A DNA stretch of 64,000 nt, from contig NC_134031.1 in NCBI RefSeq assembly GCF_964204645.1, forward strand, positions 12,526,088 to 12,590,087, in the 5' to 3' direction. The notes below the pieces were generated by a model that searched no databases, had not been told where the DNA came from, and worked only from the letters and a program-made list of their open reading frames with translations. The position numbers and the translations under genes were made by a program. Shown here one piece after another: positions 1 to 64,000 of this stretch (positions are counted from its first letter, which is position 1; the number at the start of each line of letters is the position of its first letter). This DNA is from Tubulanus polymorphus (lineage: Eukaryota; Animalia; Nemertea).

Positions 1-2
1 AA

Positions 3-662
3 GAATTTTATAACAAACATTTTAAAAAACTATTAACTGATAACGATGTAGAATATTTTTCAACACATTCAGATAAAAAAGCATCTGTTATAGAAAGATT
101 TAATAAAACATTGAAAACTAGAATGTGGAAATATTTCACCGCTAATGAAACATATAAATATATCGATGTGTTAGATGATTTAGTTAAAGGTTATAATAAT
201 TCTAAACATAGTTCTATAAATATGAAACCTATACAAGCTAGAAAAGAAGAAAATTCAGAAATAGTTTGGAATAATTTATATGGAGCATTTGTTACACATG
301 ATTTTGGAGAACCTAAATTTAAAATAGGACAACATGTTAGAATTTCTAAATATCGAAAAACATTTTATAAAGGTTATACCCCTAATTTTACAGAAGAAAT
401 ATTTAAAATTAAAAAGATAATATTAACTAAACCATTTGTTTATAAATTGTTTGATTTAAAAGATGAAGAAATATTAGGTTATTTTTATGAACAAGAATTA
501 TCATTAGTACCAAATCCAGATGAAATAGAATACAAAATAGAAAAGGTATTGAAAACAAAAACTCTTAAAGGAAAAAAGTATTCTTTGGTGAAATATAAAG
601 GATATGATGATAAATTTAATGAATGGATTTTATCTAGTAAAATTAAAAGAATAAATGAATAA
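3..662 (+). CDS. Retroviral-like (c-)integrase with C-terminal chromodomain, 5' truncated by window edge
   Basis: Frame open from nt 3 (EFYNKHF...KASVIERFNKTLK, containing the DDE glutamate); C-terminal IEKVLK...LVKYKGYDDKFNEWI chromodomain; near-identical to 30152-30991. Confidence 0.93.
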   Translation, partial: EFYNKHFKKLLTDNDVEYFSTHSDKKASVIERFNKTLKTRMWKYFTANETYKYIDVLDDLVKGYNNSKHSSINMKPIQARKEENSEIVWNNLYGAFVTHDFGEPKFKIGQHVRISKYRKTFYKGYTPNFTEEIFKIKKIILTKPFVYKLFDLKDEEILGYFYEQELSLVPNPDEIEYKIEKVLKTKTLKGKKYSLVKYKGYDDKFNEWILSSKIKRINE

Positions 663-1269
663 AGATTTATTTATATTTGAACCACATAATATGTTAGTTA
701 CTGGAGTTACAAATTGTGGTAAAACACACTTCATATTAGACTTGTTAGAAACTATTTATAAGAATCATTTTGATAATATAATATTATTCTGCCCAACTTA
801 TGAAATGAATGAAACGTATAATAGAGATATAGTTTTTAAAGATAAAAAGTTTATTATATTAAATTCTAAAACAGTGAAAGATAATTTAGATAATTGTATA
901 AAAATTGCATTAGATATTTATAAAGGATCTAATACATTATTTATTATCGATGATTGCGCAAATTTACATGATTCTAAAATTAGAGAAAGTGAGTTATGTT
1001 ATTTAGCTTTCTCTGGGAGACATTTTGGGATAACAACTTGGGTTTTAAATCAGAAATATAATTCAATTGTGAAAGACTTTAGAGAGAATATAAGATTTCT
1101 AGTTTTATTTTATAACAAAGATAGAAAATCTATGCAACAATCATTGGAAGAAAATCAAATTATACCTCCTGAATTACATGATGAATATATGAATAAATTA
1201 AAAAATAATAAAGGTTCCAAATTACTTATGAGATTACAATTTCCATATGAATATAAATTTATAAAATAA
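655..1269 (+). CDS. A32/FtsK-HerA-type genome packaging ATPase
   Basis: Walker A GVTNCGKT, Walker B FIIDD, and GRH...LNQ...REN motifs; 204 aa. Confidence 0.92.
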   Translation: MNKDLFIFEPHNMLVTGVTNCGKTHFILDLLETIYKNHFDNIILFCPTYEMNETYNRDIVFKDKKFIILNSKTVKDNLDNCIKIALDIYKGSNTLFIIDDCANLHDSKIRESELCYLAFSGRHFGITTWVLNQKYNSIVKDFRENIRFLVLFYNKDRKSMQQSLEENQIIPPELHDEYMNKLKNNKGSKLLMRLQFPYEYKFIK

Positions 1270-1286
1270 AATCCTAATTCAAAATA

Positions 1287-1660
1287 TTATAGAATTCATT
1301 GTATACTGATAGATGAGTGGATGAATTGGATGAATTGGATGAATTGGATGAGTGGATGAATGGATGAGTGTAATAATATATAATTTACATATGTTTTTTA
1401 TTTTTAAAACAGTAAGAGTTTGATTTGAAGTTATTTTATCAATTTTATACTATATTTAAATATTATTTTAATAATATATATATTGTGTTAAATTTAATAA
1501 AGAATAAAAATATTATATTTATACTCATACTATTCTTCCAATTTATGTGTTAAAAAGTAAAATATATATATTATTATACTCATCCACTCTTCCACTCATC
1601 CAATTCTTCCAACTCATCCAACTCATCCATTCATCCATCAATATACAGTGAATTCTATAA
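1287..1660. repeat. Imperfect inverted repeat with 9-bp GGATGAATT/GGATGAGT minisatellite arms between convergent genes
   Basis: TTATAGAATTCATTGTATA (1287) pairs with TATACAGTGAATTCTATAA (ends 1660); GGATGA(A/G) repeats at 1314-1368 mirror (C/T)TCATCC repeats at 1578-1638. Confidence 0.85.
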
Positions 1661-1665
1661 TCTTT

Positions 1666-2697
1666 TTAATTTTCATTTTCATATTTTTCTTTAAGCTTAT
1701 TGTATTCTAAATATATATCCCTTTGCATTTTCTTTGGTATAATTCCTAAATAATTCTCGAGTTTATATTTCCTAAATGTTTCTCTTGAAAATATTTTTGG
1801 AATATAATTTTCGATTTCAGTTTTAGATGGATGTTTATTTAAAAATTCTCTAAAATCATCATATTTAAGTTCAAATAAGTTCATTGCATAAGTTACATTT
1901 GGTTTAAAGTTATCTAACTTTTTCAATACGGTTACTATATCATTACTCAATAAATAATCTATAAATGTTTTTCTATACCACCGATAATCTAATATATTCT
2001 TATTATTAAATTTTGGATTTATAACTGTTGGATTTTCTATTACATTATCTGTACCAATATGTTTAATTGAGTATTTATGATTCAATTGTTTATCATATAT
2101 TACATATTCTTTACATTTTTCACACCAAGATTTAAATACTTGTATTGCATGGGCTGAATCATTTCCACCTTTTGTTTTTAATTTATAATGTTTTGCCCAA
2201 TTAGCCTTTGTTATACATTCATTACAGAAGGCACAATAATTCTGATCCTCTTTGCATTTATCTTTATATATATTGGCATATGTTTTTACTAATTGTAAAA
2301 TATGTTCATCTTTTTTGATGTGTAATAAATAATCATTATAATTATCAAAATCTTCTTCACAATACATACATCTAATGTTATCTTTTGGTTGAACATTTGA
2401 TTTTTCTATTTTAGGTTCAATATTATATTCTATTTTTGTTTCAATCTTATCATCATTCGATGTAGAAGGTATAACATTATCTTCTATTTTATATTCAATA
2501 TCATTCTTATCTTCTATTTTAGGTTCAATATTATCTTCTATTTTTGTTTCAATATTCTTATCTATTTTACTTATTCTATATTTGAATTGATTAAAGTAAT
2601 CTCCAAAATACTTACTGTATTCATCATAAGGTAATATATAATATATATCTGATATCATTTCACTTGGAGATTGTATTTCATATATTCCACCTTCCAT
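1666..2697 (-). CDS. Maverick accessory protein with three C2H2/U1-like zinc fingers and IEPKIED-type repeats
   Basis: CMYC...HIKKDEH, CAFC...HYK...H, CEKC...HKYSIKH; intact 343-aa ORF with TAAATG start. Confidence 0.75.
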   Translation of the reverse strand: MEGGIYEIQSPSEMISDIYYILPYDEYSKYFGDYFNQFKYRISKIDKNIETKIEDNIEPKIEDKNDIEYKIEDNVIPSTSNDDKIETKIEYNIEPKIEKSNVQPKDNIRCMYCEEDFDNYNDYLLHIKKDEHILQLVKTYANIYKDKCKEDQNYCAFCNECITKANWAKHYKLKTKGGNDSAHAIQVFKSWCEKCKEYVIYDKQLNHKYSIKHIGTDNVIENPTVINPKFNNKNILDYRWYRKTFIDYLLSNDIVTVLKKLDNFKPNVTYAMNLFELKYDDFREFLNKHPSKTEIENYIPKIFSRETFRKYKLENYLGIIPKKMQRDIYLEYNKLKEKYENEN

Positions 2698-2729
2698 TTA
2701 ATATAAGATTTTTTATTAAAGTTAAAATT

Positions 2730-3977
2730 TTAATACATAACACTATCTAATTGTGAATTTACAATATTTAATTGCGCATCAGATATAATATAAATGTGCA
2801 TTTTAAAATTTTTGATTCCTTTTTTCTTTGTTATGAATAATTGTATTCCATCTTTAGTGTTTTGTAGTTTTTTTCCAGAACCATGTAATAAGTTATCTTC
2901 AGTTGTTCTAAAATCTAACCATAATGCATATTTATTACCGGTATAATAATCAATTTGATTAATATTACAATTTTCAAATGATTTTATTTTTTCATTCATA
3001 AAATGTTTTCTAATTTCTGGCCATTGATCAATCATTCTCATTCCTTGACAAAATATTTTATTCGCTATTCCTTCGATAGTTATTTCTACTTTTGTTATTT
3101 CAGGATTATAATAATCGTCAACATTTATTGCACCATTAGTATACGTTCCAATGGTAAAAAATATTAATATACCTTTAATAGATCTTCTAGGAAAGTTAAT
3201 ATTCTCATTAATTATTTCATCATTTGCATTAATAGTTACAGTTTTAAATTTATCAATATAATCATATAATAATGAAAACCCTTGATTGTATTGAGTTTGA
3301 ATTATACTTGAAATATTTTCATCAGTTACTGTATCATATTCTAAACATATATTCGATAATTTATAACTCATATCTTTATTAACGCTAGATAATACAATTT
3401 CATTTACAGGAGCAAATGTTATCTCAAATATAATATCTTCTTGAATTGCGTATTTATATAAAGGTGCATTATTATTTATCAATTCAAAGTCTAATGGAAT
3501 TTTATATTTGCTTCCATATATACTTTTTATCAATTTATCTACATCATTTGTTAATATTGCGCTATTAGCTTCTGATCTTAATTTATTTTGGTTTTCTGAT
3601 TGAATTCCTTGAAATATCATATTATTTCTATTTTCTTTAGTTAACCATAAATCTTTATAATGCATAAATAAATTATAATCATCTAATGAGAAAACTGTTT
3701 CTGGACCAATCTTTATTGTTAACTTTTTAATCAAATATCTTCCAACATTATCAACGACATAATTATTATTATTACCGATTACTTTTATATCAGCTGATAA
3801 ATAAATACTATTTGGAACATAAAAAGTATTTTGTGTTAATCTAGGAATTCTAACATATAAAGTTTCATCAGGATTAATATTAGAAGGGTTATGAGTAATT
3901 ATATGATGTGATCTTTCTGCTTTAATAGCATTAGATATTCTATGATTCTTCGAAGGACTTATATAACTCCCACTCAT
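2730..3977 (-). CDS. Major capsid protein (double jelly-roll, hexon-like)
   Basis: 415 aa, beta-rich; HNPS..NP.ETLYVRIP, LSNICLEYD, IN.PRRSIKGIL and YALWLDFRT..DN.LHGSG motifs recognised from invertebrate Polinton MCPs; size and position fit. Confidence 0.85.
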   Translation of the reverse strand: MSGSYISPSKNHRISNAIKAERSHHIITHNPSNINPDETLYVRIPRLTQNTFYVPNSIYLSADIKVIGNNNNYVVDNVGRYLIKKLTIKIGPETVFSLDDYNLFMHYKDLWLTKENRNNMIFQGIQSENQNKLRSEANSAILTNDVDKLIKSIYGSKYKIPLDFELINNNAPLYKYAIQEDIIFEITFAPVNEIVLSSVNKDMSYKLSNICLEYDTVTDENISSIIQTQYNQGFSLLYDYIDKFKTVTINANDEIINENINFPRRSIKGILIFFTIGTYTNGAINVDDYYNPEITKVEITIEGIANKIFCQGMRMIDQWPEIRKHFMNEKIKSFENCNINQIDYYTGNKYALWLDFRTTEDNLLHGSGKKLQNTKDGIQLFITKKKGIKNFKMHIYIISDAQLNIVNSQLDSVMY

Positions 3978-4021
3978 TTATTTAACAAAAAAATTAATTA
4001 TTTATTTTTTGATATCATGGT

Positions 4022-5731
4022 TTACTTGATATTTTTTGATATCATATTTACTAAACCAAAAATAATAGCACTTACAACTGTAATTAAAAATAAAATAATA
4101 TGTTCAGCAGCAAAGTTAATAATGTTTCCTGCAGATTTCAATATAAAACCAACAATTGAAGCAATAACTCCTGGTAAAGCTGCAGCAGATTTTTTAGATA
4201 GTTCCCATAAATATTTTGCTAATTTCTTTAAACCATCTTTAACTTTATCTTGTATAGAATTATTGCCTGGAGGTTTATCTGGTTTATTGGGAGTAGGAGT
4301 AGATTTTAAAGCATTTGATATAGCTAAACCAATTGTTGTAAATAACATAGTTACAGCTGTTACAATTGAAAGAATTGTTATTCCTTCTAACTTAAATAAT
4401 AACTTTATTCTGTCTTTTAATGATATTTCAGAATCTGGTTTTATCAACAAATCTTTAAAAATAACTTTTAATTTTTTAATATGATTAAGATCATATGATT
4501 TTAATAATATATCTCTTTCTTCTTTTTGTAATTTTATGTTATATTCTAAATCATCTATTTCTTTTACTAAAGCTAACTTTCTGTTTTCATAATCAGCTTC
4601 ATAAACTACTTGATGATCTCTATTTAATTCTAATTGTTTTAATTCTTCATCTACATTAACTAATTCTTTTTCTAACATGGTTATTTTAGAAAATCTCATC
4701 TTAATATTAGCAATTTCATCAGCTGATACTTGTATACCTTTAATTTCTCTACGTATTTGTTCAGGAAATGTTTCTAATTCTTCATCAGTTAAATTAAGAA
4801 ATCCTTTTTCTAGTAAATATTGCAGTCGATTTATTCCAGTTTCAGAACCAGATGTATCTGATATACTATTCATCAGTTCTTCTGAATCTCTTAATCTATC
4901 AATTTGTTTTTCTAATTGTAATTGATTTGAATAATTATCAATTGGTTGAGTGTCTCTTCTCGATGTTTCGGGTGTTGAAGATCTTAATCTATCTAATCGA
5001 TTTCTATTCTCTTCCATTTCTGGATCAAAATCAGTAGGATTTGGATTTTTAAATGGATTTTTAAATGGTGAATATTTGTTTATATCAATATTCGGAATTG
5101 GTTCTTCTTTATTTATTCTATTGAGTGCATTCCATATAATTCTGAGAAATTCTGTGCCACCTTTTGAACGTTCAATTGTAGATCTTGCTCGCATTTCAGG
5201 TTCATAAATATTTTCTTGACCCATTTTAGATAATTGAATTGATACAATTTTGTTATTTAAATTAACATTATAATACCATGAATCATTTTTAAATTCTAAA
5301 TTATTTGTGAAATATGGGTCATCCTTAAAAATTTGTTCTACAACATCTTCAGTATCAATTTCATCTATTACAACTGTTGGTAATAATTCGTTAACAATTG
5401 TATCTGTTACTCTAGATTTCATTTTAAATAATTCCATAGGTTTATCAGGATTTTTTTCTTGTTGTTTTACTAATAGTTCCATAAATTCTTTTCTTTCTCT
5501 TCTAGTTGAAATTCTACCAATTTCAGGAGCTTTTAAATATTTATTTAATCTTTCACGTAATTCGGGATCATCATCATCATAATCATCATCTTCACCTAAA
5601 TTAGTATTATATGCTGATTCATTATCATTATCGATATTAGTTTCTGCATCATTATAATCATTATCAATATATCCTTCATTATTATTTCCCATTTCTCCCA
5701 TTTCATAATCTTCTCCACCTTCTACATCCAT
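4022..5731 (-). CDS. Maverick protein with acidic N-terminus, coiled coil and C-terminal multi-helix hydrophobic region (putative membrane/entry protein)
   Basis: 569-aa intact ORF; hydrophobic ITILSIVTAVTMLFTTIGLAI, GVIASIVGFIL and IILFLITVVSAIIFGLV segments; homolog at 32638-33645. Confidence 0.75.
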   Translation of the reverse strand: MDVEGGEDYEMGEMGNNNEGYIDNDYNDAETNIDNDNESAYNTNLGEDDDYDDDDPELRERLNKYLKAPEIGRISTRRERKEFMELLVKQQEKNPDKPMELFKMKSRVTDTIVNELLPTVVIDEIDTEDVVEQIFKDDPYFTNNLEFKNDSWYYNVNLNNKIVSIQLSKMGQENIYEPEMRARSTIERSKGGTEFLRIIWNALNRINKEEPIPNIDINKYSPFKNPFKNPNPTDFDPEMEENRNRLDRLRSSTPETSRRDTQPIDNYSNQLQLEKQIDRLRDSEELMNSISDTSGSETGINRLQYLLEKGFLNLTDEELETFPEQIRREIKGIQVSADEIANIKMRFSKITMLEKELVNVDEELKQLELNRDHQVVYEADYENRKLALVKEIDDLEYNIKLQKEERDILLKSYDLNHIKKLKVIFKDLLIKPDSEISLKDRIKLLFKLEGITILSIVTAVTMLFTTIGLAISNALKSTPTPNKPDKPPGNNSIQDKVKDGLKKLAKYLWELSKKSAAALPGVIASIVGFILKSAGNIINFAAEHIILFLITVVSAIIFGLVNMISKNIK

Positions 5732-5747
5732 TTACATAATAAAAAAA

Positions 5748-7136
5748 TTAAAATTTAAAATATAATATTCCTCCGATTACAATTCCTATACAAGTTATAG
5801 CTAATTTAGTGTTTTCATGGGATTTATTATCATCATTTAGTGTAATTATATCATGTTGAATAATATCAGTTCTATTATTTTCTGATGTATTATAATATTT
5901 TATTTTAGAATCATTATTTAATTTAATATTCTTAGTTTTAGTTTCTGTTGATTGAATATGTTTTTTATTTTTTTCACCTTCCATTAATTTTGGAGTAGTG
6001 ATAATCTTTTTATTTATATCATTTAACCCAAATGAATTATTTATTGTCGCAGTTTTAATTAGATTATTATAACCAATTATATTTCCCATCTTTAATACTA
6101 AATCATTAGAAATAATTAATAGATTAGGGCCTATACAATAATTAAGTCTTACATGAGATTTATCTAAATAATTTTGATATCTTATAATGTTTTCTGGAAT
6201 AGATCTATTTTTATCATTATGAATTGAATCTTCAAATAAAACTTTAAATTGTTTTTGTGTATCGAATGATGTATTCAAATTTCCAATTATCGGTGATCTT
6301 GTTTCAACTTGTGATCCTAGAATACAAATCAAATAAGTTCTAATAGATTGATTTATTCTTTCTATACCTGATTTAGTAAAACCTTCACTATTTTCTAAAA
6401 TAAAATAAACCCAACCATTATTGTTTTCTTGTTTTAAATTATCATAAAATTTTGGTAATTTATTGAAATTTAATGTTTCTAAATCCTTTGTTTCTATTTT
6501 ACCATAACCTAATTTTTTATTATAGATATTATAAAAACTATTAGATGGTATGGGAAGTGCACAATATTCTGCAATCTTTCTAGGGCAAGGAAGTGATCTT
6601 ATTGTTCCAATTTTTATTCTAAAATCAGAATTATTTATATCTATATTAAATTCATTACAAATCTTATAAAACTTAGATAAATTAATATTATTATCCAATT
6701 CTTTGAAATACCTAGATCCTGGTAAAGCGCACTCTAATTCATTTAATATTATTCTGATTTGAAAGTATGTATGAAATCTAAATAAACTTTGAATTAGTTT
6801 ATATTTAGAATTATTCAAATGATCATTCCAACTAATTCCACATCCTGTTGTTGCACAATAAACAGCAAAATTTAATTGATTCTGCCAATACTTCATATTA
6901 GATTTTAATAACCATTGTTTTTCATCTTTCAATTTTTTAAAATTAATTAAATATACATGAAATATATTTTCCATCTTTGCATTAAAATTATTAGTTTCAG
7001 TAACATAAATTTCTAAATTAGTTAATGAATCTAAAACTTCATTTCTATATGTAATATCTTTATTAAAATCTATTGCTGGAATATTATATTTAATTGATTT
7101 ATTATATCGGAAAGTTTTTGGAAAACTATCTACCAT
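5748..7136 (-). CDS. Conserved Maverick hypothetical protein with C-terminal membrane anchor
   Basis: 462 aa; WQNQLNFAVYCATTGCGIS and LFRFHTYFQIR motifs; C-terminal LAITCIGIVIGGILYF; closely similar copy at 31242-32615. Confidence 0.8.
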   Translation of the reverse strand: MVDSFPKTFRYNKSIKYNIPAIDFNKDITYRNEVLDSLTNLEIYVTETNNFNAKMENIFHVYLINFKKLKDEKQWLLKSNMKYWQNQLNFAVYCATTGCGISWNDHLNNSKYKLIQSLFRFHTYFQIRIILNELECALPGSRYFKELDNNINLSKFYKICNEFNIDINNSDFRIKIGTIRSLPCPRKIAEYCALPIPSNSFYNIYNKKLGYGKIETKDLETLNFNKLPKFYDNLKQENNNGWVYFILENSEGFTKSGIERINQSIRTYLICILGSQVETRSPIIGNLNTSFDTQKQFKVLFEDSIHNDKNRSIPENIIRYQNYLDKSHVRLNYCIGPNLLIISNDLVLKMGNIIGYNNLIKTATINNSFGLNDINKKIITTPKLMEGEKNKKHIQSTETKTKNIKLNNDSKIKYYNTSENNRTDIIQHDIITLNDDNKSHENTKLAITCIGIVIGGILYFKF

Positions 7137-7152
7137 TTATATAATTAAAAAA

Positions 7153-7587
7153 TTAATAATTTATTAATTCTTTTAATAATTTATCTTGTTCTTCAACTGT
7201 TATATGACCATTTAAACTTATTATATAATCTAGTGTGTTCTTTAATTTATTAATTTCTTTTATATTAGTTTTAATTTTTTCTTTATTACTTTTTATATTT
7301 AATTTTGAACTTATACCAGTTAAAACACTTGAACTTAATCCTAACACACCAATTGATATAGCTAAAGGTGTTAATGGACTGAATATTGCTAAAAATGTTA
7401 TTACAGAACTAATTGTAACCGAACCACTTATAATCAAATAATATATAATTTTACTTTTTAAATATTTTTTCTTTTTAATCTTTAAGTCACTTTCAAATTC
7501 TAATATTTGTTTTTCTAAATATGTTTTTAATCTAGTTTTATTTATATCATGAGGAATAATATCAATATTATCAACTTTATCTTCCAT
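7153..7587 (-). CDS. Small two-TM Maverick protein
   Basis: 144 aa with a central hydrophobic hairpin flanked by lysine-rich helices; TAAATG start. Confidence 0.75.
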   Translation of the reverse strand: MEDKVDNIDIIPHDINKTRLKTYLEKQILEFESDLKIKKKKYLKSKIIYYLIISGSVTISSVITFLAIFSPLTPLAISIGVLGLSSSVLTGISSKLNIKSNKEKIKTNIKEINKLKNTLDYIISLNGHITVEEQDKLLKELINY

Positions 7588-7607
7588 TTATTTAGCAAAA
7601 AAAATTA

Positions 7608-8030
7608 CTAATTAGTAAACTTATAAGCAACAAATATAACAATAACAGTTCCACCTAAAATCCAAATTATTTCATATTTCTGTTGTTCTTTACTTGGGGT
7701 ATAATAATCTGATAATTTGGGTTTGTATAGATGTAATTTTTCTTTATTTGTTACTGCGTTATATAAACTCATTGCATCATCAACTGATTGAAAATCTCTA
7801 TGTGAAATCTTCTGATCATATAATTCTTTATTGATGTAATCCATATAGTTTTGCCTCTTTTCTCTATATTCTTCCGCTGCTTTATTGTATTTCTCTAACG
7901 CTAAGTTATGTCTTCTTTGTTCTCCTAATGAACTATTTTTATCAATATGTTTAAATAAATAACCACCACCAGTAAATGCTAAAGCGTTAACAATTGCTGA
8001 TCCTATAATAGTTATAATTGCAGAAGCCAT
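7608..8030 (-). CDS. Small Maverick protein with N- and C-terminal hydrophobic helices
   Basis: MASAIITIIGSAIVNALAFTGG...EQRRHNLALE...IIWILGGTVIVIFVAY; 140 aa; TAAATG start. Confidence 0.78.
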   Translation of the reverse strand: MASAIITIIGSAIVNALAFTGGGYLFKHIDKNSSLGEQRRHNLALEKYNKAAEEYREKRQNYMDYINKELYDQKISHRDFQSVDDAMSLYNAVTNKEKLHLYKPKLSDYYTPSKEQQKYEIIWILGGTVIVIFVAYKFTN

Positions 8031-8054
8031 TTATTTAGCAAAAAAATTATGCAT

Positions 8055-8276
8055 TTATATGGGAGGAATATATTTTTGTTTTTCCAAATAATCAATAGTT
8101 AAATTAGATAAAGTAACTGCTAATGTTAACTTTAAAATATCATTTATATCAAATCTATCAACATTAACACTTCCCATTTTGAATACTTTTTTTAATACCA
8201 TTGAATAACCAACAGTTCCAACTGATAGTAATGCGCCATTATATAATCCAGTTATTATCCACTTATTATCACTCAT
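8055..8276 (-). CDS. Small hydrophobic Maverick protein
   Basis: 73 aa, two hydrophobic segments, DYLEKQKYIP end; T7-N6-TAAATG start. Confidence 0.7.
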   Translation of the reverse strand: MSDNKWIITGLYNGALLSVGTVGYSMVLKKVFKMGSVNVDRFDINDILKLTLAVTLSNLTIDYLEKQKYIPPI

Positions 8277-8618
8277 TTATTTATCAAAAAAATTACTATC
8301 TTCAAAATATTTAGTTAACTTATTTATGATTAATTCAACATTTATTTCATTACTAGTTTTATGATTATCATATATTTTGGATAATATGTTTTTAATATCT
8401 TCAATAATTCCATCTTCATTTAATTCATAATATTCTGAAGGTGATTTAATTAAATCAATTACTTTTTCTATATTATACTTTTCTTTATCAATCATTGATG
8501 CATTGTTAAATGATTTACTTTTTATATCAGTAATTACATCATTTAGTTTAATTCTCATTTCTTTACCATGTTTAAAATCAAATCCAAAACATATACTCGG
8601 TCCAACAGTTATATTCAT
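8277..8618 (-). CDS. Maverick hypothetical protein
   Basis: 113-aa ORF abutting its neighbours, TAAATG start; no motif recognised. Confidence 0.6.
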   Translation of the reverse strand: MNITVGPSICFGFDFKHGKEMRIKLNDVITDIKSKSFNNASMIDKEKYNIEKVIDLIKSPSEYYELNEDGIIEDIKNILSKIYDNHKTSNEINVELIINKLTKYFEDSNFFDK

Positions 8619-8634
8619 TTATATAGGTGAAAAA

Positions 8635-9393
8635 TTACTCTTTACATCTTATAACTAATTCATAAATTACAGGAAAGTTATTCAAATCAATTAAGTATCC
8701 ATTATGATTTCTAATTTCTAATCTAAAATTATTAAAACTAGGAATGCATGGTTTGAAATCACATTCTGTTAAATTATAATTTATTTGCGTTCCAAATTCT
8801 TTAACATTTTTTAATGGTAAAATATTTAATATACTAGAATTACATGTTGTATCTTTAGTTGCTTCAAATGTTTTTGTTGGGTCAATTAAATTGCAATAAA
8901 TATAAAAATGTGTAAAAGGTATTATATTTGAAATACCTTCTACGTTTACTGTAACAACATCTGGTTCAATTCCTAGCAATTTAGCTATAGGTTTTTTTAC
9001 CATAAATGCATGTTGACTTTCATCAAATACCTTTATTTTAATTCTATTTGAGCTATCACTTTTTATAAATCTTATTAAAAATTTATCATCTTTTCTAATT
9101 TTCAACCGTGCTCTACGATTAATTTCTTGAGATAATGTTTCTAAATTATATAATCCTGGTCTTAGAAATAGATGAAACCATTTATTTATATTTCTAATAT
9201 GAATTAAAAAAGTATTATGTTCAATAGTTTTATTCGATATATTATAAAAAGAATTACATAAACTTATATTTACTAATTTTAAATCTACACAATTCTTGAA
9301 TTCTCTATCTAATTGTACTAATAAATTATGAGATTTATAATTTGTAAGTTTTCTAGAATCTACAAATATTCTGTATTCTTTTAATTCCACCAT
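8635..9393 (-). CDS. Minor capsid protein (penton-like, single jelly-roll)
   Basis: IFVDSR...NSFYNI...PGLYN...FYIYCNLI...ILNILP...LEIRN.NG.LIDLN pattern of Polinton pentons; 252 aa. Confidence 0.78.
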   Translation of the reverse strand: MVELKEYRIFVDSRKLTNYKSHNLLVQLDREFKNCVDLKLVNISLCNSFYNISNKTIEHNTFLIHIRNINKWFHLFLRPGLYNLETLSQEINRRARLKIRKDDKFLIRFIKSDSSNRIKIKVFDESQHAFMVKKPIAKLLGIEPDVVTVNVEGISNIIPFTHFYIYCNLIDPTKTFEATKDTTCNSSILNILPLKNVKEFGTQINYNLTECDFKPCIPSFNNFRLEIRNHNGYLIDLNNFPVIYELVIRCKE

Positions 9394-9410
9394 TTATTTT
9401 ACATACTTTC

Positions 9411-9752
9411 TTATTCGAAATCTATTTCATGGTGCCCTTTTTCATTCTTACCTTTGTATACGAAATAGAAATCTCCAGAACATAATTCTTCTAGATCTTC
9501 ACTTGATAATCTATGAAATCTATCTGGTAAATAAGTTCTGAATTTATATTTATTTCCTTTTAATCCTTCATATTCTAAATGAATTACTAATTTATCTCCA
9601 TATTTATTAGTAATTGTTTCAATGTTAGTAATTAAATATTTCTTGTGAATTGTTAACTCAGTTAGTTTTTTAAATTTATAATCTACAGATTTGACGCTTG
9701 AAGTATCTTTAATTCTATCTAAGAATTCACTGTGTACTTGTTTACTCTCCAT
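9411..9752 (-). CDS. Small protein next to pPolB, possible OB-fold ssDNA-binding protein
   Basis: 113 aa; TNKYG..LVI.L....F...YLP.RF beta-rich aromatic pattern; function inferred only. Confidence 0.55.
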   Translation of the reverse strand: MESKQVHSEFLDRIKDTSSVKSVDYKFKKLTELTIHKKYLITNIETITNKYGDKLVIHLEYEGLKGNKYKFRTYLPDRFHRLSSEDLEELCSGDFYFVYKGKNEKGHHEIDFE

Positions 9753-9780
9753 TTATTATACAAATTTTTATTGAAATTGA

Positions 9781-12020
9781 TTAACACGCTAGAATCCTTT
9801 TCATAATCTCATTTTCTTTTGTTTCTTCTCTTTTGAATTTTATATATTCATCTAAATTGCAACCATAGGCGACTGTGTGGATTCCATCATCTAAAATATA
9901 TCTTTTATCATCAAATGGATTCAAACTTATCTTCTCTATCTCTTCAATATACATTTCATGATCTTCAGATCTTAAACATTTCATCTTATGTTTTCTAACT
10001 TCTTCATTAAATATACAATTGATGTAATCTTTGAAATGAATATTCTTTTCTACTACACTTTTGGTTATTCCTTTTAACTTTTTAGCTTCATGTTCTTTAG
10101 TTTTATATGAATACATTTTAGATCTAATACCTATGAACTCTATCATTTCTTCACCACCTAATTCATCCTTAAACTTCCCAGGAACTTTTTTATTATCATT
10201 GGTAAACAATTCATGATTTTTTGGATAATTACTAAAATCAAAATGGTGTTTTAATGTTTTTAAATCATCTGTTATGTTATCAGTTTTTATCTTTAATATG
10301 TAAGAATCTGTATCAAAATATAAGATTTCTATGTGTTTTTCTCCAAAATGAGGTTGTAATATATTATAATAGAATTCATACATTAGTAATTTTGATAATT
10401 CTAAAACTGCAGCTCCAACATAAATCGGTTTATTAAATTTCATAGAAGTCCTTTTTAATTTAACTGCTGCTAAATTTTCATCGAATATTCTATTACCTAT
10501 AAATTTCGGATACGATTGTAAATGTCTAATTCTTTTACCATTACTAACTAACTCAATATCATTTCTATTTCTAATATTTTCACAAGTCTTACCATAGAAC
10601 GCATTGTTCATTAACTTAAAAAAATCTTTTTCAAAATCAGTTTTAGATTTAGTTCTCTGTGTAGTATTAAAATCTATATATTTTTCTAACCATTTAGATT
10701 GACTGAATGAAATATATCTATGTACTTTTTTTAATATCATTCCTTGATTTAGATAAAACTTCAACATTCTATAATGCACAACGTAATTATATTTATCTTC
10801 TTGAGTTACCATTAACTTTTCAGTATGAATATGATTATCGGGTTTAATTCTTTTTTGATAATTTGATAATTCTTCATGTTTAACAGTTTTATGTTCGGGA
10901 CAGTAAGCTAGATTTCTAGATTTGAATTTAATATTTTCAGGATATTCTAAATCTACAACAAAGAAGTAACCAGTATCTGAATCATCTGCAATATCTAGGA
11001 TTCTTTTCTTCCAATCAAATTTATCAATTTGTAAAACTTCAGTTATTTCAAACATCCCATAAGGTTGTGGTTCCATCAACTTATTATAGCCCATAGAAAA
11101 CATTTATCATCTTCATTTTGTATATTTATTACACCATTAGTTTTAAATGGTAGTTTAATATAACTTGTTCCATTTATACTATCATCTTTATAATATGATA
11201 AATTATTTTCATCAATTGGTTTTGATTTAGTTAACTTATTATATTTTGTGTTATAAACATGTAAAGTTATAAATATTATCTCATCAAATATTAAACCAGA
11301 TCCTTCAAAATATTTCTTTTCTATTTTAGTTTTTATTTCATTATAACATTTATCTAATTTATCATCTATATGTTGTTTAGATATAATATGTTGTGAATGA
11401 GAATTTATATTATATATTGGTTTATCTTCAGATTTTATAAACTTTACTTTAACTGATATACTAATTTTTGGATATTCAACATCTGTAATTATTTTTATTA
11501 TTTCTTTCATATTTTCTAAATGTTTTTTATTTTCTTCTAATGTTTTACCTTTATGAAATTTAAACTCAATAGCTGCTGGACCAATATCACTTTTAAATGC
11601 TTCGGTTATTTCTATATCTTTTTTATTATCTAATGAATTTATATAATTTCTTACATCTTCCATATATGGTCTTTTATTGTTTAATTTATTTTTTATTCTT
11701 TTAATTGCGCTTTGTTTCTTATCGTTATCATTATCAAAATAATCTTCACCTATAATATCATTATTCTTATTTCTAATATGACTTATAGATTTTAAATGTT
11801 CTTTATAATATCTTTTATCACTGAATGATTGATTACATGTATCACATTTGTATGTTTCTTTTTCATCCTTTAATTCTTCTAATTTAGTTTCTAATATATC
11901 ATCTTTATACTCTAGTTTCAATTTATTCTCTAAATGTGTTCTAGTTTTATTGTGTCTTGCTTTTTGGGATTTATCTATATCGATATTACATGTTAGACAG
12001 TAGTACTTATTTGCTTCCAT
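9781..12020 (-). pseudogene. Protein-primed family B DNA polymerase with a ~1.78-kb internal deletion (two ORFs, 11076-12020 and 9781-11103)
   Basis: KLMNNAFYGK, YFDTDS and K.Y motifs present; motif A (DANNLY), exonuclease and EndoVII-like parts are missing relative to the Mav2 copy; junction at ~11077. Confidence 0.92.
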
Positions 12021-12102
12021 TTTAATACTAAAATTTTTATTAAAATTGATTTTAGAAGTTCAATGATTTAAATGTTATTCATATATATATGAATATTTTA
12101 AG

Positions 12103-12508
12103 AGTAATAGGGGTAATAGGCTTTCATATCAAAGGTTTAATGATCGAGTTCATTAATAACATATATTAAAAGTAATTAAAAAACTATAATATATTTTCAT
12201 AACCGCGTGCATTTCAGTTGAATAATAGAATAATTATTATCATTTGAATATATTTGATTATTTGAATTTGTGTATTGTAATTAAATCAATTGGTCGCGGA
12301 GCGGAGCGGTAGCGAAGTGGAGCGACCAATTGATTTAATACAATATGCTTTTTATATTATTGATATCTTAGAATAAATATTTAGTTTTGATATAAAATGC
12401 ACGCGGTAATGAAAATATATTATAGTTTTTTAATTACTTTTAATATTTTGTTTTTTAATGGGCTCGACCGTTCGACCTTTGGTATGAAAGCCTATTACCC
12501 CTATTACT
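12103..12508. repeat. Terminal foldback (406 bp) of Mav1
   Basis: AGTAATAGGGGTAATAGGCTTTCA...TGAAAGCCTATTACCCCTATTACT; apex stem AAATCAATTGGTCGC/GCGACCAATTGATTT. Confidence 0.93.
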
Positions 12509-13935
12509 ATCGCCCGCGACAATTCATTAATTTGGTTTTGTCACCCGCGACAAAACAATATTTTGGTTTTGTCGCCCACGACAATTCACCATTTTGGTTT
12601 TATCGCCCGCGACAATTCATTATTTTGGTTTTATCGCCCGCGACAATTCATTATTTTGGTTTTGTCGCACGCGACAATAGCGACAATTCAAGATTTTGAT
12701 TTTATCGCCCGCGACAATTCATTTTTTGGATTTGTCGCCCACGACAATTCAATATTTTGGTTTTATCGCCCGCGACAATTCATTATTTTGGTTTTATCGC
12801 CCGCGACAATTTTTTTTTCTTTTTGTCGCGGTTTTATCGCCTGCGACACTTCAATATTTTGGTTTTATCGCCTGCGACAATTCATTATTTTGGTTTTATC
12901 GCCCGCGACAATTCATTTTTTTGGTTTTATCGCCCGCGACAATTCATTAGTTTGGTTTTGTTGCCCGCGACAATTGAATATTTTGGTTTTGTCGCCGGCG
13001 TCAATTCAATATTTTGGTTTTATCGCCCACGAAAAATCACTACTTTGGTTTTATCGCCAGCGACAATTCATTATTTTGGTTTTGTCGACCGCGACAATTC
13101 TTCTTTTTAGTTTTGTCGCCCGCGACAATTCATTATTTTGGTTTTGTTGCCTGCGACAATTCACCATTTTGGTTTTGTCGCCCGCGACAATTCACCATTT
13201 TGGTTTTGTCACCCGCGACAATTCACCATTTTGGCTTTGTCACCCGCGACAATTCAATATTTTGGTTTTATCGCCCGCGGCAATTCATTATTTTGGTTTT
13301 ATCGCCCGCGACAATTCATTATTTTGGTTTTGTCACCCGAGACAATTCATCATTTTGGTTTTATCGCCCGCGACAATTCATTATTTTGGTTTTGTCGCCC
13401 GCGACAATTCACCATTTTGGTTTTGTCGCCTGGACAATTCACCATTTTGGTTTTGTCGCCCGCGACAATTCATTATTTTTGTTTTGTTGCCCCCACAATT
13501 CTTTTTTTGGTTTTGTCGCCCGCGACAATTCATTAGTTTGGTTTTGTCGCCCGCGACAATTCAATATTTTCGTTTTATCGCCCACGACAATTCATTACTT
13601 TGGTTTTATCTCCAGCGACAATTCATTATTTTGGTTTTGTCGCCCGCGACAATTCTTCTTTTCGTTTTGACACCCGCGACAATTCATTATTTTGGTTTTA
13701 TATTTTGTTTTTGTCACCCGCGACAATTTTTTTTTTGGTTTTGTCACCCGCGACAATTCATTATTTTGGTTTTATCGCCTGCGACAATTCAATATTTTGG
13801 TTTTATCGCCCGCGATAATTCATTATTTTGGTTTTATTGCCCTGTGACAATTTATTATTTTGGTTTGTCGCACGAGACAATTCATTATTTTGGTTTTATC
13901 GCCCGCGACAATTCATTATTTTGGTTTTGTCGCCC
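12509..13935. repeat. ~30-bp satellite array (TTTTGGTTTT(A/G)TCGCCCGCGACAATTCATTA)
   Basis: Dozens of head-to-tail diverged units with no unique spacers. Confidence 0.97.
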
Positions 13936-13938
13936 TAA

Positions 13939-15094
13939 GAAAATTTTGAAGACGCTTTGATCAATTACCTTGATGATCTTTCGTTTGTATTTGAATCTAC
14001 CAAAGGTCCATCAGCATAAGAAAATTGGGTCGATCTGACTCAAGATGGCCGTCCTATGACCTTTTTAGTGCCCAAAAATGTCCATTTTGGCCAGAATTCT
14101 AGGTCCTGTAGCTTCCTACTGGTTTGCCATTTCTCATTGCAATTGCTGATGGATATTCTTTAGAGAGGGATGCTTTATACCTGGGACAGGTATTTTTGAT
14201 CAGCCAATTATGACGCAATTGGCGGCCATCTTGGTGTCATCAGTACTCATTCGTAGGTGGGAAAAAGTTTTTCCACAATTAATTGATACCTAAGCATATT
14301 GTGTTACTATATTCAATTGGAAAGTTGTAGCCCATAATGTGTTCTATGATTTTGGTGAGTTTCAAGGTCATTGGTTTTTGTATATGGCCATCAGGGGGCG
14401 TTGAATAATACAATAACTTAGTATCGCTATATTATATTTGTACCAAGGCATATTTTGTTACCATGATCGATGGCAAAGTTGTAGTTCATGACATCGTCTA
14501 TGATTGTGGTGAGTTTTTAAGGACATTAGTTATTCCATATAGTCACCAGGGGGCGTTGAATAGTAGAAAAGCTTAGTTTTTCCTTATTAGATTGGTACCT
14601 AGGCATAGTTTGTTACCATGATCCATTGCAAAGTTGTAGTTCATGACATCGTCTATGATTGTGGTGAGTTTTTAAGGACATTAGTTATTCCATATAGTCA
14701 CCAGGGGGCGCTGAATAGTAGAATGGCTTAGTATTTCCTTATTAGATTGGTACCTAGGCATATTTTGTTCCTATGATCAATTGCAAAGTTGTATTTCATG
14801 ACATGTACTACGATTGTGGTGAGTTTTGAGGTCATTTGGTTTTGCATATGGTCACCAGGGGGCGTTGAATAGTAGAATAACTTAGTATTTCCATATTAAA
14901 TTGGTAACGAGGCATATTTTGTCATCACAATCAATTACAAAATCATAGCTGCTCACATTTTCTATGATTGTGGTGGATTTCAAGGTCATTGGTTTTTGTA
15001 TATGGTCACTAGAGGGCGTTATGTATTGAAATTGTTAGATTGTTGAGCATTTGAAACCACTGCCCAAGTGAGCATGGTGTCCCTGGACCCCTAG
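13939..15094 (+). mobile_element. Non-autonomous Helentron/DINE-1-like repeat (family HINE-1), truncated, with ~154-bp internal tandem repeats
   Basis: Ends in subterminal IR CCCAAGTGAGC, a short hairpin and CTAG before TT; about five 154-bp units (CCAGGGGGCGTTGAATA); same family on the opposite strand at 51933, ~57296 and 61628. Confidence 0.75.
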
Positions 15095-16368
15095 TTTGGT
15101 TTTGTCGCCCGCGACAATTCATTATTTTGGTTTTGTCGCACGCAACAATTCAATAGTTTGTTTTTGTCGTCTGCGACAATTCATTATTTTGGTTTTATCG
15201 CCCGCAACAATTCATTATTTTGGTTTTATCGCCCGCGACAATTTTTTGTTCTTTTTGTCGCGGTTTTATCGCCTGCGACACTTCAATATTTTGGTTTTAT
15301 CGCCTGCGACAATTCATTATTTTGGTTTTATCGCCCGCGACAATTCATTTTTTTGGTTTTATCGCCCGCGACAATTCATTAGTTTGGTTTTGTTGCCCGC
15401 GACAATTGAATATTTTGGTTTTGTCGCCGGCGTCAATTCAATATTTTGGTTTTATCGCCCACGAAAAATCACTACTTTGGTTTTATCGCCAGCGACAATT
15501 CATTATTTTGGTTTTGTCGACCGCGACAATTCTTCTTTTTAGTTTTGTCGCCCGCGACAATTCATTATTTTGGTTTTGTTGCCTGCGACAATTCACCATT
15601 TTGGTTTTGTAGCCCGCGTCAATTCACCATTTTGGTTTTGTCACCCGCGACAATTCACCATTTTGGCTTTGTCACCCGCGACAATTCAATATTTTGGTTT
15701 TATCGCCCGCGGCAATTCATTATTTTGGTTTTATCGCCCGCGACAATTCATTATTTTGGTTTTGTCACCCGAGACAATTCATCATTTTGGTTTTATCGCC
15801 CGCGACAATTCATTATTTTGGTTTTGTCGCCCGCGACAATTCACCATTTTGGTTTTGTCGCCTGGACAATTCACCATTTTGGTTTTGTCGCCCGCGACAA
15901 TTCATTATTTTTGTTTTGTTGCCCCCACAATTCTTTTTTTGGTTTTGTCGCCCGCGACAATTCATTAGTTTGGTTTTGTCGCCCGCGACAATTCAATATT
16001 TTCGTTTTATCGCCCACGACAATTCATTACTTTGGTTTTATCTCCAGCGACAATTCATTATTTTGGTTTTGTCGCCCGCAACAATTCTTCTTTTCGTTTT
16101 GACACCCGCGACAATTCATTATTTTGGTTTTATATTTTGTTTTTGTCACCCGCGACAATTTTTTTTTTGGTTTTGTCACCCGCGACAATTCATTATTTTG
16201 GTTTTATCGCCTGCGACAATTCAATATTTTGGTTTTATCGCCCGCGATAATTCATTATTTTGGTTTTATTGCCCTGTGACAATTTATTATTTTGGTTTTG
16301 TCGCACGAGACAATTCATTATTTTGGTTTTATCGCCCGCGACAATTCATTATTTTGGTTTTGTCGGCC
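15095..16368. repeat. ~30-bp satellite array (second block)
   Basis: Same unit; variant order copies the first block at an offset of ~2432 bp. Confidence 0.97.
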
Positions 16369-16371
16369 GAA

Positions 16372-17524
16372 GAAAATTTTGAAGACGCTTTGATCAATTA
16401 CCTTGATCTTTCGTTTGTATTTGAATCTACCAAAGGCCCATCAGCATAAAAAAATTGGGTCGATCTGACTCAAGATGGCCGTCCTATGACCTTTTTAGTG
16501 CCCAAAAATGTCCATTTTGGCCAGAATTCTAGGTCCTGTAGCTTCCTACTGGTTTGCCATTTCTCATTGCAATTGCTGATGGATATTCTTTAGAGAGGGA
16601 TGCTTTATACCTGGGACAGGTATTTTTGATCAGCCAATTATGACGCAATTGGCGGCCATCTTGGTGTCATCAGTACTCATTCGTAGGTGGGAAAAAGTTT
16701 TTCCACAATTAATTGATACCTAAGCATATTGTGTTACTATATTCAATTGGAAAGTTGTAGCCCATAACGTGTTCTATGATTTTGGTGAGTTTCAAGGTCA
16801 TTGGTTTTTGTATATTGCCATCAGGGGGCGTTGAATAATACAATAACTTAGTATCGCTATATTATATTTGTACCAAGGCATATTTTGTTACCATGATCAA
16901 TGGCAAAGTTGTAGTTCATGACATCGTCTATGATTGTGGTGAGTTTTTAAGGACATTAGTTATTCCATATAGTCACCAGGGGGCGTTGAATAGTAGAAAA
17001 GCTTAGTTTTTCCTTATTAGATTGGTACCTAGGCATAGTTTGTTACCATGATCCATTGCAAAGTTGTAGTTCATGACATCGTCTATGATTGTGGTGAGTT
17101 TTTAAGGACATTAGTTATTCCATATAGTCACCAGGGGGCGCTGAATAGTAGAATGGCTTAGTATTTCCTTATTAGATTGGTACCTAGGCATATTTTGTTA
17201 CTATGATCAATTGCAAAGTTGTATTTCATGACATGTACTACGATTGTGGTGAGTTTTGAGGTCATTTGGTTTTGCATATGGTCACCAGGGGGCGTTGAAT
17301 AGTAGAATAACTTAGTATTTCCATATTAAATTGGTAACGAGGCATATTTTGTTATCACAATCAATTACAAAATCATAGCTGCTCACATTTTCTATGATTG
17401 TGGTGGATTTCAAGGTCATTGGTTTTTGTATATGGTCACTAGAGGGCGTTATGTATTGAAATTGTTAGATTGTTGAGCATTTGAAACCACTGCCCAAGTG
17501 AGCATGGTGTCCCTGGACCCCTAG
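16372..17524 (+). mobile_element. HINE-1 repeat, duplicate of 13939-15094
   Basis: Near-identical sequence at an offset of ~2430 bp. Confidence 0.8.
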
Positions 17525-17832
17525 TTTGGTTTTGTCGCCCGCGACAATTCATTATTTTGGTTTTGTCGCACGCAACAATTCAATAGTTTGTTTTTGTCGT
17601 CTGCGACAATTCATTATTTTGGTTTTATCGCCCGCAACAATTCAATATTTTGGTTTTAACGCCCGCGACAATTCATTATTGTGGTTTTATCGCCCGCGAC
17701 AATTCATTATTTTGGTTTTATCGGCCGCGACAATTCATTATTTTTGTTTTGTCGCCCGTGACAATTCAATATTTTGGTTTTGTCACCCGCGACAATTCAT
17801 AATTTTGGTTTTGTCGCCCGTGGTTTTGTCGG
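17525..17832. repeat. ~30-bp satellite array (third block)
   Basis: Same unit, fading into unique sequence at ~17830. Confidence 0.95.
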
Positions 17833-18204
17833 AACATTAAGTTTTTGGTCGAACAGTGTGATAAGGTTGTTTTGGAAATTTACTCGGTCTGGTATATTTT
17901 GGATTACTGTGTACGTCATTTGTCAGGACATTAAACAGAAGACGACTTAGGATACTACCTTGCGTGACTCCTCTAGTTAGACCGTCTCACTCCAAGATGA
18001 GGCGTTCCGTTGATTTCGGTTACAAGTTTCCGTTCAGAGATAACTGCTGTGCCATTTGGGCGACCTATCATTGATACTGTTTCCTAATAGCCTGTTCAGT
18101 AATGGCTGATGTTGAGCCTTATCAAATGCTTTGTTGAAATCCACCGTTGAACAGGATTCTAAGACTGTGCAGAAAACCCGTTATCGCTGCTTTGCAGCTA
18201 TATT
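17826..18204 (-). mobile_element. Terminal segment of a satellite-bearing repeat (HINE-3) containing a degraded non-LTR reverse transcriptase fragment
   Basis: Minus-strand reading VDFNKAFDK...LL.RL...W..SYL / GVTQGSILSRLLFNVLTND; end AATATAGCTGCAAAGCAGC hairpin; homolog at 57779-58150. Confidence 0.7.
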
Positions 18205-21200
18205 TCTATATGTTTTTCTCCAAAAAGTGGTTGTAATACATTATAATAGAATTCATACATTAGTAATTTTGATAATTCTAAAACTGAAGCGCCTACATAG
18301 TTTGGTTTATTAAATTTCATTGATGTTCTTCTCATCTTAACTGCAGCTAAATTTTCATCAAATATTCTGTTACCAATGAACTTAGGATATGTTTGTAAAT
18401 GCCTTATCCTTTTACCATTACTAACTAACTCAATATCATTTCTATTTCTAATATTTTCACAAGTCTTACCTTAGAATGCATTATTCATTAACTTGAAGAA
18501 ATCTTTTTCGAAATCAGTTTTAGCTTCAGTTCTCTGTTTGGTGTTAAAATCTATATATTTTTCTAACCACTTAGATTGACTGAATGAAATATATCTATGT
18601 ACTTTTTTGAGAACCATTCCTTGTTTTAGATAAAACTTTAACATTCTATAATGTACTACATAATTATATTTATCTTCTTGAGTTACCATTAACTTTTCTG
18701 TATGAATATGATTTTCGGGTTTAATTCTTTTTTGGTAATTTGATAATTCTTCATGAGTTACAGTTTTATGTTCGGGACAGTATGCTAGATTTCTAGATTT
18801 AAATTTAATATGTTCAGGATCTAAATCTACAACAAAAAAGTAACCAGTATCTGAATCATCTGCAATATCTAGAATTCTTTTCTTCCATTAAAATTTATCA
18901 TTATTTTCATTCTGTAAAACTTCAGTTAATTCAAATACTCCATAAGGTTGTGGTTCCATCATTGCCCAACCATACAAATTATTTGCATCTATATATAATA
19001 ACTTATATCCAGGGTTATCATTTACATTGAAATATCTATCCCCTAATACACCTGAAACTCCTCCTCTTATAGATTTTTCAAATAATAGTAATTGATCTAT
19101 ATTTGTTAACAAATCCATTTTTATATCTGTAAATTTCAATCCACAATCCCATGTTAAACCTGGACTTGAATAACAATGACATGGATCAATGTTAAAATAT
19201 TTTAGGTTTACATCTCTAAACCTTTCGAATATATCGGTTAATAATAATACATCTGATTTTAGATATGAATCTACTAATTGTCCATGATTTTCTATTTTGA
19301 AATGATTCCAAATATTCAATGTTCTATTATATACTTCATCTTTAACATATTCATTTTTTAATTCATCATAAAATTGTTCCTTTTTAAGTTCAGTTATGTT
19401 AAAATCATTATGTGATTTATAAAATGAATATGGAATTGCGCCTTTATATCTCATTAATTGGAAATCATCATTATTTGGGTAGTGTTGCTTTAATATTTTC
19501 AATTCATCATCAACTAATGATTTTGATAAGTTATCTAATGAACTATTTAAAAATCTATATGAATCTATAAATCTTAGACAACCAAATTGGAATGATATAT
19601 AATTCTCAGATGTTTTAGCTAACATTCTAAATTTATAAGTTGGTATTTTATCTTTTGATCTATTTGAATTTAATCTTTCTATTTCGTTATTAATTTCTTC
19701 TATTTTATGGCATAACTGTTTGATGAATAAATGTGCATCATATCCTGATAGATTATGAAATATAACTGGTACAAAATTAATTTTCTTAGCTTGTAAGTTA
19801 CAATTCTCATGTGCAGCGCCTCTAAACTTTCCGTTCAAATGATCATGGTCTCATACTTTTTTATCTTTATAATTAAATATCTTTTCACAATAATAACATT
19901 TACCTGCAAACACAAATTCTTCTTTATCTTCTTCTGTCATAATTATTTCTTTATTTTTATTTAACTTTTCATTAAATTTTATTTCATATTCAATTAATAA
20001 GTCACAAAAATGATTAATAACATTTTCATTTCTATAATGATAATATTCACTTTCAATTAGTTCTGGATAATCAGATTCAATATATAACCCGAAAGCAGCA
20101 GCTGATTGATGAATCTTTTTAATAGTATTTGTTTTTGGTGGTTCATCTGAAAAATCATTTTCATTAGAATTTAATTTCTTTCTTTTATAATATATTTCTT
20201 TTCTATCTTGATCAGTTAATTCTTTATTTAATGATTCAAAATCTCCATATATAACAAATGGAACTTTATTTTTGTAATCATATTTTTTGAATTCTAATAT
20301 TTTATCATTTGGTAAAACTAATTTACAATAATCATGATTTTCACATAATTGTTTATGATTTAATAATGTACTTTCATTACTGAATCTATGTAAACATTTT
20401 CTACAAAGATATATTTTATGGTGATCATTTTCTGAATTAAGAAATAAATCGATTTGTTTAATCCACATATAATGATTCTCATAATATAGTATATCTATAA
20501 CATCATTTGAATCATAATCTTTTGATAGATATAAAGGTTCTAATGTATAATGTTTTATGTTGTTACCTTTTGTATTTGGTAATTTGATTAAATCAAATAC
20601 ATTTATTCTTAAATTATTATCTCTTTCTATCTTTGGGACGTTTTTAATTCTAACAGGATACTTATCTATCTTATAATTATTTTCAAATGGTTTATAATGA
20701 GTTTATCTACAAATATTATAAGTTGCAGGATGTAAACAACTTATAATTGTCCATAGAAAACATTTATCATCTTCATTTTGTACATTTATTACAGCATTAG
20801 TTTTAAATGGTAATTTGATATAACTCGATGCTTCAATATCTGGTTCTTTATAATATGATACATTATTTTCATCTATTGGTTTCGATTTAGTTAACTTATT
20901 ATATTTTGTGTTATAAACATGTAAAGTCATAAATATTATTTCATCAAATATTAAACCAGATCCTTCAAAATATTTCTCTTCTATTTTAGTTTTTACTTCA
21001 TTATAACATTTATCTAATTATTCATCTATATGTTGTTTAGATATAAAATGTTGTGAATGAGAATTTATATTATATATTGGTTTATCTTCAGATTTTATGA
21101 ATTTAACTTTAGAAGATATACTTATTTTAGGATATTCAACATCAGTTATTATTTTTATAATATTTTTCATATTTTCTAAATGTTTTTTATTTTCTTCTAA

Positions 21201-21678
21201 TGTTTTTCCTTTATGAAATTTAAACTCGATAGCTGCTGGACCAATATCTTTTAAATGCTTCGGTTATCTCTATATCTTTTTTATTATCTAATGAATTAAT
21301 ATAATTTCTTACATCTTCCATGTATGGTCTTTTATTGTTTAATTTATTTTTTATGCTTTTAATTGTCTTCTGTTTCTTATCATTATCTTTATCAAAATAA
21401 TCTTCACCTTAAATATCATTATTCATATTTCTAATATGACTTTTAGATTTTAAATGTTCTTTATAATATCTTTTATCACTGAATGATTGATTACATGTAT
21501 CACATTTGTATGTTTCCTTTTCATTCTTTAATTCGTCTAAGTTAGTTTCTAATATATCATCTTTATATTCTAATTTCAATTTATTCTCTAAATGTGTTTT
21601 AGTTTTATTGTGTCTTGATTTTTGGGATTTATCTATATCTATATTACATGTTGGGCAGTAGTACTTATTTGCTTCCAT
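18204..21678 (-). pseudogene. pPolB pseudogene (zinc fingers, OTU-like segment, exonuclease, EndoVII/HNH-like insert, polymerase motifs A-B)
   Basis: YGDFES, FHNLSGYDAH, YLKSDV, YIDANNLYG, KLMNNAF; CYYC...DHDH..GKFRGAAH..CN; NEDDKCFLW...HYMWIK; several stops and frameshifts; 3' end cut at ~18204. Confidence 0.93.
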
Positions 21679-21911
21679 TTTAATACTAAATTTTTTATTA
21701 AAATTGATTTTAGAAGTTCAATGATTTATATCATGTATTATTTCAATCACACTTTACTAACACTTTTAATGTTTAAAAATCTAACTCATACAAATATAAA
21801 TATTGAAATAATGTTTAAAATATATCTATATATCTATTCTATAAGAGCTTACACTTTTATATTGAATAATCTGTCAATTTAAATGTTATTCATGTATATG
21901 ATTATTTTAAG

Positions 21912-22318
21912 AGTAATAGGGGTAATGGGCTTTCAGGTTAAAGGTTGAATGGTCGAGTTCATTAAAAACAAATATTAAAAGTAATTTAAAACTATAATAT
22001 ATTTTCATAACCGTGTGCATTTCAGTTGAATAATAGAATAATTATTATTATCAAAATATATTTGATTATGAATTTGTGTATTGTAATAAATCAATTGGTC
22101 GCGGAGCGGAGCGGTAGCGAAGCGGAGCGACCAATTGATTTAATACAATATGCTTTTAAAATTAAAATTATTAATATCTTAGAATAAATATTTAGTTATA
22201 ATATGAAATTCACACGGTTAAAAAAATATATTATACTTTTAAATTACTTTTAATATTTTGTTTTTCAATGAACTCGACCGTTCGACCTTTGATTTGAAAG
22301 CCCATTACCCCTATTACT
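21912..22318. repeat. Terminal foldback (407 bp) of Mav2
   Basis: AGTAATAGGGGTAATGGGCTTTCA...TGAAAGCCCATTACCCCTATTACT. Confidence 0.93.
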
Positions 22319-22681
22319 TATAACAAAGATAGAAAATCGATGAAAAATACGCTTGAGGAAAATGATATTATTCCACATGATTTACATAATGAATATATGG
22401 ATAAATTGAAAAATAATAAAAGATCAAAATAACTATTCATATTACAACACCCATTTAAATATGAATTTATTTAAACTCAACTAGCTTGTTAATCTAGTTG
22501 AATTCTAGTTACATTCTAGTTGAAATCTAGTTATTGGTAGTTGAAACAAAAATCAACTAGATTTAACGAGAAATAAATTAAAACAACAATATTTCAACTA
22601 GCTTGTTAATTTAGTTGAATTCTAGTTACATTCTAGTTGAAATCTAGTTGCAACAACACAACTAATTTGTTTGTTATATAA

Positions 22682-23220
22682 ATGGGAGGTGAAAAGAAAA
22701 TAAAATCTAAAAATGGTGATGTTCCAATTGAAAAAAACTTTAGATGATTTAGGAATAACAGAAACAAAATTAACTCCAGATGATGGTGCTTTAAATAATG
22801 TTACACCAAATAGTAATTATGAATATTATCTTTATTGCAAACATCAATTAGAAATATTAATAGCGTCTGGGAAATGTAAAAATTTTATCGGTAAAAATTT
22901 AACTTATAATGAATTAGATACAATGAAATCAGATGAAATTATTAGATTATTTAAGATTTATGAAACCGCGAGAACAGCTAGAATTAATGATGCGATATCA
23001 GAAAATGTAGTAAAAGGTTATAGTAAATTATGTATTTATATGCTTCCAATTCAAGATGAAAATAGATAATATGCTGATTTAAAAAATTGATTATTTAGTT
23101 ATGACTGAATTAAATAAATGGATTGGATATTTATCATTTCAATTAGGTGGATTTATGACATTATTATCAACTGGAGTTATAACATTTTCAAATATTGAAA
23201 GTAAAAATATTTCTATAATA
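22682..23220 (+). pseudogene. Maverick hypothetical protein, disrupted
   Basis: KTLDDLGI...YEYYLYCKH.LE.LIA.GK...ARIND shared with 28922-29532; frameshift and stops. Confidence 0.7.
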
Positions 23221-23221
23221 A

Positions 23222-23659
23222 ATGAACAAGGTGGAAGAAGTGAAGAAAAAACCGAGAACTCTGAAACAAATTGAATGGTCTCGGCAATTAGGAATTAAAT
23301 CACAAGAATATAAAAAAGCTGTAAAAGAAAAAATCAGTAATAAAAATGGTGAAAATATTGTTATTTCTACTCCTTCTAATAATAGAATATTTGATAAATA
23401 TCTATATTTTACAGCTGGATTTGTATTCATTTTGATTGGGTGTAGTTGGTATAAGAAATCAAATAAAATTCATGATATTAATAATTCTGAAACAACTGCT
23501 ATTAAAAATGAAAATACTCCTGAAATTCCAAAATTAACAATAAAAAAATGGATTAATTATTTTAAAATAAATGAAATTCATGTAAATAATGTTCATTTAT
23601 ATGAAATCATTACGAGTAATAGGGAATTTAGGCTTCATTTTAGAGGGAGAGAGGTTTAG
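23222..23659 (+). CDS. Maverick single-TM hypothetical protein; 3' end probably runs on into the terminus
   Basis: KPRTLKQIEWSRQLG..S.E motif shared with the degraded ORF at 29524; TM YLYFTAGFVFILIG. Confidence 0.55.
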   Translation: MNKVEEVKKKPRTLKQIEWSRQLGIKSQEYKKAVKEKISNKNGENIVISTPSNNRIFDKYLYFTAGFVFILIGCSWYKKSNKIHDINNSETTAIKNENTPEIPKLTIKKWINYFKINEIHVNNVHLYEIITSNREFRLHFRGREV

Positions 23660-24997
23660 TGAGCTCGACCTCCGACCTCCTGGTCTGAAAGCGCCATTAT
23701 CCTATTACTGACATATGTATTTTGTGAAATTGCAAATTTTGTGACAACAGAATGACACTGATATCTCTAACTTAACTAGAATCACAAAGACCAAGTCTTG
23801 ACAAGACAGTAGGCCTAAATCCGAGCACAATTCCAATTGCATGCTTGCTTGTGTAGTTATTCATAAAATCCAGCTCTTTAAACCTCATTCATCACTGTAT
23901 CAGAATCAAGGAGTTATTTGGAATCTCATTTCATGACGACTAGTGCTGGATTTGTTAGCATTGGTTGACGTCTATGACGTCATGCCAATGCTAGTAAAAT
24001 GGATCGAAAATAGTAGTACGAAAAAATAGCGCCGACTCTTCTCATTTTCATAGTAACTTCAAATTGTCACTCCGTTCACGTAAAACATTAGAAACAGCTG
24101 AAAATTACTTTAAAAAATGTTTCAATTATTCCCCACAACATAGCGTCGCCAGATTTCTGATTTAATGCTCCAAAAGTTATTCGATCGCATTTTTCTCGTT
24201 TATTATCTGGTTGATGAGAGCAGGTTAAGCAATCGCGGAGCGATATGTCCGCATTGACATTGGCAGTAAAGAATGGGGATCAACAGCCTCTTCTGAATAG
24301 AAAAACATAAAATTATGTACCTCCGGTTTATAAATATCACAGTGTTTGGATATCACTGTTATTCCAACTATCAGTATCCATGGGATTATTTGGGATTAAT
24401 TCTCAGCGTCAGAACACGTATTTCTAGATCAGCGGAACGGCTGCCTACTCGTGACTGAAACCCGCAGGCCTATGTGATCGTGCGGGAACGCCTTTACTAA
24501 AGTTAAAACCATTTCATGATGACACGAAACATCAAACGGTAAACGGTAGGCTACCACAATGATACGATATCAGGGGCGGATACAGGATTTTATAAAGGAG
24601 GGGGGGGGGGTGGGTGGCTGTAGGTTTATTAGTGGGATGGGCCCCCGCTCGTAATTGTTTTTTGAAAAATGAAGTACTCAGAGGCTCTCAGAAGCATTCT
24701 AAAACTCCTCTCGGTGGCAAATGAAAAAAACATTTGAGCGGCCAGAAAAAAAAGATAACACGCGTTCAGGGCCATTCTTACGCATGAATCAAGAAATAAC
24801 AATTTCCAAATCACGGGGGACTATACTGGGGTTAGACCATTTAAAAGTTCATAATGTACTTGTAGGTTATTAAAAATATTATGATATTTCATTTGGTTTG
24901 GTCTAAATTTAATTAATGAGGAAACTAATGAAACTATGCTTAGAAAATATTGGTAATAAAGTAGTTTTGAATTTAGTGCGTACCATGCTACTGGCAA

Positions 24998-25735
24998 AAA
25001 CCGTAAAGTTTCCCAAGTCTTCGTTTCTACCTAACGCATGCTCATTAGTCAGTGCTGTAATTGCTCTAAGTCGAGAAATCGGCACATTGCGCATGCGGTA
25101 CTACATGTGAACTGAATGTGAACTTTAATGACTAATAGTCGCTGTAGTTTCCATTAGGTTCGAATCCCGTAAAAATATTGATCTTATTTACGCTGGTTCA
25201 TCTTATAAGCAGGTTCGAAACCCGAAAATTACTGGTCATATTTCAAGCGTTACGACATGAACTTTGACGATTAAAATGTCGCTGGGTTATTGTTTGCCGA
25301 GTAAAAAAGTTACAGCATCCCGAATATGAAACAATGAACTTTGATAGCCCCAGGATTTACTTTTAAGTGCTATTAGGTTCGAATCCCGAATGTGTAGCAG
25401 AAAAATACATTCATCCTTTTTTTTATATACCGATATATATCTTAGATTTTCAGCTTATGGCAAGACCACTTGAACACCTGTCATTCCCCAAAATACAAAT
25501 GATCCTATAAAGCGACCAAAACAAACTGCGCCTTCCCGCTGCGCAAAAGTTCACGCAGGTTCATTCCGTTATAGTTCTATGTTTCAGCGTTCTGACATGA
25601 CCCAGTTTAGGAAAAAATACACATGTAGCGACGCATGCGCACGCGACCAATTTCTGGACTTAGAGGATTTCCCCAACACTTCCTAAAAGTAATGCGCATG
25701 CGTTATAAACAGAGACTTGGGAAACTTTACGGTTT
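24998..25735. mobile_element. MITE-like element with long imperfect TIRs
   Basis: AAACCGTAAAGTTTCCCAAGTCT and its exact reverse complement (23 bp), continuing inward imperfectly (CGCATGC, TACATGTG); three internal AGGTTCGAA(T/A)CCCG repeats. Confidence 0.75.
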
Positions 25736-26652
25736 ATTTCGGAATGACAAAAACTTCCGCATTGAGAGCGCCACCGCACCAATTCAAATTCAATTATATG
25801 GATCGGAAACCCTCCAGCGATGCACTCTATGATCTTTAGAACCTGTCTCTGCTGACTGGGAATAACATATTTCTCAGCGCGAAGGGGGCGGGGCGCAGCG
25901 TCACCAGGTCCCGCTCCGCGAGGAAGCTAGATTTTCAAAGAAATGAGTGCACGCGTACGGCCGTGACCACTTGTTAGTGACGTCATCAAGAAGGATGGCT
26001 CCGAGAATCGCCACATCACAGGTTACTGTGAATAAATGGGATTCGACCATTCAAAAGTTCAAAATGTACTTTCTTGTTTTGTAAAACAAGTTTATTCATG
26101 TCGTTTTATAAAGCATTTTGTTTGAAACATTCTTTAATAATGTTTGTTGAGTTTAAAGCCAATTGTCGTTGTGTAATTCCATACTGGTCACTGACATCAA
26201 AGTTTTAGTTTCTGTTCACATGTTTCGACTTATAAATATCCAACTTGTATGTTCTATCTTTTAATACAGGCCATGTGATTAATTGCGTATCACTCCATTA
26301 GTTTTAAAAGAGAGCACATATTTCGATATTGTTAAATAATTAACTACATTTTTTTCTGTCACACGTTGATTTTTACCCATCACTTATAAAATTCAAATGT
26401 ACGTGATGTATTCTATAAGCTATGTAAGCTTGTTCTTTACAATACACTATGAATTTTCAATTTGTACTGACCATAATAGTATATTTTTCGTAAATAAAAT
26501 TTTTTTTTTAATTAAATAATTTCAAAATCTTTTCTATGCCCTCTGCAACAGAAAGTTACTAAGGACTATTACATATTCAGATGTACGTTGATAATTGATT
26601 TCAATCCTCCCTTCAAATAATTATACGAACATTATTTCGGAAAATGCAGGTG

Positions 26653-26832
26653 AGTAATAGGGGAATGTGGCTTTCAGGCCAAAGGTCGAGCTCGTAAAAA
26701 ATGAAAATAACAATAATTTCCAGTTGAATTAGTCGCGCACACTCCTAATTCAACTAGAAATTATTGTTATTTTCATTTTTTACTCACTCGCCCCTTCAAC
26801 CTTTAACCTGAAAGCCACATTCCCCTATTACT
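26653..26832. repeat. Terminal foldback (180 bp) of Mav4
   Basis: AGTAATAGGGGAATGTGGCTTTCAGG...CCTGAAAGCCACATTCCCCTATTACT; inner stem AAAAAATGAAAATAACAATAATTTC/GAAATTATTGTTATTTTCATTTTTT. Confidence 0.93.
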
Positions 26833-27029
26833 CTTAAAATAATCATATACATGAATAAATTATAAATGAATAACATATAAAAGTAATTCGGAAATGGCGT
26901 TTTCAGATCAGAGTTCGAGCTCTTATAGAATAGATATATAGATATATTTTAAACATTATTTCAATATTTATATTTGTATAAGTTAGATTTTTAAACATTA
27001 AAAGTGTCAGTAAAGTGTGATTGAAATAA

Positions 27030-27032
<3 letters not shown>

Positions 27033-27081
<49 letters not shown>
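27033..27081. repeat. (TA)n microsatellite within the Mav4 subterminal region
   Basis: Direct reading. Confidence 0.95.
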
Positions 27082-27084
<3 letters not shown>

Positions 27085-27143
27085 GAATAACATATAAATG
27101 AATAACTTCTAAAATCAATTTAGTAAAAAAATTTGATATTAAA

Positions 27144-27755
27144 ATGGAACCAGAACAACCACAAACTATCAATATTACAAATAACACTGATGCTATAAAT
27201 ATATACTACAAGAAGTGTTCTAAATGTGAAATAGATAAAAAATTAGCTATAACAGAATTTAATAAGCGTAAGATTAGCAAAGATGGTTTTCAATATTGCT
27301 GTAAAACTTGTATTAAACTATATGCCAAACAATACCGAGAAGATAATAGAGAAGCTTATAATGATTATATGACAGAATATATGAGAGAAAGATATAAAAC
27401 AGATCTTAATTTTAGATTGAAACAATGCTTAAGATCTAGATTAACACAATTATTCAACAAAGAAACACATTCAGAAACACTATCTAATTTGTTGGGTTGT
27501 TCAGATGAATTCTTAAAATCATGGATAATATATCAATTCGACGATAAAATGAATATAGATAATTATGGTGAATACTTTCATATTGATCATGTGTTGCCGA
27601 TTTCTAAATTTGACATGAGTGATGATTATAATAAGAAGCTAATATGGAGCTGGAGAAATTTAAGGCCTTTAGAAAAGAAGGAAAACATAATTAAATCTAA
27701 TAAACTAGATATGAAATTATATTTAGATCAACTGGATAAAGCAGACATTTGTTGA
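27144..27755 (+). CDS. HNH-type endonuclease with N-terminal CxxC...CxxC, giant-virus style; C-terminus possibly frameshifted
   Basis: KKCSKC...F...DG.QYCCKTC; LLGCS.EFLK.WI..QF...MN..NYG..FHIDHVLP...W.NLRPL...EN..KSNK. Confidence 0.82.
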   Translation: MEPEQPQTINITNNTDAINIYYKKCSKCEIDKKLAITEFNKRKISKDGFQYCCKTCIKLYAKQYREDNREAYNDYMTEYMRERYKTDLNFRLKQCLRSRLTQLFNKETHSETLSNLLGCSDEFLKSWIIYQFDDKMNIDNYGEYFHIDHVLPISKFDMSDDYNKKLIWSWRNLRPLEKKENIIKSNKLDMKLYLDQLDKADIC

Positions 27756-28921
27756 ATTATGGAATTCAACACATAATGAAAAATACGTTGAAGCTTAAGC
27801 GCTTAGAAAACCGGTTACTCTCGATCTATGTCAAACTGCCTATATGTAATTTTATTAGCTCTTTGCATCTGTCGCACGTTATATTCAGTTGAATAGGGTG
27901 TACCTCATTTGAATATTGATCGAATGTGCTATTTCAGTTGAAAAGGATTAATCATAAAAGAACAAAGGAACATCTGTTGCTTAGACAGACAGTGCCTGGT
28001 ATATTGGGCGTAGTCGCATTACAACAGTCGAACTGAAAAGGTGGAATATAGAACGCATAGGATTTCTCACTAAAAACACAATTAGGAGTTTCTAGTTATA
28101 AATGTAAGTACTGTTTTTGTTGTTATTAAGACGCCGGGAAACGTTAAACATGTTTAAGTGTATTAATTTTATTTGAAAACTACAACTTCATGTTAGTTTT
28201 ATTCTACGCTAGATATTTATCTTTTAGATAGCAAAATGCTACGCGTAACAAGAATACCATTGCTATTTAAACCAAGAAAGTGAAGATAGGAGGATGTGGA
28301 ATCAGAAATTATGGATATTTCAACTCATGAAACTGTGGCAGTTTAGCCGTATTGTATAGGCTTTCAATGCATTACGTTTACCGGAATTTCAATTGCGTCG
28401 TTCAGCTATTGTTAATGTCACACACAGTGACATGTTCTATTATACTTTATTGAATCCTACATTCCACGCATACCTTACCGCTCCAGAGCCGAGCGGCTTG
28501 GAATGCGGAAATCGATACTGACTGTAGAATAAAATATATGTGTGTTTATGAAATAGTAATTTCACCAGTCGTTTCTTTGAATTTATTTTCAGTTTGAGGA
28601 TTTATTATCGAGAATCCGAAATGACTTATCTGGACAGATATAGTTACTGCTCCTATAGATAAACAATAGTAGTGAGATAATCTAAATCCTAATTTAAATA
28701 AAAAATATTAAAAAAACAATAACTTCAACTAGCTAGTGAATTCTATTATATTTTTAATATTTTCTTTTGCAATTCTTTTCAAAAGAGAATACTTTATATT
28801 TTGAATAGATTCAAATAAAAAAACAATAACTTTAACTAACCCAGTCAATTTAGTATCAATAACTTAACTAGCTAGTATTAAAATATTATAATATTTTTCT
28901 TATTAAATTTCTCTAATATAA

Positions 28922-29532
28922 ATGTCAAAGAAATCGAGTAAGAATAATGCCGGTATTGAAAAAACATTAGATGATTTAGGTATTAGTATAATAAGGATAT
29001 TCCAACCAAAATTGAAAATAATATTCAAGTTGATAACAATATTGATTATGAATACTACTTATATTGTAAACACCATCTTGAATTACTAATTGCTGGTGGG
29101 AAATCTAAAGAGTTTTTAACTAAGACTATTACTTTTCAAGAATTAGATGCTATGAAACCAGATAAAGTAATAAAATATTTCAAGATTTATGAAGAAGCTA
29201 GATTAGCCCGAATAAATGATTCTATTTCAGATGGTATTGTTAAATGTTATTCTAAGTTATGTAACCGGTTAATACCAATTGATGATGAAAATAAATTATA
29301 TAGTGATTTGAAAAATGACTATTTAGTTATGACTGAATTACAAAAATGGGTTGGTTATGCTTCATTCCAATTAGGATCGGTTATGACATTAATTTCTACA
29401 ACTGGTGTCATAACATTTTCGAATATCAAACCTATGGAATATAAATCAGGTAAGAACGAAACAGATGTACTACAACCAAACGGCGAAACCGAAAATGAAT
29501 CAGAACAAAAATTAACTAAAATAAATGAGTGA
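28922..29532 (+). pseudogene. Maverick hypothetical protein (frameshifted), homolog of 22682-23220
   Basis: TAAATG start at 28922; shared motifs; ORF 29152-29532 is the 3' part. Confidence 0.7.
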
Positions 29533-29893
29533 TGATATTGAGAAGCCCAGATCTGAAAAACAAAAATGGTGGTCAAAGGAGTTGGGAAAGAGATCTGCAG
29601 AATTAAAATGAGCTAAGAAAAAGAAATTAACTGATATAAATGAATCACAGAAATTATCTGATATTGATTCAAATAATAATCCATCTGATTCATCTAATAG
29701 TGGAAGAAATAATTACTAATATATTACAATTGGATTAGTAACAGTTATTATATTCTCTGGTGTAATATATAAATATAAGTATAAATCTGATTATAACAAT
29801 AATGATTCCAATGATAATAAACCTATCATACCAGAAAATAAGTCAAATCGTAAAGTCATTGAAACTAAATCTAAATTATTATTAATGGATTAA
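29524..29893 (+). pseudogene. Degraded single-TM Maverick ORF, homolog of 23222
   Basis: KPRSEKQ..WSKELGKRS.E motif, hydrophobic ITIGLVTVIIFSGVIY; stops and a frameshift. Confidence 0.6.
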
Positions 29894-29899
29894 AATAAG

Positions 29900-30991
29900 A
29901 TGAAAAAAGAACAATATTCAAGAGATTTATATTATAACCCAGAAAGTGAAGTATCATATTCTAGCGTTTCAGAATTATGGGGTAAAATTAAATCTGATAA
30001 AGAAAATGGTAATATAAAATATAGTGAATTAAAATCATGGTAACAAAATCAACCAACATATCAAATCCACAAGAAAATGGATAAAACTTATTTAACAAGA
30101 AAAGTTATGGTTTCATATATCGATCAACGATGACAAGCTGATTTAATTGACATGAAGAACTTAGAAGAATGCAACAAAGGATATTTCTGGATATTAAATG
30201 TTATAGACATATTCAGCAGATACGCATGGTCAATTCCAATCAAAAATAAAACTGGTATAGAAGTGACAAATGCTTTTAAATCAATATTTAAAGAAGCTAT
30301 TCCAGATAAGATACAATTTGATGAAGGTAAGGAATTCTATAATAAACATTTAAAAAAACTATTATCTGATAACGATGAAGAATATTTTTCAACGCATTCA
30401 GATAAAAAAGCATCTATCATAGAAAGATTTAATAAAACATTGAAAACTAGAATGTGGAAATATTTTACTGCTAATGAAACATATAAATATATCGATGTAT
30501 TAGATGATTTAGTGAAAGGTTATAATAATTCTAAACATAGTTCTATAAATATGAAACCTATACACGCTAGAAAAGAAGATAATTCAGAAATAGTTTGGAA
30601 TAATTTATATGGAGCGTTTGTTACACATGATTTTGGAGAACCAAAATTTAAAATTGGACAACACGTTAGAATATCTAAATATAGAAAAACCTTTTATAAA
30701 GGTTATACTCCAAATTTTACTGAAGAAATATTTAAGATTAAAAAGATAATATTAACTAAACCTTTTGTTTATAAATTAGAAGATATAAAAGATGAAGAAA
30801 TATTAGGTTATTTCTATGAACAAGAATTATCACTTGTACCAAATCCAGATGAAATAGAACACAAAATAGAAAAAGTATTGAAAACAAAAACTCTTAAAGG
30901 AAAAAAGTATTCTTTGGTGAAATATAAAGGATATGATGATAAATTTAATGAATGGATTTTATCTAGTAAAATTAAAAGAATAAATGAATAA
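29900..30991 (+). pseudogene. c-integrase with chromodomain; two premature stops in the 5' part
   Basis: IYYNP...HK...QADLIDM...QFDEGKEF...IERFNKT; in-frame TAA (~30041) and TGA (~30131). Confidence 0.9.
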
Positions 30992-31163
30992 AGATTTATT
31001 TATATTTGAACCGCATAATATGTTAGTTACTGGGGTAACAAACTGTAGTAAAACACATTTCATATTAGATTTGTTAGAAACTATTTGTAAGAATCATTTT
31101 GATAATATAATATTATTCTGCCCTACTTATGAAATGAATAAAACATATAATAGAGATATAGTT
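30984..31163 (+). pseudogene. Packaging ATPase, 5' fragment (inversion breakpoint)
   Basis: Matches 655-834 (Walker A mutated to GVTNCSKT), then switches to the reverse complement of ~7213. Confidence 0.88.
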
Positions 31164-31241
31164 AAAATGGCCATATAACAGTTGAAGAACAAGATAAATT
31201 ATTAAAAGAATTAGTTAATTATTAATTTTCTAATTATATAA

Positions 31242-32615
31242 ATGGCAGATAGTTTTCCAAAAGCTTTCCAATATGATAAATCAATTAAATATAATATTCC
31301 TGCAATAGATTTTAATAAAGATATTACATATAGAAATGAAGTTTTAGATTCATTAACTAATTTAGAAATTTATGTTACTGAAACTAATAATTTTAATGCA
31401 AAGATGGAAAATATATTTCATGTATATTTAATTAATTTTAAAAAATCGAATGATGAAAAACAATGGTTATTAAAATCTAATATGAAGTATTGGCAGAACC
31501 AGTTAAATTTTGCTGTTTATTGTGCAACAACAGGATGTGGAATTGGTTGGAATGATCATTTGAATAATTTTAAATATAAATTAATTCAAAGTTTATTTAG
31601 ATTTCATACATACTTTCAAATCAGAATAATATTAAATGAATTAGAGTGTGCTTTACCTAGATATTTTAAAGAATTAGATAATAATATTAATTTATCAAAG
31701 TTTTATAAAATTTGCAATGAATTTAATATAGATATAAATAATTCTGATTTTAGAACAAAAATTGGAACAATAAGATCACTTCCTTGCCCTGAAAATATTT
31801 TACAATATTGTACACTTCCCATACCATCTAATAGTTTTTATAATATTATTAATAATAGATTAGGTTATGGTAAAATAGAAACTATGAAATTAGAAACATT
31901 AAATCTCAATAAATTACCGAAATTTTACGATCATTTAAAACAAGAAAACAATAATGGTTGGGTTTATTTCATTTTAGAAAATAATGAAGGTTTTACTAAA
32001 TCAGGTATACGAAGAATAAATCAATCTATTAGAACTTATTTGATATGTATTCTAGGATCACAGGTTGAAACAAGATCCCCAATAATTGGAAATTTAAATA
32101 CATCATTTGATACACAGAACCAATTCAAAGTAATATTTGAAGATTCAATTCATAATGATAAAAATAGATCGATTCCCGAAAACATTGTAAGATATCAAAA
32201 TTATTTAGATAAATCACATATTAGATTAAATTAATGTATAGGCCCTAATCTATTAATTATTTCTAATGATTTAGTATTAAAGATGGGAAATATAATTGGT
32301 TATAATAATCTAATTAAAACTGCAACAAAAAATAATTCATTTGGATAAAATGATATAAATAAAAAGATTATTACTGCTCCAAAATTAATGGAAGGTGAAA
32401 AAAATAAAAAACATATTCAATCAACAGAAACTAAAACTAATAATATTAAATTAAATAATGATTCTAAAATAAAAGATTACAATACATCAGAAGATATAAA
32501 AACTGATAATATTCAACATGAAATAATTAAACTAAATGATGATAATAAATCCCATGAAAATACTAAATTAGCTATAACTTGTATAGGAATTGTAATCGGA
32601 AGTATTATATTTTAA
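31242..32615 (+). pseudogene. Copy of the 462-aa Maverick protein with premature stops
   Basis: Alignable end to end with 5748-7136. Confidence 0.88.
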
Positions 32616-32637
32616 ATTTTAAAATTTTATTATGTAA

Positions 32638-33650
32638 ATGGCAGAAGGTGGAGAAGATTATGAAATGGAAAACATGGGAAATAATAATGAAGGATTTATT
32701 GATGATGAACCGCAACCCAATTTAAATGAAACTAATATTGATAATGATAATTCATCAGCATACAATTCTAATTTAGCAGATAGTGGTTCTAAAGCCCCAT
32801 CAACAGAGGAATATATTAGAAAAACTAGATCAAGAATAAATCCTGAAAATGAAAATCAAGGTTTATCAAGACAAGATTTAGAAAATAATGAATTTATATA
32901 TAATTTCCAACCTGTATTTGAAAGGTCTGGGTATAATATAAATGATAGAGGCGCCAGACTTTCAGTAGAAAATTTAAAACTTTTTAAAGGTAAATATTAT
33001 TATCATTTGGATGGTGATTATTATATTGATATCACTAATCAAAGGACAAGACTAACTAAAATATTAGCGGAATCAACTTTGAAAAATTTAGAAACATTTA
33101 GAATTAAGAGAATAAGTAATAGTAATGAAATAACTGATGTTACACAAGAAGAAAGAGATGATAATATACCAGAATTTAGTAAAAGAATTGATGACTTATT
33201 ATCAAAAAAAATCCAGAAACAGAAACAACTTCTGAACAGAATTAAACTTCCAAAACTAGTAAACTTAAATCAAACGAAGTTCAAACTGAAAAACTTTTAC
33301 CGAATGGATTACTTGATGCAACAGATCAAGAAATAGAAGCTTTAAGTATGTTTTCTAAAAAAACAATTAGAGAAATAATAAGTATACGAAATGAAGCCGA
33401 TAAAATTGCGCGCGAAAAAAATGAAATTATTATTAAAATCATATGATTATAATATTAATAGATTAAAAGTTGTTGTTAAAGAGTTAATACTAAAACCAAA
33501 TTCTGACATATCACTAAAAGATAGAATAAAATTATTATTTAAGTTTGAAGGAATCACAATTCTTTCAATTCTAACAGCTGTAACTATGTTATTTACAACA
33601 ATTGGTTTAGCTATATCAAATGCTTTAAAATTATTTTTGGGTTAGTAAAC
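32638..33650 (+). pseudogene. Divergent, deleted homolog of the 569-aa membrane protein
   Basis: Shared N-terminal EGGEDYEM..MGNNNEG and C-terminal SLKDRIKLLFK.EGITILSI.TAVTMLFTTIGLAISNALK; central part not alignable. Confidence 0.8.
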
Positions 33651-33685
33651 ATGATAAAAAAATAATTAATTTTTTTGTTAAATAA

Positions 33686-34410
33686 ATGAGTGGGAGTTAT
33701 ATCAATCCTTCTAAGAATCATAGAATATCTAATGCTATTAAAGCAGAAAGATCACATCATATAATTACTCATAACCCTTCTAATATTAATGATGGTTTAT
33801 ATTATGTAATACCTTGTAATATAGCTTTGATATTTGATCCTATTTTCAAAATTTATAAAACTAAACTAATAGAAATCGATAATAATAAAAGTGGTGTTGT
33901 TGATAATTTAAGTAATGTATTTGATTATAATGTAATACCTTCTACATCTAATAATGTAATACCTTCTACATCTAATAATGTAATACCTTCTACATCTAAT
34001 AATGCAATACCTTCTACATCTAATAATGAAATATTAAATACGTGAAAATAGAAATTATTGTGATTATTGTAAAGGTGAATTTTCAAACGTTCCATCAAAT
34101 TGGAATAAACATATGAATACAAAGGTACATATTACTAATGTAATAGAACGTGTTGGTTTAAGAGAATTTATAGAACACCCATTTAAATATGTTACAGAAT
34201 TTGTTTCAATTAAAAAAGTAAATGGTAAAGAATTATATGAAGATTTATTATTAGCAACACCTAATGGAGATGAATTAGATTTAACCGATGCTAATAAAAT
34301 ATTAGGATCAAACATTGTAAATGAAATATAAGGAGCAAACACTAATAAAGATAATAATGAAAATATAGTTACAGATAAGCATATTGATATTAAAGATTCT
34401 ATGAAACATA
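33686..34410 (+). pseudogene. MCP 5' fragment (35 codons) fused by deletion to a downstream accessory ORF with NVIPSTSN repeats
   Basis: MSGSYINPSKNHRISNAIKAERSHHIITHNPSNIN then unrelated sequence; four 24-bp repeats at 33928-34027; VIPSTSN also occurs in the 343-aa ORF. Confidence 0.75.
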
Positions 34411-34442
34411 AAGCAGAAAATAATGATTAATTTGATTGGATG

Positions 34443-34635
34443 TGTAACGAGGTCCTATTCTGCTGTTCCACAGTAGAAGTTTCCTCCAAATATCGACTCT
34501 GAGAGCCCAAAAACCAGTAAAAAGGCGGACAAAAGATATTAACACAATCACCTATTGTTCTTTATTTTCGAGAGAGAGAGGGCAGCACCCTCCAGTTACA
34601 ACATAGAAAACGACTGATGGACATATTCCATCACA
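34443..34635 (-). repeat. 3' LTR
   Basis: Minus strand TGTGATGG...CGTTACA, preceded by polypurine tract GAAGGGGGGTGG (~34636-34647). Confidence 0.88.
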
Positions 34636-35155
34636 CCACCCCCCTTCAACTTGTTCAAACTCCTATTTGAACAGGAATATATACCGGTAGTCAAAATATC
34701 TACACAAATTTAATTATAGTCCTTATAATAGTATATTAAGCTCCAAACTTCTCGGCTCTGGATACAGTAGACATCTAACACGGCGTAGTCGTTGTTTCGC
34801 ATTAGGGTTGCATCTCAGTGATGATAATACATGCAGCTTTCGATCTCCACTAATGGTTTGTGGTTTGTTTTCGGGGCGCACCTAAGCGTAGTGTCTAACC
34901 AAAAATATCGATACCATCAAGAGGTAGATACGGCCAATGGACACTGCACTTGGCTTGCCCCTCTGCCACTGTTCCTCGTCCTGGGAAGCTGAAAAATACA
35001 ATCAGAAGAAAACGGAAAGAAACTGTTCGCAATGGGGTGTGCTACATCTGGGGGTCACGTGTGGTAGTATTTGGACTGAATGGCTTTTTGTCACTAACAT
35101 TACAACGAATAAGCGACTCCAGGTGAACCATCGTTAGGTACCGAAGGAAACACAT

Positions 35156-35989
35156 TCAGACGCGATCTACCACACGCATTATTTCCCGACAGACATAGTG
35201 CATGGCCGACTTTTTGTAGTGGATCCCCACAAAATCAGAATCCGGGATATCTGGATGGTCGGCCTGTTGGAACCCGGCACGGAGGGCGAAGACGTTAACC
35301 CGGTTGATGTTGTTTACCCGATTGTGGTCACCACGCCAGCAAGGAGGGACAGGGGTCTGTAGGTGGAAAAGGGGAACAGAAGGGTGCTTGCCCTTGAGTA
35401 GCGCCAAAACTTCCGCCAACTCCTCTGTCGTCCTGCCATAATCGCCGGCATGGTTCATACCATGCGTGACCACAATCGCTCTTGCCCTAAAGGATACATG
35501 TGGGAGGTACTCCAACAAATCACCGAGTCGTTCACCAGGGTGGCAAATTGGAATCAAACCGCCGCTGGCCTTTCGCCCCGTAAACATCGAGTCTCCCAGC
35601 AACACGATTGGTAAGTCCTCAACTGCCCTCTGTTTCAAGTCTCCAAGTTTCGACCAGATGTGCGAGGAGTCACCACCACATTCGGCCAGGGCGTTCACTA
35701 GTTCCTGGCTGATGTACTCAAATGCAGCTGTGCTCATCTTCGGCCGAAAACGTCGGGTCTTTGTCGTCTTGAGACCGGTTACTACCGCACCGGTTACTAT
35801 GCGACCAGGATCCTCCACAAACGACTGTTCTACGGCAGAGTTATAAAGTCTGCCCATCTTGGCTCTCAATTCGCTGAGGGTCTTGTCCTGTCTGTGAAGA
35901 GTGGAACAGACTTCTTTCGAGACCTGCCGTTTAAGGGTCTGTGTCTCCTCGTGGAGGCTAGATAACTGGTCTAACTCGATACAGTCCAT
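35156..35989 (-). CDS. Extra ORF in env position: coiled coil plus SGNH/GDSL hydrolase-like domain
   Basis: Block I IVLLGDSM, block II HPG, block III VTHGMNH, block V DFVGIHY; intact 277 aa, same strand as pol. Confidence 0.78.
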   Translation of the reverse strand: MDCIELDQLSSLHEETQTLKRQVSKEVCSTLHRQDKTLSELRAKMGRLYNSAVEQSFVEDPGRIVTGAVVTGLKTTKTRRFRPKMSTAAFEYISQELVNALAECGGDSSHIWSKLGDLKQRAVEDLPIVLLGDSMFTGRKASGGLIPICHPGERLGDLLEYLPHVSFRARAIVVTHGMNHAGDYGRTTEELAEVLALLKGKHPSVPLFHLQTPVPPCWRGDHNRVNNINRVNVFALRAGFQQADHPDIPDSDFVGIHYKKSAMHYVCREIMRVVDRV

Positions 35990-36237
35990 GCTAGAAACAA
36001 TAAATAGTTCAAAACATGAGTTGGCTGCAACGACAAGACTAAATGGCGGAGATTCCGTTCATTCAGATACCACCCGAATCATGCAAGGTGGGTGGTCCCA
36101 AGCATACCATCAGGAGGTGCAAGGAGTCCGAAATCCTAGTCACCACCAGTTACAAATGATAATAAACTGTCTACTAAAACTAAGTAAATATATATACAGG
36201 GTTATATACAAGGGTACTAAATATATATATATAGGAT

Positions 36238-39200
36238 TTAACCCTTTGATTTAAGGTACCGGCCCATTTCTAACCAGTAGCCTTTCCTCATGTTTATCCG
36301 GGACCAAACTTCGCGACATTTCTGGCAATTTTGGATCAGTTCTATATCAAAAATGTTGTTCTGCTCAATCTTGTCCGAGGCGACTGGAGGTCCTATAAGT
36401 GTGTTTGGATCCACCAAAGGGTCTGAGGCCCTATTTTGGTTGGCTAGCGAATCATCGTTGTTGACTGTACATGAGTTTACGAATCGACTAGGGCGCCTGA
36501 TCCCTACTCTGGGCCTGAGTCTTCTGTGCCCCTCAGTGTCTGTAATGTTCAAAGGCCCAGGCTTGGAGCGGTTTTGAGTAGGAGGCTCGCGATTGTTTTG
36601 GGTAGGGTTTGTTACAAGAGGTTCTTGAATAACCGCCGTTGTCTCGGGGTGTGACCGTGTCCAGACACAGTCTTCATCTTCCTCCCCCTCGTCGTCATTG
36701 AGGGTTGGTTGCTCCTCGGGATCGGTCGTTTTAACCGGTTCCTGTCTAGGTTTTTTATGACCTATGGTCACGGTCTCACTAGACAGGAAGCACGGTTTCA
36801 TATCATTGAAGTGTACAACCCGCTTTCTCTTCACCGCCCTCGGATCGGCGCCTGGTTCCAGGACAACCCTGTAATTCACCTCCGATAGTCTCTCGGTCAC
36901 GACGTAAGGCCCTTTCCATTTCCGGTGGAACTTAGATGCCTCGTCCTTTTTCAAGAAATGGCTCATCAGCCACTCGCGATCCCCGACCTTGTAACCCCCG
37001 CGTTTTGCGAAACGGTCATAGTCCATTTTCTGACGCCTTTGTGCCATCACTAGTCGATCACGAACAATGTTGTGTGACTTAGTGAGGCGGTCAGAGAGGT
37101 CCATGCCATACTTAGTCCTTGGTTGGTGGTCCTCGGGCAAGCCTACGCTGATGTCGATCGGTAGTGACATTTCCTCGGCGTACATCAAGTAGAACGGCGT
37201 TTCAAGAGTGGAGTGCTGGACGCTTGAACGAAATGCCATCAAACACGCAGTTAGTTCCTCGTCCCAGTTTGTTCCACACTCATCGACGGCTGTAGTCAGC
37301 ATGGCCTTCAGGGACTTATTGAAATTTTCCACCTGCCCATTGCCCATAGGATGGTAGGCAGTGGTTCTGGTCTTTTCAATAGCCAAGATCCTACACATCT
37401 CCATGAAAACCTTCGACTCGAAGTTCGCGCCTTTGTCCGAGTGGATGGATTCAGGGCAGCCATAACGGGTGACCCACTCGTTCACAAGGGCACGTGCCAC
37501 CACGGAGGCCTTTTCCGTGCGGATTGGCCATGCTTCGGGCCACTTAGAGAATGCATCTTGAGCCACTAGAATGTAGACGTTGCCGCGGCGGGTTCTCGGT
37601 AATGGGCCCACGATGTCTATATGTACACGCTGGAAGCGTCGCCCTACCGGTGTAGACACCATTGGGGCTTTTGGACGGGGACTTGCACTCTTGGCAAGTT
37701 TTGCAGCCCCGAACAAAATCCCTGACCCTAGCTGAGAGGCCTAATACCCAGAATCTTTCCCTAATTTTGCACTCTGTCTTTTTGGTACCGAGATGTTTCC
37801 CCGCAAATCCCTGATGTATGACTCCTATGGTTCCATCAGTCAGTGAAATGGGTAGTACCACTCGGTGTCTCGTTGAGGTAGCCCCCGGAAGTGGTTTAAG
37901 CGCAAGAATGCCATCTAAAAGCTCTAGACGCTCAACCAGACTATAGAGGCTCCTCGCTGTTCTACCACACCGTTGTAGCCGTTTCTTGTCCTTGACCCCA
38001 TCTCCGGCCAAGAACTCCCTAATTTCTGATATTTCGGGATCATTTACTTGCGCCTCAATTATTTTGTTCCTGGACAAGCCAGTGGAGTGCGCTGTCAAAT
38101 CGCCCTGATGTTTTGCAGTCACGTGGTATATAGATGGACCAGTGTCACCACAAGTTGGGCAGTCCCCATGTTTCCTCTGTCTCTTAGGGATGCGAGACAG
38201 GGCGTCTGCGTTCAAATGTTTGCTTCCAGCTCGATGTTCGATCACGAAATCATATTCCGACAGGCGTTCAAGCCACCGAGCCACTTGGCCCTCAGGGTTT
38301 TTGAAGGTTTGTAGCCACTTGAGTGCTGCGTGGTCTGTGCGAACTTTGAATTTCCTGCCTAGTAAATGGTGGCGGAAGTGATGAATCATGTCAAGCAAGG
38401 CCAACATTTCGCGCCTGGTGGCACAATAGTTCTCCTCTCCACCTTTCAGCGTGCGGCTACTGTACTCGATCACTCTCTCAGAACCATCGTGTTGTAGTTG
38501 TGACAGCACCCCTCCGATAGCCCAGTTAGAGGCGTCACAGTCCAAAATGAACTCTCCAGCACCCTCCGAGAAATCTGGGAATGCCAGGATAGGGGAGCTG
38601 GTCAGCTTTTCTTTCAGTCCGTCAAACGCTAGTTGTTGTTTGAATGTCCAGACGAATGGTTCATTTTTCCTCGTAAGGCGGTGTAGCGGGGCTGTCAAGT
38701 CGGCGAAATCCTTGGTGAATTGCGAGTAATATGTCACAAGACCAAGGAAACTACGCAGTTCGGTAACTGACGTTGGGGTCGGCCAATCCCTGACTCTATC
38801 GCATTTGGCACCGTCGGTTTCGACACCGGCCTCGCTTACTACATGCCCCAAAAACTTGAGGCGCCGCTGGAAAAGCGAGCACTTCCTCGGTTTTAGCTTG
38901 AGACCGGCTTTCTGAAAGCAACGAAATACCTCTTGTAATCGCGTCAGATGGGTTGGTAGATCATGACTAAACACCACTACATCATCCAGGTAGATAAGGC
39001 ATGTTTTCCATGCAACATCATCCAGTACCATTGCCATCAGTCTGCTGAATGACGCCGGGGCATTACAGACTCCAAACGGCATGACATTCCACTCAAATAG
39101 ATGGTTTTCAGTCGTGAATGCGGTCTTATGTTTGTCTGATTCCTTTATTGGGACCTGCCAGTATCCGCTGGTTAAATCGAGGGACGAGAACCAGGTTGCG

Positions 39201-40880
39201 CCCGATAAAGCCTCTAGGGTACTGTCTATTCGACCTAATGGGTGAGCGTCTTTGACTGTTGCGTCATTGAGTCGGCGGTAATCGCAGCATAGACGCAGGG
39301 AACCATCGGCCTTTTTCGCTAGAACTATTTGGCTTGACCACGGGCTGGTGGATGGCCGGATCAAGTCGTGTTCTAAAAGCTCCTTGGTCGTCCCCTCAAC
39401 AAAAGCTCTCCTACCGGGGGGTAGCCGACGGGGATGTTGTTTTATCGGTGGGTGGTACCGGTGTCAATCTCGAATTCAAGCGAATCTGTTCGACCAATGT
39501 CAAAGTCTCCCATCGAGAATACTGACTTGTGCTCCCGTATGATGTCAACAAGCTGTGTTTTCATGTCAGTGGGGATTTCAAGCTGGTCGATTTTCAATTC
39601 TCTCAAGAGGTCCATGAATTCAGTATTGTCACCACCCTGCAGCTGGATTTTTGGAGTTGACGGGTTTTGAGCATGGTCGTCGACAGTCATGATGTCAACT
39701 GACTGTAGGGGGCAGAATAGAGCAATAGTCTGGCCCCTGTCGACTCTACAAGCCTCATCCGAGAAGTTAGCCAGCCGAACCGGTATCTTGTTTGCCTCCG
39801 GTACCACCAGTGTTTTCCCAGTGCAAAAATTATTCCGTCCACAGCTGCTGATCATCCCTGAGGTCGAATTATTATGAGCATAACTCCGTTTCATGTATCC
39901 ATTTACCACCACCTCGGATCCAGCTGGAATGATTTGGCTCTTACTGATGAACACCCTGCAAGCGCTCGCGCGTTTGGGGCTCTGGCGGACAGGCACCTCG
40001 CTGAGGCTTCCGAAGCGGAGCACTTTGTTACGGTAATCTATGTTGCAGCCATATTTCTCGAAGAAATCACTTCCAAGCAAGCAGTCTTGTGCCAAATCCT
40101 CGCTGACGATCATGGGGACATGAAATTCTTCAGTTCCAACTCTCAGACATACATCAGCTAATCCACGTAACTCCATTGGCTGACCGGTAGCCGTTGTCAC
40201 GATTCCTTCGATTGGCCTCAGTGCAGCGGCTTCACCAGTCGGGCTACTAGAGTCCCATACCGAACCTCTAATGATTGTGCAGGAGGCACCAGTGTCCAGG
40301 AGTACCACCGCTTTCGAATGGTCATTTACTACGGCATCACAGAAAAGGCCCGAGGCGTGGAGCCTCACTGTTCCGATGTTTGTAACTAAGCTCGTCTGGG
40401 CTGGTTCTGTCCCTGTTGTTTGAACCTTGGTGTCGCGCAACTTGTGACAAGTGTTTTCCGTAGCCGGACTGGGAGCCTCACTGTTCTCCGAAGGGTCACG
40501 TCGATTTTCTTCTATACTTTGGGTATGTTGTGGTGGTCTAACTGTGATGGTTCTAGTAGGATGCGGACCATCAGTAGGTGTATCTCCACTAGAATCACAT
40601 GCCGGGCCAGCAACCACATATCCATCTTGAGGTGTCGTTTGAATATGGTTTGATGGTCTCAATATCATTTGAATATGGTTTGATGGTCTCACGGTGGTGG
40701 GGCTAGTATGATGGTAACCAATAGGTGCATCTTTACTTGCATCGCACGTTAGACCATTTGCCATATTCATCCGATTTTTCCTACGTCTTGCGGGGGGTAT
40801 ATACAGCGGTACAGGGGGGACTATTTCCTGATGGGGTTTCCACTGCCCCCCTGAAAACCCCGCTTCTCGTTTCCCTGGTT
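36238..40880 (-). pseudogene. pol: Gypsy pol (PR-RT-RNase H-IN), split by about three small frameshifts
   Basis: LLDTGAS; CCDYRRLN, LDLTSGYWQ, MPFG, YLDD; DAS...TDH; H..HLG...C..C, HIDIVGP, HSDKG.NF, GQVENFN, GPY. Shifts near 39455-39415 and ~37680. Confidence 0.93.
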
Positions 40881-41939
40881 TCCCTTAGGTAGGTGGCAGT
40901 TACTTGAATAGTGACCACTCCCCCCGCAATTATAGCATTTAACTTGTGGGCACAAGTTTTTGGGGTGGTCTGCATCCCTGCAACGCCAACATTTGTCATC
41001 GGCGGGCGGTCGACGATTGCCATTACCAGAGACAACTGCTTCCAAATGGCCTACTCGAGTCATCAGCGTTCCCATCATCGATTTCAATTCGTCGAGTTGT
41101 TTGGTTATGGCTGAGCTAGTCGAGTCGAGCTGGGTCTGGTTAACGGATACTTTTTGTTTATGAGTCGTGCCCTCAGTCAACCGTCTCGCTGTTTCCAGAG
41201 TCCGTGCTTGAGCAACTGCTGCAGCCAACGAACTTGGCTGGGCCGCATACATTGACTGCTTTGCTGAGACGGGTAATCTATTACCTTTAAGGAATTGGTC
41301 TTTGGCCAATTCATCCTGCAGCTCGAAGGCAATGCCAGGGTACGCGTTCCTTGCCAGTTCTGCTAACTCGTCGGCATAGCGTTCCACAGATTCAGTTGTC
41401 TTTTGGTCCCTCCCTTTCAACAACATCTTAAAGTCATCCACAGTCTTTGTTTGTTGGAAACGGGATGATAGCCGCCGACAGAAATCATCATACGACAGGC
41501 TCGAGTCGAGACGTAGGTTCGAGACAGCCTGGTATGCCTCATGGTCAAGTCGCATCATCAGGTGTGATTTACGCTGTTCGCCCCCGTTGATGCGAGAACT
41601 AATCTGAGCCAGGTCAGCGAACGCGTCAAACCTTTCGAGCCAAACGCGGAAATTGTGTCCCATGGTATAGGGCTTGGGTGCCGGAATATTGTGCATTTTC
41701 GGGGTGGGTGCATCTCTCGTCACGACCCTCTCCATCAATTCAGTCAGTCGCTGGAGGATGGAATCCTCAGATGTTTTCAAATTTTCGGCTTTTGTCTTTG
41801 TTGGACGGCCACGTTTTGGTTTTAACGAGAGGTTACCCTCCCCACTAACCAGGAGGTCATGATGTGCAGCTCCGGCCGTTGGTGACATAGGCCTAGATAA
41901 GGCCAAGGGCTCACACACATCATTCTCAACATCCGACAT
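40821..41939 (-). CDS. gag: Gypsy Gag with two CCHC zinc knuckles
   Basis: CWRCRDADHPKNLC and CYNCGGSGHYSSNC; Q...ESVERYA.EL..LA major-homology-like region. Confidence 0.92.
   Translation of the reverse strand: MSDVENDVCEPLALSRPMSPTAGAAHHDLLVSGEGNLSLKPKRGRPTKTKAENLKTSEDSILQRLTELMERVVTRDAPTPKMHNIPAPKPYTMGHNFRVWLERFDAFADLAQISSRINGGEQRKSHLMMRLDHEAYQAVSNLRLDSSLSYDDFCRRLSSRFQQTKTVDDFKMLLKGRDQKTTESVERYADELAELARNAYPGIAFELQDELAKDQFLKGNRLPVSAKQSMYAAQPSSLAAAVAQARTLETARRLTEGTTHKQKVSVNQTQLDSTSSAITKQLDELKSMMGTLMTRVGHLEAVVSGNGNRRPPADDKCWRCRDADHPKNLCPQVKCYNCGGSGHYSSNCHLPKGNQGNEKRGFQGGSGNPIRK
40833..40885 (-). promoter_or_regulatory. -1 ribosomal frameshift signal (gag-pol)
   Basis: G GGA AAC slippery heptamer (twice) in the gag frame, followed by stem GGGGTTTTC...GAAACCCC; the -1 frame is open into the protease ORF. 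Confidence 0.75.
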
Positions 41940-42160
41940 AATTACTATTCTTTTATATAAATGACACAGAAAATACAGGACCGCAAATAAATGTAGGGGA
42001 AACAGGCACTTAAATAATACTAAATATGTACTAGGAATTACGAAGTAGGTAAAAAAAATACGTTAAGTACACACAAAAAGTAACCGTAATTTACACAGAC
42101 TAAACGGAGAAAAACGTGTTCACCGCTTCAACTCAATTTCAACTGGTTTTTTCACTATCA

Positions 42161-42181
42161 AATCCCACTACGCTGCCACCA
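42161..42181 (-). promoter_or_regulatory. Primer-binding site, tRNA-Leu type
   Basis: TGGTGGCAGCG(TA)GTGGGATT, 2 nt inside the 5' LTR. Confidence 0.8.
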
Positions 42182-42183
42182 GA

Positions 42184-42367
42184 TGTAACGAGGTCCTATT
42201 CTGCCTGTTCCACAGTAGAAGTTTCCTCCAAATATCGACTCTGAGAGCCCAAAAACCAGTAAAAAGGCGGACAAAAGATATTAACACAATCACCTATTGT
42301 TCTGTATTTTCGAGAGAGAGAGGGCAGCACCCTCCAGTTACAACATAGAAAACGACTGATGGACATA
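42184..42367 (-). repeat. 5' LTR, lacking its first ~10 nt
   Basis: Matches 34443-34625 with about 2 differences; no TSD visible. Confidence 0.88.
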
Positions 42368-42860
42368 AGCATAACAATTAAACAACTATTGATGATGCGG
42401 TAAAAAGGGTGAAGAATAAGTATAAAAATAATAAAGAATTTGAAGAAGAAAATTCGGTAGAGAATTTGAAAAAATTGATGGGGTATGATAGTGAAAGTGA
42501 TTAAAATATTAATTATATTTAACTCAAATAATAATATTAGTTGAAAATTGTATAAAATAATAGTAAATAAAAAAGGGGGTTTTAAGTATTTAAGGTATCT
42601 AATACATATCTAATACATATTATTTGAAAATACCTTAAATTATATTTCTTTTTTAAATTTATATTGAAACCTCAGTAATAATAAATAACCTTTATTATTT
42701 TCAAAATTATTCATATATTAGTTGAAAAAATAAAAATAAATTGGGTGAAAATTGTATAAATAATATTTATTTAAAAAGGGGGTTTTAGGTATTTAAGGTA
42801 TATGATATTAAAGATTCTATGAAACATAAAGCAGAAAATAATGATTAATTTGATTGGATG

Positions 42861-43052
42861 TGTAACGAGGTAACGAGGTCCTATTCTGCCTGTTCCACAG
42901 TAGAAGTTTCCTCCAAATATCGACTCTGAGGGCCCAAAAACCAGTAAAAAGGCGGACAAAAGATATTAACACAATCACCTATTGTTCTGTATTTTCGAGA
43001 GAGAGAGGGCAGCACCCTCCAGTTACAACATAGAAAACGACTGATGGACATA
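42861..43052 (-). repeat. Solo-LTR copy within a tandem duplication of both flanks (~42803-43492)
   Basis: Left flank matches 34385-34442 and right flank matches 42368-42800. Confidence 0.88.
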
Positions 43053-43594
43053 AGCATAACAATGAAACAACTATCGATGATGCGGTAAAAAGGGTGAAGA
43101 ATAAGTATAAAAATAATAAAGAATTTGAAGAAGAAAATTCGGTAGAGAATTTGAAATTGATGGGGTATGATAGTGAAAGTGATTAAAATATTAATTATAT
43201 TTAACTCAAATAATAATATTAGTTGAAAATTGTATAAAATGATAGTAAATAAAAAAGGGGGTTTAAAGTATTTAAGGTATTTAAGGTATTTAATACATAT
43301 CTAATACATATTATTTGAAAATACCTTAAATTGTATTTCTTTTTTAAATTTATATTGAAACCTCAGTAATAATAAATAACCTTTATTATTTTCAAAATTA
43401 TTCATATATTAGTTGAAAAAATAAAAATAAATTGGGTGAAAATTGTATAAATAATATTTATTTAAAAAAGGGGGTTTTAAGTATTTAAGGTATCTAATAG
43501 GGTATCTAATAGGGTATCAGGTATTAGGGTATCTAATAGGGTATCAGGTATTAGGGTATCTAATATGGTATCTAATACATAGGTATACAAATAG

Positions 43595-43977
43595 TTATTT
43601 TATAAATTTATATTCATAGGGAAATTGTAATCTCAGTAATAATTTTGAACCTTTATTATTCTTTAATTTATTCATATATTCATCATGTAATTCAGTAGGT
43701 ATAATTTGATTTTCTTCCAATGATTGTTGCATAGATTTTCTATCTTTGTTATAAAATAAAACTAGAAATCTTATATTCTCCCTAAAGTCTTTAACAATTG
43801 AATTATATTTTTGATTTAAAACCCATGTTGTTATCCCGAAATGTCTCCCAGAAAAAGCTAGGTAACATAACTCACTTTCTCTCACTTTTGAATCATGTAA
43901 ATTTGCACAATCATCTATAATGAATAATGTATTTGATCCTTTATAAGTATCAATTGCTATTTTTATACAATTATCTG
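43595..43977 (-). pseudogene. Packaging ATPase, 3' fragment (other inversion breakpoint)
   Basis: DNCIKIA...FIIDDCANLHDSK.RESELCYLAFSGRH...YEYKFIK, matching 890-1269. Confidence 0.9.
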
Positions 43978-45289
43978 AATTTTAAAATATTATATAAAAT
44001 ATTCATTTATTTTGTATTTTCTCGGATGTTTACAAAATATATATCATTATTTCTTCAGGTTGGTAGCTCTATATTAATGTAATATATTATCTGTGTATTA
44101 CTGGAACTTATTTAATTTGATAAGTCCATGCTTCATGGCTAAAGTTCACTTTGAAGTGGTGATCGGTTGTTCCAGGTCTAACTTGACATAGCTGGCCTAC
44201 TTTTCAGTTTGGTATTTATAACAGTGGTAGGTAATATTATTACGGTGATTTAATATGTGTATTGTAAAATGGGGAGTTGATAATCCGCAATATTATAATG
44301 TGTATCTGAAGAAATAAAGTGTGTTGTATGTTTCTCGGATGTTTACAAAATATATATAATTATTTCTTCAGTGGTTGTAACAGTGGAGAGATCTCGTCGT
44401 TGCTATCAGAGTCGTGTCACGTCCACGAACCCCGCTGGTGTGAAATACAGAAATCGATAGCCGTTTCTGACCACCAGGTCTGGTTTCCGTTTCGGGAATT
44501 AAATGTGTTCGATGTGGAATAAAACAGGCTATTATATATGTTATTCATTTATATGAATTTTATTAGAATAATTGTATATTTCTTGTTTCAAGTCAAAGGT
44601 TGAGATGCGCGGTTAACGTCGGAGTCCTCACCATCCTCTATCCAAACGGATTGAAATATAGACGTAGTTGATACATACGCCGACAGATGATCGGTGAGAT
44701 TACCCTCGCAACACCAACGGACCCTGTTTTGACGAACAAATCAAACATCCATATCGGTTCTCACCACTACCCACCACTGTAAGGCCTCAGCCTCGACTAG
44801 CATTACGATTACGGTTTTAATGCGTTGATACACACGCCATCTATCTGATTAGGCTATCACTACTATTCGCCTTAGACACAATCGTTAAGTCTCCCAATCA
44901 TCGGAATGACTGGTAGTATGGTACACTCATACACCGACGTCTGTTCATAATAAAAGAAATAACACAATGTGTACCTCACATTCTCAATATAATTTATTCA
45001 GTTTCTTTTTTACTGTGAATATTATTATTATTATTATATTGCTACACCCTCGTGATACTGGCTGTGTCGCCCAGCCTCCAACGGTCCAGCGGACCCAAAC
45101 ATTTAACTTATTCAGTTTTATTTCTGTGAATATTAAAGCTACATACCAATGTGTACATATTGCTACACCCTCGTGGAACTGGCTGTGTTGCCCAGCCTCT
45201 AACGGTCCAACGGACCCAAACACCCGAAATGTAAAACAATTAAGCGCACAGTTCCGCGAATTTTGAGTCCAACTGGAGAATGAGAAAGC

Positions 45290-45914
45290 CTGTCGATGAT
45301 CGGCGACGGCCCATGCTGACGATGTTGTATGACCAGGATTAACCCACGTCTTATCCAGAAAGAATATGATCCTCTCATCTTTACGGAACTGTCGAATATC
45401 CTTCAGATATTGATACCGCCATCGAATTATTTCCGTCTAATTCTTTCAATACTTTTGGAGCTTATTCCAGTAGCTTGAGCTGTCCTTTTGATAGTTTCTT
45501 CAACGGTTTTTGAGTTATTTCTCAAGTATTCAAACACATTTAAAACGATATTTCGCTCTTTTGATAATATTGGTGTTCCTCTCTTTCTCTTCGATTTTCC
45601 TGATGTTGATGGTGTTACACAGGGCAACATGTAGTACATGATTTAAACTGACTTGTGTAATAGTAAAGAACTGAGGGAATGAGGTGCAAGTTTTGTGAGT
45701 GTAGTTATTGTAGCAACTTAGTGATTGTGTATTGTAGTTGTCAGTGTGTTTGTAAAGTGATTAGTCAAGTGTGTGTGTGTGTGTGTGTGTCGTGTGTGTG
45801 CTGCTGCAGAGGGTCAGCGCAGCTGTGATGGATCATTTTCTATCATAACATTGCCCGATTCCCGTGGTTACTGCATGGTAACTGAGCACTCCACAGCATG
45901 ATGTCTGGCCACTG
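45290..45914 (-). mobile_element. IS630/Tc1/mariner-family transposon remnant
   Basis: KRGTPILSKERNIVLNVFEYL...TAQATGIS..SIERIR (HTH) joined by deletion to WRYQYLKDIRQFR...IFFLDKTWVNPGH; TA|CAGTGG-type end at 45914. Confidence 0.72.
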
Positions 45915-46084
45915 TATCCAAGAGTGCATATATAGGTTTCTGACTGACCAGAGCTTTCATAAGCAGTCTTCGAAAAGTTATAAAAATATTGTCATTCTAT
46001 TCATGCGGATGTGTTTTTTCATGTTTTTATTCTACGTGATGCGATGATACACCATCTTGCCTCAGTCTTATGAATTGAAAAAAA

Positions 46085-46262
46085 CATTCTAAAGGGCCTC
46101 AGAATAGTTCTAAAGAATAAACAATAGTTTTGAAAATTTTGAATTATCTTCGCGAGAAATACAAGAAATCAACGGTTGAAAAAGTAGATATTGAAACTGG
46201 AAAGGTGAAAAGTGAGCGATCAGTTCGTAATATACGGAAACAGATGAAAGACACTGGACGAT
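46085..46262 (+). pseudogene. Second degraded Tc1-like transposase N-terminal fragment
   Basis: SKE.TIVLKILNYLR...ETG..SERSVRNIRK resembles the 45427-45639 peptide. Confidence 0.45.
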
Positions 46263-47107
46263 TTTTACATTTTACTGATTGCCTCTACAGCTGTGTTGTA
46301 TGTTCTAAATCAAACAGATTCCAGGTCCATCAAAACACCCCGGACAACTTCAAAACAAACCTATGAAAACTATAAAAGTTATGCACTCTTGAATATTTCC
46401 AGAGTTGAAAATAATTCTAAGATATATCAGAAATGCAACAAGGTAGCAAAGCAAATCTGAATTCATTCGAAACGCTTTCTCTTGTTACCACTCTTTGCCG
46501 TGACTATAGCTACAGCCAGCTGATTTTGCTGACTCACTAAATCTTTGCACGAGGTCCAGCCACTTCAGCTGTCAGTACCAATTAAAATGTGTACATTTGA
46601 AATCCTTTGCCTAACAAATGCCACGGCAAACTGGGCTGAGACACAATGGATGGCTTCAAATGGTCCTTCTCTACTGAAATCAGTGTTGGTTTGGGTTTCA
46701 ACACACCGGGTAGGTGGTTTCTTTGTGATGTCAAAATGATGTCAAATGGATCTAATGAACCATCCTTACCTTTTATTCCCACACTTAGACCAGTCTAGTG
46801 AGCCTAGCCGTATATTGATGGGAATATTAGGAGACTTAACCAAAATAAATCTGACATGCTTAAGCTGTATAATGACAATTTATTCACATAAAATACATGA
46901 TGTAGAAATAATACAGAACCAAATGAAAAATGGTGCTAAATACAGACTTCCAATAAAACTAAATTTAAAATGTCAGGAACTTTCGAATCGACCATTATTC
47001 ACAGAAACTCGAAAATTGATGAAATGCTGATCTCAACAATTCCTCAAAAGACATCTTGGAAAAATCATTGACGTTGCGCTTTTTTTCATCCTCCATCTTA
47101 ATGTTAA

Positions 47108-47121
47108 TTATCTTCCTTCAA
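47108..47121 (-). CDS. DDX39B: DDX39B/UAP56 terminal coding exon (I)EGR*
   Basis: tttttag|TTGAAGGAAGATAA completes the phase-1 codon from the previous exon; candidate AATAAA at 46879-46884 on the minus strand. Confidence 0.85.
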
Positions 47122-47279
47122 CTAAAAATAATTATGTTATCTTTGAGGAACAAGCATGGACATGGAAGTAATATTGATACAAGAGTGAATTTTAATTTAA
47201 GGAGGGGGCTGCACAGTTGTAACCAGAATAAGCATGTCAAATACGCATGTTACTAAGTGGTGTCACTTGTTTAGAAGGA

Positions 47280-49569
47280 AACAAATTCAAGTCCTGGAAT
47301 TACTCGTTCGAAGGTGCTAGTCAGAACCGGAAATTGGAACCTAAAACCGCCGAGTTTTAGTTCATTTGCAATAAAAATGCCACGTTTTTAATGAGCGATT
47401 TTTTATTTACAATATTTCGTCATAAACCCTCATGATAAAACCTCACTGCAAAGGCTAGAAATTACTATGAATGTCTACAAGGTATCACAAAACATTTTGC
47501 GACAGCTGACGATGTAAAGACTGGTTGCCTGGTATCATATTGGTGGCAGCACTTGGAGGCCCAATTTTGATTGGCGGTTCGAGTCCTGGTACTTTTCATA
47601 TTTTAATTATGGATCTGCGATTGCAGTCCTTCTAGAATCAATTTTATTTCATAATATTATTTCCCTCTGATGAATCTGACAACAAGAGCCCCATGGGGCA
47701 TGATGCGGTAGCTTCACAAATCATAAATGACCTGTCAATTCCATGTCAAATATGCTAGAAGGGCTATCTAGGAACAGATCCACGGATCCATGAACATTGA
47801 AAATGGCAAGTTAAGTATCCATGCAAACAAAACAAAAGTTTGAAAATATGAAATTTCAGTGCAATTTTATACAATTTCTAGGTACTGGGACATCTTATTA
47901 GTTGCTCGTGGAAAAAGTGCCCTGAAAATAAAGCCCTTGTATTTTCAAAACGGCATAGGAAAATATATTGCGATAGGTGCATGTGCGTGTTGTTTTCCCG
48001 TCTGAATCTGCCAAAGAGGTCTTTATCAGAATATTTCCATGACCTTTTTTGCAGAAACTTCGTTCGGAAAGTAAGGAATCACCTTAAACAGTGATGGAAA
48101 CACATCATGTTCAGGGGGTCCGTGCATTAATATTTAAGAAAGTAACCTTAATCATGTTGAACCAAGTAAACTTTATGAAAATATGTCAAATAAAACGATC
48201 TCAGCATTATACACAGTAATAATGACATGCAACTACATGATTCATCATGAATATAAAAGTGGCAGTGTTCCCCAATGGCTCAAATAGACATGCTCCGTAC
48301 AGCATAAACCGCTGATGCTGAATGATTAAATTTGCGTATAACATACACCACTTGCTATGGAATTAAAATGAAGTGTGTTAGACAATTTATGGGTATAAAT
48401 TGAACCAGAAAGAAACTTTCCATGATGGGTTTCTGTGTAATTGTTTCTGTTTCATTCACCGAACTCGCTGTGAAAAAGGCGATTCTCGATATAAATAGTA
48501 ATGGGTTTCCCCGCGGGATACCCGCTTTGGGAAAGGCACCTGAATCGATGCTACGAGTTCGAATCCCAATATTTAGACGTAATTTATTATTCTTTGAAAT
48601 AAATTCTTAGAATTTCTATTTATGATAGGATGTGCAGGTTTTGATTTGGTAATGATGTTAATAAAAGTTAACCTCTTAAGGTATTGTTTTCTATCTATTA
48701 TTTGTGACGGATTAGTTTCGATGCTCCTCACAACCCGCCCCACCACGTGTCACTTATTCACGGACGCGCGGATTGTATCATTTGTAATAGGTCTACCACA
48801 CGAAAGAGTCCATGGCCTACCGTAGAATAGTAGGGCCTACCGATCACGCTATGTGCGATGAAAGTAGTGTTTGAATAAAACAAATTTTTAATGAAATAAA
48901 CATTATTTATCATAATTAATCAATAGATCAGGTGCCGCCTAAATAATTGTTTGTTTCGTGAAATTTGTACAAAACTTTGCGACTTTGTCGTGTCTTGTGA
49001 CCCTGAAAATACTAGAAGAATGATCGGTAAGCTTATAAAACGGCGAGGTCAACATAGTAACAACAACTTCGGGGATTGAAAAAAAAAACTCAAAAGAATT
49101 ATTTTTTATACTGATGAGTTATACTGATGGGGAGTAGCGACCGTCATTGACACCGGTTATTTATCCATTCACTATCAAATGTGACGAGCCCAATAAATGA
49201 TTGCGCATAGATTCGGCCTCTCGGCATTTAGCACAGCAGTTCCGAGAAGTGTTAAGACCGATCAGCGCGCGCGCTATCTAAAACCGGTGCTAGTACGATC
49301 AATATCTACAGGTATATACGTGTTCAGTATTACACAGCGAGTACCACTATGTTCATCGAGCGTCGTCATAGCAACGCGCTATACAGCGGCTTGAACTAGC
49401 GAGTAACGTTAATTATCTTTTAACCAAATTAGAGCACTTATAACCATCGGAATCAAATATAAACCAAGCTGCACCATCTACATCAAGTAGAGAATACCTG
49501 TGTGAAATTACAGAATTGTCGGTCCACACAAACAGCTTAACTCGTGTCATAAAGAAACATCCACAAACG

Positions 49570-49637
<68 letters not shown>

Positions 49638-50870
49638 TGACGACGATGCCATAGATGGGTTCGTCTAACGACGAAACCCATCAAAAATTATCAAGATTCA
49701 TCGCCTCTTTTCAACATATTTTGTTTATTTAGCCAATCAGCGCCTATTAAAAAATATCTAGCCCGGCACGCTTGGTGGAGGCTATCTCTAACACATTTCT
49801 TAGAGGTTCATACGCGGAGAAAATAGGCCGCCAAAATATTTCCTCATCTTTTCGCTTTCAAATGTGGAACCTGGGCAATTATACCCAACCAATGTTTGTT
49901 TCCGATGTGTCTGTTAGATGCATGTTCTCTGATCACAGATGCATCGATATGTATCACATTTACATTTACACGTTTGACATGTTGTTACAGGATAAGAACC
50001 CCCATGTTACAGGATAAAAACCACTCGCAGTGAAAAGACTGCAATTTTTGCTCATTTTGAGAATTACATAAATGCGGCTCATTAATCGGGCTTTACAACT
50101 TGGGACAAAACTTTTGTGGGAAGATTTAAAGGAACGCTAGTTAAAGACGATAATGCATATTTGAAATTGAATTTCACTTAGATGTTTTAACAGCAGCTTA
50201 GCAAGATTTCGCTAATAGGATTTTATTTTAGTGCAAAGCCATTGCATTAGACAGCCCCTGTTTCAATGCCACTAAAAACTGACCAATGCTGTAATACTCA
50301 ACCCGATGGCATCGAGATTGCCACTGTACGAAACCCTGCCACACTAGACGGAGTGCGGTCATTATAAGCCAATCAGATATCCCGTTTTATTATAGCCTGG
50401 GTTTACCAATTTACAGTTCTTGCGTGAAATTTACGTCAGCGATTATACAACCAGCAGTCTGACTGGTGCCACAAGTTTTTATGTGGCATGTACCTGCGCA
50501 CCCGGTCTACTGTGGCAGAGGTTCTTGCCGTGGCCGAATCCCTGCCATGGGATTATGTGCTAGGCTATAGGACTGATAGTTTTTGAACTATATGGCTCCA
50601 AATATGATAATGAGAGCTTTCGAAAAGCGCAACAATGCCTGAATATAATTGAGTTTCTAGTGTAGTCGCAGTGTAAAAAACTTAAAACTTAAAAGGGTTA
50701 ATGAAATCCAACACATTGTCAAGATATCATACTTAAAGGATTACGCTTACTAAAAAATTGAAGTGCAACATTTTTATCGCAAATGAACAAGAACATGGCG
50801 GATTTAGGTTCCAATTTCTGGTTCTGACTAGTGCCATTAAATGAGAAATTCCAGAACCTGAATTTGTCGA
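47280..50870. mobile_element. Non-autonomous TIR element with ~100-bp imperfect inverted ends, containing nested repeats
   Basis: CTAGTCAGAACCGGAAATTGGAACCTAAA.CCGCC (~47317) versus GGCGGATTTAGGTTCCAATTTCTGGTTCTGACTAG (~50797); pairing extends on both sides. Confidence 0.7.
48403..49686 (-). mobile_element. Helentron/DINE-1-like non-autonomous repeat (HINE-2)
   Basis: Subterminal IRs TGATGGGTTTC/GAAACCCATCA, terminal hairpin, (GACA)n tract at 49570-49637; second copy at 52975-54319. Confidence 0.75.
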
Positions 50871-51087
50871 TATCCCGTATTGATAATGTCACTTGACAAT
50901 GAAATTGGCATGATTACCTGTAAGTGGTAAGGTCATTCCATCAAAGTAGGGAAGGGGCATGAAATTCAATTGAAACGCTAGATTCACCAGAGTGGGAATC
51001 TGGAGATGCGTTTACCTTGCTAACTGATGCTTTGATATTTTGACAAGAAGAAATGTAACCGACAGTTGCATGTGGAATGAAACTTAC

Positions 51088-51235
51088 TGTATGAAGAGAG
51101 ATCAATCTCATCCGGTAATTCTGTGATATTGACTTCAAATCGTTCCTGAACTTCATTCAAGATCTTGGCATCTTTTTCATCGGAGACAAAGGTAATAGCT
51201 AAACCTTTTGTACCAAAACGTCCAGCACGAGCAAC
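51088..51235 (-). CDS. DDX39B: DDX39B/UAP56 exon (148 nt)
   Basis: [49 protein letters not shown]; AG/GT boundaries. Confidence 0.96.
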
Positions 51236-51316
51236 CTATGTTATAAAAAAATGAACTTCAAATCATCTTTCACTTGAATTAACTACTTGATGTAATCAGA
51301 GCTGCCAACCCCTCCC

Positions 51317-51797
51317 CAGAGTTGCCACTTATGTGAAGCTAAAAATCCGGAAAATAAGTCGGGGGTCCTCCCCCCAAAAATTTTTTGAAATTAGAACGCA
51401 TATTGCGTTCTGGCGCAATACGCGTTATAGGCCTCACTTTCATTACCGCCTATAGATCTTTTTTTCAAATAGCGATTGGTTCCGTCAAATACACCTCATA
51501 CATAAACCAGAGAGCCAAAAAACAAAACGAAGCGTCAATCGATTTCGATCGTCGCGTCATCTTGGTTTAATCATGTACTGCGGGGTTGTTGCCACTACGT
51601 GGCAGCACAATACGGCTTTTTCGAACCCTCTACGGAGCCGTCACGTTTTGATGTTTAGGGTCGAATCCCGAATTGATTTTATTTTTTTCGCGATGTTTTC
51701 TTTTGTGGTTATTTGACTTCTCCCAAAAATCCGGAAATGAAATTGGATTTTTTTTAAATCCGGAATTCCGGAGAAATCCGGAGAAGTGGCAACACTG
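51317..51797. mobile_element. MITE with CAG..CTG TIRs and CCTCCC target duplication
   Basis: CAGAGTTGCCACTT...AAGTGGCAACACTG flanked by CCTCCC on both sides. Confidence 0.78.
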
Positions 51798-52354
51798 CCT
51801 CCCAGAAAATTGCTTTGAGGGACTGAGATCCCCATTTTCTGGGAGAGCCAACAATTGCCAGGACATTCTAAATTCTCAGCAATATAATTTTTGACCGATT
51901 TGGAAATACATTTATTTTTTTCTCATCAAAAACTAGGGGTCCAGGGACACCATGCTCACTTGGGAAGTGGTTTCAAATGCTCAACAATCTAACAATTTCA
52001 ATACATAAGGCCCCCTAGTGACCATATACAAACCCAATGATCTTGAAACCCACCACAATCATAGAACATGTCAGCAGCTATGATTTTGTAATTGATTGTG
52101 ATAACAAAATATGCCTCGTTACCAATTTAATATAGAAATACTAAGTAATTCTACTATTCAACGCCCCCTGGTGACCATATGCAAAACCCAATGACCTTAA
52201 AACTCATCACAATCGTAGTACATGTCATGAAATACAACTTTGCAATTGATCATGGTAACAAAATATGCCTAGGTACCAATCTAATAAGGAAATACTAAGC
52301 TATTCTACCACTCAACGCCCCATGGTGACTATATGGAATAACTTATGTCCTTAA

Positions 52355-54238
52355 CCCTTTCAATACCACATAGTGTCTCCGCTGCTGTACCGGAGGGAAG
52401 TTAAGGGTTTATAGGGGTATATTTGAGGCTTCATGGAATAGTTACCAAGGTATCTGACACAGAAAAATTATATAGCATGTTGTTGATAACTTTTGGGCCA
52501 ACAAAGTAGACATAAATAATGTGGGTATAAGTGAATTTGAGGTCAAGGTCACATTCTCCAAGATAGCCGCTATGAAAAAATTCACGAAAAAGTTTCAGAT
52601 AAACTGCTCTCTCCCAGCAAAATGCACTGATCTATTCAATTCCAACTGAAATTGTATGCCATATATCCTTACTTTATGTAGTCAAAATTTCAAAGCAATA
52701 GCACAACTAAAAGATTTATTTTTATACTCACTTTTCCACCGATATGTCGGAAGGTCGGATGTAAGGGGTTTTATTGGGGTATAATTTCAGGCCTCAGAAA
52801 ATTGTTACCCATGTATTTGACACTGATACATTGTATACCAGGGTGTTGATAACCTTTGGGCTTACAAATAAGCCAAATAATTTGGATATATGTGACCTTG
52901 AAGATGGACAGCTTATGATTCTTCATTATTGTTATTGGTGTCCGTTGCCATGACAACCGTATCAACAGGGTCTAAACCAGAAAGAAACCTTCCATGATGG
53001 GTTTCTGTGTAATTGTTTCTGTTTCATTCACCGAACTCGCTGTCAAAAAGGCGATTCTCGATATAAATAGTAATGGGTTTTCCCCGCGGGATACCCGCTT
53101 TGGGAAAGGCACCTGAATCGATGCTACGAGTTCGAATCCCAATATTTAGACGTAATTTATTATTCTTTGAAATAAATTCTTAGAATTTCTATTTATGATA
53201 GGATGTGCAGGTTTTGATTTGGTAATGATGTTAATAAAAGTTAACCTCTTAAGGTATTGTTTTCTATCTATTATTTGTGACGGATTAGTTTCGATGCCCC
53301 TCACAACCCGCCCCACCACGTGTCACTTATTCACGGACGCGCGGATTGTATCATTTGTAATAGGGCTACCACATGAAAGAGTCCATGGCCTACCGTAGAA
53401 TAGTAGGGCCTACCGATCACGCTATGTGCGATGAAAGTAGTGTTTGAATAAAAGAAATTTTTAATGAAATAAACATTATTTATCATAATTAATCAATAGA
53501 TCAGGTGCCGCCTAAATAATTGTTTGTTTCGTGAAATTTGTACAAAACTTTGCGACTTCGTCATGTCTTGTGACCCTGAAAATACTAGAAGAATCAGCGG
53601 TAAGCTTATAAAACGGCGATGTCAACATAGTAACAACAACTTCGGGGATTGAAAAAAAAAACTCAAAAGAATTATTTTCTATACTGATGAGTTATACTGA
53701 TGGGGAGTAGCGACCGTCATTGACACCGGTTATTTATCCATTCACTATCAAATGTGACGAACCCAATAAATGATTGCGCGTAGTTTCGGCCTCTCAGCAT
53801 TTAGCACAGCAGTTCCGAGAAGTGTTAAGACTGATCAGCGCGCGCTATCTAAAACCGGTGCTAGTACGATCAATATCTACAGGTATATACGTGTTCAGTA
53901 TTACACAGCGAGTACCAGTATGTTGATCGAGCGTCGTCGTAGCAACGCGCTATACAGCAACCGGTGCTAGTACGATCAATATCTACAGGTATATACGTGT
54001 TCAGTATTACACAGCGAGTACCACTATGTTCATCGAGCGTCGTCGTAGCAACGCGCTATACAGCGGCTTGAACTAGCGAGTTACGTTAATTATCTTTTAA
54101 CCAAATTAGAGCACTTATAACCATCGGAATCAAATATAAACCAAGCTGCACCATCTACATCAAGTAGAGAATACCTGTGTGAAATTACAGAATTGTCGGT
54201 CCACACAAACAGCTTAAATCGTGTCATAAAGAAACATC

Positions 54239-54270
<32 letters not shown>

Positions 54271-54671
54271 TGACGACGATGCCATAGATGGGTTCGTCTG
54301 ACGACGAAACCCATCAAAAAATTGTCACTGATTTCGGTTTCATCAAAATCATTGCTGGCACTATAAACCTATTTTCTGACTAAGTCTGATCATCTGAACT
54401 GCTGCTGTCATATTCGTTGTGACTCTCAATTTGTTCACTACCCAATTCCAAATCACCAGCATCACATACGAGCTGCTGAACCGTTTCATCCAGCCAAATT
54501 GTTTTTTCCTGGCTGTTGCCATCTCGGATTTTATGCAGATGGCAGCACCAGCTGACACTGATAGATATGCCCTTCTAGAAGAGGAGTTAAACGATACTGT
54601 ATCACATACGGTACGGGTATGCTAGCTTGTCAATTTGTATCGTATGCCATACAGAAGTGGTATTATAAGGG
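52355..54671. mobile_element. Non-autonomous piggyBac-type element
   Basis: TTAA|CCCTTTCAATACCAC...GTGGTATTATAAGGG|TTAA; removing it restores the HINE-1 unit TGTCCTTAAAAACT. Confidence 0.85.
52975..54319 (-). mobile_element. HINE-2 copy nested in the piggyBac element
   Basis: Highly similar to 48403-49686, with a ~106-bp internal tandem duplication and a shorter (GACA)n tract. Confidence 0.8.
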
Positions 54672-55113
54672 TTAAAAACTAACCGCAATCATAGACAATG
54701 TCATGAACTACAACTTTGCAATTGATCATGGTAACAAAATATGCCTAGGTATCTAATAAGGAAATACTAACTTATTCTACTATTCAACGCCCCCTGGTGA
54801 CCATATAGAATAAGTTAGTCCTTGAAACTCACCACAATCATAGACGATGTCATAAGCTACAACTTTGCAATTGATTGTGGTTACAAAATATGCATAGGTA
54901 CAAATATAATATAGAAATACTAAGTTATTGTATTATTCAATGCCCCCTGGTGGCCATATACAAAAAGCAATCAAAAAGCAATGACCTTGAAACTCACTAA
55001 AATCATAGAAAACCTTATGAGCTACAACTTTCCAATACATTGTGGTAACACAATATGCTTAGGTATCAATATAATGTGGAAAAACTTTTTCTCACCTACG
55101 AATGAGTACTGAT

Positions 55114-55172
<59 letters not shown>

Positions 55173-55940
55173 TTTCATCATTTATGTCATGCAAGATACA
55201 ATATATGAGTTAAACATAGTTTTTACAGACATAAGATGAGGGACACAGTGCGAGCCTAGGGCTGTACTTATAATTACTAAGGCACTGTGCCCACGTGCAT
55301 TATGTGCAAGGTGCAATACAAATAATGACGCCAAGATGGCTGCCAATTGCGCCATAATTGGCTGATCAGAAATACATGTCTCAGGTATAAAACATCCCTT
55401 TCCAAAGAATACCTATTACAGATTGCGATGAGAAATGGCAAACCAGTAGGAAGCTACAGGACTCAGAATTTGGGCAAAAATTTACATTTTTGTCCACACA
55501 AAAGGTCATAGGATAGCCATCTTGAGTCCGTTCGACCCAGTTGATGGGCCCTATATTCAAGTATATAAGAAAGATCAAGGTTATTGATCAAAGCGTCTTC
55601 AAAATTTCCCTCAAAAAGTTCAAAAATGTGTAAACGTGCTGATTTTGGCAAACAACAATGGCTGCCAGTCGGCCAACTTGATTCTGATAGGGCCAGTTTT
55701 TGGGCTGAAGATGTGTCTAGGGTAGATACATGTGTACCCCAAATATCAAGACATTACATTGAAGTGTCTTCAAAACTTCCCCAAATATCAAGACATTACA
55801 TTGAAGTGTCTTCAAAACTTCCCAAAATAACTGGATTCCGTCTACGGACGGACAGATGATAAGTGAACGCAATAGCCCGTTGGGACTAAAGTCCCAAGTG
55901 GGCTAAAAATTCACTAATGAATTCAATTTTCAACAACTTA

Positions 55941-56159
<219 letters not shown>

Positions 56160-57295
56160 TTATTTAAAATAGTTATATTTATAGTTCTGTGGAACTGTGG
56201 AACTGCGTCCAGCTCAACTAGGAACTTTAAGTAACTGTTGCTAAACTCCTGGATAAATACAGTAGACTCCGCTTACCTTGGAATTCTTGGGACTGAGGTA
56301 TGCGATTTCCGAGGTATATAAGGTCCGCAAATTTTGTCATAAAAAAAATTTTTTGCTGACCAGTGGGCTTAAATTATCCTTCTTATACTAATTTATGTTG
56401 AATAAATGTACCATATCTGACAGGCTTTTATTGCTATTTCAATCAAAACCTCATATCCCCCAGGAGATTTGACTTGTCATCTTTTCAATCAAACCATCGT
56501 ACTGTAGTACACCAAGTAAAGCCCCTCCTTCCCAGTTGAGAGAATTTAAAAACATGTGGGTTTGATTGTAAACGCCTTCCCTGGTAGACTCAGAACGAAC
56601 GACGAAACGACTGTATTAGAAGACGTCTAGTTTATTTCTCTCTCACAGTACAGGGCTCAACAGTATAAATACTTGGGTTCAATGATGTGTAAATCACAAA
56701 CTGCTTTAACTCACATAAAGGAGAATTCATGCTTGAAAATGTATACACTGAATACAGTAAATCCAGATTATAGTATTACAGTATTCACTATTATAGTATT
56801 CACGTTGATGTGCAGTGACAAGTCTATAGCTCCGGGTCCACTGGAATTCAACCTTCTCTTCATAAGCTGCCAACCGTTTCCGGCAAAGAATGTGACGGTA
56901 ATGGACTTTCAATTTTTTTTATAATTGGGGATGATAACAAGATCAGGGCCTATAGCCCACTTATGACCATTGTTTTAACTAATCTGGCCAACAAGAGAAT
57001 TGCAGGATAAAATGCCATTCCAGTGTGTACACAGTAATTAAAGCAACTGATGTGATTATCATCAAACAAGACAATAAATAATTCACCCTGTCTCACAATT
57101 CAGGATGTAGGGGCCTACATTGAATGTTTGAAGAAAGGTCCTTTAGAAATAGGTGATACAAAATTCTCTTGAGAGACACAATTTTCAGAATTTGAGGGGA
57201 TTTTGAGGGCCCAAGGGCTAAAACTCAGAATTTGAGGGATTGTGTACCCTCAAAAATGGATTTTGGAATTTGAGGCGTTTGAGGGGCTGTAGGAA

Positions 57296-59188
57296 CCATG
57301 CACAAAACATCTTTTTCCAAAGAATACCCATTTCAAATTGCAATGAGAAATGGCTAACCATTAGGAAGCTACCGGACCCAGAATTCGGGCCAAAATTGAC
57401 ATTTTTGGGCACTAAAAAGGTCTTAGGATGACTATCTTGAGTCCGATCGACCCAATCTTTCTTATGCAGATGGGCCCTCGGTAGATTCAAATATAGAAGA
57501 AAGATCAAGGTAATTTATCAAAGCGCCTTCAAAATTTCCCTCAAAAACATGTGTTAAGTGCTGATTTTTGCGAACAACAATGGTTGCCAGTTGGCCATCT
57601 TGATTCTAACCAATTTAATATGGAAATACTAAATTTTTCTACTATTCAACGCCCCCTGGTGACCATATAGAATAACTAATGTCCTTAAAACTCACCACAA
57701 TCATGGAAGATGTCATGAGCTACAACTTAGCAATTGATTGTGGTAACAAAATATGCATAGGTACAAATATAATATAGAAATATAGCGGCAAAGCAGCAAT
57801 ACGGGTTTTCTGCACTGTCTTAGAATCCTGTTCAACGGTGGATTTCGACAAAGCATTTGATAAGGCACAACATCAGCCATTACTAAACAGGCTATTAGGA
57901 AACAGTATCAATGATAGGTCGGTCAAATGGCTCAGCAGTTATCTCTGAACGAAAACATGTAGCCAAAATCACCGGAACGCCTCCTCTTGGAATAAGTCGG
58001 TCTAACTAGTGGAGTCACGCAGGGTAGTATCCTAAGTCGTCTTCTGTGTAATGTCCTGACAAATGACATACACAGTAATCCAAAATATACCAGACCGAAT
58101 AAATTTCCAAAACGACCTTAACACGCTGTTTGACCGTTAATGTTCCGACAAGAAAATCTTGTTCGAATGAGAACAATTCTGTTTGATCGAACAATACGCT
58201 TTTTGTTTGAACCAAAACTTTTCTTCATTCTGACAAAAAAATGTGTTCGAATAAAAAGCTATTTTATTGTTGAAATGAAAAACAGTTTGTCCCGGCAAAA
58301 AAAATTTGGTTGAGTGAAAACAATTTTTTTCAAACGAATGTTTGAATGAAAACAATTCTGTTAGATTGAACGAAATACTTAATACTTTTGGTTCGGAGGA
58401 AAAACTTTTTACAATATACTTGTCAGAACATTTTTGTTCTGACAAGAAAATTCTGTTTGATGTCATGAGCTACAACTTTCCAATTGATTGTGGTTACAAA
58501 ATATGCATAGGTACGAATATAATAAAGAAATGCTAAGATATTGTATTATTCAACGCCCCCTGGTGGCCATATACGAAATCCAATTACCTTGAAACTCACC
58601 ACAATCATAGAACACGTTATGAGCTACAACTTTCTTATTGATTGTGGTAGCAAAATACGCTTAATACGGTATCAATATAATGTGGAAAAACTTTTTCCCA
58701 CTTACGAATGAGTACTGGTGACACCAACATGGCCGCCAATTGCGTCATAATTGGCTGATGAAAAATACCTGTCTCAGTTATAAAACAACCCTTTCCAAAG
58801 AACACCCATCACAAATTGTAATGAGAAATGACAAACCAGTAGGAAGCTACAGGACTCAGAATTCGGGGGCACTAAAAAGGTCATAGGACGGCCATCTTGA
58901 GTCCGACCGACCCAATTTTTGATATGCTGATGGGCACTGGAGGGATTCACATATAACCGAAAGATCAAGGTAATTGATCAAAGCTTCTTCAAAATTTCCT
59001 CAAAAAGTTCAAAAATGTGTAAGAAGTGCTGATTTTGGCGTAGATACATGTGTAACCCAAATATCAAGACATTACCTTGAAGCGTCTTCAAAACTTCCCA
59101 AAATAACTGGATTCCGTCTACGGACCTACGGACGACGGACGAAAAGTGAACGCAATAGCTCGCTGGGACTAAAGTCCCAAGTGGGCTA
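57296..59188 (-). mobile_element. Rearranged HINE-1 pieces with a nested HINE-3/RT fragment (57779-~58459)
   Basis: Homology to 51933-55905; 57779-58150 is homologous to the reverse complement of 17826-18204 and is followed by a different degenerate TGTTCGA-type repeat. Confidence 0.7.
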
Positions 59189-59223
59189 AAAAAAGAAATT
59201 TCTGGGGCTCAGCAGTAACTTAA

Positions 59224-59530
59224 AGCCGGATGTAGGTCAGTCTTGTGACGCGATGCGATCCTCGCGTTGCATCGCAAGTTTTGGCGCAAGTCAGTTGCAA
59301 TCGATTGTCAGCGACTAGTTTCTGCCAGTCGCAAGAGCATGCAGGTCGGTTGTGACAGTCGTGTAGCGTCGCAGAATGTAGAACACGTGCGACTCCTTGC
59401 GACTGGCGTTGCTGACTGTCGCAAGGGAGCGTAGGTCGATGAGTAGTTGTGACACAATCGTCACTGGCGGTCGCAGTGAATGGCGTCGCAGTGAGTCACA
59501 AGCCGTTGCAAGGCCGACCTACGCCAGGCT
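59224..59530. mobile_element. PIF/Harbinger-type MITE
   Basis: TAA|AGCCGGATGTAGGTC...GACCTACGCCAGGCT|TAA; internal GTCGCA-type repeats. Confidence 0.72.
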
Positions 59531-61441
59531 TAAGTCATTAGGATATAATGAAATACCAGTTTCATTTATGATGAAAAAACTCAAATGAAAAGTTTGGTTT
59601 ATAAAGCTGTCTGCTCAGTCGAAATTTTCAAAAAAATCTTCATTTTTGGCAATAAAATAGATAATTGTGATTGATCGTTGCAAGTGAGAAGCAGTTAATC
59701 ACTAATTAACATGCATTTTAATAAATCTGATTCCTCCTTTACAGAGAACTTAGTATTAACCTAGTAGAGGCTACTAGCCTATGTAGTCCTATGAATATGC
59801 GTAGGCCTAACATCCGGACAGATTTGTCGTAGGCCTATTGAATAACAACCCTCCTAAATATCGTAAAGTTTGTTTTGAAGTTCAATCCAATGAGTCCGTT
59901 AATAAACGCAACAATTATACTGTGTTTGATTGAGACAGTAACAGTCAGTTCCGGTAGGCCTAAAGCCTTAAGGTCGCGTAAAACTCGATAAACACTTCAA
60001 GCGACACAGCGAATGATCTCCTTTCCCCCACAGCGAACGCTTACTCCGAATGTCAAGTGTGAGTCCAGCATACTGATAGGAGTGCAGACCTGCCAACATT
60101 GAATTTTTCAAGATAGTAACATTTTTCAAATTTGCCAGTATTTTTTAGATTTTGCCAGTGACCCACTAGACTTGATGTGACCTTTGCCAGTAACATTTTC
60201 AATATGGCCAGTAACGAATTTTCGCATTAAAATCAGAATATAGAATATTAAAACTACTAAAGAAATTAATTTTAAAAAATGCATTTATTATGAAATTAAA
60301 CTTGAAACTGCTGTTTCCATAAAATATTAACAATTTTGAGACATCAGACACACCCCATCACCTACTCGCACTATCACAGGTAAACTTAATCTACCATCAA
60401 TTAAAGATTATAATTACCAGTTAACTCAACTAGAAAACAGTTAACCCTCCGAATTTTCCAGATTTGACAAAACGTCGTGTACTTCGTCCGCCATTTGCAA
60501 CATTCATGACAATTTGAGCGATGAAAATTACTCGTTGTAACCGAAAATTCGCTAGACTGGTTCCCGGTATTACTCGTTGTAACCGAAAATTCGCTAGACT
60601 GGTTCCCGGCTGTATGGAAACTTCGTGACAATTACTCAAATAAAAACCAAATTTCCATGTAATTAATGTTAATAAACCATTAAAATACCGATTATGTACT
60701 GCAAAATTACCTTTATTGACATAATATAAGGAGATTTTTATTGAGTCCGTATTTATTTGCTCATTCGCATAACATCGGAACGATATCGAAACAAAGCGTA
60801 TTCCATTGCCTGTGCCAGTAACGCCGTATTACCGCGGGTAGCACCGGAACGGAATACGGCAAAAACCTAACGGTTGGCAGGTGTGGGAGTGTGTTATATA
60901 CTTGTATTAAGTAAATACCTTGTGCATTTGACAATGATCGGTATGTACTGTAGGAAATATAGAGTACTGATGGTATTGATTTAGAGGTTGAAGCCCGCCT
61001 AGCAATAAAGTAATATATTCTTTTATTTTGATACCTCGTCGACATAACAGCTTTTCTCCGCTGAATAGCAATAGCCCGCTGGGTCTTAAGTGCCAAGTGG
61101 GCTAAAAAATGATCACAAAAAAAAACCTACCGCCATTTTACATGAATTGGCTCAATGCCAACATCATATCGCTGACAAAGGTAAACCAAAAATACAAGAA
61201 ACATAAGGTATCTTTCAACATTTGATGAAAGATACCACAGGTTTTTTGTATTTATGGAATTGAGGGCATGTGGTAATTGCCTTATTTGATACAATTGCAA
61301 ATTTCACACTTGCGTTAACTGTATATATCTCAGCTAAGCTAAGTCTACACTAGCTTCTTGTACCTGGGTTGTGTGTCTACACTACACTACACTCAAAACA
61401 CAAGTTCCGTGCAGAGTTTTTGATGAGAGCAAAAGCTCTCA

Positions 61442-61567
<126 letters not shown>

Positions 61568-61627
61568 CTAAAAGGTAGAAAAATGCCAAGCCATGAGTCA
61601 ACAGAATACAGAAGGAAACAATGGCAA

Positions 61628-62928
61628 CTAGGGGTCTATGGGACACCATGCCCACTTGGGAAGTGGTTTCAAATGCTCAACAATCTAACAATTTCAATAC
61701 AAAACGCCCCTAGTGACCATATACAAAAACCAATGACCTTGAAACTCACCACAATCATAAAACATGACAGCAGCTACGATTTTGTAACTGATTGTGATAA
61801 CAAAATATGCCTCGTTACCAATTTAATATGGAAATACTAAGTTATTCTACTATTCAACGCCCCCTGGTGACTATATTCAAGACCCAATAACCTTGTAACT
61901 CACCATAATCATGAACTACAACTTTGCATTAATTAGATCATGGTAACAAAATATGCCTAGGTACCAATATGATAAGGAAATACTAGGTTATTCTACTATT
62001 CAACGCCCCTGGTGACCATATAGAATAACTAATTTCCTTAAAACTCACCACAAACATAGACGATGTCATGAGCTACAACTTTGCAATTGATTGTGGTAAC
62101 AAAATATGTATTGCTAGAAATATAATATAGAAATACTAAGATATTGTATTATTCAACGCCCCCTGGTGGCCATATACAAAAACCAATGGACTTGAAACTG
62201 CTTTATGTGTCGAGAACAGGATGTTTATGTAAATATGTCAGTAACCATATAGTGTTCACTCCCCCTTAGCCTATGTAGCGAATCATCATATGCGCATGTG
62301 CAGTCGGGACAGGTCGTTAGCCCGTGTGTGACCGAAATAAACGAGTATCTTATGATGTGTAGACTGAACCCGTCGTGTTTTTAGTCTTTCTCTTCTTTTA
62401 TCTCCGAACCTGGTCTTCTTTGTGACTCGCAACGCCACATTATGCTTAGGTATCAATATAATGGCGAAAAACCTTTTCCCAACTACGAAAGAGGACTAAT
62501 AACACCAAGATGGCCGCCAATTGCGCCATAATTGGCTGATCAAAAAAACCTCTCTCTGGTATAAAACATCCCTTTCAAAAGAATACCCATCAGCAATTGC
62601 AATGAGAAATTGCAAACCAGTAGGAAGCTACAGGACTCAGAATTCGGAACAAAATTAACATTTTTGGGCACTTAAAAGGTTCTAGGACGACCATCTTGAG
62701 TCCGATCAACCCAATTTAGAAACAGCAATGGCTGCCAGTCGGCCATCTTGTTTCTGACAGGGCCAGTTTTTGGGCTGAAGATGTGTCTAGGGTAGATACA
62801 TGTATAAACCAAATATCAAGACATTACATTGAAGCGTCTTCAAAACATTCCCAAAATAACTGGATTCCATCTACGGACGGACAGACGAAAAGTGAACGCA
62901 ATAGCCCGCTGGGACTTAAGTCCCAAGT
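61628..62928 (-). mobile_element. HINE-1 copy containing a solo LTR
   Basis: Same ends and 154-bp units as the other copies. Confidence 0.75.
62208..62439 (+). mobile_element. Probable solo LTR (232 bp)
   Basis: TG...CA ends, TTATG on both sides, internal AATAAA (~62336); unrelated to the Gypsy LTR at 34443. Confidence 0.62.
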
Positions 62929-63313
62929 ACCAACCGGTGGGTTTATGGACCTTTTGAACGTGGAAGTAAGTAAAACTACGAGAAAACTGCTGGCTTAGGT
63001 GGGGTTTAGTGGTCCTCAAGGGGTTCTTGGCGCATCTGAGGTCCATTATCCAGCATTGACTATTGACAAAATAAGTCTGCTTGCTACCACGCGCTGTAGA
63101 TCGTTTGTTGTTTATGTCTGGAGTCAATGAAAAGGATAGCTGCGACAATATCCAAATCTTAGATACATATAAAGGTATACATATAAATCGGATTTGGTTG
63201 TTTTTAATTTCCAAAAATCGGAAAACTTTCGGGATGACATAATCAGCAGAATAATTATTCAACTACAGTAGGTTCTCTGGCAGAATGTATCAACGGGGAT
63301 TTCAGAATATTAC

Positions 63314-63445
63314 CTGATTAAATTCAAGTATATCCAGTAAATCAAACATTTTTCTGTTCTTCTCATTATCCTTCAACTTGACGTAATGCTGTTGTAAACC
63401 ATGCAGAGTCAACTTTGAATCATCATCAACATAGACTTCCATCGG
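63314..63445 (-). CDS. DDX39B: DDX39B/UAP56 exon (132 nt); upstream exons lie beyond the window
   Basis: [44 protein letters not shown]; AG/GT boundaries; phases join all five exons in frame. Confidence 0.96.
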
Positions 63446-64000
63446 CTGAAAAAAAAATCACTTCTAAGTATCAACATTTAGTATTGCATAAATTCTCATA
63501 TTCTAGAACTGGTTTTAAGTAAATTAAGGTCTGCATTGCATCAAATGAATGAAGAATAACACAACTGTCGAGGGTAGCTGTGCTGTTTACCAGCAGTTTA
63601 AAGACTCTCCCCAGAAAGGGAGACGCTAGCCGGATTATAACTCACAAGCACTCTAGCCAACTCATGCACCTAGACATAACATGAATTGTAGATATAAGCT
63701 TGAATAATTATCTCAATGTAGATATGAGCTTACACTGCATTATTCCTCTTCACCTTTATTTCTTATATTCACAATTGGAGTTTAAGACTCATAAATAAAT
63801 AAAATTCCTGCATTTATCTGTATTCCTCTGTCCAGATTGCGTGTACTCCATCCAGTTTACACTGCACACCAATATAACCATCAGCCACAGATAATCTCAA
63901 ACTAAGTCAGAACTGCCCCAAGACGCGAACATTTCAAATCATAACCAGCAGCAATGGAACAAGATTTTTTCTTCAGCCACCATCCTCAAGGATGATGGCC

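Follow-up and report, generated by a model that had tools for sequence, protein, structure and literature searches.

Gene content of the element

The stretch of DNA analysed here (64,000 nucleotides, hereafter the window) carries a Maverick/Polinton whose lineage, on balance, appears to be endogenous, virophage-like and wired for pox-type post-replicative transcription. The element is a Maverick, as it holds a protein-primed DNA polymerase B, a retroviral-type integrase, a double jelly-roll capsid and an A32-like packaging ATPase, and it is integrated in many copies. Its first copy in the window comprises the following features, in which T-type and A-type denote the T-run and A-run cores upstream of the start codon:

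1..662, + strand: 3' part of a retroviral-type integrase with chromodomain (Chromo match); start beyond the window
655..1269, + strand: A32-like packaging ATPase (Pox_A32, E 1.8e-12); TAAATG at 652-657, A-type core
1666..2697, - strand: 343-aa Cys/His-rich accessory ORF; promoter AATAAAAA-N9-TAAATG at 2695-2717
2730..3977, - strand: double jelly-roll capsid (fold predicted with AlphaFold and Foldseek); T-type promoter
4022..5731, - strand: 569-aa conserved ORF, family in 19 loci; T-type promoter at 5729-5750
5748..7136, - strand: 462-aa conserved ORF, family in 14 loci; T-type promoter at 7134-7155
7153..7587, - strand: 144-aa ORF, weak SLATT two-helix membrane match (E 0.0038, below cut-off); T-type promoter at 7585-7607
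7608..8030, - strand: 140-aa conserved ORF, family in 29 loci; T-type promoter at 8028-8049
8055..8276, - strand: 73-aa conserved ORF; T-type promoter at 8274-8295, within the final codons of the gene upstream
8277..8618, - strand: 113-aa ORF; T5 promoter at 8616-8637
8635..9393, - strand: 252-aa conserved ORF, family in 10 loci; A-like core at 9391-9415
9411..9752, - strand: candidate SSB-like ORF of 113 aa; promoter AATAAAAA-N9-TAAATG at 9750-9772
9781..12020, - strand: protein-primed DNA polymerase B, broken; promoter AATAAAAA-N9-TAAAATG at 12018-12041
12103..12508, no strand: element end, an imperfect palindrome of about 400 bp (inverted arms); terminus at 12508

A further integrase copy at 30152-30991, 94% identical to positions 3-834, displayed both a Chromo and an rve match, the latter (E 1.3e-6) just below the cut-off. 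The capsid model (pLDDT 82.7) matched the capsids of PBCV-1, iridovirus and mavirus with E values of 2e-16 to 2e-10. Meanwhile, the 462-aa protein was poorly modelled (pLDDT 53) and its fold search gave no match. We take the 252-aa ORF to be a probable minor capsid. For the SSB-like ORF, the closest family-assigned Atlas cluster is Phi29 SSB (score 0.85), which serves as a lead and no more. The 343-aa ORF had no match in a Pfam scan and is present in few copies, with a read depth of 27-44 against 350-1070 over the core genes. The polymerase is internally deleted, with about 620 central codons missing near 11080: in a tblastn search with the full-length polymerase of the related locus L067, only residues 175-242 and 863-1266 aligned to it. 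A sister copy matched DNA_pol_B_2 (E 3.6e-12).

At 12508, 1670 reads depart from the reference into unlike flanks. Mavericks are expected to finish in terminal inverted repeats with a 6-bp target duplication; 12508 is the one mapped end of the element, the other lying beyond the window, and in another copy this end module is found ahead of an HNH gene. No adenain-type protease, a common though not invariable Maverick gene, was detected in the window or among the relatives' ORFs scanned, part of the element being beyond the window. Likewise, 95 protein scans covering the window and its relatives, which include no complete element, revealed no RNA polymerase, TBP or TFIIB, in agreement with the original prediction that no RNA polymerase gene is visible in the element. 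No poxvirus RNA polymerase subunit turned up among 65 proteins scanned.

A recurrent motif at the start codons

All 11 non-polymerase starts of the first copy (655, 2697, 3977, 5731, 7136, 7587, 8030, 8276, 8618, 9393 and 9752) carry TAAATG. This count, which reproduces the one originally reported, compares with a background of about 10%: between 1661 and 12060, TAA precedes 27 of 265 ATGs on the sense strand (real starts included) and 15 of 147 on the antisense strand. The six consecutive genes said to share TAA-T6-8-N6-7-TAAATG (starts 3977, 5731, 7136, 7587, 8030 and 8276) all do so, and start 8618 displays a T5-N8 variant. They had also been described as structural or membrane genes; a structural role is indicated for the double jelly-roll protein at 3977 only. 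When both strands of the 64 kb were searched for TAA-T5-9-N5-8-TAAATG, each of the eight matches fell at a gene start, seven in the first copy and one in another copy, where its capsid gene starts (33686). Six of the nine sense-strand runs of at least six Ts are T-type promoter sites. As predicted, the motif of the gene starting at 8276 is maintained within the codons SNFFDK* of the upstream gene, and an overlap of this type recurs in the relative L003.

The second proposed class, with an upstream A-run, stands for the polymerase, the zinc-finger (Cys/His-rich) ORF and the SSB-like ORF, all with TAAAAA-N9-TAAA. The HNH gene (27144) that had been included lies in another copy, and it is not an independent case because its upstream sequence repeats, in inverted orientation, that of the polymerase (85% over 87 nt). 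This core is also not confined to replication genes, since the packaging ATPase (655) and the 252-aa ORF (9393) share it.

Conservation among related Mavericks

The motif is a trait of a lineage, as judged from the sequences of three capsid groups of related Mavericks. In groups A, B and C, TAAATG was found at 60 of 67 homology-checked starts, and four of the seven misses keep a TAAAT or TAAAAT no more than 1 nt from the ATG; the sister groups D, E and F had it at none of 117, and 100 of these 117 starts bear a purine at -3, that is, a Kozak-type context. A comparison with AT-matched controls, of the kind proposed with the original prediction, separated the two sets: 12 negative loci with GC up to 36.5% yielded 0/35, while positive loci at GC of at least 29% yielded 34/37. 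The motif is kept even at 40-44% GC. In addition, a T at -9 marks 81 of the 97 starts with TAAATG, compared with 51 of the 164 TAAATG sequences that are not starts, and genes arranged head to head carry TAAATG on both strands across gaps of only 28 and 30 nt (L008 and L010) and 15 nt (L034).

The class of the core varied among orthologues. Integrase starts were T-type in 3/3 cases and capsid starts A-type in 4/20, and the SSB-like and HNH homologues of relatives were T-type, and, across these relatives, core class does not follow gene function. A profile search pointed to a large family, with 3402 proteins at E 0.001. Scans of IMG/VR proteins in which the capsid, the 462-aa protein and the ATPase served as queries retrieved no relatives, and the GTDB scan gave three short loci that were left out of the analysis.

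Match to poxvirus promoters

The element shares with vaccinia late promoters (PMC11980589, PMC11423596, PMC5294985) TAAATG over the start codon, a T tract 6-7 nt upstream and short divergent promoters. We used the vaccinia late and intermediate consensus strings second-hand, as printed in PMC11423596 (Table 1). The T at -10 of the late consensus is present at 7/7 T-type starts of the window and 0/5 of its other starts. Across relatives it occurs at 44/60 starts, and the Maverick peak is at -9 (54/60); in poxvirus loci, T is found at -10 in 23/30 and at -9 in only 15/30. A at -14 and -15 is likewise more frequent in Mavericks (60-68%) than in poxviruses (6/30 and 13/30). These offsets suggest that the helper would differ from the sampled chordopoxviruses.

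We scored 85 viral loci with at least five ORFs, retrieved with patterns derived from the Mavericks; the start by which a locus had been selected was excluded before scoring. The top four (0.75-0.89) are poxvirus loci. The pooled poxvirus starts (30/38 with TAAATG) were indistinguishable from the Maverick ones (60/67; p 0.16), in contrast to those of non-pox giant viruses (24/70; p 2e-11); these p values overstate independence because the poxvirus set consists of five 8-kb loci, four of which cover a single orthologous region, and because the Maverick loci are related among themselves. The gap before poxvirus A11 (14 nt) also carries TAAATG on both strands. The likeness to poxvirus late promoters that had been claimed is therefore borne out by the consensus match, the conservation in the lineage, the AT-matched negatives, the head-to-head pairs and the top rank of poxvirus loci.

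The claimed likeness of the A-run class to poxvirus intermediate promoters failed: the TAAAAA spacer is 9 nt in 3/3 window cases against 14 nt in the consensus, and among 97 starts most A runs end 9-11 nt from TAAA, with none at 13-17. This mismatch, along with the class switching among orthologues, leaves the postulated two-stage programme of replication genes followed by virion genes unsupported as stated. The T-type and A-type cores represent two variants of one architecture, perhaps of different strength or timing. Two candidate markers were dropped as evidence: motif-positive coding strands show a deficit of the poxvirus early terminator TTTTTNT (24 vs 41.8), but so do AT-rich negatives (15 vs 21.5), and for AATAAA neither set shows a deficit.

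Who transcribes these genes

Based on these findings, we propose that the motif, which combines an A/T core with a T located nine bases upstream and TAAATG spanning the start codon, is likely a poxvirus-type post-replicative promoter. The RNA polymerase recognising it would come from a cytoplasmic large DNA virus that infects the same cell, most probably a pox-like one. As at poxvirus late promoters, which depend on the viral polymerase and late factors, initiation would fall within the AAA of TAAAT, and slippage would produce a 5' poly(A) leader standing in for the non-Kozak T at -3. Every gene would thereby be its own unit, devoid of a templated 5' UTR, and the element would stay silent until the helper infects the cell, as mavirus does with CroV. 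A point against this proposal is that an integrase-bearing element must also get into the nucleus.

Autonomous nuclear transcription, in which a factor of the element or of the host recruits host RNA polymerase II and the pox likeness reflects shared ancestry or convergence, seems to us rather unlikely. A sister group does display a TATA close to the ATG in 28 of 34 starts together with a weak VLTF3-like ORF (E 6e-4), and the many core ORFs devoid of assigned function leave room for a self-encoded factor. However, the conserved families of this kind are also present in motif-negative groups, and the TAAATG groups had no TBP, TFIIB or polymerase match. A TATA-like box abutting the ATG gives no leader, the base at -3 is T, and divergent gaps of 15-30 nt provide little room.

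We also consider it unlikely that the role of helper falls to a non-pox giant virus, iridovirus-like or other, with similarly shaped late promoters. TAAATG was found at 18/50 starts of G001, whose starts are T-rich from -12 to -8, and at 6/20 starts of iridovirus-like loci. Iridovirus-like and other giant viruses display a T-tract with TAA(A)ATG, and one head-to-head gene pair, with 29 nt between its members, is among the cases. The G002 capsid is closest to 6ojn and 8hif (E 2e-115), the latter an iridovirus capsid. Moreover, L003 encodes a dNK, a core gene in iridoviruses, and this dNK has no close viral relative and pointed to no helper. Against this, TAAAATG is nearly as common as TAAATG in these giant viruses (16/70) and is found in 0/38 starts of pox loci and 0/67 of Maverick groups A-C, although giant-virus late genes alone could score higher, since all giant-virus starts were pooled. 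A poxvirus is the likely type of helper but not an exclusive one: iridovirus-like giant viruses carry a looser version of the motif, and a helper outside the poxviruses could serve. No pox-derived genes were found in these elements.

A post-transcriptional role of the motif, in stop-start coupling, as an upstream poly(A) signal (AATAAA overlapping TAAATG) or as a trans-splice acceptor, is very improbable. The TAA does double as the upstream stop at 8276 and AATAAATG occurs at 27/60 starts, but the upstream stop lies 16-44 nt off in 9/10 tandem genes, AATAAA is absent from 33/60 starts, and the seven T-type window starts have no AG from the T-run to the ATG. Head-to-head genes have no gene end upstream, and persistence in those short gaps and in GC-richer loci argues against coupling or poly(A) signals. 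To our knowledge, no cytoplasmic linear plasmid of the yeast VLE type is known from animals, and the T-run geometry suits pox late promoters, which makes transcription in trans by the RNA polymerase of such a plasmid scarcely credible, even if VLEs have a TAAAN initiator with slippage and poly(A) leaders (PMC6211774).

Relation to known systems

Returning to a pox-like helper, we tentatively raise a broader possibility. A wide animal Maverick lineage might consist of germ-line endogenous virophages of poxvirus-like viruses, activated by the invader's late transcription machinery, with sister lineages adapted to different helpers or to factors that they encode themselves. The start-site motif would then predict the large DNA virus infecting the host, here an undiscovered pox-like virus of invertebrates. 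These results bear on how animal Mavericks lacking an RNA polymerase are transcribed and on their autonomy. If the proposal is true, the virophage lifestyle, and possibly inducible inherited antiviral defence with it, extends from protists to animals, and unsampled pox-like viruses of invertebrates are to be expected. A short reporter fragment suffices to make the transcription question testable.

Our literature search found no report in print of pox-type promoters in animal Mavericks. The 'adintovirus' Mavericks/Polintons of Starrett et al. (PMC8502044) share with this element the pPolB, rve-chromodomain integrase, A32-like ATPase, double jelly-roll capsid and integrated multi-copy state; unlike them, the window element has large terminal palindromes, and no adenain protease was seen in the window or among the ORFs scanned. 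That paper mentions neither 'promoter' nor 'helper'. Mavirus/EMALE04 with CroV (PMC10945749) and Gezel-14T with PgV (10.1101/2022.07.28.501842) are likewise integrated, devoid of an RNA polymerase and equipped with a large-virus promoter motif. These differ in having protist hosts, Imitervirales helpers and other motifs, and dependence was shown there, while here it is inferred. In Cafeteria, promoter sharing predicted inducibility, according to PMC10945749.

Polinton-like viruses (PLVs) also occur in entomopoxvirus occlusion bodies (Barth et al. 2024, PMC11296320), a work with no mention of promoter, motif, TAAAT or upstream. They are comparable to our elements in being Polinton-like and proposed hyperparasites of poxviruses in animals. 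They differ in that they come from occlusion bodies, that the PolB-bearing ones have no detectable integrase, and that all four encode a protease.

TAAATG gene starts in a Maverick of the window

A promoter motif resembling the late promoter of poxviruses is a real, lineage-wide feature of animal-type Mavericks. In the window, it was found in the following element:

1-12508, Maverick/Polinton, right-hand part, recognized by gene content and a mapped terminus

As first noted, every visible non-polymerase start of this element reads TAAATG (11/11, against background values of 27/265 sense and 15/147 antisense ATGs). A T-run form had also been noted at gene starts, and this pattern occurs eight times in the 64 kb, every time at a start. 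Endogenous virophages are a known theme, of which a pox-late-like promoter in animal-type Mavericks represents a new form. Our literature searches, for which subscription papers were largely out of reach, returned nothing joining Polintons and TAAAT(G) among the matches listed. In the portions available to us, Barth et al. 2024 (PMC11296320) link PLVs to entomopoxviruses and make no mention of promoters, nor does Starrett et al. 2021 (PMC8502044).

Distribution across related Mavericks

A capsid alignment led to 80 metagenome loci. Counting the window, there were 81 sequences, and 67 of them had the length needed for a quick tree. Starts were counted only where the N-terminus aligns with a full-length homologue, which 55 of the 67 sequences provided. 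TAAATG was present at 45/51 starts in group A, that of the window, 9/9 in group B and 6/7 in group C, versus 0/34, 0/68 and 0/15 in sister groups D, E and F, the groups having been drawn on a tree already displaying the motif counts. Because groups C and D are interleaved, they were in effect separated by the motif. Two to four changes of the trait are required on a tree of 29 rows. The base at -3 was a purine at 100/117 starts of the negative groups and T in the positive ones.

Base composition does not account for the motif: the AT-matched comparison gave 0/35 in negative loci of 26-36% GC and 34/37 in positive loci with at least 29% GC. Where divergent genes are separated by 15-30 nt, TAAATG is present on each strand, which excludes signals owned by an upstream gene. 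The most fixed upstream base is T at -9, found at 81/97 TAAATG starts (the 97 include a few spurious ORFs) versus 51/164 non-start sites.

In group D (L015-L019, L045), 28/34 starts have TATA no more than 18 nt from the ATG and 17 have TATAG within 20 nt, a pattern resembling the asfarvirus late initiator; one of these loci (L016, 6543-7049) has a weak match to Pox_VLTF3 (E 6e-4). Capsid relatives at 54% identity (cluster P0046) appear under Bartonella annotations, on short contigs. These sequences probably stem from host DNA in the assemblies concerned, and they hint at a lineage that reaches terrestrial hosts.

Two upstream variants

At -13 to -10 from TAAA, 11 of the 12 window starts display a pure run, TTTT in seven (T-type) and AAAA in four (A-type), against 1.7/12 expected from column shuffles. 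The runs are position-specific and occur at only 4/79 non-start TAAATG sites of close relatives. For these reasons, the two variants are real within the window's sub-lineage; the split fades in more distant relatives (8/45 pure runs, 2.9 expected).

Promoter class had been predicted to follow gene function, with A-type starts on replication genes. Class is mostly kept per gene in the closest relatives but is untied to function across the lineage. The integrase is T-type in 3/3 cases and the HNH family in 3/4, and the deoxynucleoside kinase (dNK) of a close relative (L003, 10343-10981, minus strand) has a T-type TAAATG start. The capsid gene (n=20) is T-type in 13, A-type in 4 and mixed in 3, the 140-aa gene is T-type in 4, A-type in 4 and mixed in 2, and the SSB-like gene is A-type in the window and T-type in L003. 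Nor are A-type starts reserved for replication: the window's ATPase gene also has one, as does its 252-aa ORF at 9393, which we take to be a probable minor capsid gene. A single end module, present in copies, supplies the promoters of both HNH and polymerase genes. Where two genes diverge, a T tract read on one strand is an A tract on the opposite strand, so both classes can arise without a timing code. We consider a true two-stage programme rather unlikely.

Comparison with giant-virus promoters

The vaccinia late consensus has T at -10 followed by TAAATG, and the intermediate consensus is TAAAAA-N14-TAAA (PMC11423596, Table 1); both are also worded in the accessible parts of PMC11980589 and PMC5294985. 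All seven T-type window starts agree with the late consensus, as had been proposed for six of them. The proposed match of A-type starts to the intermediate consensus did not hold, their spacer being 9 nt versus the printed N14, and these starts conform to neither consensus.

IMG/VR was scanned with two patterns derived from this Maverick motif, yielding 22 and 108 loci, 80 of the 108 with flanks. Ranking covered 85 loci with at least five ORFs, the start that selected each locus being removed. The top four represent one orthologous poxvirus region (scores 0.75-0.89), one of them (L177) verified as A11-A17 by Pfam and the rest recognized from N-terminal matches. One more pox locus, L159, scored 2/5, and the best non-pox locus scored 0.5. 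The conserved T peaks at -10 in pox loci and at -9 in Mavericks. Non-pox giant viruses, one iridovirus-like, had TAAATG at 24/70 starts and TAAAATG at 16/70; the motif family is therefore wider than poxviruses, but in strictness the Mavericks match pox. Among non-pox giant viruses, G001 (L185, L215, L216), G002 (L089, L217) and L097 display a T-tract with TAA(A)ATG at numerous starts, among them those of two divergent genes separated by 29 nt; this may be a late promoter not yet described.

Possible helper dependence

The element had been said to lack an RNA polymerase, and 95 protein scans of the window and relatives indeed recognized no such polymerase or basal factor, suggesting that transcription machinery would come in trans. 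This would parallel EMALE04 with CroV (PMC10945749) and Gezel-14T with PgV (10.1101/2022.07.28.501842), for which dependence has been shown. Dependence on a helper, all kinds taken together, seems quite probable, and we lean slightly towards a pox-like one.

In vaccinia, initiation within TAAAT with slippage produces a 5′ poly(A) leader (PMC6211774, available text). Similar slippage in Mavericks would place A at -3 in the mRNA, which may be why T at -3 is tolerated in the DNA. Such initiation would also allow monocistronic, leaderless, back-to-back genes.

Structure and further copies

The element (about 22% GC, surrounding host DNA 36-41%) encodes an integrase tail, an A32-like ATPase, a capsid protein and a polymerase lacking the stretch that corresponds to residues 243-862 in a full-length relative. 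The capsid is predicted to be of the double jelly-roll type, its model matching PBCV-1, iridovirus and mavirus capsids. In a DNA run with the same species label, read depth was 350-1070 over core genes at 88% likeness and about 4-15 over low-copy host bins at 96%; with these differing thresholds, the element has roughly a hundred copies. Its terminus was placed at 12508 because 1670 reads depart from the reference there into unlike flanks. The window also contains:

12103-12508, large imperfect palindrome at an element end, about 400 bp
12509-17830, 31-bp tandem array with interspersed 155-bp repeats, adjoining the element end
18202-23710, further Maverick copy, rearranged and broken
21912-22318, large imperfect palindrome at an element end, about 400 bp
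26650-44000, further Maverick copy, rearranged and broken
26652-26833, large imperfect palindrome at an element end, about 180 bp
about 34440-42470, Gypsy LTR element interrupting one of the two further copies
42867, duplicated LTR

Both long palindromes start and finish with the same terminal motif; the palindromic ends may be left over from a hairpin end or a junction, or may represent a miniature element nested there. Ten of the 12 genera named among matches of the neighbouring Gypsy element are animals, which makes an animal host probable. Among 11 starts examined in the two further copies, seven were TAAATG exactly as called and two TAAAATG, one more TAAATG lies at 22682, and TAAAATAAG precedes the ATG of the integrase.
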